Origin: Thalia democratica
Lineage: Eukaryota
Length of the DNA: 64,000 nt
Assembly: GCA_965202585.1 (NCBI GenBank)
Contig: OZ241829.1
Span: 35,030,001 to 35,094,000, forward strand
Reading direction: 5' to 3'
Shown: positions 1 through 64,000 of the stretch, one piece after another
Layout: every line of letters starts with the position of its first letter
How positions within the stretch are numbered: the first letter of the stretch is position 1
Translations under genes and position numbers: made by a program
The notes under the pieces: generated by a model
Databases searched by the model: none
Seen by the model: only the letters and a program-made list of their open reading frames with translations
What the model was told of the DNA's origin: nothing

Positions 1-636
1 TTTCTGGTTAAACATTTAGTAGCTTTATATCAAATTATTAAAAGTTAAAAAAAAGTTAAATTTTAAAACTGTTTATTGATATTCTTTTATATGCTTATAA
101 AGTAATAATCAAACTAGGTTTAGATAATTTATTGATAAATTAAATAAAAAGTTTTAACTACTACTGAATGGTATAAACATAACTTATTTATCATATAAAC
201 TTAAAGTCAGAAATATTAAAAGTAAATGAGTTTCATTAGTATTTCATGCTATAGTCTTATATGAATTACTATACCAAATTGATATTTGATATCAAACGGT
301 GTTAAGTCTATCTAAAATTATTCAACATAAATACACAGTATAGATATTGGTAATTAAGAATTATATTATGTTTTCTACAATCTACATTTTTTACTTTGAT
401 AGCTGATATTTAAATATTTATAAAACTTTTTCACAACAAAGAAATTTATGTAACACTTTTCTAAAACTATTTTTACATCTAAAAAATCTTGAACTTTGAA
501 ACATATCTTGTTACTTTTTTGAGGACATAAAAAAATCATAGTTTAAACTTTAAACAATTTCGTGCTGTTCCACCTAAACAATCAACTTTCTTAACTCAAA
601 CAACCATTACCTTCAAACCAGTCTGAATTTTTTTAG

Positions 637-3600
637 GTATTTCAACAACATTCTGTACGTGAGAGCCAATAAGGTGGTGATTGATGACCCGAGGGTGGAG
701 TTTGTAAACAAGACCACGCTGAGCAAGCTAAAAATAAACGGTGTCACCACGACCGATGAGGGGTGGTACAGATGCGAGGTCAGCAACGGTGAATTCAGAA
801 GCGGCAAAAAAACGTTTGTTCGCATCACCTTCAGTTAGTTTGTTTTTTGTTTAGTCCCATTAAAAAAAGAAGTTTATTAGCTTTGTTTGAATGTTGAACC
901 TTTAAAACTTTTTTTTTTGAGTTAATACAATGATGTGAAAATTACTTTAAAACTAGTTACTTGATCTTTAATAAATATTTTTTTGATACGTTTCCGAAAA
1001 CAGTTTCATTATTATAGAAATAAGTACACAAGTTTTAGCAAAAAAGTGATTGATTAAATCAAAATTTTTTGAAAGTTATTCATATAAACTTACTTGCTTT
1101 TAAATAGATTCGTTCTAAACTTATATTATTTAGATTAAAGTGTAATAACTTAACCAAACATAAGTTAATTTTTTTTTTGCAGAAAAAGCTCCTCATTATG
1201 ACCCGTGAGTTTTAATTTTTGTATGAAACTTTTAAGATTGAAAAACTTAATGTTATATGGTTTTTATTCAAGTTCTATATTTCAATGACTTCAGTACACA
1301 ATATCTATAAAAACAGAATTATTCCCAAAGGAAGTTGCGAAGTTTACACTGGAAGTGCCTGTGAAACTTTTTTGAAGGGAAAAAATGTGTACATAGATCC
1401 CGATATGAGCCAAGAGGAAACAGAAAAACTAGTTATAAGTGCTTTGACCGTGCTTGGTTAGAACAAAACACAGTTTTTTAATTAACTACAAGAATAAAAA
1501 TGGTTTTAATTTTTTACGATTTGTAAAATATAATATCTGCATTTTTTTTAGTCAAACATATTAGTTGAAATTTGAACGTAGTAGAGCATTTTTTTATAAC
1601 TACTTGTAAAAGTACAACACTAGAAGTAATTTAAATGTTAAGTCTAAGTGTCTAACGTGGTTCATCAACTGTAAAAACCAAATTTAATGATGCATGGTAT
1701 TTAAAAAAAATAATATTAAATGTAAAATGTTATATTAAGTAAAAATAGCTACACTCTATCAACTAAAAAAATTGATTATAAGTTACAATATCTATGAATT
1801 GAATATGTGTAGCTGAAATCATTTCTTACTATAAAACTATGAAACATTTTTACTGTATAAATTGTAACCGTATGGTAAACAGGTATTTATATAATAAAAC
1901 AAAATTCAATATAGCCTTATCATTTTAGTATTTACAAAAGTATTCAGTCTGATATTATAAACATTAACTTAAGTTGAAAGTTTAAGTAAACTACATTAAG
2001 GTAAAATTATTTTCATATAACTGTGAACTATTAATTTTACTGCAAATATTTCAATCGAAAATGTAAATAAGTAAACTTATTGTAACCAAGCACGAACGCA
2101 GGGAGCAAGGCGAACAGAGTTTCGCAGAAGTGCAAGGCGCAGGCCTACCCGGCCATTTGCTACTTCTTGTACGCACCTTGCCGGCAAGCCAGCGATAAAG
2201 ACCAGCTTTGCAAGGAGGATTGCGAAGCGACCAAGTTCGACATGTGCCGGGAAGAGCTGGAAAGTTCTGCCTTCAACTCGCAGTTGCAAGTGAGTTGTTT
2301 GCAATTATTGATTTTTTTTTAATTGTTGATTAAACCTTTTGTGAGTTTTGTATTTATTCAGCTGTTTAGTTTCGGCCATGTACATTGTACACTTACTAAT
2401 GTTTTTATTACTATTTAATTACTTTGGTTTAAACTGCTCATTAAAAAGGAAATTACAACATTATTTAGTGTAATGATTTATTTCACTAAAATGAAGTTGC
2501 TTACAGTTAACTTATAACTCAAACTCTTTAAGGTTTGAAAACCTAAAGTTTTTGTTTCAAGTAAAGTTTCAAATTAAGTTTATTTGTTTCAAATAAAGCT
2601 CATTATACTCTTTACTTTCACATATAGGAAAAAAATCAATAAGCATAACTTTTGAGTCTTTTGGGATTTATCGATTTTAAGTTGCCTGTCAATTTTTCGA
2701 ACATTTTTGTCAGTTAATAGTTTGTAGTTTATTTTTTTCAGCTATCAAGTTTTGAATTAGAAGTTTATTATTTACATAACAAAAAATATTCTAGGTAAGA
2801 TTTTGTTTCGTTTGTATAAAATTAGTTGTGTTAATTAGCCTCTAAGCTAAGCTTCAACAATTAATTGAGTTAGAAATGAGCTGTTTATAGACTCAAAAAG
2901 TTTAAAACATGCAAACTAAAAGTGTTTAAATTTTTAATGACCAAAATTGAAAAGTATTAGCTAAAACTAAAAGCTTAAAACTAATGCGATATAACAAGTT
3001 ATAAGTATTCAAATCCAATCTTAACTATTTTATAGTGTAAAAACTAACTACATTACATCTAGTTATGATTTAAAGATAAAAACGAAATCCATCTTACTTA
3101 AAACTTTTCTTTAAAAAAACTTATATAGAAACTACAAACCTGAAAAAAAATATATAAAAGTTGATAACTAACATTTTAAAAATTACAGGAGTTATTTCGA
3201 AGCGTAGACTGTTCAAACTTGCCATTGAACAAATGTACGAGTTTGAAACTTCCAAACTCACCAACATGCTACAATAAGACGGGCACTGACTACAAAGGAC
3301 GTGTTTCGGTAACTAACACTGGAAGAAACTGTCTGCCATGGCCTCAGTCCGTGACTAAAAATAACGACAAATTTATACAAGTAAGTGCTTTTTATGAACA
3401 AAAGCAAAAATTTCTTTTATCGAAAAACTTTAGTATAAAGCATACTAAACTTGTTTTTTTCTTATATAAGGTATAACTTGTTTAGTGGTAAGTTATATAA
3501 AAAGACGATCTAGTTAGCAATGAGTAATAAATTGACTTATTATTTGCAACAAAAAACTTTAACAGCTTCATTTAGATTTAAATCAAGGATTTCTCAAAGC

Positions 3601-6600
3601 TAATCAGAAAGTTTTTAATTATTAATTTTATTTAAAAGAACTAAAAAAAAAGCACTAAACAGCTAGTTTTTAAGAATTTTTAGTTACTTTATGAAAACTA
3701 CATTTTGATGTCACTCTGTATTTATAAAAACTTATTAAATTTTCTTATATAATTTATTATAAAAACAAACCCTCAAGCATCAACTCGTATCAATTTTCAG
3801 CTTTAAAAAAATTCTACTCAGTTAGTGTCAAGTAACAAAATTAAACATGTTACGTTTTTTTTTCAATCCACGTTGACAGTAGCTAGACCGTACACTAGAA
3901 AGACGTGCCATATCGCGTTTTACACACAATTGGTGAGCTTGCAAAAGGTTGTTTTGTCACGGGGATTAGCCCGATACAATATCCGGATTTACAGTCGGCT
4001 GTGTAAACTGAAACCCGTCGAGTGTACATAGCAGCTCACAAAGTTTACGCTGATTTACTGTCACAATTACAACTGCCGTTGCTAAATATAGACTCAGCTG
4101 AGCAGCATTGTTTAACTTACCTGGTTGTGTTGTGCAAAAACGTTTTCATTAGTCAAGGTCTGGTTAGATGTAAGGTCATGGTAACATTTTTTAGTGTATA
4201 AATATAAATAAAACAACCTATCTTTACTTTAACTAAATTTTGTAATTGTTTTTAATTAATAATAAATATTTTTTTTTGGTTTTAGATCTTAATCTTTTAA
4301 TAACGTTGTTAAAAAACTTTTACAAACTAGTTTTTGTTATACTTTAAAAAATTTAATACAAAAGTAGAATATAAATAACAGAGTAGACATAAATAATAAA
4401 AAAAGCTTTTTGGATTAGAAATTAAAGTTTTAACTTACACCTACAAGTTTTATACTTAAGTTTGTTCTATTTAAAAGTTTTCATGCATTACAGAACACTA
4501 TTAGTTACTTTCAAAGTTAGTAATTTAAAATAAGTAGAACTTGATACTTTATGAGTTTCATCTTTTTGCAAAATATTTTTACTGAATTTGTATTTTTGTT
4601 ATATATTTTTAGAAATACTTTTTGGTCTAATCTAAAATTTTGACAAGTGATAACACAAACATGTTTCAGAACTCAAAACTGCTAGGGCAGCACAACTTCT
4701 GCCGAAATCCTGATGGAAGTCTCGATAAGCCGTGGTGCTATGTAAATAAAAAATACACCATCAAGGAAAAGTGCAAAATGGATTTGTGTGGTTAGCTTAG
4801 TCTTTTTTTTTTGTATATACAGTTAGGTAGAACTAACTAAAAGATATGTTTGATTCTTAAACTTTGTTATTATTTAAACACTTTTAGAGTTAGTTTTTTA
4901 GGAGAAAAACAATTATTCAATTCATTTTAGTTTAAGACAATTTTAAATAATATTTAACTATTTTTCTCCTTAATTATAAACTCATTTTGAAGCCACAGAA
5001 ACTGACATTTAATTAATTAATTTTTTTTATCTTTGTTATAAATAGCTCACAATAAAAACTATTTAAGTCTTAGCTTATTAAACTATAATAAATGAATTCG
5101 AATGCTTTTAAAGTTCAAATAAAATAGTTACTTATGTATACTCGCTATACAGGCCTACCAAAACATTTCAGACATAGTGTTACACAAACGATGTTAAACT
5201 TAGTAAAACCTAATGCCATAAAATACTTGCATGCAATGTTTGATGTTTTAATTTTCAGTGGAGCCTGCAAACGACAGCAAAAACCTAGCGCCGATAATAA
5301 TTCCGAGCATATGTGTGCCTTTCATCGTCGGCTGCATTGTCTTCGCCTTTTGTTTTTGCCGCAAAAGCACTGCGAAGAGGACTAAAGGCTTGAGCGACAA
5401 TGGGGACATGAAAGAGCTGAAAAGTTTAACTCATGAAAAGCACACGACTCTTGACGGCAGCCACATTAACAGCAATTCAACTTCTGTCAGCTTCAAAAAA
5501 GTAAAGAGCTTTTAGTTTTGTTTGTACCTGCTTAATTTGTTAACAACTAGTTTTGAAACTAACTTTGCCTCGATGTTTAAAAAATATTAGAAAACCATGT
5601 TCAGCAGTCAATTGTAGTAATTTTAATTAGATGTTATAAGTTTTTTGTTAACAAAGTACAAATTATTTTTACTTTTGAAATCACACTTTTTTTACTTTAA
5701 AATTAATTTGAAAAAAAAACTCTATCAGAGTATACTGAAAAGGATAATCAATTTAATTCCTTTTTAATATAAAATATTTGTACCATCTATCAACGCTTAA
5801 TGCTGTTTAAGTCAGACTAGTGCTAATAAATCATTTAAAATAAGTGTACAATGTTAAAAAATTATGAAACGTTGCTATTTTATTTAATTGTAACCGCATA
5901 TTTTTATTTTATATAAGTTATAAAATAAACACCAAATAAACTTCAAGCTTTCTTCACTTAAACTTTACTGGGATATTGAAAAAACCTTTGACGCGGTTTT
6001 AAAAGGCTTTATATAAAGCTAATCGGGTTGAACACGTTGAACATGTTTGTACGTTATTATTCAGCCAATTTATAAATGTAGTCAACTTCACGTTTTCAGT
6101 TTCAACGAGTTCCAGAACTAAACACAAATTCAGTCTTACTTATCGACGAAATTGGAGAGGGTCAGTTTGGAAAAGTTTACAGAGCAAATATTTTGCCTAA
6201 CAATCTGTTTTGCACTAATTTGAACGTGAGTGATTTTATTTTAATGCAGTAAATTAAAAAATAAATACTTTTTGTCTTTACTCGTTATTATAAAAATCGA
6301 TGCTAACGTTAATTATAACAACTAATTTTTTTGTTTTCAAATCTTTTAGAAGTTGTGTTAAAATTTTATAACTATGTAAATATTTCCATGTTTTTTAAAT
6401 GCTGACAAATAATTAATTTTGCAACAACTGTACCTACAATTTCTGCTTTGTTCAGTGACTAACCACTAATTTAATCAATATGATAAAAAAGTCTCGGCAT
6501 ATCTCAAATAGACATCTTAATATGTATAGAAATAAAAAAAAGTTAGATTTATTAAGTTGATATCGAACACAAACTACGTTTTTTGTCCGTTTATCTGTTG

Positions 6601-9600
6601 AAATGTTTTGCAAGCCTAAAATTATAATTATTAATTTTTCATGACTATTTTTTTGATAAGTTTTTTTTTTGACAAAATCTGATAAAACTCAAAAAAAGCT
6701 TTATTCTAAAAAGCCCCGAAAACTCAAAGTTGTTTTAAATGCAGGTGGCTGTGAAAACACTGGCGGATATTTCACTGTCGACGCAGGAAGATGAATTTCA
6801 GAGGGAAATAAATGTTTTCAGCGAGCTGCAACATGAAAACATTGCATGTTTGAAAGTAAGAAATATGTTTATTATTAACTGCTGGCATTGTAGTTCGTAA
6901 GAATGTTGTGGCGTGTTAAAAAAACACAAACATAGCTAGAACGTCAACAAAAAATAGATTGTAAAGTAATGTTTTTACTAAAAAATACAAAACTGTCTTA
7001 GTAGATTATAAAAAAAAAATGCTGAATTTATTGGGTACAGAGCTGATTTAAATAATAGTACAAGTTCGACTTAATTTTTCTACTTATTACCAGATTTCAA
7101 TATTCCGACCTTATCAAATACTAATAAAATATTAAATCCCTCAAAACTAAAAAAAAGTGCATTAATCTATTTTTTAAACTTGCAGGCAATTGTTTTGCAA
7201 CCGTCTCTCAGATGCATGATATTCGAGTATTCCTCCATGGGAGACTTGCACGAGTTTGTGGTGCTGAGGAGCCCGCAGTCAGATGTCGTGCAACCGAATC
7301 TCAGCAACAACGGTGGTAGTCAAGCGTCCAGCCTCATTGAACCCGGAGATTTTATAACCATGGCTAAGCAGGTTGAATATATGTAGCTTTATATGTTTTT
7401 TTTGTATACAATCAATACAATACTTAGTTAAAACTTTATTATTTTATTCCGTAACATTTTAGAGCTCTTTCATTTTCTCTTATCAATAGAAATTTGTTGA
7501 AGGTCATTTCTTTCATAATTTTTTTAGCAAGATTTTATAAAACGTATATAGTTATGAAGTGTTTATGACAAGACAACTTGAACTTTAAATGTAAATAAAT
7601 ATGTTTGTATTGATTTATAGTGGTATGAAAGCTAAACAGAAATTGAAAACAAAATGTTTTTTTTTTTTTTAATTTTAAAGTTTTTTTTAGTTACTGCATT
7701 TAAACATTAGTTGTAATTAATCTATCTGGTTTTATAGCAAGCTTAAATAAAATAGTATACCAACCTTTAGTAAGTTAGTTAGTCAAAATCTCTACAAACG
7801 CTGAATAAACAACTTATGTTGTTATTGAAACCATTCATATGGAACGTATACGTTATTGCCACAAGGTCATTAATCGAAATTTCATTGGACTTGACTATAA
7901 TAAGAACTTTAGAAATGTTATTTAAGAATTTCATTTTTTATATGTTTATAAACTTTGATAAACATTGTTTCAGATTGCTAGTGGTATGGACTACTTAAGC
8001 AGTAGAAACTTTGTGCATAGAGATTTGGCTGCTAGAAATGTTTTTGTAAGTGTTAACAACCAGATGAAAATATCTAATTTGGCCATAGTCAGGGATTCTT
8101 ATCTTAGTTGCTATTACAGAAGTCCACAAGGTGGTCAAATGCTTCCTATAAGGTAGAAAAAATTTGAATATTAACAAACTTATATTTTTATATAATGGTA
8201 CCAATATGATCAAATTTTAAGTTTTTTTGTTTCAATAGTTATAACAACGGGTTTAAGAACGAATTAGGTATACTTTATACTACAATTTTTATTTTTGTAA
8301 AACTTATGCGGTTATCAGCTTTATTTTTCTTTCAAATTTTTTTAAAATTTAGTTTTTATTTTGTTTTCCTTACTGGCTCACAACCATTAAACGTGAGTGT
8401 TTACCGTATGCAAAACTGACTTAAGTTTATAAACATATAGTAAGATATACTTAGAAAAAACAGTATAATATAGCTCCAATTTTTATCACGCGTTCGACCA
8501 TAATTTATCTAAGATAATCTAACTCTATAATTTATTGGGACTTTAAAGCTTATTTTTAAAAACTGACTCTAAGTGATTTGACGTTATTGTAACAAAAAAA
8601 GAGTATAATCAAAAAATTAACTAATAAAATAAAAATTTAAGATGGATGGCGCCTGAATCGTTACAGTCATGGCAGTTTAGTGACAAGTCAGCGGTTTGGT
8701 CGTTCGGTGTTTTACTGTGGGAGATGTTTTCTTACGGAATGCAACCCTACTGTGGCTACTCTAATCACGAGGTAAAAAATTTCATACAAAAAAAAGACTA
8801 ACGATATCATAAAAAGCACGCTTGCTACAACAAAATCACAAAGCTTACTATCAAAAATAGTATAAATTATCAAGTATACTTAAGTTGTAACTTTCTATAT
8901 CGACCGTCAAACACAACAAAATAAATAAATACTTTTATATTATAGCTTATAACTATATTATAACTTTTTGGTAGTAAAACTAAAACATTTAAACTAAATA
9001 TTTAACATTTCAAGGTCTTGGAAATGATAAGTAGGAGGCAGCTACTTGACTGCCCTGACCAATGCTCTGCTAAAATTTACTCTCTTATGATGGAATGTTG
9101 GTGTGAGCACCCAGTACAAAGACCTTCTTTCAAGGTGAGAAACTAAATAGATATTTTTAACCTTAAAGGTTTTTAATGTTGATGGCAAAATTTATCTTAA
9201 GTTTTATATAATATATTTTGTGCAGTAGGTAGTTGAAAAACTTTTGTAAAAGTCTCGAAAATTTAAAGATAAACATAACAAGTTCAAAATCACATTTTTG
9301 AATTATTTTTCAAACTTACTCAGGAGTTACTCGTAAAACTACAAGGATGGGAGCAACAAAGTTCTGCTCGAATGACCTCTCAAATAGCTCAAGGAATTAT
9401 GACGTCACAGTTAAACAGACACATGAACTTTTCGCCTCAACCTCTCACTAACAAGTTTAACAACTTCCAGCAAAATAGGTAAAAACAAACTGAGACATTT
9501 TTTTTTGTAGTATTTTTCGGTGATAATCTTTTATCAAAGTACAAGTAACAGTGACAAGATGTTTTAGTAAGGTTAAAACAATATTTTTTTTTTAACTTTT

Positions 9601-10317
9601 ATGCAAAAGTAGTTTAATTTAAATCATATTTGCCAATTAAAATTTTAATAGGTTAAAAGTAGTTTAAACAACTAAAAATCTTTAAAAATAATAGGTATCT
9701 TTAAGCAAATTGTTTTTAAATACACTTGTAACTTCACCTAATTGATATCTTTATAAAACATACTTAAAAACAGCAACTACGGGCAACAACTCTTCAACCA
9801 TCCGCAGCAAAACTTCCAACAAAACCCCAAGCTAAACAGTCCCTATAACAACCAGTTCATATCACCGCCACCACCGTCGTACAGCCAGCAGCAAAATTAC
9901 ATTCAGGGCCCGCCTTCCACGCACTCCAGCAGCGCTACCAGCTCGTCAAGCAGGGGCAGGAACAATTTTCAACCCATGCGGCAACACAACGGGTTTGGTG
10001 GCGCGAACGGGGGGTTCCAGTACCAGCCTCCGTTGCATAGCAACCAGGTCATGCACCAGAGGTCGGTGTTGAGCGACGTCAAAGAGCTTGAAGATGACAA
10101 CGCGGTCGGCGGGGAAAGCGAAGCGCTCATCCCGAAAAAGCCCACCATCCCTTCGAAGCCACCCGTGAGACCCATGAAAATGGACGGCGAAAAATACGGG
10201 GGATCGGACGTTTCCTGGGCGAGCGCAAAAGCGACATCTTGTGACAGCGGCGTTCCGCCCGACTGCGACGTCTTGAGCGCTCAAGGGGTCCGGATGACGT
10301 CACAATCGACTAACTGA
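637..10317 (+). CDS. ROR: ROR-family receptor tyrosine kinase (Ig - Frizzled CRD - kringle - TM - kinase - Pro/Ser-rich tail), 5' end outside window, probable pseudokinase
   Basis: 15 exons, all with AG/GT ends and consistent phases: 637-833, 1183-1204, 1317-1456, 2102-2289, 3189-3380, 4670-4790, 5259-5500, 6100-6225, 6745-6855, 7186-7371, 7974-8152, 8642-8771, 9015-9134, 9324-9478, 9774-10317. Motifs: Ig DEGWYRCEV; [14 protein letters not shown]...CYFLYAPC...LCKEDC; kringle DYKGRVSVT...CLPW...HNFCRNPDG...PWCY; [24 protein letters not shown]; kinase [18 protein letters not shown], YxxxYY, WMAPES. Confidence 0.93.
3850..4180. other. GC-enriched non-coding island inside a ROR intron (candidate cis-regulatory element or antisense exon)
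   Basis: Visibly higher GC/CpG than the flanking intron; no recognisable protein in any frame; AAGGTC(A)-type half-sites at 4153-4160 and 4171-4178; consensus minus-strand donor CAG|GTAAGT at ~4115-4123. Confidence 0.3.
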
Positions 10318-13222
10318 ATTTGAATTAGATCAACTAAAGAGTTGCGAGAGGTAGAAAGAAAGCCGTAATGGTTTTGAAAGCAGGGATTTTTTAGGATGAA
10401 AAACCTTTGAATGCGTACAACTAAATGTGACTTATCCTTATTAAGGTTTTAAAGTAAACTGTTTTTATTTATACTTTATTTTTACTTTAATCGTTTATAG
10501 TCAAAAAATGTTCTTTAGCTTCCAATCAAAAAAACTAGTTTCTAATTCTTTCGATATAACTTGTATATTAAAAATCTAAAAATTTCATAGGAAATTTAGC
10601 TACTGCCATACATGTTTTTTTTTGTTTATCTGTAAATGTAATACTTTATAGTTATAAAGCTAACAGTTTTTTGTGTTAATGATTAAATTTTACACCGATT
10701 TAATTAAATTATAATTTTATAAAAACATTACTTGACTATAGCGAAATATTTTCTTTTTTTATATTTGAGTTACATACACAAAATAAAATAAATACTTAGT
10801 TAAAATCTAATGTATATCTTTTACAGTTATGAGTATAATAAGTAAATTAATTACCAATGAAAATGCGTTTATTTAAGTTTTGTTATGTTTACTTTAGAAC
10901 TAGTATTTTGTAAACAATTGTTAAATACTTTTTGAAGAACGGTGTTCTTTACTATAAATAAAATTTTTAGGATAGTATGTTGTTGTATCACGCTTGTTTT
11001 TCTCGTATTTAGATATTTACGGTTAATATTAGACTTCGAAAAATAATTAGTTTAAGTTTTAGACACATTTGAAACAATAAACCATTGTTTTTAAGAAAAA
11101 TTGACTTTTTGATCTCTGTCCCTTGGGAGTCATAAATTTTATTTTACACTTTCTAAAAATAAGTGACTATAATAACATAGATTTAACCTATCTGATTTAA
11201 AATCTAATAAAAACGATTATATATATTTTTAACCCCTTTTTAACACCTGTAAGTTGAATAAACAATATTTACGTAAGTCTACATAACAAATTAAGATAAA
11301 TATTTTTTCTTCTATATAAAAAAATTTACAAAAACAAAAATATCTTACAGCTGCATTTGCAGTTTAATAAACAGAATAATATCACATGTTAGTATAATTA
11401 AAAACAATAATATCAATGCCAATACAGATTAAAAAAATCGCAATTGCTGTAAAGGAACAATATAAAAGTAATAAAATAAAAATTCAAACAAAACTATGAA
11501 CAAAATTCTACTTATAAAATGTAAAGTATCATGTTTTAAATTGTTGATAAAGTTTCAATTGATTAACCAATGTTTTGAAAACCAAACATCATCTTATTTC
11601 ATTAACATTTATGTTAGAAATATAGTCTTTAATTTAGAAAACTTAATAGTAACATGATTTAACAAAAAAAAAAATTAACATCTTTTTGAGAATAAGTTTT
11701 ATATTACTTTTATATACCATCATACTAATTTAAACAATAGAAGAAAAAATAACTTTTCGATAAGTAAAAAACAAATGCACCTAAAAAATAGATGATTTAT
11801 ATACTTCCAGTTTTAACTTGATTTTTGTAAATATAACAAAATATTTTTTTTTTCTTATTATTTTTCTATAAATGAAGAACTTTATCATAATTATTAATTT
11901 ACAATAAATAATATTACGCTAGATTTAGAGAAGTTAATAGAATAAACTGAGATATATTTTATCCTTATAAATTTTGTCAAAGCTTATAACAAACAGTACA
12001 AAGCACTATTTTCTTATTTTTCAACTAAATAAAAAATATTTTCTATATTGTCTTTATAGGTTTTTGAATTAGACTGTAGTTTATCGGATTGAAAACGATT
12101 TAAATAGCTATCAGACGAATAAAAAAGTATTTGGGTGAAAAGGGCCCAAATTGGAATAACAGCTTTTTCTTAAATTAACTTAAAAACGTTGTACTCAAGA
12201 TTGCCATTATTGTTTTATAAAGTATGTTAACACTAAAATGTTACTTAATTAAGTTTGTAAATACTTAAGGAAAAATTTAGTAATATAAACTTACTACAAC
12301 TAAAATTTTGTATTTTAATAGAATCTTTAATTAATACTGTCTTTTAACTTTACAACTTTTTGAGCTTTTATAAAAACTACAGTTTTTATTTATTCTGTAA
12401 TAGTAAGTACTTGAACAAAATTTTGTATTTTTTTTTGCAATATAGTGGCTTTACATAGCTATATTAGAAAACACTTTATAAACTTAACTCTTTTTAATCT
12501 ATCAGCTTTTAAACTGTAAAGTTAATTCATCAAAACTGAAAGAGGTGCTAAAAATTTAAATTACAAATTTTATAATTTTAAATCTAGCTCTATAGTTCCA
12601 AATCAGAAAATGTATGAATTTTCCGTAAAACACAGTTAACTATAAAAGCTTACAAATTTGGCACTGAAAATTTTATTTTACTGTTAGCTATTCAGAGTTT
12701 AAAGTTAATCGTTTGCTAATAAAGATCCTAGGGAAACCAGTTCACTGAATTATACAACATTCTATTATTTATTTTATTGTTAATACTATTATTAACCATT
12801 AATCTACAACAATCTGTAGTTATTTTATACCATTTGCAGATTATTATTGATATGATATGATGCATTATTATTAACAGATTACTCATTTTGTTTTATATTT
12901 TATTATACAAAGCTTTTCAAAACTATACTAGTTTCATTCTCAATAAATAAATGTTAAATAAATTTTGAAAGAAAAGATTGGTCAGTAAACAGCTTAAAAA
13001 ATAACTTTAAAATATGACGTATGAATAAAGTTAGTTAAATAAAAAATTAAGAGATTTTGCAAGTAAAACTAAAGTAAAGGTATGTTTATTAATAAATTGT
13101 TAATAATTTTGCCATTCCATTTAATGCTATTTGCGTATTTAAATTAGGTCGCTCTTCCTCAATCAATATTGATTCCAGGCTGTAGAGTTCGCTTTGTTTA
13201 TATCGTTTCAAAACTTTAAAGT

Positions 13223-13551
13223 AAATGCTCGGAAGTATTTGACGCAAATGTTATTTATAAATACACCTGCACTGCAGATCAAAGCATCTCTTACATTAGA
13301 GAAACATCACGGCAAATATTCCGACGAATTATAGACCACTGCGGAACAGATAAAAACAGCGCAACATTTGAACATCTTTTAATTGCACACCCTGTCAAAA
13401 CTCTGACATAGTTCAAAACTTTAAAGTTTTGAAACAATGTAAACAAAGCGAACTCTACAACATGGAATCAATATTGGTTGAGGAAGAGCGACCTAATTTA
13501 AATACGCAAATAGCATTAAATGGAAAAGCAAAATTATTAACAATTTGTTAA
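13223..13551 (+). pseudogene. Degenerate GIY-YIG endonuclease of the Penelope-like element
   Basis: Translates NVIYKYTCTADQSISYIRETSRQIFRRIIDH...SATFEHL, then a 1-nt frameshift near 13380, then NCTPCQNSDIVQNFKVLKQC...NMESILVEEERPNLNTQ...LLTIC*. YIG is mutated to YIR. Confidence 0.85.
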
Positions 13552-13691
13552 TAAACATACCTTTACTTTAGTTTTACTTACTAAATCTCTAAATTTTGTA
13601 CTTATTTGAGTTTGTTCATACGTCATGATTTAAAGTTACTTTTTAAGCTGTTTACAAACAAGTTTTTTTTCAAATTTTATTTAACATTTAT

Positions 13692-13732
13692 CACTTGAGG
13701 ATGAAACTAGTATAGTTTTGAAAAGCTTTGTG
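13692..13732 (+). ncRNA. Decayed hammerhead-ribozyme-like motif in the PLE 3' region
   Basis: CAC-TTGAGGA-T-[GAAAC tagtata GTTTT]-GAAA-AGCTTT-GTG: resembles the CUGAnGA/GAAA core with stem II and a palindromic stem III. The first core C is T and the cleavage triplet is poor. Confidence 0.35.
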
Positions 13733-14412
13733 TAATAAAATATAAAACAAAACGAGTAATCTGTTAATAATAAGTTGCAAATGGTATATAAAGAATATAG
13801 TATATAACTATTAGTTAAAAAAATCATGATTTAATTAATTTTTGTAAACTTTAAAAAGTAAATGTATGCAGCCGTGAACTTATGTATACTTTAAAAAAAC
13901 ACTAATATAACTAAAATAAGATATTTTTAGTGAAGTATTTTAAATTAAAAAATTAAACGTTATAAATATAGCAGCTGTTCAATAAAACTTAGATATGCTT
14001 TAATTAAAACAAAATGATTTGTAGTTTAAAAAGGAATTAAAATTCTCTCTTTTAAAAACTGCATTGTGTATAAACGAGTAACTGAATAAAAATAACATGT
14101 TACCTTACGTTCGAATAATATTAGCGGTGTACAGTCGTTAAGGAAACGTTCAAAAAAAATATTTTGAAACTATCTTTCTAGCAAGGATTACATGTATCCT
14201 TATTATTGTATTTGTGGTATCCATTAGCGTGTTTTAGTTCTTAGTATACTTAAACATATTCAAAATATTATCTTACTATAGCAGTTTTATATATTAGTTA
14301 TGATAGAAAAAAGTAAAATTTATATTTCAACTCAATAGATTTGACTTAAGATAATTCAAATAAAGACGTGGAACTTAACTTTTACTTAATTGTAAGACTT
14401 TACTTTGTTAGA

Positions 14413-14531
14413 CTTTGTCCTGGACATGACTTAAAACTGTATCCTAGTGTATGACTCGATAACCGTAAGGTTTTTTCGTACACCAGGTCCTTGGACCTAA
14501 TATTTGAGCGTTTTTTTTTTTCGTTCAATAA
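14413..14531 (+). mobile_element. Structured SINE-like dispersed repeat, copy A (opposite orientation to the other copies)
   Basis: Reverse complement matches the consensus TTTGGTCYARGGACCTGGTGTACGAAAAAA..TTCGGTTATCGAGTCGTACACCAC..TTGTCCAGGACA shared with 7 other loci. Strand assignment is inferred. Confidence 0.7.
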
Positions 14532-17500
14532 ACACAAACTTAAATTTACATTTACATAAAGGTATAGAAAACTATATAAGGATAATAAGTGTAAGAGTTG
14601 ACAAAAACCAATCGTCTATGTACAAAGCTGACAAGAACTCCGTTCACAAAAACTAAATTGACAGAACTTCGTTTACAAATACTTTAAAGGCTTGCACTAG
14701 AATAAATTCAAAATCAAGATTTATAACTTTAACTTTTTTTGAATGTTTAATTTAAGTATAAGTTACTTATTATTTATAACTTTTAAAACAAGTTTATTTG
14801 TTATTTCTGTAAGACTAAACTTCTTTTTATCTGAAAAAATTGTTATTTAGGAATAAAGTTTAATCATCTAGCTAGTGTGTAATAAAGTGTAAAATAGTGA
14901 TGGTTTAAAAAATTAATAATCAATATATTTATCAAAAAGCTTAAAAATTAAAAATTAATTTACAAAAAAAAATTAATAAAAATTTTAACAAGGTTTTAAT
15001 AAGAATACATAACAAAATTTATTAACACATAAAAACAAAAAACATTAAACTTTTTTGCTTTTTTTTTTTAATGGTTTATTACGTATAACTGCTTTTATAT
15101 AAAAAATATTTTCATTATTTAATTTATCGATAAACACTTAAAAGTTTGTTTTTGTTTAGACGTTGGCTGTCAAAATTGAAAATTAAAAACAAAGTATAGT
15201 TTCACTAATATTGTTAAAATTTTATGACTTTTAGTACTTTTTATTTTATCAATTTAAACAAAAACTTCAAATTTAAAAATTCTATGTCCAGCTTTTAAAC
15301 CTTATTGTTTAAGTTAGATAAAAGGTGGTTTTTGCTTTTTTACAAACTTTAATTACTTTATAAAAGTAGTGTTTATCCTTAACAGATAATATTTTAACTT
15401 GTTACAGTAAACACGATAGGTATTATGGTTTATAAAATAAAAATTATCTACAAATAATCATGTGATGCTATTTTATAATTTTGACGAATTTTATTTCTTT
15501 TACAAGATGAAAATCTTAATTTTAAATTTAACTCATGTTTGAATGAATTTAAAATTATGGTTTTAGTGTTCTTTAAAGTTTACCAGCAGCTTTCAAATTT
15601 AAAACAGTGTAAATAAATAATAGTTTATGCAATTAATCTTATTGCTAAAAAGTTTTCTGCAATAAGATAAAAAAGGAGGTTAAATAAGTTTCAATTATAA
15701 GTAAACACTTTATTATTTTTTGCTTGTAAAAACTTTTTTTTTTTTAGTTTAGAAGTTGAAATATTTATAAAATAACATAATTATACTAAAGTCATTATAC
15801 ATATAAGAACCATATTTTTCCTAAAGTTTTTCCAAAAATGTTAAACGTAGAAAGGTTTATGCAGTCGTATTTTTATTACATATACTGATAACAGTTAAGA
15901 GAGTTTTTATACTAATTTTATACTAATAGAAAGCTTTCTAGTTTTAATTTAAAAAAAATTGAGTTATACAATTTATAAAAAGTATGATGCATTTAAAATA
16001 CTTTAGAACATTTTTTTATAAGATAACCAACTAACTAGAGTAAAAATGGATGTTAAAATATGATTAAGATTAATTAAATTCAACCCTTAGCACTAAATTT
16101 ATGCTAAGTAAAAGTGTAGGTAATTATTATAAAACTCGTGTTTTATAATTACCTTTATAATTGAATAACAATTTTTTAATTACTAATCTAAGATTTTCAG
16201 TATTGTATACTTAAGTCAGTTTAAATTTTTTCTAAGTTTAACAGAAACCATTAGTATTTTTGACTTGTAAATATCAAGGACAACAATAATAAAAACCTGT
16301 ATTGTAGTCGAACCATATTTGTTCAAAAAGTTAGTTTAAAATAAGTTTTAACATAGAATCAATTATAATATTTGCTTTCATATGCTAATTTTTTTTTTCA
16401 AAAGTATTGCTTAAAATAAAATATTATAAGATACATCAAATTATTTATTTTTAACTAATTAAACTTTCTAATAATAAAACTATTCTAAAATATGCCATGT
16501 TTTTATCGTACAGTTTTTATACTTCATAAACAACATAATAAAATTATTTTGTAGTTTGAATAGTTTAAGCATTTGATAAGTGTATATTGTATTTCTGAAC
16601 AGGAACTTTATCAAATTAATGAGCAAAAGCAAAGCTAAACTAAACTTTCTAGTAAAACTCAAGCACGTTTAAAAAAAGTTTGTTTGTGATTTTATTTCGG
16701 ACTAGAAAAAGTCCGGGCAGTATGATGAATTTACATGTTAAGTATGTTTAGTTGATCTTTAAATAACAAGATTAACCGCGTGTAAACTCAACGAGAACTT
16801 TTTAATTAGATATTCGCATGTAACGCACGACGTTGCTGGGAAATTTATTTTAATCTCAAATAACATGCAAGTAGCTTTTTAATATAAAAAGATTTGTAAA
16901 TGTTTTTTTTTCGTTAAATTTTATTAGAAACAGAGCAAAACTAAATGGTACAAAAATATGTCTTTGATAGGTTGTTTTTGGACATTAGCCTCCTATTTTC
17001 TGTTAGGTTTGTTTTATTTCAACGCTATACATGCATTTATTACCAACTAGCATAAAATATAAAAATTAATTGAATTTTAGTGTGGTTTATTCAATTAACA
17101 TTTTTTTTAATAACAGATTTCTTAAGCTTAAAAAATATATGTTTTAATGCAAATTAAATTTTTAGTTTACCAAGCTTTTTAATACATTGCAACGTTTTTG
17201 AAGATGTTGTATAAAAGGGATTTGACTATATGTTATTGAAAATAAAAAAATAATGTAAAACTTTATATTTATTTTGATAAAGTCATTATTGTAGTGTATA
17301 TGGAGCGTTTTAAAGCAAGTGACACTGTCATAAACTATGTAGATTTTTTCAATTTTTCAAAAACATGTATTACTTAGTCTCTTTAAACAGTTTAATCTAC
17401 AAACGGAAATTATTTACCAAACAAGAATGATAAACATTTGCAGCCTTTCTAAACTAAACAATAATTTTAACGGTACAGGTTGAGTAAACTTGCAATTTAT

Positions 17501-19912
17501 TTGGGCTGTGATCGTGAAAATACAGTTTTTTAAACTCTATTTTGAAAAAAGAGTATTGAATTAAATGACACCATAAAGTATATTTATATTTTTAATATTT
17601 ACAAATTTTTGACGAGTAGTTTTGAAGTATATGTCAATAACTATTGGTACACTTTGAAAAAAAACACGTTAATTTAGTTTTAAAAATTACTTTGGTTGTA
17701 AACAAGTTTAGTAGAATTTTATACAGAGATCTTAAACTTTTTTTGTTTGTTCTTCGAAAAACTTTGATTAAAAAAGTGAATTTTTGCTTTGTTCACTGAT
17801 GAGATGTTTCTATACTACAAAATTACATTATTTTCAATTTTGTGTTATTTGTCTTCATCTTTACTGCTTGTTTTCAGTATTGATTTTTATTTCAAACAGT
17901 TGAAGATAATTTTACATAAGACGTGTACTCTTTTTTTTAATTCGCATTTAGAAATATATATATTTACATAAATTAGATTATTAAAATTTAAACAATTTAA
18001 GAAATATATAGATATAATAGATATAAGTAGTCAATCATTTTATACTAAAAATGCTCTTTAGTGGTTCCTGTTTAATAATTGTACAAGTATGATTTATAAA
18101 AAAGACAAAAAAATTAGTTGATAAAGTGTTTTGAAGTATTAGAACTTTACTATTATTATTTTAACTTCAAAGCTTAAACTACATTTTTATCTACTTGGAA
18201 AAAATAGAAATTCGATGAGTTTTTTAATTATTGTTTTTTAAAACAACTTAAAAAAATATCTTTTCATAAATTTTTTTTTATATTTAGTATTTCACTTAAA
18301 GTTGTTGTTAGAATAAGTTATTATTGGAATATAGTTTTGGAGTTTAAAGAAAAATTTTAAATTTAACAAAAAAAAAGACTAAAATTCATCCAAGCTTTTT
18401 CATCAAGTTTTATTATTCCAGCTTAAGCCGAGTTTTATAGATGGTATAATAAATTTAATACTTAAACATTTAATCAAATTTCTAAAAGTTTTTCATATTT
18501 TATATAAAAGTTTTTTCACCTTTTGACTGAGCTAAATCGTTTTACGATCGATAGAGTTGGTCAGATTTTTGGATTAATTGAAAAAAATTTTCGTGATTAT
18601 TAGCATAGTTTTTATCAAAACAGCAATTAATTAAAATATTTACTTAGCTAAAAAGACTAAACTTGCATATGTATTGCTGCAAAAAACCTGCCTATTCTAT
18701 CTTAAAAATTTTAAGCTTGTATCGCTAAAAATTTTGACTAGCGCCTGTAAGCGAGTAGTAAACTTTAAGTGAATTAAGTCTTTTGTAATAAAAAACTTAG
18801 ATATTTGTTATAGATAAGTTTAATGTCAGTAAAAGACTTTTTTTATGTTGGAGGATGATAACACATATTTTAACTATAATTTTTTTTTTAGACGATTATT
18901 TTCTTTAATCAAAGTAATATGTTTCGACGGTTAAGTATGTTATGTAAAAATAGCTTTGAATGAAAAGTTTATTCATTAATATAAAAATTTGTTATAAAAC
19001 TTTCTAAGTTCTTAATTAATTTTTAAAAGTTTAGCTAAACTGTATATGCTTTCTATCAAATTTATTTATTTATTTTCTACTGGTTTTAAGTTTTAAAAAG
19101 CTTTAACAGGCTGTTTGCTTCTTTGAGATTAGAGTATATTCAGTGTACAAACGTTTAAAATAGCTTGTTACCAATCAAATTTGTAGAGATGAGTAAGATA
19201 AAAAATACACTAAAACATATACCAATAAGGTACATATAGTTTTTGCTGTTAAGTATTTTATTAACCAGCGTTGGTTGGTTTTCGAAACCAATGAAGAATA
19301 TGTATTATATGAGACATTTTTCTTAGCTGAAAGCAATAATATTCAAACTCATTTTGCTTCAATTAACTTTCAAATCCAATGTCTTATGAACTAATATATT
19401 TAAGTAAAAAAGTCTTGTTTTCCAATTAAACTACTGTAAGAAGATAACTTTTAGAAGATCCATTGTACATTTTTTAAAAGTCTAACAAATGTATAACTGT
19501 TTTAAGCTAACGAAAAATGTCTTCAAAGTATTTTTTTATAGTAGAAATTTTTTTTATAAACAACTAATTTTATAGTTTTATTTTATTTAAATAGATTAAC
19601 TTATAAGATATTACATTTAACTTTATTGAGTAAAGATGACTTGAAATATAAGTACATCTTTTTGAAACCTGAACAAGAGTTTTATTTTTTAGCCTTTATT
19701 TCTCCAAACTTTACAATATAATGTACAAGTATTTTTTATCAGTTTTACTAATTTTTGCTACACAAAAAAAATAACTTATATTTTTTGATATAGCTTAAGA
19801 CATCAAAAGTAAAAACTATATTTATTAAATTAAAGTAAGAGTTAAAATCGAAATAAAATAGTTGAAAATAAGCAATAAAAAGCTATAAATTATACACTTA
19901 AATTTTAAAGTT

Positions 19913-20734
19913 TTACCATTCTCTAACAGCTTTGTCTGAAAAAAAATTTCCGTTGTACTCTGTACCTTGCGGCAAAAGAGCCAAGTAAAGCGGAGTTATG
20001 GCACCTTGATCCGGCGTTTTGCTGGCTTTCGAACCACCCATGTCAGTTTTGATCCACCCTGGACAACACGCGTTGATTACCACGTCATCCTTGCGGTCTT
20101 TCTTGAACTTTCTGGCGAAAATTTTTGTCAGAGTTGTCATTCCGACCTTGCTCATTCCGTAAGCCGAGTCGGAATAACCTGCCTCTTTGTGCTTTCCCAG
20201 CTTTGCTTTTTCGACAAAATCGTTCATCGTCTCGTCAAGCTGCTCCCTTGTAATGCTGTCAGACTTGAACAGCTTTTGCTTTTCCTCGCTGCACTTTTTA
20301 ATGCTCATGTGGCCTCCGAGACTGGAAACGTTCACCACGCGGCCTCCTGCTTTGACGATCGGCAGCAAGGTGTCGCAAGCGGCCGCCGTCGCGTGGTAGT
20401 TGGTTGCCATGGTCACCACCGCCTGCTCGCCGAACGGCGTCGTGTCGGCGCTCTTGTAAGCGATGCCGACGTTGTTGACCAGCACGTCAACGCCTTCGTA
20501 GTTGCTTCGCATGAACGAGCGGAGAACGTCGATTGATTTCTGGTTCGTTATGTCCAGCTGGTGGTACTTTGGCTTCAGGCCCTCGCCTTCCAACAGCTTG
20601 ATGGCGTCTCTTCCTCTTTGCTCGTCTCGTGACGTCAGGAACACGTCGCCGTCAAACGCCTTGCAAAGTCCTCTGACGATGGCCAGGCCGATGCCTTTGT
20701 TCGAGCCGGTCACCACTGCTACTTTCTTAACCAT
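19913..20734 (-). CDS. CBR1: Carbonyl reductase [NADPH], CBR1-like SDR, intronless, 273 aa
   Basis: Single ORF with VVTGSNKGIG (TGxxxGxG), NNVG, VNVSS, catalytic YGMSK (YxxxK), CCPGWIKTDMGG and the CBR-type helical insertion. Confidence 0.93.
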   Translation of the reverse strand: MVKKVAVVTGSNKGIGLAIVRGLCKAFDGDVFLTSRDEQRGRDAIKLLEGEGLKPKYHQLDITNQKSIDVLRSFMRSNYEGVDVLVNNVGIAYKSADTTPFGEQAVVTMATNYHATAAACDTLLPIVKAGGRVVNVSSLGGHMSIKKCSEEKQKLFKSDSITREQLDETMNDFVEKAKLGKHKEAGYSDSAYGMSKVGMTTLTKIFARKFKKDRKDDVVINACCPGWIKTDMGGSKASKTPDQGAITPLYLALLPQGTEYNGNFFSDKAVREW

Positions 20735-23065
20735 GTTTGAGATTTAATCTATATCCAAAACAGTTTGATAAATAATTAAAATCAATGTTAAACATAAAGA
20801 ATGATATTTATTAACTAGTAAAGATTACATTCATATACCTTTTTTAAAACTGTGTACTTGTTTTTTAGTTTTAACGCATGTTTCTAAATAATATTTAAAA
20901 AAGATGAAACATACTTTAAAACAACAATCTTAGAAAAAACGCAAAACTCTTGAAAAAAATTAGTTTAGAAATAAAAACTACGCTTTAAATTTTACAGTAA
21001 AAACTTTTATGAAACGTCTTTTGTTCTAAACTTCTTTCAATAAATTAAGTTATATATGCTTTAGCAAGGAGCTCAAACTTTGCTAGACTACTGCTTAAAT
21101 AAAAAAGTACGACTTATTTTTCAACTTTTATACTTCTTTGTATACCCGCTCCTATGATTTGGCAAATATTAACTTTTGAAAACCACATTTTACAATGAAA
21201 AAAGCGCATTGTCATCATTACTAGCTAACGCAAGCATTAAGGTGCGTTTAATATTTCTATACATTAGTATGATTGTATTTTTTGAGTTCATTGTTACAGT
21301 GTAAAAAAGTATAAGTTTTAATTTTTTGCAACGTAAATTAAAAATAAAATTTATTGATACATTTTTCGGCTAAACAAAAACATTAATGAGTTAGCTATTT
21401 TGTATTGTAAATTAACAGTAATTATTGGTTATATTAATTTAAAAATTTAACAAGTTAATTGTTTTAAAACTATATTTTTAAAACAATATTTTTTAAGCTG
21501 TGTTTGTATAAGTAACAACTTATTAAAACATAAATTAAGTGTTTAAGAAATAACGATATAAACTAATATACATAAACTTATTTCTAAAAAATTTAATAAG
21601 TAAAAAATTTCATTAGCACTTTTTACTCTTAAAAGTACAAACCTTTTGAGTTTTGTCAAGCCTTTTTAATTTAACTGCGTAGATCTTATTACTTGAATGT
21701 TGTGTGCTGCTCAGAACTATTTTAGTCGTTTTTAATACAAGTGTAATTTAACATGTTTTTAAATTTAAACCATTTAAGTTATTTGTATTATAAAAGATCC
21801 TTAGCAATAAAAGTAGCTTAATACTGAACATTCCACTTTGCATTCCACTATATTTCACCTAAAATATAGTACAAAAAATAAATACTAACACCTGTAGGGA
21901 TACATTCTTTATACTTCCTAAGTTTTTATTACTACATTATATTTTATTTAGAAGAAACCTGTTAATACGTTTACTTAGTTTCTGAAGTTAATACAGCAAA
22001 AAAACAAGCTGAGGTACCTAGGAAGTTTGTTATTTGTGTTCTTAAAAGCTGTTTCGTTTGAATATTTTATAAGCTTTATAGTCACCAAAGTTTTAAAATT
22101 AGTATCAAAACTGTTTTTTTAGTTTGGATAGTTATATACTATTTAGCTTAAGTTATATTTTAATAAAAGAATACTCTACCAGATAAGTTAAACAAAAGTC
22201 TCAAGCAAGTAACACCAACTGAAAGTATTTGAAAAACAAATTATCATTGATTAAACCTAGGTTCTGCAAAATAGGGCCGGCGAGTATTTAGTACTAAAAG
22301 TACAAAAATTTGCAGCTGTTAATTATACGTAAAACTTTCATGATTTTTTCAGTCAAAATTCATATTATGATGAGTTTCTCTCAGATAAAAATTTTTAACT
22401 TTATGTCTTAGAATATAAGTATTTATTTAAGCAAAGACGTTTTCAAATAATGGTAGTAGTAGCTCTATCATTTATATAAATATATCAATGAAAAAGTACT
22501 ATTGTTTTATTATTTTTGAAAATAAGCTTCGACAATCCTTAGTCTAGTTTGCTCCACGAAGATACAAGTACCTTAAATTTACAGAAACATTATCAATTTG
22601 TCAAAAAAAAAAGATACATTTAACTTTCTGTGCAAACTAATAAAAAAAGTTTTTTTTAATTTTCTCATAACGTCTCTAATTAAAAAGCATAGTACAATAT
22701 TTTCAAAATTTAATTATTATATTTAAAATGTTCACTACTTGAAAGTTTTGGTGCTATAATTTCATAATGAAAAAATCTACTGCGAAATTCCCGACGTGAG
22801 GTTTCACGTTGGAAAATTATATTTAGTATCGATTTTGTACACTGTTTAAAATAAGTTAAGTTTTTTATAGTGTGTAAGAACTGTTTTTTACTATAGCTAT
22901 TATTTACATAAAGTTTTTAAAAAAGTATTTGACTATGCATAAATACAGCTATTTTATTCAATTATTACGATTTTGTACTTTACAAAACTTTTAGAAACTG
23001 TAAGTATTTTTAGTTAAAAACCTTAAGTCATAAACTTTTTACTGCTTCATAGTAGATAATAAAGC

Positions 23066-23128
23066 ACGAAGAACTTTACGGTTATCGAGTCGCACACCAC
23101 GGATACCTTTTAATATCTTGTCCAGGAA
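23066..23128 (-). mobile_element. SINE-like repeat copy B (partial)
   Basis: CGGTTATCGAGTCGCACACCACGGATACCTTTTAATATCTTGTCCAGGA matches part of the consensus. Confidence 0.65.
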
Positions 23129-23635
23129 AAATAAATTACTAAGTATTTAAAAGTACGTTTTTGTTACAAAGTTTTTCATAAAAGCATTCTACATACAAAT
23201 ATATGTATATTTTTCATCCTTATGAAGTTTACAATTTTTAATCTTTAAATTTTGTTTTTAAAATTCAAACACTCAAATTGTTTCTGAAAGTCTCTAAAGA
23301 ACATTGTACGGAAGACGTGTTTGAAGTGTGCAAAGTTAACAATTTTAAAAAAGTAAATCTTGCAAAGCATTAGTAATTAAAATTAGGTAGAAATAATTTT
23401 ACACAATTGCTTACTCACGTTGTCAAATTAAAAGCATATTTCTAAATACCCATAGTAAAAAATAAATGTTGGTTTTTTTATAAGTTATTCTTAAGCATTA
23501 AATTTGTACGGTCGAAGATTTATGCTTAACGCTTACTGCTGTATCCTGCCGGTAGGTTGCACTTTTAATACTTTCCCAATGAATACTAAAACAAAGTAAA
23601 ACCGTAATCTTAAATAATAGTATATTGAAGAACAT

Positions 23636-23740
23636 AAAAATAAACGCTCAAAATATTTAGTCCTAAGACCGTGTGCAAAAAAGAATCGGTCATCGAGTTG
23701 TACAACACGGATACCTTTTAACGTCTTGTCCAGGACAGAG
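23636..23740 (-). mobile_element. SINE-like repeat copy C
   Basis: AAACGCTCAAAATATTTAGTCCTAAGACC...TCGGTCATCGAGTTGTACAACACGGATACCTTTTAACGTCTTGTCCAGGACAGAG. Confidence 0.7.
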
Positions 23741-25306
23741 TTAAAAAAGAGTATTAACATGACTAAAATATTTACACTAAAATAAATTTATTACTAAAAC
23801 AACTGTTTTCTTATGTTAGTATGTTAAAGATATACTTTTAAGTCACGTTATAAAGGTATATGAAACTTGTACGATTTCTTCTTCATCTAACGCCATTTAG
23901 AACTAAATTGTTTTTTTTTTAATAATTTTCAATTTAATTAAACTTTTATTTTAGATAAAAAACACTGAAGTTTTTACTTAGTTTTTTAGAAAATAATATT
24001 TAGCCACTTTATAACTTAGCTGTTGAAAATAAGTGAAATTGTATAGTTACTACAAACTAACTTTGTTTTTGTTTTTTAAGCTTAAAACAGGTAGTATAAA
24101 CTTGTTTTAATTAATTTTTGAACTTTTAAAAACAATACAAGTATATTGAAAACATCTAGGTTGTAACATATTGTGTTTTGCTACCATTTTAAGCGTATAA
24201 AGAGTTTTTAAAATCTTGTAAAATAAAGATAATGAGTTATATATTTTTTTATAAAATCAAACAATTTTTTTACCATTGGTAATATCATGAGTAGCAATGG
24301 GCGAAATGTGTTTTAGCATACTCCTTTTTCAAACAGCCAATGAATCGATACAACAGCAAACTACTGCAGCTGTTAAAAAATGCTTACACGAGTTAATTTA
24401 TGTTTAGTTTTATTAGTATGCAAGTGTTAAAGTTTACAACAAAGTTATAACAGTTAAACTTTACACAAGCTTCTAAAAAATTTAGTTGTAGTAGTATCAA
24501 CTTTTTTTTTTAATTCTCTTTAAACAATATTTTCAAACTTTAAAATTTATTTGTTTTTGTTTTATGTAAAAATTAATTTGTATAAGCATAAGGTTTATTT
24601 GAATTTCAATTATTCGATGACTTTAGTCTATTTAAATTGCTTACTACAACTTGTATACTTTAAAAATTGGTAGAGATTGGTTTTTATTATTTGTAACATT
24701 TACTTGATAGTTTTACGGGTTGGTAAAATAAAAATAAAATAATACTATGATTTTTTGTTATTTACCTAAAATTTCTTTAACTAAACTGCTAGTTTTAAAC
24801 GTTTAAAATAGTAATCAAAATATTTTTATAAAAGATCAGCTCAAACGTATAAAAATAGTAAAAATTACAAAAATAAACTTTGACTAGACTTACAACTACT
24901 GTTAATCAGAATACTAAATGTAAAAATAAAAAGAAAACTATCATATTCAATTAATATAAATAAGATCGCATGTGTATACATTGTTAGAATAAAAGCTCTA
25001 TGTTTTACCAAATAAAGAAATAGTTTTTTTTGGTTGTTATTTTAAGAAGGATTAATTAGCCTAGTCTAAATAGACTAAATTTATTGAAGTTTTATTTGAA
25101 GTCTTTCTTTTGTTTCATTCTTAGGGACTGAAATTGTTTTTTTAGTAAAACTGACAAATGATTAATACTATAAAACTTCAATTTTTCAAAGTATACAATG
25201 CTAGTGCAAGAACTGTATGTTTAACTTAATCAACTTAAAGGTCTTTAATTTCAATTTTAAGATCAGTTAATTTTATTTCAGACTAGTTTTAACACTTAAT
25301 TGAACA

Positions 25307-26635
25307 ATGGAAGAAAACATCGAATATTTATCTGGGTTTGGTAATGAATTTGCGAGCGAGGACAAAAGATGCCCGGGAGCTCTTCCGGTCGGTCGAAATT
25401 CCCCCCAAAAGTGTCCCTACGGCTTGTACGCCGAGCAATTGTCCGGAAGCGCGTTCACCTGCCCGAGGACCACAAACAAGAGAAGCTGGCTTTACAGGAT
25501 TCTCCCCTCCGTGAAGCATTCTCCCTTTAAACCGTACGCACAAAGTCACGGGAGGTTGATAAACAAGTGGGTGGAGGAACCGAACCCGAACCAGATGCGG
25601 TGGAACCCGTTTAAGCTTGTGGAGGGCGATAAAAAAGTTGACTTCGTTGATGGTTTGAACACTGTTTGCGGGGCCGGAGACGTTTTGTCTAGAAACGGCC
25701 TGGCAGTGCACATCTACACTTGCAACACCTCAATGGGCAACAGAGCGTTTTATAACTCCGACGGCGACTTTTTGATTGTTCCTCAGTTGGGAGTATTGAC
25801 TCTAAAGACAGAGTTTGGAATTATTAAAGTTAGTCCCAACGAAATATGTGTCGTTCCTCAAGGAATACGATATACTGTTGAAGTGGATGGTCCGAGCAGA
25901 GGTTACATTTTAGAAGTTTTTGGTGTTCATTTCCAACTACCAGACCTCGGCCCGATCGGAGCTAACGGGTTAGCCAATCCGAGAGATTTTCTGACCCCAG
26001 TAGCACGTTTCGAGCACTTGAAAGAAAACTTCGAGATAATCTCAAAGTACCAAGGCAAGTTGTTCGCAGCGACGCAAGACCACTCGCCATTCGACGTGGT
26101 GGCGTGGCACGGAAACTACGCCCCGTACAAGTACGACCTGAGCAAGTTCATGGTCATCAACGCCGTCAAATTCGACCACGCCGACCCCTCCATCTTCACC
26201 GTGCTTACCGCGCAGTCCACCAGGCCCGGAGTCGCCATCGCCGACTTTGTCATATTCCCGCCCAGGTGGTCCGTCCAAGAAGGCACCTTCAGGCCTCCCT
26301 ACTACCACCGCAACTGCATGAGCGAGTTCATGGGCATCGTCAGCGGCGAGTACGAGGCTAAGGCGGGGAGCAGGCCAGGGAGCGCCACCCTTCACAGCAT
26401 GATGACGCCCCACGGCCCCGACGCCAAGACTTTCGAGGGGGCTTCCAACGCCGAGCTGAAGCCCGAATTTCTTGCCAAGAACTGCCAGGCGTTCATGTTC
26501 GAGTCTTCGCTGAGCATGGCGCTCACCCAGTGGGGAAACGAGACGTGCGAAGTTGTCGATGGCAAGTACTTCAAGTGCTGGGGGGATCTCAAGGACCATT
26601 TTGACCCAAACTGGAAACCAACTGAAAGTAACTAA
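25307..26635 (+). CDS. HGD: Homogentisate 1,2-dioxygenase, intronless, 442 aa, animal-type
   Basis: [40 protein letters not shown]; [12 protein letters not shown]; [12 protein letters not shown]; [15 protein letters not shown] and TPHGPD (iron-ligand His/Glu/His present). Confidence 0.97.
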
Positions 26636-29530
26636 ACAATGGTTTGTTATTTAATACTAAGTATAATTATTATCTACTGAAAGTCGATCAGTGCTGTGTT
26701 CGATGATTCTGATTTAATATCTGCTGAAAGTAAGCTGTTTAAATTTTGATTATACTGTTTTTTAGCGCAAACTATTTATTGTTTCAAGTTTCAAAAACTA
26801 CTAACTTTTTATTTAATCATGTTTCACTAAAGCAGTGATTCTTACTATTTTAGCTGTGTTAAACCATATTTCCAAAATTTTTGTTTAAAGAATTTAGTTT
26901 TACAACAAAACAAGAAACTATTTAAATATTTGTTAGTTTACAATAATAGATCAAAAAGTTATATGGTTAACTGTACATCAAGTATTTTGTTTTCTAAAAT
27001 AAAACTATAACTATGCTAATCTTGATGATTACGACTATTATGCTTTTCTTCCTATTTCTTGAGCAGTTTTTATAACTTGTATTAGTTTTAAGATTGGTTG
27101 TTGAAACAAAAAAGAAATTTTAACTTTACTACCGTAAAACTGTGTTAATTTTTGCTGCTTATATTGAGATGAATACTGTTAACAATCTTGCCGAAAAGTC
27201 GATTTTTAAAGTTTGTTTTTAAGCTTATATTTTTATTGTTTTTAACTTCTTGTGTAAACGTAAACTTACTGGTCATTGCTATACTTCATTACTAAAAAAT
27301 TTCAATTTTTTTTAAGTTAAGTTACTATAGAATAGACTAATGATATAACATTACCTTACTCTTTAACAAAGGAACTTTTGTACTATTAGAAGTACAAAAC
27401 TAAACTAAAATCAGTATAATTTTATTTTAATTTAATTTGATTTCACTTTTTATTGTTCATTAACAACCTATTACTTAACCTAATTATATACATTTTTTGT
27501 TTTAGCAACGTTTTAAAAGTTTCATTTATTTGCTCTAAGAATGTTATTATAAAGTTGATACAGTTTGATAAAAAAAGGATCGAAAATAAACTTTATTTTA
27601 TGATATTAGTTGAAAATTTTTGATAAAACAGCATCTTTCATATGTTTTTTTTTATGAATGTTCAATTTTATTGTGAAATACTGATGAAAAAAAAGAAAAG
27701 TTACAGTTAAGAGAAAATTAAGAGTCTTTTTAAAAATATAGAACTAAAGTCTTATATATTGTCTTACAAACTATATTTAAATACTAAAAACTAAAATTTT
27801 CGATATAAGATAGTTTTTAAAGACTTAAATGTTAGAGATCACTAGGTATGTATGATAAATTGTATTTGCGGTATATTTTATAATAAACGATAAAATTAAT
27901 CATATATTTTTAATTGATTTAAAGCTATTTTTTGAATGTGTATTTGCACGTTTGTATTTCTCAATAAACATTTTTATCAAAACCTAATAAATATCTATAA
28001 ATGTGATATTAATTTTAAGAGACTTTTAAATACTTTTAACTTAACATTTACTGTTTTTTAAACTTCTTATTAATTTTAGAAACAATTTTGTCAAATAATT
28101 TGTTTAACTTTCTTTAAATAAATTTATGTTTAGTTTGTGGAGACTTACTATATGTAACGCTAGCATTTAGAATTACTTTTACTTAATGACGTTTTAGGTA
28201 TACTAAAAGGGATTTTATCAGCCGACTAATGTTGTAATAAATTTAAAAACTAAAGTTATTGTTGTTTTTCACAGTTGTTCCACTAGCATATGAAGTTTTC
28301 ACTTTGTCCAAAAGTTTAATTCGGTTATACGAATCTCAGCCATTAAAAGTTGAAAATATACTGACAATTTGTATTTCAAGTGATAAGTTTTAAATTTTTA
28401 AGCATTCAAATTTGGCGTTGTTCTGACTTTTATTAAAAGAGTAGAAATTTAGCGGATAATTAATCAAATCCAAGTCAGATCATTTAGTTGAACATTAATT
28501 AAAGCTTTGTATAAAACTACTTCTTGGCTTTAACTCAAAAAAACTAAAAGTAACTAAGTATTTTGAAATATGATTAAATCTTGTCAGATTAAGGCAGTAA
28601 AGAGATTTCATTCAAATAACTTCCTGTCACGAACTTTTTTCTGCTCACGAGTTTTTTAGTAATTCAATAACAAAACTAGACCGCTGAAAATGTTGCATTT
28701 TTAAACCAACTTAACAATTTTTAAGTTTGATAATTTACTTCTTTAATTTTCTCAAAGTAAATAAAATTAGTTGCATTTTACAAAACTTTACAAACATAAA
28801 AAACTGTTCATCTTTAAAACAAGTTTCTTATAGAATTATATCTTACGAGACTTACAGTTGTATGCTTAAGTCACGCTAAAAAGTTTTCTGCCGTTACTTT
28901 TTAGATTAAGAACTTAAACAAGCAATAATCCTAATAAATTCGTAATATGTCCTTAAAAGGTCGCTATTAAGATATTTTCTAGGTTTAGTTCATTACAAAT
29001 AAACTTAACAAATAATCGACTAGTACAAATAAATACTTTTTACACAACATTTTTAAACGAGTTCCTTCAGTGTGTGTAGTAAATTATTTATTTTTGACGT
29101 AGTATTAGTTTAATTGAATTCTAAAAATTAAAAATATCGTTAAAAAGTGTTTTCAGAAATTAAACTACTGTCAAATAAAAACTATTAATACTTATAAAGA
29201 CGTTGTGTTTCTTACATATTTTAGTTTTATTAAAACAAAAAAAGAACTAATTAGTTTTGAAAGTTAGTTCAGCTATCTAAGCCACTTAACTTTGATCTAT
29301 TTTTGCATAAAGTCGTGCAAAATAGAAAAACTATATCATCGTGGAAATATTTACACAGCATACAAAGAAATAGTTTGTAAATAATGTCATATAAAAACGC
29401 ATATAAAAATTTAAATTTGAACAGTTTTAGTATTTCAAAAAATCAAAAGGTTGAAAGCTAAAAGTATTTCAACTTAAAAAAAACTAATTAACTGATCATC
29501 TAAAGTAAACAAAGGATGTCAAATACATCA

Positions 29531-31658
29531 TTACAGCAATCCGGAGCATTTCAACGACCCGAGTTGGTAGAAAGCTGCCTCGTTCGCGCCGTCAGTGTCC
29601 CCGAACTTCAGCATGCTGACAGGCAGCTGGTCATCGTTGGTCAGGTAACCTTCGTCCGCGGTCCACAGCGAGTCGTCGTTCTTGTCACAGTTACAACTTT
29701 TGCTTGGGTCCAAACATGCTCCTGTATATACTTTTTTAAACTCAATACTGTACAATGCAGGTTCTTGTAGTAAAACTGATTATTCAACCCGAAAACATAC
29801 GCTCTCACTGTACACATTTTATTTAAACCATGTTTGCCACTGACCACTTACACCACAGGCACAAGTATGCCTGTCTTCGCCTTCGCCTCCCCAGTAGTGC
29901 ATCTCTTTGCCGTCGTAAGTGAACCATGACGCGTAATTTGTTCCTTGGTGGTTTAAAACCGATCCTTTACACCGATACTTTGAAAAAAAACTATTTTTAA
30001 GTTACTTTAGTTAAAAAATAGACATTAGTTAAAATATAATAAAAACTGTGTATGTTTTACTAATAGCAGATACTTTACTTAAATTAGATTGCTTCTTTGC
30101 TACACTAGGTAAAATAGACACTTACAAAAATAAATAATACATTTTAAAGCCTTTATTGAATTTTTGAAAATATTTATTGGTTGATTGAAATCAAAAAAGT
30201 TTATATATATATATATGTATTAGTAACCAAAAGAAATGAAAAGACTGTCTAAAACAAACTAGTATGGTTGTTGACCAGTAAGCAGTTGTTTTTATCAAGA
30301 GAAACAAATCAGTATAGCTGTGTTTAAAATTTGTTGTTATAACAAGTGTTTGACTACCTTAGTGTTTGACTACTTTTGTTTTAAAGTTTTTAAAGTCAAT
30401 TGTTGAACTTATAGTTTTATTTAGATTATGGTTTTTTTTTTCTAGTTGATATCAGGCCTAATCCGGTATATTACTAGTTTAAACCATGACTTATATTTTA
30501 GTTTCTTTGTTAAGTTAGTAGTCACTGCAACTAATAACATTTGCTATTGTTTTAATAATCTATGTAAAGTAGCTTTACAATTAATAACTATTCGATACCA
30601 TTTCTTTAAATTCATTATGACTTTGTCTTAGTTTATAAATAAATAGTTTATTTTTAAAAACTTCTACGTGTAAAATAGCTTTTAATATATGTATTTAAAA
30701 TATATGCTAAATAAAATCTTTAGGCTACCACCGTGCAATGTTCAAAGTAACGATGTGTTTACTTTAATATGCTGCCGACAACTTTCCGAAACATCAACGA
30801 CCGCCCTTATCGCTCGCAAGGTGTGCTTGTAATGTATTTGCGCTTGAAAGCATTTGGCCGATCCGCATTTGCTCACAGCTGTTTCGTCGGTGTTTACAGG
30901 CGGAAAAACGGTGTAAACTGGTATAATAAGATTACGTTAAAAAGTTTTTTCAACGGTAATTAGATTAAACTGCATTAGTTAAAGGAGCATTTTTAAGATG
31001 TGATATAATTCAAAAAACTAAGCTCATGTGTATAGAACTTTGAAATGTAATAAATATTAGTGTGTTCTTTTCAATGATAAACAACTAGCTTCCGCTTTCA
31101 GTGACTTCGCAATAAACTCGATATGGGCCGTTTTGGTCATTGGGCTGAATCATATAAAATCCAGACGTGGCATAAGGCAATTCATATAGAAGGGATTCAC
31201 ATGTTTTCAAAGCTGGACCAGTCGTTGCAGCCGGACTAGCACCACATCGGTTTAAATTCTCCATTAAGTAATCTAGTTTTTCGTCAATAACAAAAACTGC
31301 TTCGCTCGTGTTGAGTATTTCATTTTTAAGTGCTGGTTCTAAGTCTGCGAAGTTCGCACCATTTTCTCCCTTAAAAAGACTAAATTTAAATATTAAATAA
31401 AATAAAAACTAAAATTATTCAATGATAAATGTAAAGTTTACTAACCTTTTGGCCTTTTTCGCCGCTTGGTCCTCGTTTTCCGGGAAGTCCCTGTTTACCG
31501 GAGTTCAGAAGGTTGCTGGGTTCAGACCCGTAATAAATGTTGTTGATAACCGGCTTATCACATTCTTCTCCTTTCTCAGCATTTTTGATGCTGTCTGCTA
31601 ATGAGCGATTAAACAAAAGAATTAATAAAAGTATTTTGATAGATTTATGAAATAGCAT
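29531..31658 (-). CDS. Secreted protein: signal peptide - short collagen (Gly-X-Y)~8 - putative coiled-coil neck - CASPR/neurexin-IV-type fibrinogen-like domain, ~323 aa
   Basis: Exons (minus) 31446-31658, 31090-31369, 30763-30917, 29845-29977, 29531-29721 sum to 972 nt. MLFHKSIKILLLILLFNRSLA; GKQGLPGKRGPSGEKGQKGENGAN; TCESL...SGFYMIQP..YRVYC; SCRQHIKYRC; YWGG..CACGVSGACLDPSKSCNCD..DEGYLT...LPV...GDTD..LGSLKC. Intron 2 needs a GC donor. Confidence 0.82.
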
Positions 31659-32129
31659 GATTTTTTATTTTCTGCGTTTTATGAAACGAGTAATACAAGT
31701 AAAACTTTGAAACTATATTTTTACTTAAACTTTTTCATATAATAGTTCGCTTGAAAACAGATCTTACTAAGTAAGTCAAAAGTTTTAATGCAGTTTTATA
31801 AGCTTTTATTTACTCAAGTCTTGTAAAATTATTTACTTAATGTAAAATATTGTACTTTTTGAAACATGCGATAAGGTGAACAACCTGAAAATAAATTATA
31901 TGGTTTTCTTTAAAACATAGTAGTTTTTTTTTTAACTAGCTTGAAGGATTTAACTTTTGCATATGTGCTGTAGTAGAGATTTATGGTTAAGTTTGCTTTA
32001 TACTACACCATGAGTTCAAACTTTGTAGGATACAATTTTTGATTAAACAATTTTTAATAGATATGAAAAACAGGAAAAGTTTTAGTTATAAATTAAACTA
32101 TAAGAAAATGAGTTTGATATATACATTGC

Positions 32130-32217
32130 TTATTCAGCGATAAAAAAAGCACTCCAAAAGTTTGGTCTAGGGACCTGGCGTACGAAAAAATCTTTCGGTT
32201 ATCGAGTCGTACACCAC
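32130..32217 (-). mobile_element. SINE-like repeat copy D
   Basis: TTATTCAGCGATAAAAAAAGCACTCCAAAAGTTTGGTCTAGGGACCTGGCGTACGAAAAAATCTTTCGGTTATCGAGTCGTACACCAC. Confidence 0.7.
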
Positions 32218-34905
32218 ATGCTTATACAATTTCTTAGGAGCTAAAAAGAATAGATTTATTATAAATATCATTAAGTTTTTGAGATCTATCTTTTTAATTA
32301 AATAATATTTTTTCTACTTTGTCGACATATCATTTCATTGTAGACTTTTGTTTTTTTCAAACTTGAGAAGATTTTCACAAAATTATAACTTCTGGTTGTT
32401 GGAGTTCGATAATTGTAATAAAACTAAAAGTTTGAATCAGGTTCTCTACAATTTTTTTGTATAGAGTTGTTTCTTGAAAAATGTTAAACTATGAATGTCT
32501 ATAGTTTTTTGTATATAAAAAAAAGTAAAAAAATTACTATGCTTGTTTAGCACAATGGATACAATTTTTCACAACTAGAAACATTTTTAGTAAATTTTCA
32601 AACTACAACTGATTTTGATTTTTAAATACATTTTGACAAAACAATGCACCTGCTTTGAAAGTTATGCTAGGTTAAAAAAACAGTTACACTATTATTTGGT
32701 TAATGCGACCTTTTCTAGCATACTGTATATTTTTAGATTACGTTTTAGTTTATACATACTTTAAAACAAAAAATAACAACTAATATATTAGTTATAACAC
32801 GATGTATTTTTGCTAAAAAATATATTTTTGCACTTTTTTTTGAGGTTGATAATTTTTTATAAGTAGAAACTAAAGTCATAAATTGAAGTTTAATTGAAAT
32901 AGTATGTCATGTTTACTTACTTGTTTACACTATGTATAACCTGTTAAGCTGAACTGCAATGTATTTGAAATATTGATTAAAAGCTTGATATCAGTATTTT
33001 CAATTGAAAAATGTAAAAGGGCAACAATGTAAATTTATAAATGAGCATTTGTAGCCTTTGAAGAAATAGTTAAATGAGCTACGTCTAATAAGTCTATGAA
33101 GCAAAATAAAAACATTTTGTAATGACCTAAATTAATTAAGACTACATCATTTACCTGTGCTAATTTATTTATAGATTTCTCCGGGTTTTTAAGATAGTCT
33201 TTACGTAATATAAAATACAAACATTAATATAACGCAAATTTATACAGCCAAGAAAAAGATAAATTAATATATAAAATACACTTTTTAGTTTTAAATATAT
33301 ACCCCACCTATTTATTCGTATACTTATATGTGCATGTTATCGTTCTTTGCTAAAACTATAAGCCATCTTTTATACATGAAAAGTAGTAAAACTAGCTCAG
33401 TTAAGTATGAATTATAAATTCTATTATTAAACTTATCCTAAATGCTGTTGAAACATAAAGTCTGTTTCTACAAATCGTGATACTCAAGTATTTGTCAGCT
33501 TTAAGTAAAAACGAAAACCAACAGATGTTAAAAAATTCAAAACGATACTGTTCTTTGTGATAAAACTTTACAACTACTCAACCCTTAAAAGTTTGTAACA
33601 TTACGCAATTTTTTTATCACAGTATATCAGGTTAATAACTCAGACTTTATAGGTTACCAAAGAGAAACATAAGATTTTTTTCAGCTTTTTGCATGTTAAA
33701 TAACTAAACATTTTGCTATAACAGTGTAAAATTATAAAGTATAACTTAAATTTAGTCAAAAACTTTTAAATGAAAAATTTTCTATAATAATTTTCTAATT
33801 TAAACTATCGGTGTAAAGTTCAATACAATACTTCTATTTTAATACTTGATATGTTTATTTCATGATATGTTGACTGAATTTTTCTAAGATTAAGTATCTA
33901 TATGAGTTTGTTTCACCTTTTATTTTTAAAAAGTACATAAAACATACTCAAATGCGATTATTTTACAATAGAACACTGTATTTTAAATTGTTTACTGTGA
34001 AATAGTATTTTTTATCATCATAATTTTATTTTATTTAGTATAATTAAAAAGCGAATAAGAGTTTATTATTAAAAAAATTAAATAAATATTTAGGTGTTAA
34101 GTAAAACGTTTAATTTGAATTATCAAATATTGTAAACTAAACTAGCAAAAGAAAGACAAGAAAAGTTTAAAGCTCAAATTAATAACAAGAAACAAGTACT
34201 ATAGTGTAATATAAATTCATTGTTTACTTTAAGCGCAGTCATTACTTTATTACACAAAAATTAATAACGTCAGTATTACTCAGTTATGTGTGTTTGTCAA
34301 CGTTTAATATTATTGCTCTTAATTGTAGTTTTCGTTCGCTTTCACTAAGCTTCGTTTATCAGAATTTATGTAGATAGTTCTTATTTAGTTTGTATAAACT
34401 AACAATTTAAGTTATGAGTTTAATAAAAGATTTTACAAGTACAATCAAAAATAAGTTCCTTTGCAATCTCGTTTTCAATATAGCATTTTTTTACTTAAAA
34501 GTATTTTTATAAAACTTTTTTCTAATTAGAGCTAAACACTTTTCAAATACTTTAAAACACATAGTAAAAGTTAATATGTTGATATCAGCTTTTGTAGACT
34601 TTGTTTAAGCAGAGCACATTTTAAAATGTCTTTAAGGTGCTTTAAATAAATATTTTAGAAAAGAATTGTAGACTACTTAAAGGTTTATAATAGTTTGTTA
34701 GTACAAAAGTGTTAAATGGCCATTTACATCTATAACTTAGCCGTAAAACATCTGACAACTTAACCTGCAGTTTTTTGTATAATACCACGTAAAATTTTTG
34801 GTTACATTAAACAGTTGCATACTTTAATTTAAGTATACAAAAATTAAGTACTAAATCGATATAAACGGTTTATAAACACTGTTTAAACAAAAAATAAACG
34901 TTCAG

Positions 34906-37900
34906 GAAAGTGGCAGATGGCTCGTAGGAGCAGTAGGAGCTTACGATTGGAGAGGAACTGTACTGAACTATAACGATTATGAAACTTCGAGCACAGAATA
35001 CGAAGTAGCAGATAATGAAGACATAAAGAAGATTTTAGTCGGAAGAAGCATTGAATCTTATCTTGGTATTGGAAAGTAGTTTTGTGTTTATTTAATTTTT
35101 ATTTACTTTTAATCTGTTTAGGTTATTCTGTGGTTGCTGGAGATTATAACAATAATGGTGATAGATGGATTACCACTGGTGCACCTAGATACCAATTGTT
35201 TGGAGCGGTTAGTTTCAAAGCGTTAAAAACAATTGTAGTTTGAATAAGAATACTGAACTTTTACCTTTTGTTTTCAAACAGTACTTTACTGACTATTCGA
35301 TTTTGTACTGATTTTATCATGTGATACACCACTTTCAACATTTTTTACGTTTTTTACTCTATAATAATAATATTTTATAACAAAATTTCAAAAACGCTGA
35401 AATTTATTTGTTTTATAAGCTACGTGAAATAACAACCGATAAGTAACATAACTAATAGCTAATTTCGAACAACAATACAACAGGTTGTTTTATTCTTGCA
35501 AGACGACGGAACAACGACTATAACGAACCAGAAAAGAATAGACTTTCCAGCAGAAAACAAGCAGTCGGCCACCTACTTCGGACACACTCTTCTCTCCGTT
35601 GATCTCAACAACGACGGAAGAGACGATCTGGTCGTTGGAGCTCCTCTCTACTTTTCATCGGCTGGAGACGAGGGAAGAGTCTACGTCTACATTGCAGATA
35701 AAAGTGGTTTCACAGAGAACACATGGGTATAAACAATAAAATTTTTCAATTGATTATTATAACTTCACTGTAGTTTTTAAAAATGTAAACATTTTTAGTA
35801 ATAGTATACATTTTAAAAAAGAGTTTTTAAGTTTAGAGTACTTTAGAGTGCTAAAAAACTAATCTAAATTTCAATAAAAAATGAACAAAGCGTTTGAATT
35901 TTGATACCAGACGACTAAAAACGTTTTTTAAGAATTTTGTTATGTCAGAGTAATTTTTAAGTTCTACAAAAATTTAGTCAGCATCAACGTATAAACCTGT
36001 TGAACTTGTTGGTTCTGATGAGCCTGGTGCGAGGTTCGGTTATTCGTTTTGCTCTTCGGGCGATCTCAACAAAGATGGTTACAACGATTTGGTTGTTGGC
36101 GCACCCAATACTAACAAAGACAATGGAGCTATTTTTGTATATTTAGGGAGTAAAGACGGTATTGTGTCTACGCATAGTCAAGTTTGTTAAATTTACAGAA
36201 GTTAGATGCTTAAGATTTCTAGGTACTTAATTTTTAAAACGTATTAAAAACCAAAAACTTACATAATTTGATTAGTAAATATGTTTTTCGTCATGAAAAA
36301 TAGCTAAAAATATTATATTGAGTATTTACCTTAGTTTTAGTTTTATGAAGTTCAAGTGTTAAGAAGTTTCTAAAGCACTTATTTGTGATTTACAGATTAC
36401 TAAAGTTATATTCATTAACATTTTTTAAATAAACAAGTTGTCACAGTCAAAAGCTGTTTTTTTTTGTATAAAATATAACTATTGCCAACTAACAAAATCA
36501 GTAAATATGCTTAGTTATAAACTATACATGACATTGACACCTGTTTTTGTTTGAATAAATATTTTCAAAAGAAAATATCTGCTTCTGACGTGCAAGTGGG
36601 CTTGCAGTACTTTGGTCACATGCTACAGTGCGGTCTGGCGCACGATGCCAACTCTTACCCGGATGTTGCCGTTTCATCACCTGTCTCTGACCAGTTTGTG
36701 GTGCTCAGGTAAAAAGTACTATTGCTACAGAAATGTTTTTATGTTTAAAATTTAGGCATAGACGATATACATTTGGTAAAGTGCTTAACTGTTGTGAGAT
36801 TATTTGTTTAATTGCGTTGGTTACATGACATCTCAAACTCGGACAATTCAAATTCCGACAATTCAAGTTTTGAAAAAAATATTTAATAGATTATATCTCA
36901 AAAAGTATTGTATACTAAAAATAAAATTAACTATGTAAGTAGGTCTTATCAATATCTACAAACTTTTATTTTTTTGTAAAATTTTAAATATTTTTTAAGA
37001 TATCAAAATAATAATAAAAATTAGTAAACTATAAAAATGTATTTAACCATATCTATAAAAATTTTAAATAATTCACACAAACAAAAAAATGGCTTGTGGA
37101 TAATAATAAGACCAACATATATATTGTTTATTTTTTTAAAATATATACTTTTTTTTTAGTTGTGGCCTTTTAGTATTTTTTTTAGAATTGAAGTGTCGAA
37201 ATTCGAATCATCTGATTTTGAATTGTCGTGCACCCAATTGCGTTAAATAAGAAAAATATCAAGATTTTAGCACAAAATCTAAGAGAGGTAACAAAACATA
37301 AAAAAAATTTCTATTAAAATCAATCTGTAATAACAAATGTCTTAATGGTATGAGTAGAAATATTTAAATTTTCATAAAAGTAACATCATTTTAGTTTTTG
37401 TATAGTATCATAATTACTATACAATGTATGTTTTCAATGCTAAGTTAAAACAAAAGTATTGTATTAAATAAAAGATGTTAAGTTTGAAAAAAAAATCCAA
37501 ACAATTCAATCTTTTATTATTTTAAAATGCTATTTTTTTTTATTCAAAATATTCAGTGCTGTTTGGAAATTAATGAAATATCTAAAACTTTAATGTTAAA
37601 ATACTTACCTACTTTTTTTGAAATAATTTTAGATAAAATATACTTTCTTTTAGCAAAATGTATATTTATAACAAATAAATTTTAATTATTCTTTAATAAA
37701 TTCACAATAAGTTTTATAGAAATTGTTTTAAAGTACAATAGTTTCTCTTATTAATTATCTATTTAAAGGAGTTTAAAAATATAACAAAGAAAGAAAAGTT
37801 TATGATTCCATAAACAACTGTTTATCCAAATGTTTCTAAAAACGTTGTAAAATACTAATACCCAGAGTATAATAAGAGCTATTTTCGAAGGCAACTAATA

Positions 37901-40900
37901 CACGTAACAAATACTAAAACTTTATTTTTAAGAACACGACCAGTAGTGAATTTGGCTGCGACAGTTACATTTTCAAACCCAAAAATTGATATATTTGAAT
38001 GTTTCAAAAAAGCAGATAGACAATGTCAGAATATGGATGTTTGTCTTACTTTCACAGGAGTTGATGTCTCTGGAGATCTAGGTAGGACCATTTAAATTTG
38101 CCAAATAAAGTTATACTTAAATAAAAGTTTTACAATTTTTAAAATATTATTTGTTCCTTGGCTAAATTAAGTTGGATAAACTTAAAAAATACTTTTTAGT
38201 AAATGTTTTGAAGAAACTCAAATGTTAACTTGAACTAAATACTGAAATTTTATTCTAAGAACTTATCTATTAATATAAAAAACCTTTTAGAATGCAACAA
38301 CTTTACTTGCATTTTTATCGGACCTGTTTAATTAAAGTAGTATAAAGAAAGAGATAAACTACAATCTACCAAAATCTTTAACGTTATTGTAAATAAAAAA
38401 GTAAGAGATTTTGTTTAAAAAATAATTTATTTTTATAAGTTAACTAAAGTTGATTTATAAAGACTTAAAAGTTTAGACAACCAAAATAGATTTACTTATT
38501 GGAATAAAACCTACTATAAAGCTTAAAACTATCTAAAAACTATTCAAAAACTAATTAATCTCTTTAATTGTTTTTTTGGTAGTTTTCTAAAATTAATTAA
38601 ATGCAAAACAACTAAAGTTAAAATATTTCTTTGTAATGAAGTTTGTAAAAATTTGTAGCCCAATTAAATGTTCTAGAGTGTTCTAATTCATTTTTTAATT
38701 TGTTCTTTACAAAAATTAAATATCTTTTACTAAACAAAACTGATTCAATAATTTCTGATAAGTTTTTTTAAAGAAAAGTGAGGTAGAACTAAATCTTTTA
38801 CACTGTCATATAAGCTATAAAAACCTATTAAAAAAGTCTTAAAACTAAAATTCTTACACGTTTTAGGTATTTTAAAATGCAAAAAACTACTCTTGATTAA
38901 TTATTTTAAATTTTAGAGACCTATAATTTTTATACAGAAGCGTTTAGTTAAAAAATTATTTGAAAGTATAAAAAAGTAATGTCTAATTAAGCTGCTCACC
39001 AATCACTTTTACGTCGGTTAAATAAAATTTAGGTTTGTTTAGTTAAGTTTTTGTAAAATGAAAACAAATTTTAAAGTTAGTTGAAATTACCTTGAAAAAA
39101 ATAAAACATTATTTCATGAAAATAAAAGTAACTTCAAAATCTTTAACCTTTATTCGAACTTTAAGACAAAAACTTAGCTCTATACAAACTTGTTATTTTG
39201 AACAATTAGTTGTGCAATCCACATTAATTTAACATCCTTCTTTGAAAACATATATTACAAAAAAAAAACTTAGAGCTTTAATTTAAAGTTTAATTAAACA
39301 CTAATATGTTTAAGTTATACATAAAACAATATTTTAAATTACTTTTTACAAATGACTTGCAGATTTGATTTAAGACTAGCCATTTATAGTTTTAAATTAA
39401 GTAAACTTTTCAAACATTTTTCTTTTACTTAAAACATTAGATTAACTATAATTTTTTTCTAGAATAACATTATCAAGTTTATTACATACGGTACTAATCA
39501 AAATGATGTTGAATAGATGTGTGACTTTATATTTAATTTACAACGAGTTCATTAAAGAAAAGAAAGTGTTAAAAAAAAAAATTTAATACCACCACATTTC
39601 AGATGTAGTTTACTTAAACTAAACTATAGAAATCTCGCTTTAAAAATGCTGACATATGTTTAGCTTGTTTTTTTTAAGGGTAAATGTTATACATTATTAA
39701 AAGTTTACATGTTAACAGATGTAGACTACACAATGACCTTAGACGATGGGTACAACAGAATAGAGTTTAGAGAAGGAGGTTTAAAAAAGCAAGTGAAAAC
39801 TTATGAAAAGCTGTCTTATGAAATTGGTGTAAAGCAATGCAAAACGGAACTACTATATGTTAAGGTCTTAAACTTTTTTTTGTGGTAGAGCTTTTTTTAA
39901 ATAACATAGTTCACAAGTTGATAGTTTTAAAACTGATATTATGTATCTTCAAGAGTAACCTGTTAGATACATAATAATCAATATTTTTTAAGGAAGGAAT
40001 AAACAACTATGACAGCCCAATAGAAGTTTCAATAGGCTACAAGCTATCTGATGACTACACAAGTAAACCGATGTCTGCTGTCATAGACGAGTAAGTAACT
40101 TTTAAATATTAAGAACTGTTAATTACTAACTTCATTTAAAGTTTAAAAATATTTTTTTCTAAAAATTATTAAAAAACTCTTTTAAAACTCGGAAACAAAA
40201 TGAAGTTAGAATTTAAATACTTGCTGCAAAATATTTAAAACAAGTTCTGTTTTTTTTAGACACAATCTTCAAAAAACTCCTTTTGAGATGACGTTCGAGA
40301 AAAATTGCGGCCCGAGTGGTAACTCAAAGGACTGTTCGTACGACCTGGCAATAACGTCCACCGTAGAAATTCCGTACCATTGGGAGTAAGTTATGGCAAA
40401 AATCTATAACAGATATTTTTTTTATTTTTTTTTTAAATCCAAATACAGCTAAACTAATATTTATTCTAGTTTCATTTTTAATCCTAACTAACCATTGTTT
40501 AGTATTTTAAGCTAGCACATCATACTTTTTAGTATAATTTTAATTAAATTTATACTTTGGTTTGTCAATTAAACATTTTAATTGTAGAATCACAGTTTTA
40601 AAATTCATTCGCGGTAAAACTCAATTAAAACTGTACAAATTTTTCAAAAATATTTGTTAAAGTTGGTTTTTTTAATTTATGCGGATTTTTTTAACCTCGC
40701 AGGAAAGACAACGACTTGTCCAATAAAGGCACAGTGTTAGTGGTTGGAGACAACACAGTGTCGCCACTCTTCATCAACGTAAATTTGACTAATCTGGCCG
40801 CTGAAGCTGCGTTTGACGCGCGAGTGGAAATCAAATACGACAATGGCTTATCATTTACAGAGGTAACTTTGAAATTATATGAGCAATGATGAATTGCACT

Positions 40901-43900
40901 TTTCAAGAAGTTACATGTTTAATTTTATGTTTGATAAGAATTTTTCAAGAACGGTTTTAAAAACGAACAGGCTTTTAAGTTTAAATCTAAAAAAAAAACT
41001 CAAAATTTTTAAACTTAAAAATTAAGTTTAGCAAAGGTTAAAAGTAAAGCTGAATAGTTTCAAAGTAAAGTCGTAAACATTAGCTAAAGCTAATTTCATA
41101 ATTCTAGTTGTAACACCTTTCAAAAAGTTTTCCAAACTAGAAATATCTAAGCCTTTATTAAAAATCACTAAGACATAACTTGGAAACTCTGGTTAACAGA
41201 TTGTGAGCGCGACTTCATCAAATCCGGATTATGCGTTGTGTATGCAAGACAAAGGGGCGTTAGTAACTTCTGATGGCTCAACGCGCACCAAGACGATTGA
41301 GTACCAATATGACGGAGGCAGAGGTAACATAATGGCTCCTGGTGCCTGGGTTAGTTCTTTAAAGTAGAATAATTTGAGCCATCTAGTTTCAAGTTATAGG
41401 TAATATTTTAAGTATTTAGTTAAATATTTTTTTAATAGATGTTATGCATATTAATTGTTTTGTAAACACTATTTATGAGCTCTTGTTACTAGTTTCTAAG
41501 GTTATGTCAATATTTTATTTTGTTAACATTGTATAGAATAATTAGTTTGTATGAGTTTTATTTAAAAACTATTTTGTCATGTTCTTTAATCCTAAAAGTT
41601 TGTAGTATTCTCTAAAGCAGGGTTTCCCAAAGTAGCCCCAAAGTAGTAAAAGAGCTACAGGGGGGCCATGAGGACATAATTTGAAACTTACTCTAGATAT
41701 TCTGGAGTTGCTGATAAAGAGCAGAAAAAAAATTTATTAAGTGTTTTTAATGGTAGTATTTTGAATAATCTTTTTGTAGGGGCCATAGATTTTTTAATGT
41801 CTTTAAAGGGGGCCTTTTGAAAAAAAGTTTGGGAAACCCTGCTCTAAACTTTATCGAGGAAAGTTTTTTTAAATTTAAACAAAAAATATTTAAGTAAGTT
41901 GTTATCACAACTTATCATAACTAATAAAAAACTATTGATTTAGTGTATAAAGTATATGTTATCTCTAAAATAGATTTATTAAATACAATTAAAAACTACT
42001 TATTTTTGTTAATTTTTTTCATAATTAGAGTATAGATTTTTAACTTTTATATATAAAAACTAGGTGGAATTTTTTGATATCCACCAATCATCTGTAAAAA
42101 ATAGCTATACTTTAAAAAATTTTCACAGGCAAAAGTTTTCAATACATTTACGCTAAGTCTGTGTTTGAAAGTTTTAACGGTCATAAAGTTTTAATTGCAT
42201 ATTGAAGCGTTTTGATAATAGCTTCTCGATATGTTTCTATAAAAGTAGTTACCAGTACATTCAATTTTAAATTAATAACGTTGTCGTACCATTTATTGAA
42301 TTTATGTTTACTTGTAACTACTATATTAATTAAGTAATTTTGGTTGCATTTACTTAGCTGTGTAAGTTTCTATATACTTCAAAAGTTATCTTTTAAAGTT
42401 TTAAAAACAAAAAAGCTAATAAATTAACACCGGTTGCTGGTTGTTAATGTTTTTTAGTATTTTTTCTAGAAACAAATTTAATAAGAGTTATTCCTCTATT
42501 GTTTCTCTATTTAAAACACTTGTTTAGATGCAAAGGTTATGACTAAGTCTTAAAAATTTAACATATTAAGTTAAAAGGAATAAATTTTATGAGTTTATAG
42601 AAAATCAAGATAACATAATTAACTCTATGTTAAAGACTTCGACGCACTTTTTACAAGTTGGCTTTAATCTTTTCAATAAAACTAACTAAAGTTTTTTATC
42701 AATAGTGTTCTTTTCAAATTGCTCTGAGCTGGGAAAATCTGAAATTCAAGGGAACGCAACCACAAGTGCTTATCGAGTTAAACACTAAAACTTTGAGGTA
42801 AACATTAAGAGTGTATATACGTTAGATCTAAAGTTTTTTTAAATGTCGTAAATAATAATATTAATAGTTAATGGTATAAAGTGTGCTTTTCAGTAAAATT
42901 TTATTATTGCTATTAGTAATATAAGCTTCAACAAATAACATATATTAACAACAAATATTTAAAGTTAATTCAATGAAAAAAAACTATTGTACATAAACTT
43001 TAAACTAACCACAATTACTTTTTGTGAGCGTAATGTTTATACTTAAATTACACATTTATGACTAAACTTTATGTCTTTGTTGCAATCACTGTTAATTTTA
43101 TCAATGAGTGCATTATAGCTATTACACAGGCTAATGAAAATTTAATGAAAAAATGTATATAAACTAATTTTCAAAATTTGTGTATTTAATTATAAACAAG
43201 AGTTTTTATTTATCATATAGCGTTTTGGTGAAATAAAACTATTTATTTAAATTACATAGTGGTTTTTATATAAGGCTATATTATAAACTAATAACTTTCT
43301 AGAAATAAAGTTTATAGCATGTAAATATACTTCATGCTACTATAAAAAATATCCTAAAATTATAAAGTAATGGCTACGATAATTTGTTTACCACGTAAAC
43401 AAATTTTCAAGTATTTTTTGTATATTTTACTTTTTTCAAACTTGTTAACAATAACAAACTTTTTAATTTGTTACAGTGGTTTGTTTTAAAACACGTTGTT
43501 TAAAAACATTAATGCAATGTTAACTATCTAAACCTGACATTTTTACAAGGTTTAAAATATCTTTACTGTAAATACTTTTTTGTAGATTGTAAAATGTTAC
43601 TAATCAATTTTTAACATTCCTTTTAAAATTTTCGTAATTAAAAACGTATCTTGACAATTGAAAACGTACAGCACTTCAACTAATCAATCAGATGTTGACA
43701 ATTCGAACAACAAAAATGAGATTACAGTTCCATTAAAGTACAGATCCGATATTGATGTAAAAATGTTAGTTAAAAAAGTTTTATTTATTAAAGTTTAGTT
43801 AAAAATAAATGCATATGCAAAAACTGAAAGTTCTGAGACTAAGTTTTAAAAGAATTTTTTAAAGCTTAGTAGACATAACATTTTTTATATCTTATTATGT

Positions 43901-46900
43901 GTTGCTTTAGTACTTTAATGCTAATATAGAACAGTTTAAACAAAAAATAATCATTTCTTAAAAGCACACTTTATTTGTAATAGTTTTGAATTATGCTTTG
44001 TATATTTTCCTATTTAGTTTTTAAAACAATTGAAAGTTAGTCATTAGTAATTTAGTTTTAGTGTTCTTTTTATAATTTTCTACACACTATACTGATCTTC
44101 TGTCAATAAAATATATTAAATTTGTAACAGCCGTAGCGGTAATTCAATCGTACCTTTCAATCAAACTGTATTCATAAACAAAACTATAAACAACGTTCTT
44201 CAAGTTGGACCTGAACTTCGAGACATTGTGATTGAATATGAAGTTAGAACAAGTCTCGTTTAAATATAGCAAAACTTTTTATTTTTAATAATTAAAAAAA
44301 ACAAATTACAATAAATCTTAGATATTGTTGCATTTACAAATAACAGGTTTGTTAGATTGAAAACTACGTTAGTGTTAAAACAAAGTCTAAATAATGATAA
44401 GAAAAATTAATCCTATTCATACTTGACTTCGGTGTTTAAGACTAACTAAAATCAGATGTTTATAAATGCATAGTATTAATATATACATTTATATAAATGT
44501 ATACAAAAACTTTTTGCTGTCAAAATTTACCAACAGTATTAATCTAAGGTCATTGGAAGGGGCTATTCAAATGTCCCTCAGTCAACGCTAAGAGTTGCGT
44601 ATCCTGACAAAATATATGATGAATATTACCTTTTATATCTTTATGATTACTCTTGCAAAGTCAATTCTGCGGTTAGTAATAAAATTAACATACTTTTAAG
44701 CTTTAAACTGGATTCTAAATATAAAAAATAAAATTTAGTACTTTAATCTTTAATGTAATTAAATTATAAAACATCGTAAAGTATTTTATATTTTTATTAG
44801 TTTGTTGATCATGAAAGTAAATAATTTGTCCTAATGAATATAAGAAACGAAGAACATCAACGCTCATAAATATGGTAAGTAGACCTGGCATGTAAAAATA
44901 TTTTCCAGTTATCGAACGACACACCACTCATTTACTTTAACTGTTCTGAATTGTTAAAAAATATTTTGATAGTGAAAAAACTTAAACAATCAAGAACTCT
45001 ATCATATAATGTAAAATTTTCAAAATAAAATACGACACAAAGCTTAAGAATAGTTTTTCTTGTACACATTTATTTTTTGAAATAATCTAAAAGTATAAAC
45101 TCAGGCATGCTAATTTAAAATCATTCCTAATAAAATCAAAAATGCTTAAACTACGTGTAATTAGAAATATTAGTTTATTTATGAAATAATAACACAACTC
45201 AAACTCTTTTAAGGTTGGTCAACAATTTATTCAAACTATATAACTTACAAAAGTTATAACTACAAGAAAATTTAATGTACGATTCTGTATTTGTTTTATA
45301 AAGATAATAAAAAACCAGTAGTAAAATAACTAATAAAAATATCCTCTCTGTTTTACTCAATCCCTTTTTATTCAAAACTGTTCCTAAACAAGTTTTATTG
45401 ATTTGTACAAGTAACTATTAACTAATAATTTTTATAACACAACTTTAAACTCAACTAGTATTCGATTTTTGCAGAGCTCAACAGGTTTGGTGACAACTTG
45501 TGCGTGTCAAGATGCTAATGTCAACGAGTTGAACTTGAAAACACCTACCTCACTGGACAGTGATCCATATTCCAACTACACGTTGAAACCACTCAACGAA
45601 ACGTTTAACATACCGGAAATTGTTTGTTTACGTCATTTTTTTTTTAGTTAATTTATTTTAAGCTTAACAAAGTCACACCTTTTGAACTGATTCTCTATAA
45701 TGTTTTGCATTTTCAACCACTCTAAATGTTTTTAAACTGAAAAGCAAATAAAGTTATTTGCACAGGATTGTAGTAGTCCAGACGCCTCACCCTTATGCTC
45801 AAACTTAACCTGTCAAGTTGACAACTTGGCACCGCAACACTCAGTGAGATTTGCTGCCAGGTTTAGGATATGGAAGCCGACGTTTCAATTTTCAAAAGTT
45901 TGAACCATTTAAAAACTATCTAATTTAAAATAAGCTATTTCACAATTTTACCCAATTTTTTTTTAAAGTCTACTGAAGAAACTAATGCATTAGCAAGACG
46001 GGTAGAAGCGAAAACAAGCACAAAAATGACAGTTAAGTTTACTTTTGAATCGAGCCAGTCAAATTCTACAATTGGTAGTGACGGAAAAAGTATTCAACCG
46101 TTTACTGATCAGGTACGAAAAACATAAACTAAAACAAAGTAAAATAAACCTATAACTCACTAATAGTAATTTATGTAAAACTGCTAGTCTAGCTTTAAAA
46201 CTATATTATTTTATTTGAATTGTCAGCGAATTACAAGCTTTTTTTTTAAGTTCAACATTTATTATATTTATACAAGTTAATTAGTTTGAAATTTTTTTTT
46301 CATGTTATTAACTGCATTTCTTTATATATTTTGTAACAAATTATTCCTTAAAAAAACAACAAAGTTTTTGAGCTTATAATAGACCATAAAGTGCTTTTGC
46401 TTATTTCTGCCGGATTACATGCTTTGACTAGGTGTTATTTTTTGTTTAAAAACCGTGTGACATTTAAGCAAGCATAATTCAACAAAAACTTTAAACTTGA
46501 TTATCACAACTTGAAAATGTTTAGAAACAAAAAGTTTAAGCATGTGTAACATTTATAATATATGAAACGCCTGAAGACTTACTTACACTTTTTACTATAA
46601 AAAAATTTCAGAGAGTCATCACTACCGGGTTGTACGTTCCCCCAGTGGTGATCGTTCCTCCAAACTGGCCGCTCATAATTGCACTCTCCGTTGTTTTCGG
46701 TCTCCTGCTCTTGTTCCTCATAGCCTTTTTCCTACAACGAAAGGTAAGTGGTTGTAGTTAAGCATTAAAAGTAAGAAAAAAAAAAACAAGTTGCTTTTAC
46801 AATGAACAAATACATTTCAGTACCGTTTCTTTGAAAACCCGTACGACAAGGAAATAAGGCGTCTGAAAAAGCTGCAGAAGCAAAAGCTGAAACTCAAAGG

Positions 46901-49900
46901 CAACAAAGATCTCGTACTTATGATAGAAGACGAAAAAGCCCCGTCGGAAGACGACCCAGAAAAAATTTTGAAAGACATTGTGTACGGCAACCCGTTGGAA
47001 ATTTTCGGCGATGACTACAAAAATCCAAAAGACAAGAAAAGCGCCCCCGAAGACAAAAAGTGGGCGTCCCTTCAAAATAACACTGCTCCGATCAATGACG
47101 ATGAGATGTACACCTTTAACGACACTTTAAAGAAACGTCCAAAGTTTCCCAGCTTCAAAAAATCTGGAAAGCCTGACAAGTACAGCGCACCGGGTCCTAG
47201 TCCTAAACCTAAAAACGATAAAAAGCTGGAAGATCAGCTGTTCCCGCTCGACGAAAACAGCCCGTCGAAAGAGCAGGTGACTTCTTTTGCAGCACAGAGT
47301 TCTTCGAGCGAATCAGAGTCGGAAGATCTCTATGACATTGTCGGAGGGAATCTTACAAAAACAAACAATCCTAAAAATAACAAGAACATTTACACTTTGG
47401 ACACACTTGCAAAAAATAAACCAGATGATTCAAAGAACGACAAAAATGTTGAAATTGATAAAGATGATGGTATTTATATGGCAATTGTACGAACAGATGA
47501 AAGTTCAAGTACTTCATCTGAGGCAACAGCTACTCCGTTTGAAAATGAAAGCCTCTCCGAAGACGAAAACAAGGATGAGAATGAACCTGAAAGTGAGAAT
47601 AAACCTTCAGGTTTTTTGGCCTTTTTGAAAGGTTTGTTTGGTTCATCAGACAAAAACGATTCAAAACCTGCGGATGTAGAAAGCGGTTTAGATGATAAAA
47701 ACAATGGCAGTCCTGATTCAAATTTTGAAGAGATAAGAGAAGAAGAAAAGAAGCCTAAATCTAAGATCAGCTTAAATTGCTTTAAACCAAAAGAAACACC
47801 TGAAGACACAGGAAAAAAAAACAAGCAAGGTAAAAAAGATGATGATGTACCAAACAAACAAGAAAATAAAGCAGGTGAAGAAGAACCTGGTTCGGGTGAT
47901 AAAAAAGCTGAGCCAGACACTTCTGAAAAAGATAATCAACCTTCTAAAGACTCAGGAGCTGCAGAGAAAAAAGACAAAGAATCAGATCCTAAAAACGACA
48001 AACCTGAAGATGATAAAAAGGACACCGAAAACAATCAAAAATCTGGCAATGATGAAGACAATAACACAGATGATAATCAAAAGGAAAAAGATGACAAAGC
48101 GGCAGATGATAAACCTGCAGATGATAAAGCTGCAGATGATAAAGCAGCAGATGACAAAGCTGCAGATGACAAAGCAGCAGATGATAAAGCAGCAGATGAT
48201 AAACCTGCAGATAACAAGGCGGCAGATGATAAACCTGCAGATGATAAACCTGCAGATGATAAAGCAGCAGATGACAAAGCAGCAGATGATAAAGCAGCAG
48301 ATGATAAACCTGCAGATGACAAAGCGGCAGATGATAAACCTGCAGATGATAAACCTGCAGATGATAAAGCAGCAGATGATAAAGCAGCAGATGATAAAGC
48401 GGCAGATGACAAAGCTGCAGATGACAAAGCAGCAGATGACAAAGCAGCAGATGATAAAGTAGCAGATGACAAAGCGGCAGATGATAAAGCGGCAAATGAT
48501 AAAGCAGCAGATGATAAAGCAGCGGATGATAAAGCAGCAGATGACAAACCTGCAGATGATAAACCTGCAGATGACAAAGCAGCGGATGATAAAGCAGCGG
48601 ATGATAAAGCAGCAGATGATAAAGCAGCAGATGATAAACCTGCAGATGATAAACCTGCAGATGACAAAGCAGCAGATGACAAACCTGCAGATGATAAAGC
48701 AGCAGATGATAAAGCAGCAGATGATAAACCTGCAGATGATAAACCTGCAGATGACAAAGCAGCAGATGATAAAGCATCAGATGACAAAGCTGCAGATGAC
48801 AAAGCAGCAGATGATAAAGCAGCAGATGATAAAGCAGCAGATGATAAAGCAGCAGATGATAAAGCAGCAGATGATAAACCTGAAGATGATAAACCTGCAG
48901 ATGATAAACCTGCAGATGATAAAGCAGCAGATGATAAACCTGCAGATGATAAACCTGCAGATGATAAAGCAGCAGATGACAAAGCAGCAGATGACAAAGC
49001 TGCAGATGATAAACCTGCAGATGATAAAGCAGCAGATGACAAAGCAGCAGATGATAAAGCAGCAGATGATAAAGCAGCAGATGACAAAGCGGCAGATGAC
49101 AAACCTGCAGATGATAAAGCTGCAGATGATAAAGCAGCAGATGATAAAGCAGCAGATGGTAAAGCAGCAGATGATAAAGCAGCAGATGATAAACCTGCAG
49201 ATGATAAACCTGCAGATGATAAAGCTGCAGATGACAAGGCGGCAGATGATAAACCTGCAGATGATAAACCTGCAGATGATAAAGCAGCAGATGACAAAGC
49301 GGCAGATGATAAAGCAGCAGATGATAAAGCAGCAGATGATAAAGCAGCAGATGACAAAGCGGCAGATGATAAACCTGCAGATGATAAACCTGCAGATGAT
49401 AAAGCAGCAGATGAAAAACCTGCAGATGATAAAGCAGCAGATGATAAACCTGCAGATGATAAAGCAGCAGATGATAAACCTGCAGATGATAAAGCTGCAG
49501 ATGACAAAGCAGCAGATGACAAAGCGGCAGATGATAAAGCAGCAGATGATAAACCTGCAGATGATAAAGCAGCAGATGAAAAAGCAGCAGATGATAAACC
49601 TGCAGATGATAAAGCAGCAGATGATAAACCTGCAGATGATAAAGCAGCAGATGATAAACCTGCAGATGAAAAAGCAGCAGATGATAAACCTGCAGATGAC
49701 AAAGCAGCAGATGAAAAAGCACCAGATGATAAAGCAGCAGATGATAAACCTGCAGATGATAAAGCGGCAGATAATAAACCTGCAGATGATAAAGCAGCAG
49801 ATGATAAACCTGCAGATGATAAAGCAGCAGATAATAAACCTGCAGATGATAAAGCAGCAGATGATAAACCTGCAGATGATAAAGCAGCAGATGATAAACC

Positions 49901-51572
49901 TGCAGATGAAAAAGCAGCAGATGATAAAGCAGCAGATGATAAAGCAACAGATGATAAACCTGCAGATGACAAAGCAGCAGATGATAAAGCAGCAGATGAT
50001 AAACCTGCAGATGATAAAGCAGCAGATGATAAACCTGCAGATGATAAACCTGCAGATGACAAAGCAGCAGATGATAAAGCAGCAGATGATAAAGCAACAG
50101 ATGATAAACCTGCAGATGACAAAGCGGCAGATAAAAAAGCAGCAGATGACAAAGGGTCAGATGATAAATCTGCAGATGATAAACCTGCAGATGAAAAAGC
50201 AGCAGATGATAAAGCAGCAGATGATAAAGCAACAGATGATAAACCTGCAGATGACAAAGCAGCAGATGAAAAAGCAGCAGATAATAAACCTGCAGATGAC
50301 AAAGCAGCAGATGATAAACCCGCAGATGACAAAGCAGCAGATGATAAAGCAGCAGATGATAAAGCAACAGATGATAAACCTGCAGATGACAAAGCGGCAG
50401 ATAAAAAAGCAGCAGATGACAAAGGGTCAGATGAAAAAGCAGCAGATGATAAACCTGCAGATGACAAAGCAGCAGATGAAAAAGCACCAGATGATAAAGC
50501 AGCAGATGATAAACCTGCAGATGATAAAGCGGCAGATAATAAACCTGCAGATGATAAAGCAGCAGATGATAAACCTGCAGATGATAAAGCAGCAGATAAT
50601 AAACCTGCAGATGATAAAGCAGCAGATGATAAACCTGCAGATGATAAAGCAACAGATGATAAACCAGCAGATGATAAAGCAGCAGATGATAAACCTGCAG
50701 ATGATAAAGCAACAGATGATAAACCAGCAGATGATAAAGCAGCAGATGATAAACCTGCAGATGATAAAGCAGCAGATGATAAACCTGCAGATGATAAACC
50801 TGCAGATGATAAAGCAGCAGATGATAAAGCTGCAGATGACAAAGCAGCAGATGATAAACCTGCAGATGACAAAGCAGCAGATGATAAAGCAGCAGATGAT
50901 AAAGCAACAGATGATAAACCTGCAGATGACAAAGCGGCAGATGAAAAAGCAGCAGATGATAAAGCAGCAGATGATAAACCTGCAGATGACAAAGCGGCAG
51001 ATGAAAAAGCTGCAGATGATAAAGCAGCAGATGAAAAAGCAGCAGATAATAAACCTGCAGATGATAAAGCAGCAGATGATAAACCTGCAGATGACAAAGC
51101 GGCAGATGAAAAAGCAGCAGATGACAAAGGGTCAGATGATAAATCTGCAGATGATAAACCTGCAGATGATAAAGCAGCAGATGATAAACCTGCAGATGAC
51201 AAAGCGGCAGATGATAAAGCAGCAGATAATAAACCTGCAGATGATAAACCTGCAGATGATAAAGCAGCAGATGATAAACCTACAGATGATAAAGCAGCAG
51301 ATGATAAAGCAGCAGATGATAAACCTGCAGATGACAAAGCGGCAGATGACAAAGCGGCAGATGATAAAGCTGCAGATGATAAAGCAGCAGATGATAAAGC
51401 AGCAGATGATAAACCTGCAGATGACAAAGCGGCAGATGACAAAGCGGCAGATGATAAAGCTGCAGATGATAAAGCAGCAGATGACAAACCTGCAGATGAT
51501 AAACCTGCAGATGATAAACCTGCAGATGATAAAGCAGCAGATGATAAAGCAGCAGATGAAAAACCTGTCTAG
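34906..51572 (+). CDS. Integrin alpha subunit (FG-GAP blades 3-7, thigh, calf-1/2, TM) with a ~1,583-aa repeat-rich cytoplasmic tail; N-terminal exons not found
   Basis: 20 phase-consistent exons: 34906-35065, 35122-35207, 35484-35726, 35978-36181, 36572-36708, 37933-38081, 39719-39864, 39993-40090, 40260-40385, 40703-40862, 41200-41349, 42706-42797, 43672-43764, 44131-44242, 44549-44671, 45475-45621, 45766-45897, 45969-46112, 46612-46743, 46821-51572. Motifs GAVGAYDWRG, SYLGYSV, DLNNDGRDDLVVGAP, DLNKDGYNDLVVGAP, RTRPVV, FEKNCG; TM WPLIIALSVVFGLLLLFLIAFFLQRK. The last exon is in frame with the 1550-aa ORF at 46920. Confidence 0.9.
36819..37235. mobile_element. Non-autonomous Mutator-like (MULE) element in an integrin intron
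   Basis: Imperfect ~50-bp terminal inverted repeats (GGTTACATGACATCTCAAACTCGGACAATTCAAATTCCGACAATTC vs reverse complement GGGTGCACGACAATTCAAAATCAGATGATTCGAATTTCGACACTTC); exact 9-bp TSD AATTGCGTT at 36810-36818 and 37236-37244. Confidence 0.75.
41618..41841. mobile_element. hAT (Charlie-type) MITE, 224 bp, in an integrin intron
   Basis: Perfect 14-bp TIR CAGGGTTTCCCAAA/TTTGGGAAACCCTG; 8-bp TSD CTCTAAAG (41610-41617) / CTCTAAAC (41842-41849). Confidence 0.88.
44868..44928 (-). mobile_element. SINE-like repeat copy E (degenerate)
   Basis: AGACCTGGCATGTAAAAATATTTTCCAGTTATCGAACGACACACCAC resembles the core consensus. Confidence 0.45.
48090..51569 (+). repeat. Coding minisatellite: 232 x 15 nt, GAT GAT AAA (GCA|CCT) GCA = DDK(A/P)A
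   Basis: 3480 nt = 232 units with the reading frame intact; minor variants DEK, DNK, DKK, DGK, KAT, KGS, KSA, KAP. Confidence 0.97.
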
Positions 51573-51982
51573 GCTTTTTTAAGTTTGATAACACTTTTTT
51601 TTTTAACTAATAGAGCTTGTTTTACAGTATCTACTAAAATAAAACTTTTCTATATAATGTATGTTCATACTAAAATGTAAAAGCATTTGTTTCTTATAAT
51701 GTAAATATTTATTATAATGATAATAAAATAATGATAAAAAAACTTCTTCATTTATCTTTTTTTATACTTTAATTAAATTATTTTTCTATAATTAGTGTCT
51801 CACTTAATGAGCCCATTGGTGAAAATAAGTAAGTCTAATAAAAAGACTTAATTCGTCTTGTTTAGAAGAAATATACATTAGCTATTGCCTAAACCTTTAA
51901 TACAGGACAAAAATAATTGTTAGTTAAAACCAAGTACTAAACAATTTTTACTTAATGGTGAATAAATATGTAGTATAGATTG

Positions 51983-52103
51983 ATCATTTAACGACAAAAA
52001 CAGAAAGCTCAAAACGTTTGGTTCTAGGACCTGGTATACAAAAAACTCTTTCGGTAATCGAGTCGCACACCACTTGGATATTTTTCAACGTCTTGTCCAA
52101 GAC
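51983..52103 (-). mobile_element. SINE-like repeat copy F
   Basis: GCTCAAAACGTTTGGTTCTAGGACCTGGTATACAAAAAACTCTTTCGGTAATCGAGTCGCACACCACTTGGATATTTTTCAACGTCTTGTCCAAGAC. Confidence 0.7.
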
Positions 52104-52299
52104 TTATAACTGTTGATAAAAACTTTAAGACAAATAAAATATTAAATAAGACTCAAAAGTTTGAAAAACTATATTATTAATATTTGTAAGATTTGTAGAT
52201 AGCGTTAGTAGATATTACTTATTTGTAACAAAAATAGACAAAAGCAATTAAAAAGTTTTAAAAACCGTAGGTTAGTAATTAGTAGGTAAAAACTTTATG

Positions 52300-53614
52300 G
52301 GAGGCTGAAGTTTCGCAGATATTCAAAATCAGATATTCGCATTTTTGAACAGATATTCGCTATAAACAAGTTTTCGTGAAAAGTTAATGGAGCTTACAAT
52401 TCTTAATAAACTTAGACAAAAACATCTTAAACGATTCATATTGCTCTGTAGATATTACATTTTCGGTTTAAATTAAATAAAAACAACAAAATACTTGTTT
52501 TTGACCTCAAAGTTCAACTAATTTTTTTCTTGTTTATTCTATATAAAACAACTAAGTTTCGTAAAAAAAATAATGGAGCTTACAATTCTTATTAAACTTA
52601 GACAAAAAACATCTTAAACGATTCGTCTTGCTTTGTAGATACTACATTTTTGGTTTAGATTGAATAAAAACAACAAAAAACTTACTTTAGCTGCTGACGG
52701 TTTGTAACAGTTGAAAAAGTATTTTAGCAAACAAAAAAAAAAAAAATACTAATAATTAATTTTATGGAATTTCATTAACAGATGAATCAAAGAAGGAAGC
52801 AGCAAAAGAAAAAAAAGAACACGAAGTGTATCGTTAAGATGCAAAGACTCTTATCTTTTTGATTAAAATAATAAAAATTTTTTAGTTTTATTTAAATATG
52901 TATTATTTCGTTGCAATATTTTAATCTAAATAAAACGTCATAAATAAAATAACGAATCCTTTAAGATGTTTTTTATTTGAAATGGACAAGAATTGTGAGC
53001 TAAAAAAATAGTTGTTTAATAAAAGAAAACAACAATATTTTAGAATTAGAAAGAATATTTTATTTAATCTAAACCAAAAATGTAATACCTACAAAGCAAG
53101 ACAAATCGTTTAAGATGTTTTTTGTCTAAGTTTGATAAAAATTCTTAGCTCCGTTAGTTTTTTACGAAACTTTGTTGTTTTATATAGAATAAACAAGAAA
53201 AAAAAATAGTTTAACTTTGAAGTCAAAAAAAAGATTTTGTTATTTCTATTTAATTTAAACCAAAAGTGTAATGTCTACAAAGCAAGACGAATCGTTTAAG
53301 ATGTTTTTTGTCTAAGTTTAATGAGAATTGTAAGCTCCACTATTTTTTTACGAAACTTAGTTGTTTTAAATAGAAAAAAAAACGAAAAAAATTATTTGAA
53401 CTTTGAGGTCAAAAACAAAAATATGTTGTTTTTGTTCAATTTAAACCAAAAATGTAATATCTACAAAGCAAGACAAATCGTTTAAGATATTTTTTGTCAA
53501 GTTTAATAATAATTGTAAGCACCATTAACTTTTTACGAAAACTTGTTTATAGCGAATATCTGTTCAAAAATGCGAATATCTGATTTTGAATATCTGCGAA
53601 ACTTCAGCTTACTT
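52300..53614. mobile_element. Foldback/Mutator-like element with modular long inverted arms
   Basis: Near-perfect ~90-bp outer TIR (GCTGAAGTTTCGCAGATATTCAAAATCAGATATTCGCATTTTTGAACAGATATTCGCTATAAACAAG...), followed by ~185-bp subrepeats (about 2 left, about 3.5 inverted right); 9-bp TSD AACTTTATG at 52291-52299 and 53615-53623. Confidence 0.85.
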
Positions 53615-54430
53615 AACTTTATGATAAAACTTAAATACTATAGTTGGTTAGTTTTAAATATCTGATTCAGATTATTTAGATTTCAGATATTACTATGGAA
53701 AATTTACTGTTTTAGCATTAACATTATAAACGTACTTTTGAAATATAGAACAATATAAATTAGTTTAAGTTAAATGCCAAACAAGTATAAAAATAAAATG
53801 TCAATATATCGACGTCGTAATTGAAAAGCTAAAATTACATTGCCAGTTTTTGTAGAACATTAGAAGAAAATCTTGAAAAATTAAAAACAAACATTTAAAA
53901 AAAATATCATGCTTGAAGATTTGCGGCTATCACATATATTTTATTTATATCTATCTATCTGAAAGTGGCTATCTTGAAGAACTTTATTTGTATAACTACA
54001 AATTATAGTTTAAATATGTTGCACAATCTTAAATTATTTACTATACTAGCGTTTCTACTCAAAGTATTATACAAGTTTGTATTAAGTTTTCTTTCAATTC
54101 CAACTTTTGTATTTTATTAACAAAACAATGTTTCAATCGTTTGAACTCAATCAAACGAGATCATCAGTTGAATAAAAACTGTAAATATTTTTATATAAAT
54201 ATGCAAGAAGAAATTAGGCTAAACTTGAAATAAAAATATAAATAAAACTGGTATTTATGTGTAAAAAAAATAAAATAAAACTTATAGTTTAAAGCTTTCA
54301 AATTAGGAAAAACATAATATTACCAGGTTATTTTATGTTAATGTTATAAAATGTAAGCTATCAATAGTATTATAAATTCAAAAACTTAAACAAATAAACA
54401 TACTTACAATTAGCTTACATACTTAGAATT

Positions 54431-54555
54431 ACTCAGTTTTGGTCAAAGACCTCTTCAGTGCTTATTAAAAAGTTTTATTCAAGTAGAAGATTTTTTTTCT
54501 ATTTGAATAAGATTTTTTAAATAAGCACTGAAGAGGTCTTTGACCGAAACTGAGT
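54431..54555. repeat. ~125-bp hairpin (head-to-head inverted duplication of a hammerhead-containing sequence)
   Basis: ACTCAGTTTTGGTCAAAGACCTCTTCAGTGCTTATT is the reverse complement (1 mismatch) of AATAAGCACTGAAGAGGTCTTTGACCGAAACTGAGT; the inner segments also pair imperfectly. Confidence 0.9.
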
Positions 54556-54561
54556 CTGCTT
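54523..54561 (+). ncRNA. Minimal type I hammerhead ribozyme
   Basis: Stem I AAGCA/TGCTT; core CTGAAGA; stem II GGTC-TTT-GACC; core GAAA; minimal stem III AC-TGA-GT; cleavage triplet GTC (cut after 54556). Confidence 0.8.
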
Positions 54562-54905
54562 TTGAATATCTTGAAATAATTTAATAAATTTAATTTTTCC
54601 TCTAGAAGTTGAGATCTTTTTATTAGTTTTCGAAAACTAAAACATATAAAACTTACCATTACTAAGTTTTCTTTTACAGACAGTCTCTCAAAAGTTATGA
54701 CATCATAAAAACAAACTAATTTGAAACTATTTTCAACTGTTTCTAAGTAGTGCTTAACTCAAAAGTGAATCTTTAAAATTATAAAAAAATTTCACATGCT
54801 GTTATGGCAGTTGGCTGTTTATTCAAAATTCAGTAAGAAACCACAGTTAAATCCACTAACATAAGAAAAAAAAATCTGGACAAACAATGTTTTTATTGAT
54901 TTTTT

Positions 54906-54995
54906 TCATTCCTTTTTCATCATTTTTTCAAAGGTCGCACATGCTTCAGGAAACCAGCCTAAACACGCCTTTACCAGGTACTGAAGTATTCGAGC
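54906..54995 (-). other. Candidate isolated terminal coding exon (ARILQYLVKACLGWFPEACATFEKMMKKE*)
   Basis: CAG acceptor at 54996-54998, 29 open codons, TGA, AATAAA ~9 nt after the stop; no upstream exon could be linked. Confidence 0.2.
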
Positions 54996-55965
54996 CTGTT
55001 TAAATAACTTTGTTTTCAATTACTTATTTCATTACTATTTTCAATATTATTACGCCTAACTATACTTAAAAAGCAAAATACATGAGAATCCCATTATTAA
55101 AAAATGCGTTCTAATTGAAACTTTTAGTACTGTTGTTAAATTTCATCTTTATAATATTTTGGTAAAAACAAAGTTTAGCAAAAAGTTAAGGCAAAGTTTT
55201 TATATAACGCAAAAAAGCAACACTTTGTCAAAAAAGTATAAGATCATTCAAACCTAGCTAAAAATTCTTACTCGTATTATTAAAAAAAAGTTGTGTACTT
55301 ACATCTTCAGACTAGTTCTAACTTCAAAAAAATAAAAAACTTTATGTAATTTTATATATATACTTAATTTAAAAGGCATAAAACTGTAATTAATACTTAC
55401 AAAAATAAGTTTTCTTTCAAATAAGTGATTGTTATATAACTAAGTACCTTTTGTTATTACATTATGTGGTTTGTAATAAAATGTTACATATGTTAGTATA
55501 TTTTAATTTCTCTTGTAGGATCTGTTATACTGATTTCAACTCATGCAAAAGCAGCATTTATAAAAAAAGATAACATTAAGAAATGTTTTTATTTGTGTTC
55601 GAACAAAAACAGTAAAAACAGTTCATTTATAACACAAGAACATTTTTTGATTTATATAATATAGGTAAAAAGATATATATAGAATAAAAGAAAATGTTAA
55701 TAATTTTTTTGGTTTAAAATAAACAAAAACTTTAAAAGTAATTGGTTAATGAAAAAATACAAATAACTAAGATATCGGATTTAAAGTTAGGCAAAGTTGT
55801 AAAAAAAATTATAGTTTGAGAACATCTGACTTCGATATTTGCAAAGTCTTACCTTTCCTAAAACCAGTCTAATTAAGCGCTTAAAAGTAACTTAAAACCA
55901 TTAATTAAGATCAAATTAGCTTTTGAATACTCTTAGGTTATCATGCGATAAAGCAATTATGTCGC

Positions 55966-56052
55966 TTATTAAACGATAAAAAAGCGCTCAAAAAGTTTGG
56001 TCTAGGGACCTGGTGTACAAAGAAATCATTCGGTTATCGAGTCGTACACCAC
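55966..56052 (-). mobile_element. SINE-like repeat copy G
   Basis: TTATTAAACGATAAAAAAGCGCTCAAAAAGTTTGGTCTAGGGACCTGGTGTACAAAGAAATCATTCGGTTATCGAGTCGTACACCAC; perfect stem TGGTGTAC/GTACACCA. Confidence 0.72.
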
Positions 56053-57166
56053 TCGTACACAATAAACAACCTTTAAGAGTTTGTTGTGCATCAAACTTTA
56101 AATATTTTAAAATATTTTTTTAAATTAAAATTTTTCTCGTTTTTTTCGATAGTTATAAAACAAAGCGTTTTAACTTTATCTTTTTTCTAAGTATAATAAG
56201 TCTGTTAAACACCTGAAACAATTTTTTGAAAAACCTTTCTTTCATTAACATATTATACAAAAACTAAGTCAGTGGCAAAAAAAAAGGAAGTTAAAAAACA
56301 AATACTCACAAAGAGAAATGTTTATATTTAAAATAAAAAGACAACAGAACTTTTTCAAAGTGCAACTATTTTTTAATTATAAAAAACCCAATTCAAAAAT
56401 TTGTTACTGTACAGTTTAATTCCTACTAATAATCTCAAATTTCGCGTACTTCATACCAACTGGAAACGTGTCTAAAATGTTAAATCAAAGTCAAATTTTA
56501 GTTTAATATACTGATAAAGTATGATGAACTTGTAGTATAGTTTGTAATATCTTTTATATAAAATAAATAAAACAACTGTATAGAAGGCAAACTGTTCGAA
56601 GTTATTCACTAGTAAAAACATTTAGCGAGCGTTAGTTTTGTTAATGCTTTGTACTTATTTAAAACATTTAAACTCGAACTTTATTTTTTGATTTGTAACT
56701 TTAACTTGCTTTTGACTTAATAACTAATTTTTAACTTTTTATACTTATACTTTCAAGTTTGGTATAGTTACATTATCTAAAAAAATTTAACCGCTGATTT
56801 CGCATATGAAACATGTTTACCTAAAAACTAAAACTCTTCTTTCTATACACTTAAAGAAGAACATTTTGTGTTTTTAAATGCGTGGTTTTTAAAATAAATG
56901 ATTAGAATTTAGAATCTTGATAAAAAGTATTTCTTTTTAAAATTATTTAGTGAACCTTTGCCTAGTTTAAAACTTTTGAATAGTATAGTTTTAGAAGCTT
57001 AGTTCTCTACAAAGTTGTTAATGCATTAAAGTCTTTTAGCAAAGTATAAACTACTCTATACATTAATTAAGTTACAGTTGTTTATTCAGCGAAAAAAATT
57101 TTCCCAGTTTAAGTTGGTTAGATAAAAGTTATTGGTAAAAACTGGTTGAGCCAGCTGTACTTTCTC

Positions 57167-60100
57167 TTAAGAACTTTCCAACACGTGATCGATCAAGTGA
57201 AGGGTGAACTCACCAGCGTCTAGCGGCACCATGTGGCCGGCTTTCAGCACCCACCAGAACTCAAAATTCTCTTGAGCTTTCGAGTAACCGCCTGTGTCTT
57301 GACCTGTTTTCAGATTTTTACTTTAGTAAAGAATTTTGAATATCACATAGATTTTCTTAACATCTCAGAGAAGTTTACAATAGGACTGTTTGAGAAAAAA
57401 CAATTTCTCATTTTATTATGGGTACTTAGCTTTTAAATGATTTGTTTACGTTTATAACAAACACAAGATCTTTGTTGTTCACTTAATGAAAATGTATAGA
57501 AGTCACCATAACTAAAGTTTAACATATCATTTTGTGATAGTTTATAAAAATTGTTAACATAAATTATTGATAATAAAAATAAAGTTAAAGTATAAAACGT
57601 TAACTATTTAAAGATTTTTTTGGCTTATCTTTACTTGTCTTCCACCATAAAAAATTAAATCGTTATAAACCCTTATAAGCAAATTCAGGTGTCCACTTTT
57701 TACTGGAAAATTCTTGAAGTTTGTTCCATTGCAATCTCTTGACCCACATTTCCTGTCCTTAAAGTTATATATTTGTTGATACTGCTAGCTTTTACAAACA
57801 TTTTATGCATTGAAATTATACCTTAAAGAAAAAAAAACTTGATATAGTGCTATAAGTTTATTTTCTGAAACAAGTTAGTTTTCTGAAAAACTTTAGTTGA
57901 GAATAATTTAAAAAACTTTTCATAAAAACTTACCTGGAGTATCTACGATAAGATCAAGGTGACCATTGTAAACAACAACTAACATTCCAGTATCAATAAG
58001 CTGATCAACTAGAAAAAAAAAACATATTTACTAAAGGTTAGTCATAACTTGTTTTAAATAAACTTAGATTTGCAAAATTTCGAAACAAATATGTTTTTCA
58101 TGGTTTTATTAGTCAAAAAAATCACATTAAAATGTCTTAAAACTTAATACCATTACAACTTAAATAAAACATTAACACTTAGTATTTTATATCTTGAAAC
58201 CAAAAAACATTCTTATATAATGTTAAGTCGTTTTATAAAAGGTACAAAAAACGTATTTTTTAGACTAGAGTTTTTCTTAAATTACGTGATATTTTGTCTT
58301 TAAAAAGTTTTCTTTTTAATACATTTATCTAAAACTAAGAAAATATAAAATAGATGAAGTTTATCTATTCGTGAAAGCTAACGTTATAATGAGTGTACTG
58401 GTTACAACTAATTTAATATATTAGATTGTTTCAAATTTATTAAGTATTTCTAAAGTATATATCTCTTCGATAGTTTATAAAACTAGCCTGTATCGACTAT
58501 ATCTTTCATGAAATCTCCAGCTTGATATTGGAACACAAAACCACTTTGGCCTCCCCAAGTAACTTCATCAGGGATTCCCAAATAAGTTTTGACGTATCCG
58601 TTCATGAGAAGGTCCAATGGATCAGCTGCGTACTTTCCGATATTTGTTTTGTATCCTTGAACTGTTGAAACAATTTGAATTTAAATCAAATTTAATTTTA
58701 GTAATTTACAAAGACAAAAATTTCTTAGTACCAAAACTAATTATTTTTAAAAGAAAAATGTTGTTTTTGAAGTCAACGTTTAGTTGATTACACCTAAACA
58801 ATCTTACAAAATCTTGACTAATAAAAAGCTACTGCACGCTAAACAAAAATATAGGAGTTATGAAACCAAATCAAAGAATTTTACATAGACTGTTGTTGCT
58901 GGTTTTGCAGTGCAGTATAAAGCTGTATTTACATTAAAATAAATGCTATATACCCTTTTTACGAGACAAAACACTTTGTTTTTGCTAAGTGTATAGAAAG
59001 CTAGTACAGTTAGTGTTTTTTTTGTTAGCCAAAGTTTTGTTAAAATGTGTAAATGGTGTACAAAACATCCCAGCTTATCTTAAACAATCTGAAATAGCTG
59101 TTAGGAGTAAATATAGTGCATTTTTAATAAAATTAAAAACATATTGTAAAATAAAAAAATTAATTAACATAAAATATAATAAACGTGTTTACTTGCAAGA
59201 TTAATACCTTAATTAATATAACAGTCTAACCAAGATCTTTTCTCATTGATCTGATGTTTTGTTCAGTTCTTCTTGATGTAGTTGGGTGATGTGGAGCAAG
59301 AATATTGTAGAAATCAACATTGTCAGTGTTTGCCATAATCTGACAACATTTTTGCTTAATTTTACTGGCTCAAAGCTTACAGTTAAATTATATATTTCTA
59401 TAAAAATATTACTAATAAGCGTTTTAGTTGTGTTTGATAAAAACACTAACCAAAGCATTGTGCTAAATTATCTCTTGTTTAGATTATATATTGTTTAAGT
59501 TTACTTTAATGATGGTAAGCTAGAGCAATTTTATAATAAATTTTTAACTTAAGCCCTATAATCCAAGTTAAATTAGTACTTTAAGTTTTTTTTTTGTTTT
59601 TATTAGTTTTCCTATAACTCACAATGCTCTCAGTCAAACTCCATCTGTTTGTCGCTGTTTCCCAGTCTCCATTGTCAACAGCCACCTGTGTAAGATCAGC
59701 TCCTGATTTCACTGCATTGTAACCGGTTTCATCAAGAAGTCCCTAAACATTGTCATTTTAAATTAGTATGAACTAAAATACATTTGTTTTATTTTTTTGC
59801 AATTTTTTTTACTGTTAAAGTCTTAATTAAAAATCCTACTTTATTAACAGTTAACATATTAAAATATACCCTATATGAATACGGAATCTATAAACTGACT
59901 GTTTCGTACAAGTATGGAGCCCAGGTGTTAACAGCATCCATTGGATGAATCCATGCATCTCCAAGACCAACTCCCTTTATGTTTACATTCATAGTACCAG
60001 CTTGATTTTCCTAAAAGTATACGATTACAGTCATAAGTTGTAGTAGCTGCTGCTTATCTTTTAAAGATAATTGTGATTAACCACTAGAAAAATAATTGAC

Positions 60101-61818
60101 GATTAAAAATGTTAATGTGTAAAATTTTAAAACTACTTATACTTTTTTCAAAGCATTAAACATACTACTAAATAATTTTAAACTTTAAAATCAAGGAAGG
60201 ATACGCGGCTAGCACGTAGAAAAACACTAAACACTAAAATTTTTAAGCGTACAAAATTCCGTTTTATTTGTAAAAAGTGAGTTTAAAATACTACTTTTAT
60301 CATAACATCACAACTATATAACTGCTCTAGATAAACTGAACATGAAAATCATATTACCTTATAAATTTCCAGTGCGGTAGCTGCTGCCATTTTGCCCCCG
60401 TAAGATTCACAAAAGATGTAAAATGGGTTTTTCTAAAAATATTATTTTTACAATGTTTAAAGCTAAAAGAAATAACAAGTGCGTATAAAATCTGCCTACG
60501 AGTAATTCTGGGTGCTTGCTGAAGAAACCTTTCAACAAAGCGACCATGTCATCAGCGATATCCTGGATGTTTCGAGTGTAGGCACTGGGGCTGGTCACGT
60601 AACTATAAACAAGTTTACAGTCATTAGAATAATGAAAACCAAAAAATCAAATGTTCCTGAGTGTTTTTTAAAACCAAAAAACTAAAACTGTAATTGCTTC
60701 AAAAAACCTCAGACATAAATTTCAAAAGCTTTACAAAAACCTGTATCCGCTTCCGACGGGGTTGTCTACGAACAAAGTGTGAGCAACACTTGTCCAAGAA
60801 GTGTCTCTTTTTTCCAGATTTATGTCCAGAGGTCCCAACTCCTCAAAATTTCCGTATCCGACTCCTGATGCTCCGGGTCCTCCCTGTTATATTCAATTAG
60901 TAAGTTTTGTTTCATTTCGTAACTTTTTTAAATATATTAGACATAAAAGTTAATTTATGCGTAGCTAACTTTTATCAACTATTCATTTTAGAGTAGACAC
61001 AAGTTGTACATAAACTTTATTAATTTTCTAACTAAAAATGTTCTAATAAATGAAGTTTAAAAACTTAAAAGATTAAAAGGCTGCTAAATAATAAAACTTA
61101 TAGCTTAAATTTGCTTAAACTGTCAACCGAGTTATTAAAAATTTACTGATTCTGGTATTTTCCTTCACAAGAGAATTACATTAAATTTACAAACATCAAA
61201 AACCAACTTGAAGCCACACGATAACCGGGATTTCTTCCGGGACGTCCATTACTTGAGTCGAGTAGTTGTCGTCCTGGTAGAACAGCCACCAGAACATGTG
61301 AGCGTGCTGACGAACCGTAACGTAACCCCAGTCCGATTGGATGTCGGCGAAAGGGTCGTCCGCCTTGACGTCATCGCGAATTACGCGCGCATACGTAGCT
61401 GCTGTAGAACGAAAAAAATTTAAAGCGTACTATGTTTGTTTATTAACCGAAACAAAAAGCACTCGAAATATTTGGTCCTTGAACCAGGTGCACAAAAAAA
61501 AATTCGGTTACTAAGCCGTGCACTGTTTAATATCTAAATTATGTTTTAGTTAAAGCTTGTTGCCTAGCTTTTTTAGAGTATAAAACATAACTTTTAAAAT
61601 TCATTAAAAGGTTTGTAAATGCACTTAGTTTTAGAAACATGTTTAATCTCTATTCAAAAAAAAATATTCTTACCTACAACTAAAAGAGTAACAAAAAAAA
61701 AATTTACAATTCATTAAAAGGTTTGTAAATGCACTTAGTTTTATAAACATGTTTAATCTCTGTTCAAAATAAAAATATTCTTACCTACAACTAAAAGAAA
61801 TACAAAGTGATACTTCAT
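57167..61818 (-). CDS. SCPEP1: Serine carboxypeptidase 1 (retinoid-inducible serine carboxypeptidase, peptidase S10), complete, ~453 aa
   Basis: 12 exons (minus) 61785-61818, 61208-61401, 60741-60883, 60500-60602, 60358-60432, 59900-60010, 59623-59742, 59231-59339, 58488-58661, 57934-58008, 57671-57757, 57167-57303 = 1362 nt. Signal peptide MKYHFVFLLVVAATYA; WGYVTVR..AHMFWWL; WLQGGPG; FVDNPVGSGYSY; ESYGG (Ser); YNGHLDLIVDT (Asp); KAGHMVP (His). Confidence 0.95.
61440..61523 (-). mobile_element. SINE-like repeat copy H (in SCPEP1 intron 1)
   Basis: TTATTAACCGAAACAAAAAGCACTCGAAATATTTGGTCCTTGAACCAGGTGCACAAAAAAAAATTCGGTTACTAAGCCGTGCAC. Confidence 0.6.
61598..61798. repeat. Tandem duplication (~110-bp period) spanning the SCPEP1 exon 1 donor and the start of intron 1
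   Basis: AATTCATTAAAAGGTTTGTAAATGCACTTAGTTTTA...AATATTCTTACCTACAACTAAAAGA occurs at 61598 and 61708. Confidence 0.9.
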
Positions 61819-64000
61819 ATTGAATTCTATTTAATCCTGTAAAATTTTTCAAAAATTTTTTTACTTAAGAAATAAAACTACTAAAATACAAGTTAACATG
61901 TGTCTGAAAACATGTTTAAATTTCTTATTTCTCTTAAATTTTTTTGAAAACGTTAGTAACTATCTATTTTTTAACTACTACTTTGCTTCTGATGTCAAAT
62001 AAAGCAAAAAATGTAAAAATTGTTTATTTTTCTACTTTTTTATCTGTTTTTCTTTTAACTTTTTCATTAAACAATTTAACTAAACAATTGTTATTAAAAT
62101 ATATATATTTAACTTGAGTTAAAAATTTGTAAGTTTATACGGTTTTACATTTTTAAAATATAAATAGCTCTAATGTAGTTTTTTTAGCACTGTATTGTGT
62201 TTTAAGAAGAACAATTTGAGCAATTGTTTATATTTTAGTGCTTATAAGCCAACTACGTCTTCGAGATATTAAAAACATGAAAAACATAGCTGTAGAAAAA
62301 TACATCATAAACATATGCTATTTTCTCAGAATGTAAGTTTGTTAGTCTAGATTAAACAAAAACAATTACTTAAGGTAAATACAAACTTTATAATTTTTAT
62401 TAAAATTTTGTAAATATTTACTTTTAAATGCATTAAAGTATAATAATAATAGGTGTAGATTTATAGCATTTATTTTAAGGAAACTAAAAGCATCAAAAAA
62501 AATTAAAGAATTTACGTAACCAAGGTAAATGCTTTTAAGCTTCAAGTTTTTATCATGAACATTAGTCTACAAAAACATTTATTTATAACTAAACCATTGT
62601 TTTAAATATAGCATCCATTTAACGAACTTTATACTTTAGTGTACAAAAACTATTCAATTTTTTAATGATAAAAACATTTAACAGGTATTTTGTATCTAAA
62701 CTAATGGTGTTTCAAAAAACAAACCTGTTTTTAAGGAAACTGTTTCATTCTAACAAATTTTATGTTTTACTTGCTTAACATTTATTAATAATCATTAAAA
62801 ACATTTTATATTTGTAGTAATAGTTTTTTCATGATAGTTTTAATACAAATATCAGGAAAACGTTTTTAGACCTAGGTTAATCCTATATCTTTATTTCTAC
62901 ACTTACTGGGTCAACAATTTCTATGATTGCAGTTGTAGCAACAAATTGTAGCACTGATTAAAAATTTTGCCGTTTAATTTTTTTACTGATTTAAAGATTT
63001 CAAATTTTTTTAAACAAAAACAAAAAGCTGTAGTCGTGACATGTGTTAGACGATTTTTAAACCTAAACAAATATATTTACTTGTCTAATTGTTGTGCAAC
63101 AAATAACTAAATGTGTTTAGTTTCTAATTTGCTTTTTGAATATTTTTCGTAATAGTAACTATGTTGTAACTTAACTCGTAAGTATTTTTTATGATGTCTC
63201 AGTGTACTTTTTTACTTTAATGTTTGCCACAGTATGTTTTATAAAAAATTATACCTAGTTGTTTGACTTAAAACCATCATTAAAAAAAAATTAAGTAAAG
63301 ATAAGTATTAATCGATAAGATCTTTTAGACTAAATATTGTACTATAAAAATTCTTAAACATTATTAAGAATAATAAAAAAGAAAATGATGGCCTAAAACA
63401 AAAACAACTTTCGTCTAAACTAAAACTTATAAGCTAAGGCTAGCTAAATAAAACTTATAAGCTTTAGGTTTAGAAAAAAATTGAGACGATAGTTAAATTT
63501 ACTACAAACTTTTATTTTAATAAATCAAAAGGGTGTATAAACTTATGGTAAGTAAAAAAAAACCTTGACAAAATTTTTACTAGTTATATTTATTCATGTG
63601 TTAACAGTTTTTTTTCTATCGCTTTAACTATTGTTTTCACTATTCTATGACCAAACAGCATACGCCTTCTTTACTTCAAGATATAGTTAGTTTTATATTG
63701 AATACTTTCATTATTTTTTAAAGTTCAAAGAATAAAACAACATATTATTTTCAACAAAAAACAGAGTAAAAAATCAAGTAAATAAATGGACAATAAGAGA
63801 TTATAGCAAGTAGTTATAGATTTGAATGCTTTAGAGTTAGAATATAAAAATATATGATTAAATTTGTTAAAAACCAGTCTTTAGTGTAATTTTTTACATA
63901 TTGTTGAAACTAATATTGATCTTACAAAAGTAAATCAAAAAAATTATAATGAAAACATGTAGTATAAATACAAAGCAAAAAAAACTACAAGTATGGTTTC

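What the first reader, a model, noticed from the sequence alone, without database searches (positions are those of the whole stretch)
46821..51572. Integrin alpha with a giant (~1,583-aa) cytoplasmic tail ending in 232 DDK(A/P)A repeats
Seen: the TM exon ends AAG|GTAAGT in phase 0, and TTTCAG|TAC at 46821 opens a stop-free 4,752-nt exon in the same frame as the 1550-aa ORF. Established: integrin alpha tails are normally tens of residues, and the classic long tail belongs to beta4 and is made of folded domains. Here ~420 charged low-complexity residues are followed by 1,160 residues of pentapeptide repeat (60% charged, net about -1 per unit). Inference: a membrane-tethered intracellular polyampholyte brush acting as spacer, spring, Ca2+ buffer or condensate scaffold. 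This is the best candidate for an undescribed system in the window.
Basis: partly seen in the sequence, partly recalled or inferred. Interest (0 to 1): 0.92.

Follow-up and report, generated by a model that had tools for sequence, protein, structure and literature searches.

The report
Integrin-alpha-like gene, giant repeat tail
A gene of the integrin alpha type (a cell-adhesion receptor) ends in one 4.75-kb exon that would give it a 1,583-residue disordered, acidic inner tail, by my recollection about twenty times the longest known for this subunit. A shorter form of the tail is conserved in a neighbouring twin gene and in ocean-plankton DNA, but the 232-unit repeat is found only in this gene and its use is unknown.

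Summary
The transmembrane exon (46612-46743) ends AAG|GTAAGT in phase 0. A 77-nt intron ends TTTCAG, and 46821-51572 is one open exon. It encodes 423 unique residues (0 stops against 28 expected), then 231 perfect-register 15-nt units plus one degenerate unit, then TAG.

The join to the transmembrane exon was not seen in RNA, but comparison supports it strongly. An inverted twin gene 13 kb downstream, a third paralogue on C9 and two Tara Oceans metagenome contigs all have the same phase-0 intron. In each, the next exon opens with the integrin membrane-proximal motif (CGFFE/NGFFE/CRFFE; here YRFFE).

Long tails of 360-456 residues are a family trait under purifying selection (dN/dS 0.19). The DDK(A/P)A array occurs nowhere else in the 802-Mb genome and is absent from the homologous tails recovered.

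A low-depth, apparently spliced run covers 47356-48045. AlphaFold gives disorder.

Caveats: no exons for propeller blades 1-2, an I-domain or a signal peptide were found for this gene or its twin. Transcription through the array is unproven, and the function is only inferred.

This is a new variant of a known kind, of moderate to high interest. The scan had noted this same stretch once before.

The parts
34906..35065 (+). First recognisable coding exon: propeller blade 3 (GRWLVGAVGAYDWRGTV...), the blade that follows the I-domain in I-domain alphas.
   Evidence: Sequence with cag| acceptor and |gtattg donor. 45% identical to blade-3 exon of the C9 paralogue (E 9.5e-13) and 64% to the twin gene.
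35122..35207 (+). Exon, propeller blade 4 (YSVVAGDYNNNGDRWITTGAPRYQLFGA).
   Evidence: E 2.8e-8 to the C9 paralogue.
35463..35729 (+). Open segment holding the blade-5 exon with Ca2+-loop DLNNDGRDD.
   Evidence: Pfam FG-GAP 2.3e-12. 86% identical to the twin gene.
35978..36187 (+). Open segment holding the blade-6 exon with Ca2+-loop DLNKDGYND.
   Evidence: Pfam FG-GAP 3.2e-11. PDB integrin alpha-4 residues 323-383, E 2.6e-25.
36521..36709 (+). Open segment holding the blade-7 exon.
   Evidence: tblastn to the C9 paralogue blade 7, E 5.2e-12. Twin-gene counterpart found.
37859..38092 (+). Open segment holding a thigh-domain exon.
   Evidence: Pfam Integrin_A_Ig_1 E 0.0018, below cut-off because it is a fragment. 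Twin counterpart found.
39978..41364 (+). Four exon-bearing open segments of the calf-1 region (39978-40091, 40210-40386, 40695-40886, 41197-41364), with introns between them.
   Evidence: Pfam Integrin_A_Ig_2 E 8.9e-4. tblastn to the C9 paralogue. Twin counterparts lie in the same order.
44131..44656 (+). Two exons (about 44131-44242 and 44549-44656) joined in an apparently spliced run. The intron 44243-44548 has GT..AG ends.
   Evidence: read-laying run X4: a joint 44242>44549 skipping 306 nt, and contig pieces on both exons.
45475..45621 (+). Calf-2 exon, phase 0 to phase 0.
   Evidence: Sequence tgcag|AGC...ATT|gtttgt. Twin counterpart found.
45766..45897 (+). Calf-2 exon (DCSSPDASPLCSNLTC...RFRIWKPTFQFSK), phase 0 to phase 0.
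   Evidence: Pfam Integrin_A_Ig_3 E 3.9e-4. Sequence. 64% identical to the twin gene, dN/dS 0.07.
46612..46743 (+). Transmembrane exon. It ends ...LIAFFLQRK with AAG|GTAAGT in phase 0.
   Evidence: Homologous TM exons ending K/R|GT occur in the twin gene, the C9 paralogue and contigs L034 and L038.
46744..46820 (+). 77-nt phase-0 intron (GTAAGT...TTTCAG). Its position is conserved in all five genes compared.
46821..48089 (+). Unique part of the last exon (423 aa). It holds a degenerate membrane-proximal motif YRFFENPY, a basic helix EIRRLKKLQKQK, and then a charged disordered tail with conserved short islands.
   Evidence: 0 stops against 28 expected. Alignment A1 with three homologous tails. 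AlphaFold mean pLDDT 47. Contig pieces of run X4 at 47356-48045. No Pfam, PDB or 1.84-billion-protein hit.
48090..51569 (+). Coding minisatellite: 231 in-register 15-nt units plus a terminal DEKPV unit, giving 1,160 aa of DDK(A/P)A.
   Evidence: TRF. Unit statistics. The pattern count of 196 in the genome equals the 196 in the window, so it is unique to this locus.
51570..51572 (+). TAG stop, immediately after the terminal degenerate DEKPV unit.
51637..51642 (+). First AATAAA after the stop. It is a candidate poly(A) signal and is unverified.
   Evidence: Sequence read.

Best explanation
WHAT IT IS
The stretch 46821-51572 is the true terminal coding exon of an integrin-alpha-like type I membrane protein of the I-domain-alpha lineage. 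It is spliced in phase 0 to the TM exon. The product carries a cytoplasmic tail of 1,583 residues.

THE TAIL HAS TWO LAYERS
1. The first layer is an old, family-wide part of about 420 residues. It is intrinsically disordered. It starts with a degenerate GFFKR motif (YRFFE) and a conserved basic helix, and it holds short conserved islands that look like docking motifs.
2. The second layer is a 1,160-residue DDK(A/P)A array specific to this gene. It grew by slippage or unequal exchange of a 15-nt coding minisatellite. Because 15 nt is five codons, every gain or loss of units keeps the reading frame.

HOW IT MOST LIKELY WORKS (INFERRED)
- The array is a free-ended, well-mixed, strongly charged swollen coil with net charge about -219.
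- It would act as a passive polyanionic entropic bristle under the membrane.
- It would be repelled from the acidic inner leaflet and would take up volume around the receptor's inner face.
- This would limit close packing or adaptor access.
- Any specific signalling would sit in the conserved proximal 420 residues.

SHOWN VERSUS INFERRED
- Shown: exon geometry, coding status of the unique part, homology and selection on the long tail, and uniqueness of the array.
- Inferred: the splice itself, translation through the array, and the bristle role.
For: Geometry and coding signal:
- Phase-0 GTAAGT donor and TTTCAG acceptor.
- 0 stops against 28.1 expected in the unique 423 codons.

Conserved gene structure: the intron between the end of the TM helix and xGFF occurs in five genes.
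- This gene: ...FFLQRK|YRFFENPYDKEIRRLKKL.
- Inverted twin at C5:35094475-35106457...FILNR|CGFFESEYAREMRRLRKL, 370-aa tail.
- C9 paralogue...FILYK|CGFFKSKYAEKK, 29-aa tail.
- Tara contigs L034 (NGFFESEY, 456-aa tail) and L038 (CRFFESEY, 362-aa tail).

Selection:
- Ectodomain plus TM of this gene against the twin gives dN/dS about 0.11, with dS saturated and all 14 compared exons open in both genes.
- Twin tail against the L038 tail gives dN/dS 0.19 at dS 0.52.
- Alignment A1 shows invariant islands across the four tails.

The array:
- 0% indels over 3.47 kb.
- Most unit variation falls at unit positions 6 and 12 (third codon positions) and position 10 (the Ala/Pro switch).
- It is in frame with the unique part and is followed at once by TAG.
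- It is found nowhere else in the 802-Mb genome.

Expression: run X4 shows a GT..AG joint in upstream exons and four contigs inside 47356-48045, with no intron coverage.

Disorder: AlphaFold mean pLDDT 47, pTM 0.17, with coil over the first 50 repeat residues.
Against: - No read or contig crosses 46743|46821. X4 is very shallow, and its kind is not on record.
- X4 is not among the holders of the 3' end 51556-51860, so transcription through the array is unproven.
- The array length rests on the assembly alone. Short-read contigs stop at its edge.
- Seven DNKPA units contain AATAAA, which could in principle cause early polyadenylation.
- This gene's tail is the most diverged of the four (20-30% identity; dN/dS 0.33 against L034 with dS saturated). 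This fits relaxed constraint.
- Neither this gene nor its twin has recognisable exons for propeller blades 1-2, an I-domain or a signal peptide. The mature protein is therefore not fully defined.
- No test of the bristle role was possible.
Confidence: 0.55

Rival explanations
1. The array is a recent, effectively neutral (or mildly harmful) expansion of a coding minisatellite at the far end of an already disordered tail. It is translated but has no function of its own, and it probably varies in length between individuals.
For: - It is absent from the twin gene and from both metagenome homologues.
- It is unique in the genome.
- Units are 88% alike, with locally near-identical blocks (identity up to 0.95 at a 765-nt shift), as expected of recent growth.
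- It sits at the free C-terminal end.
- The host tail evolves fastest in the family.
Against: - 3.5 kb with no indel, and no stop in a frame where AAA>TAA is one step away.
- The sequence up to the array's upstream edge is present in a second, about 1.4% diverged organism (X3).

Neither point is strong. This rival differs from the best explanation only in whether the bulk and charge matter.
Confidence: 0.3
2. The array is not part of the main protein. Most transcripts end or are spliced before or within it, or retain the 77-nt intron, which would give a 5-residue tail, VSGCS-stop.
For: - There is no RNA evidence beyond 48045.
- X4 does not hold the 3' end.
- AATAAA hexamers occur in the unique part and in seven repeat units.
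- Cryptic GT sites exist in rare units such as GATGGTAAAGCA.
Against: - Homologous tails of 360-456 residues are kept under purifying selection, so the exon is read well past its start.
- There is no stop between the unique part and the array.
- The only stop and the first clean AATAAA context lie just after the array.
- Absence of X4 at the 3' end is uninformative at a depth of 2-4.
Confidence: 0.15
3. The array has a specific biochemical role: a high-capacity cation (Ca2+) sponge, or a scaffold for charge-driven condensates.
For: - There are 453 acidic residues in DD pairs, a net charge of -219, and 59% charged residues.
- The composition recalls the acidic stretches of calsequestrin-type buffers (from general knowledge, not tested).
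Against: - The tail is cytosolic. Resting Ca2+ there is about 100 nM, and low-affinity carboxylate clusters would mostly hold K+, Mg2+ or polyamines (general knowledge).
- Every DD pair is followed by a Lys.
- No homologue carries the array.
- No test was possible.
Confidence: 0.12
4. The ORF from ATG 46920 (1,550 aa) is a separate gene, or the locus is a decaying, head-truncated pseudogene copy.
For: - An ATG lies at 46920.
- No exons were found for blades 1-2, an I-domain or a signal peptide.
- GFFKR has degenerated to RFFEN.
Against: - The 33 codons upstream of that ATG are open and are homologous to the xGFFExxYxxE(I/M)RRL start of the last exon in four other genes.
- All compared exons are open, with dN/dS about 0.11 against the twin although dS is saturated.
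- Scores against the C9 paralogue are as good for this gene as for its twin.
- Spliced contigs cover the upstream exons.
Confidence: 0.05

Closest known systems
I-domain (collagen-receptor type) integrin alpha subunits, e.g. human alpha2, and the C9 paralogue in this genome
   Same: - Blade-3 start GAVGAYDW.
- Ca2+-loop blades 5-7.
- Thigh and calf exons.
- A single TM helix.
- A phase-0 intron before xGFF.
- A 'GFF..KY.K'-like start of the tail.

   Different: - No exons found for blades 1-2, an I-domain or a signal peptide.
- The Gly and Arg of GFFKR are lost (YRFFEN).
- The tail is 1,583 aa. The C9 paralogue has 29 aa, and human alphas have roughly 15-77 aa (human figures from memory).
Integrin beta4 cytoplasmic domain
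   Same: It is a giant (about 1,000-aa) integrin cytoplasmic extension. Earlier notes of this scan report beta4-like giant beta subunits in the same genome (untested).
   Different: It is on the beta rather than the alpha subunit. It is built of folded Calx-beta and FN3 domains that dock plectin. The tail here has no domain hit and is predicted to be disordered.
The long-tailed twin gene (C5:35094475-35106457) and the Tara Oceans homologues P0001 and P0002
   Same: They have the same exon structure and homologous disordered tails of 360-456 aa with shared islands, under purifying selection.
   Different: None has the DDK(A/P)A array. Their GFF motif is better kept (CGFFE, NGFFE). The tail of the gene studied here is only 20-30% identical to theirs.
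Polyelectrolyte projection domains built from in-frame coding minisatellites (neurofilament-H/M KSP side-arms, MAP projection domains)
   Same: These are long, charged, disordered repeat arrays with one free end, thought to act as entropic brushes or spacers. Their repeat periods are multiples of three (general knowledge, used as an analogy only).
   Different: They have no sequence relation to this tail. They are attached to filaments rather than to a membrane receptor. Their charge is set by phosphorylation, whereas here it is fixed by Asp and Lys.

Membership tests
Integrin alpha subunit | Seven-bladed FG-GAP beta-propeller head | tested here: not met
   Only blades 3-7 were found (34906-36709). 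tblastn with the N-terminal and I-domain exons of the C9 paralogue found nothing in the 64-kb window or in 40 kb beyond. tblastx of this gene's upstream region against the twin's found no shared island. Short or very diverged exons could have been missed.
Integrin alpha subunit | Ca2+-binding DxDxDG-type loops in the last propeller blades | tested here: met
   DLNNDGRDD and DLNKDGYND lie in FG-GAP hits (2.3e-12 and 3.2e-11). The blade-6 exon aligns to integrin alpha-4 residues 323-383 at 2.6e-25.
Integrin alpha subunit | Thigh, calf-1 and calf-2 Ig-like leg domains | tested here: met
   Integrin_A_Ig_1, _2 and _3 hits lie on single exons (E 0.0018, 8.9e-4 and 3.9e-4). Each is below the whole-protein cut-off because the exons are fragments. 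The order is conserved with the twin gene and the C9 paralogue.
Integrin alpha subunit | Single TM helix followed by the GFFKR membrane-proximal motif | tested here: inconclusive
   The TM helix is present. The motif is YRFFEN. It is homologous by position and context to CGFFE, NGFFE, CRFFE and CGFFK in four relatives, but the Gly and the clasp Arg are missing. Pfam PF00357 did not match it.
Integrin alpha subunit | Signal peptide and heterodimer formation with a beta subunit | not testable with these tools
   Only a weak candidate first exon was found (ATG 34286, MCVCQRLILLLLI|GT). No pairing test was run.
Coding minisatellite (in-frame tandem repeat protein region) | Period a multiple of 3, in-register copies, continuous with a proven coding frame, and ended by a stop | tested here: met
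   The period is 15 nt, with 231 units in register and 0% indels. The frame is continuous with the 423-codon unique part. TAG follows directly after the terminal degenerate unit.
Intrinsically disordered strong polyampholyte / polyanion | High fraction of well-mixed charges, no domain match, and low predicted order | tested here: met
   59% of residues are charged and the net charge is -219. Pfam gives only compositional hits (HC2, Extensin_1), and there is no PDB hit. AlphaFold gives pLDDT 47 with coil, from a single sequence, so this is weak evidence.

The most novel reading that the evidence does not exclude
A clade of marine (probably pelagic tunicate) integrin-alpha-derived receptors has dropped the ligand-binding front of the head (blades 1-2 and the I-domain) and moved function to long, selected, disordered cytoplasmic tails. 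In this gene the tail has further acquired a 1,160-residue polyanionic array. The array works as a membrane-tethered spacer or cation sponge that sets the architecture of the cell cortex under adhesion sites.
Probability: 0.12. Interest if true: 0.8.

Novelty: new variant of a known kind. Interest (0 to 1): 0.58.

Why it matters
Integrin alpha tails are regarded as short regulatory stubs, and beta tails are thought to do the signalling. Two results here do not fit that picture:
- A family of alpha-type subunits has cytoplasmic tails of 360-456 residues under purifying selection.
- One member has a tail of 1,583 residues.

If the protein is made as predicted, it is a natural case of a very large polyanionic disordered chain tethered to the inner face of an adhesion receptor. 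That would make it useful for testing how bulk and charge at the membrane affect receptor clustering and adaptor access.

The apparent lack of the front of the head raises a second question: what such a subunit binds, and with which partner it pairs.

The array alone is a common kind of event (expansion of a coding minisatellite in a disordered region). The interest therefore rests on confirming the transcript and the protein.

Tried and rejected
Homologue searches on the tail
- A word-index search of residues 1-425 of the 1,584-aa exon translation found nothing.
- An exhaustive phmmer search of the 422-aa unique tail against 1.84 billion representatives gave 0 hits.
- The ESM Atlas gave no usable hit and PDB gave none.
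- Pfam gave only compositional hits on the repeat.
- Homologues appeared only when the better-conserved twin tail was used as the query.

RNA evidence
- Both run searches returned no run on record as RNA.
- The single read-laying run showed that X1-X3 are genomic DNA, because their contigs run through the introns.
- X4 looks spliced but is too shallow to cross 46743|46821.
- I did not send the array to read laying, because that tool turns away long repeats.

Other checks
- Pfam PF00357 (GFFKR region) searched over the genome did not pick up this gene. It did find a canonical paralogue on C6.
- tblastn with a single-exon paralogue on C1 mapped only the Ca2+ blades.
- No alternative short-tail exon (YHKA-type or GFF) lies between 51573 and 57200.
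- The search for N-terminal exons by motif, GC content, tblastn and tblastx found none. Only weak signal-peptide-like mini-ORFs turned up.
It shows only a 35%-identical VWA exon and is not a convincing complement.
- No global higher-order repeat exists in the array, only local block duplications.
- Literature searches for long alpha tails and for the pentapeptide found nothing relevant.

The antisense ORFs across the array were rejected as coding. The unit is open in all six frames, and only the + frame continues a proven coding region.

Full report
SETTING

The window is G000:C5:35030001-35094000 of an 802-Mb genome. Non-coding DNA is about 22-28% G+C and exons are about 35-55%.

The + strand from about 34.9 to 51.6 kb carries exons with these matches:
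- FG-GAP (2.3e-12 and 3.2e-11) and Integrin_A_Ig_1, _2 and _3.
- The blade-6 exon matches human integrin alpha-4 residues 323-383 at 2.6e-25.

The finding is the 3' end of this gene.

THE OBSERVATION

- The TM exon 46612-46743 encodes ...NWPLIIALSVVFGLLLLFLIAFFLQRK and ends AAG|GTAAGT in phase 0.
- A 77-nt intron ends TTTCAG.
- From 46821 the frame stays open for 1,583 codons, to the TAG at 51570-51572.
- The first 423 codons are unique sequence. They have 0 in-frame stops against 28.1 expected from shuffles, while the other forward frames have 13 and 57. This part is coding beyond reasonable doubt.
- From 48090 there are 231 in-register 15-nt units plus a terminal DEKPV unit. The units are DDKAA x122, DDKPA x68 and minor variants. 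TRF reports 88% matches and 0% indels.
- The array is D 37.8%, A 31.3%, K 20.2% and P 7.0%, with net charge -219.
- The unit has no stop in any of the six frames. The open frame inside the array therefore proves nothing. What counts is that the array continues the proven frame with no stop between them, and that the stop follows directly after the terminal DEKPV unit.
- A two-unit pattern (one mismatch allowed) occurs 196 times in the whole genome and 196 times in the window. The array is therefore unique to this locus and is not a dispersed satellite.

IS THE EXON JOINED TO THE TM EXON?

Direct RNA proof was not obtainable. Of the four runs that hold the unique tail, X1-X3 are genomic, because their contigs run through the introns.

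X4 is small and made of 151-nt contigs. It behaves like cDNA:
- It has a GT..AG joint 44242>44549 between two upstream exons.
- It has no intron coverage.
- It has four contigs inside 47356-48045.

The tail's unique part is therefore very probably transcribed. No contig crosses 46743|46821, and X4 is not among the holders of the 3' end. At a depth of 2-4 that absence is uninformative.

The comparative evidence is strong. Searching the genome with this gene's exons revealed two relatives:
- An inverted twin just past the window's end (C5:35094475-35106457, minus strand, 86% identical in the blade-5 exon).
- A more distant paralogue on C9.

All three have a TM exon ending in K/R|GT in phase 0, and a next exon that opens with the integrin membrane-proximal motif:
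- Twin gene: ...FILNR|CGFFESEYAREMRRLRKL... (370-aa tail).
- C9 paralogue: ...FILYK|CGFFKSKYAEKK... (29-aa tail).
- This gene...FFLQRK|YRFFENPYDKEIRRLKKL....

Using the twin's tail as query found two proteins on Tara Oceans and other marine metagenome contigs, P0001 (78% identical) and P0002 (57%). Their contigs show the same TM exon, a short intron, and a next exon starting CRFFESEY or NGFFESEY.

The 33 codons between 46821 and the first ATG at 46920 are thus homologous to the start of the last exon in four other genes. This all but excludes a separate gene starting at that ATG.

THE LONG TAIL IS A FAMILY TRAIT, THE ARRAY IS NOT

Alignment A1 of the four long tails shows invariant islands separated by fast-evolving charged linkers:
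- FFE..Y..E.RRL.KL
- DY..PK
- WA
- DE..F.D
- L.K.PK.P
- LED..FP.D
- EQV.SF

Selection measurements:
- The twin's tail against its metagenome orthologue gives dN/dS 0.19 at dS 0.52.
- This gene against the twin over 14 ectodomain and TM exons gives dN/dS about 0.11 with dS saturated, and every exon is open in both genes.

Both genes are therefore old, expressed and constrained, and a cytoplasmic tail of 360-456 residues is under selection as protein.

This gene's tail is the most diverged (20-30% identity). It alone continues into another ~100 K/D/E/N-rich residues and then the DDK(A/P)A array. The array therefore arose after the duplication.

Local blocks up to 95% identical at a 765-nt shift point to recent block duplications. 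The sequence up to the array's upstream edge is present in a second organism label that is about 1.4% diverged. That organism shows no indel in 46821-48100 (X3).

No other locus in the genome matches either tail.

WHAT THE TAIL LOOKS LIKE

- There is no Pfam domain. HC2 and Extensin_1 hits on the repeat are compositional.
- There is no PDB relative, no hit among 1.84 billion representatives and no usable ESM Atlas hit.
- Single-sequence AlphaFold gives mean pLDDT 47 and pTM 0.17. It predicts short helices at residues 7-21 (the basic EIRRLKKLQKQ stretch), 46-55, 96-103 and 264-273 (GFLAFLKGLF), and coil over the first 50 repeat residues.
- The topology follows from the type I layout and the basic stretch after the TM helix, so the tail is cytoplasmic.

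MECHANISM

Shown:
- The 15-nt period is five codons, so slippage or unequal exchange changes the length without breaking the frame.

Inferred:
- The product is a free-ended chain with well-mixed charges, 59% charged, with about -0.19 net charge per residue. Such chains are swollen coils.
- Tethered under the membrane, it would be repelled by the acidic inner leaflet and would exclude volume around the receptor, as an entropic bristle.
- A load-bearing spring is unlikely, because the C-terminus (…DEKPV) has no evident anchor.
- A Ca2+ buffer is unlikely in cytosol at about 100 nM Ca2+.
- A purely neutral passenger expansion cannot be excluded, and it is the main rival.
- Specific interactions, if any, should lie in the conserved proximal islands.
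- The clasp Arg of GFFKR is missing in this gene, its twin, the C9 paralogue and both metagenome homologues. The usual alpha-beta inner-membrane salt bridge may therefore not form.

AN UNRESOLVED PROBLEM

The first recognisable exon (34906-35065) encodes blade 3, the GAVGAYDW blade that follows the I-domain in I-domain alphas. The C9 paralogue has blade 1-2 exons and VWA/I-domain exons upstream of its blade-3 exon. Neither this gene nor its twin does:
- tblastn with those exons finds nothing in the 64-kb window or in 40 kb beyond.
- There is no VWA exon on C5 near here.
- There are no GC-rich open segments in 31.7-34.9 kb.
- tblastx finds no shared upstream island.
- Only weak signal-peptide-like mini-ORFs exist, for example ATG 34286.

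Because both genes are under strong purifying selection, they must have a working N-terminus. It is either very short or not homologous to integrin heads. For that reason I call the gene integrin-alpha-like.

ORGANISM (INFERENCE ONLY)

- An I-domain alpha is present. According to PMC4237329 (abstract), these have not been observed in lineages that diverged before the urochordates.
- Marine and Tara Oceans metagenomes hold this DNA or its relatives.
- Together these point to a pelagic tunicate.

COMPARISON AND NOVELTY

Known alpha tails are short. Three canonical paralogues in this genome end KCGFF[KNT]R plus 12-40 residues. From memory, human alpha tails are about 15-77 residues. The classic giant integrin tail is that of beta4, which is made of folded domains.

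I found no paper describing long alpha tails or this pentapeptide. The case is a new variant of a known kind:
- A conserved long disordered alpha-type tail.
- In one gene, an extreme in-frame minisatellite extension.

VERDICT

| Claim | Status |
|---|---|
| Observation | confirmed |
| Gene-structure reading | well supported, about 0.9 |
| Translation through the array | probable, about 0.75 |
| Functional reading | inference only |

The scan had already noted this same stretch once (s1-313702).

Noticed in passing
G000:C5:35094475-35106457 (minus strand; about 0.5-12.5 kb past the window's end; loci L023-L024): This is an inverted twin of the integrin-alpha-like gene. It has the same exon order and a 370-aa charged tail starting CGFFESEYAREMRRLRKL, with no DDK array. 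Its synonymous sites are saturated against the window's gene, with dN/dS about 0.11, so it is an old and constrained duplicate.
   Followed up: yes
window 31700-34905, and G000:C5:35106458-35130000: Neither twin has recognisable exons for propeller blades 1-2, an I-domain or a signal peptide upstream of the blade-3 exon. Only a weak candidate mini-exon exists (ATG 34286, MCVCQRLILLLLI|GT). These may be head-truncated integrin-alpha-like receptors.
   Followed up: partly
window 19916-20743 (-) and 25304-26632 (+): Two intronless, GC-rich (52-53%) genes sit in 22-25% GC surroundings. One is a short-chain dehydrogenase (adh_short, 5.5e-31). The other is a complete homogentisate 1,2-dioxygenase (HgmA_N 1.8e-134, HgmA_C 1.6e-70). 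They could be retrogenes or acquired genes. Their origin was not examined.
   Followed up: partly
window 578-10314 (+): This is a multi-exon receptor tyrosine kinase of ROR-like layout. It has an Ig-like exon, a cysteine-rich exon, a Kringle (3.5e-11) and a PK_Tyr kinase (4.8e-17). It ends in a GC-rich (56%) S/P/Q-rich exon at 9757-10314.
   Followed up: partly
window 29504-31664 (-): This gene has a signal peptide and a short collagen-like stretch (GKQGLPGKRGPSGEK) followed by Cys-rich exons. Four exons gave no Pfam hit at 0.001. It lies head-to-head with the integrin-alpha-like gene.
   Followed up: partly
window 57170-61429 (-): This is a serine carboxypeptidase gene (Peptidase_S10). It lies between the two convergent integrin-alpha-like twins.
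   Followed up: partly
window 32104-32241, 51979-52113, 55927-56073, 23056-23139, 23667-23741; also L027-L030 (C9) and L025-L026: A dispersed element of about 130 nt recurs in introns and intergenic DNA on several chromosomes. In translation it reads ...FGLGTWRTKKSFGYRVVHH.... It looks like a SINE and may be related to the hammerhead noted by another reader at 54431-54561.
   Followed up: no
window 53056-53540: There is a 186-nt tandem repeat of 2.6 copies, 85% alike, in the intergenic region downstream of the gene (TRF).
   Followed up: no
window 49770-51240 (seven units GATAATAAACCTGCA): The DNKPA unit variant creates AATAAA hexamers inside the coding array. These are possible cryptic poly(A) signals.
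   Followed up: no
G000:C9:19806000-19825000 (-), C1:64623770-64627200 (-), C6:22571400-22573850 (+), C2:~106943000 (-): Other integrin alpha genes occur in this genome. One on C9 has a VWA/I-domain and a 29-aa tail (CGFFKSKY...). There is an intronless 1,139-codon alpha on C1. Copies on C6 and C2 have canonical KCGFF[KNT]R and short tails carrying YHKA, MHKA or YHKV. The clasp Arg of GFFKR is missing in the C9 gene and in both long-tailed twins.
   Followed up: partly
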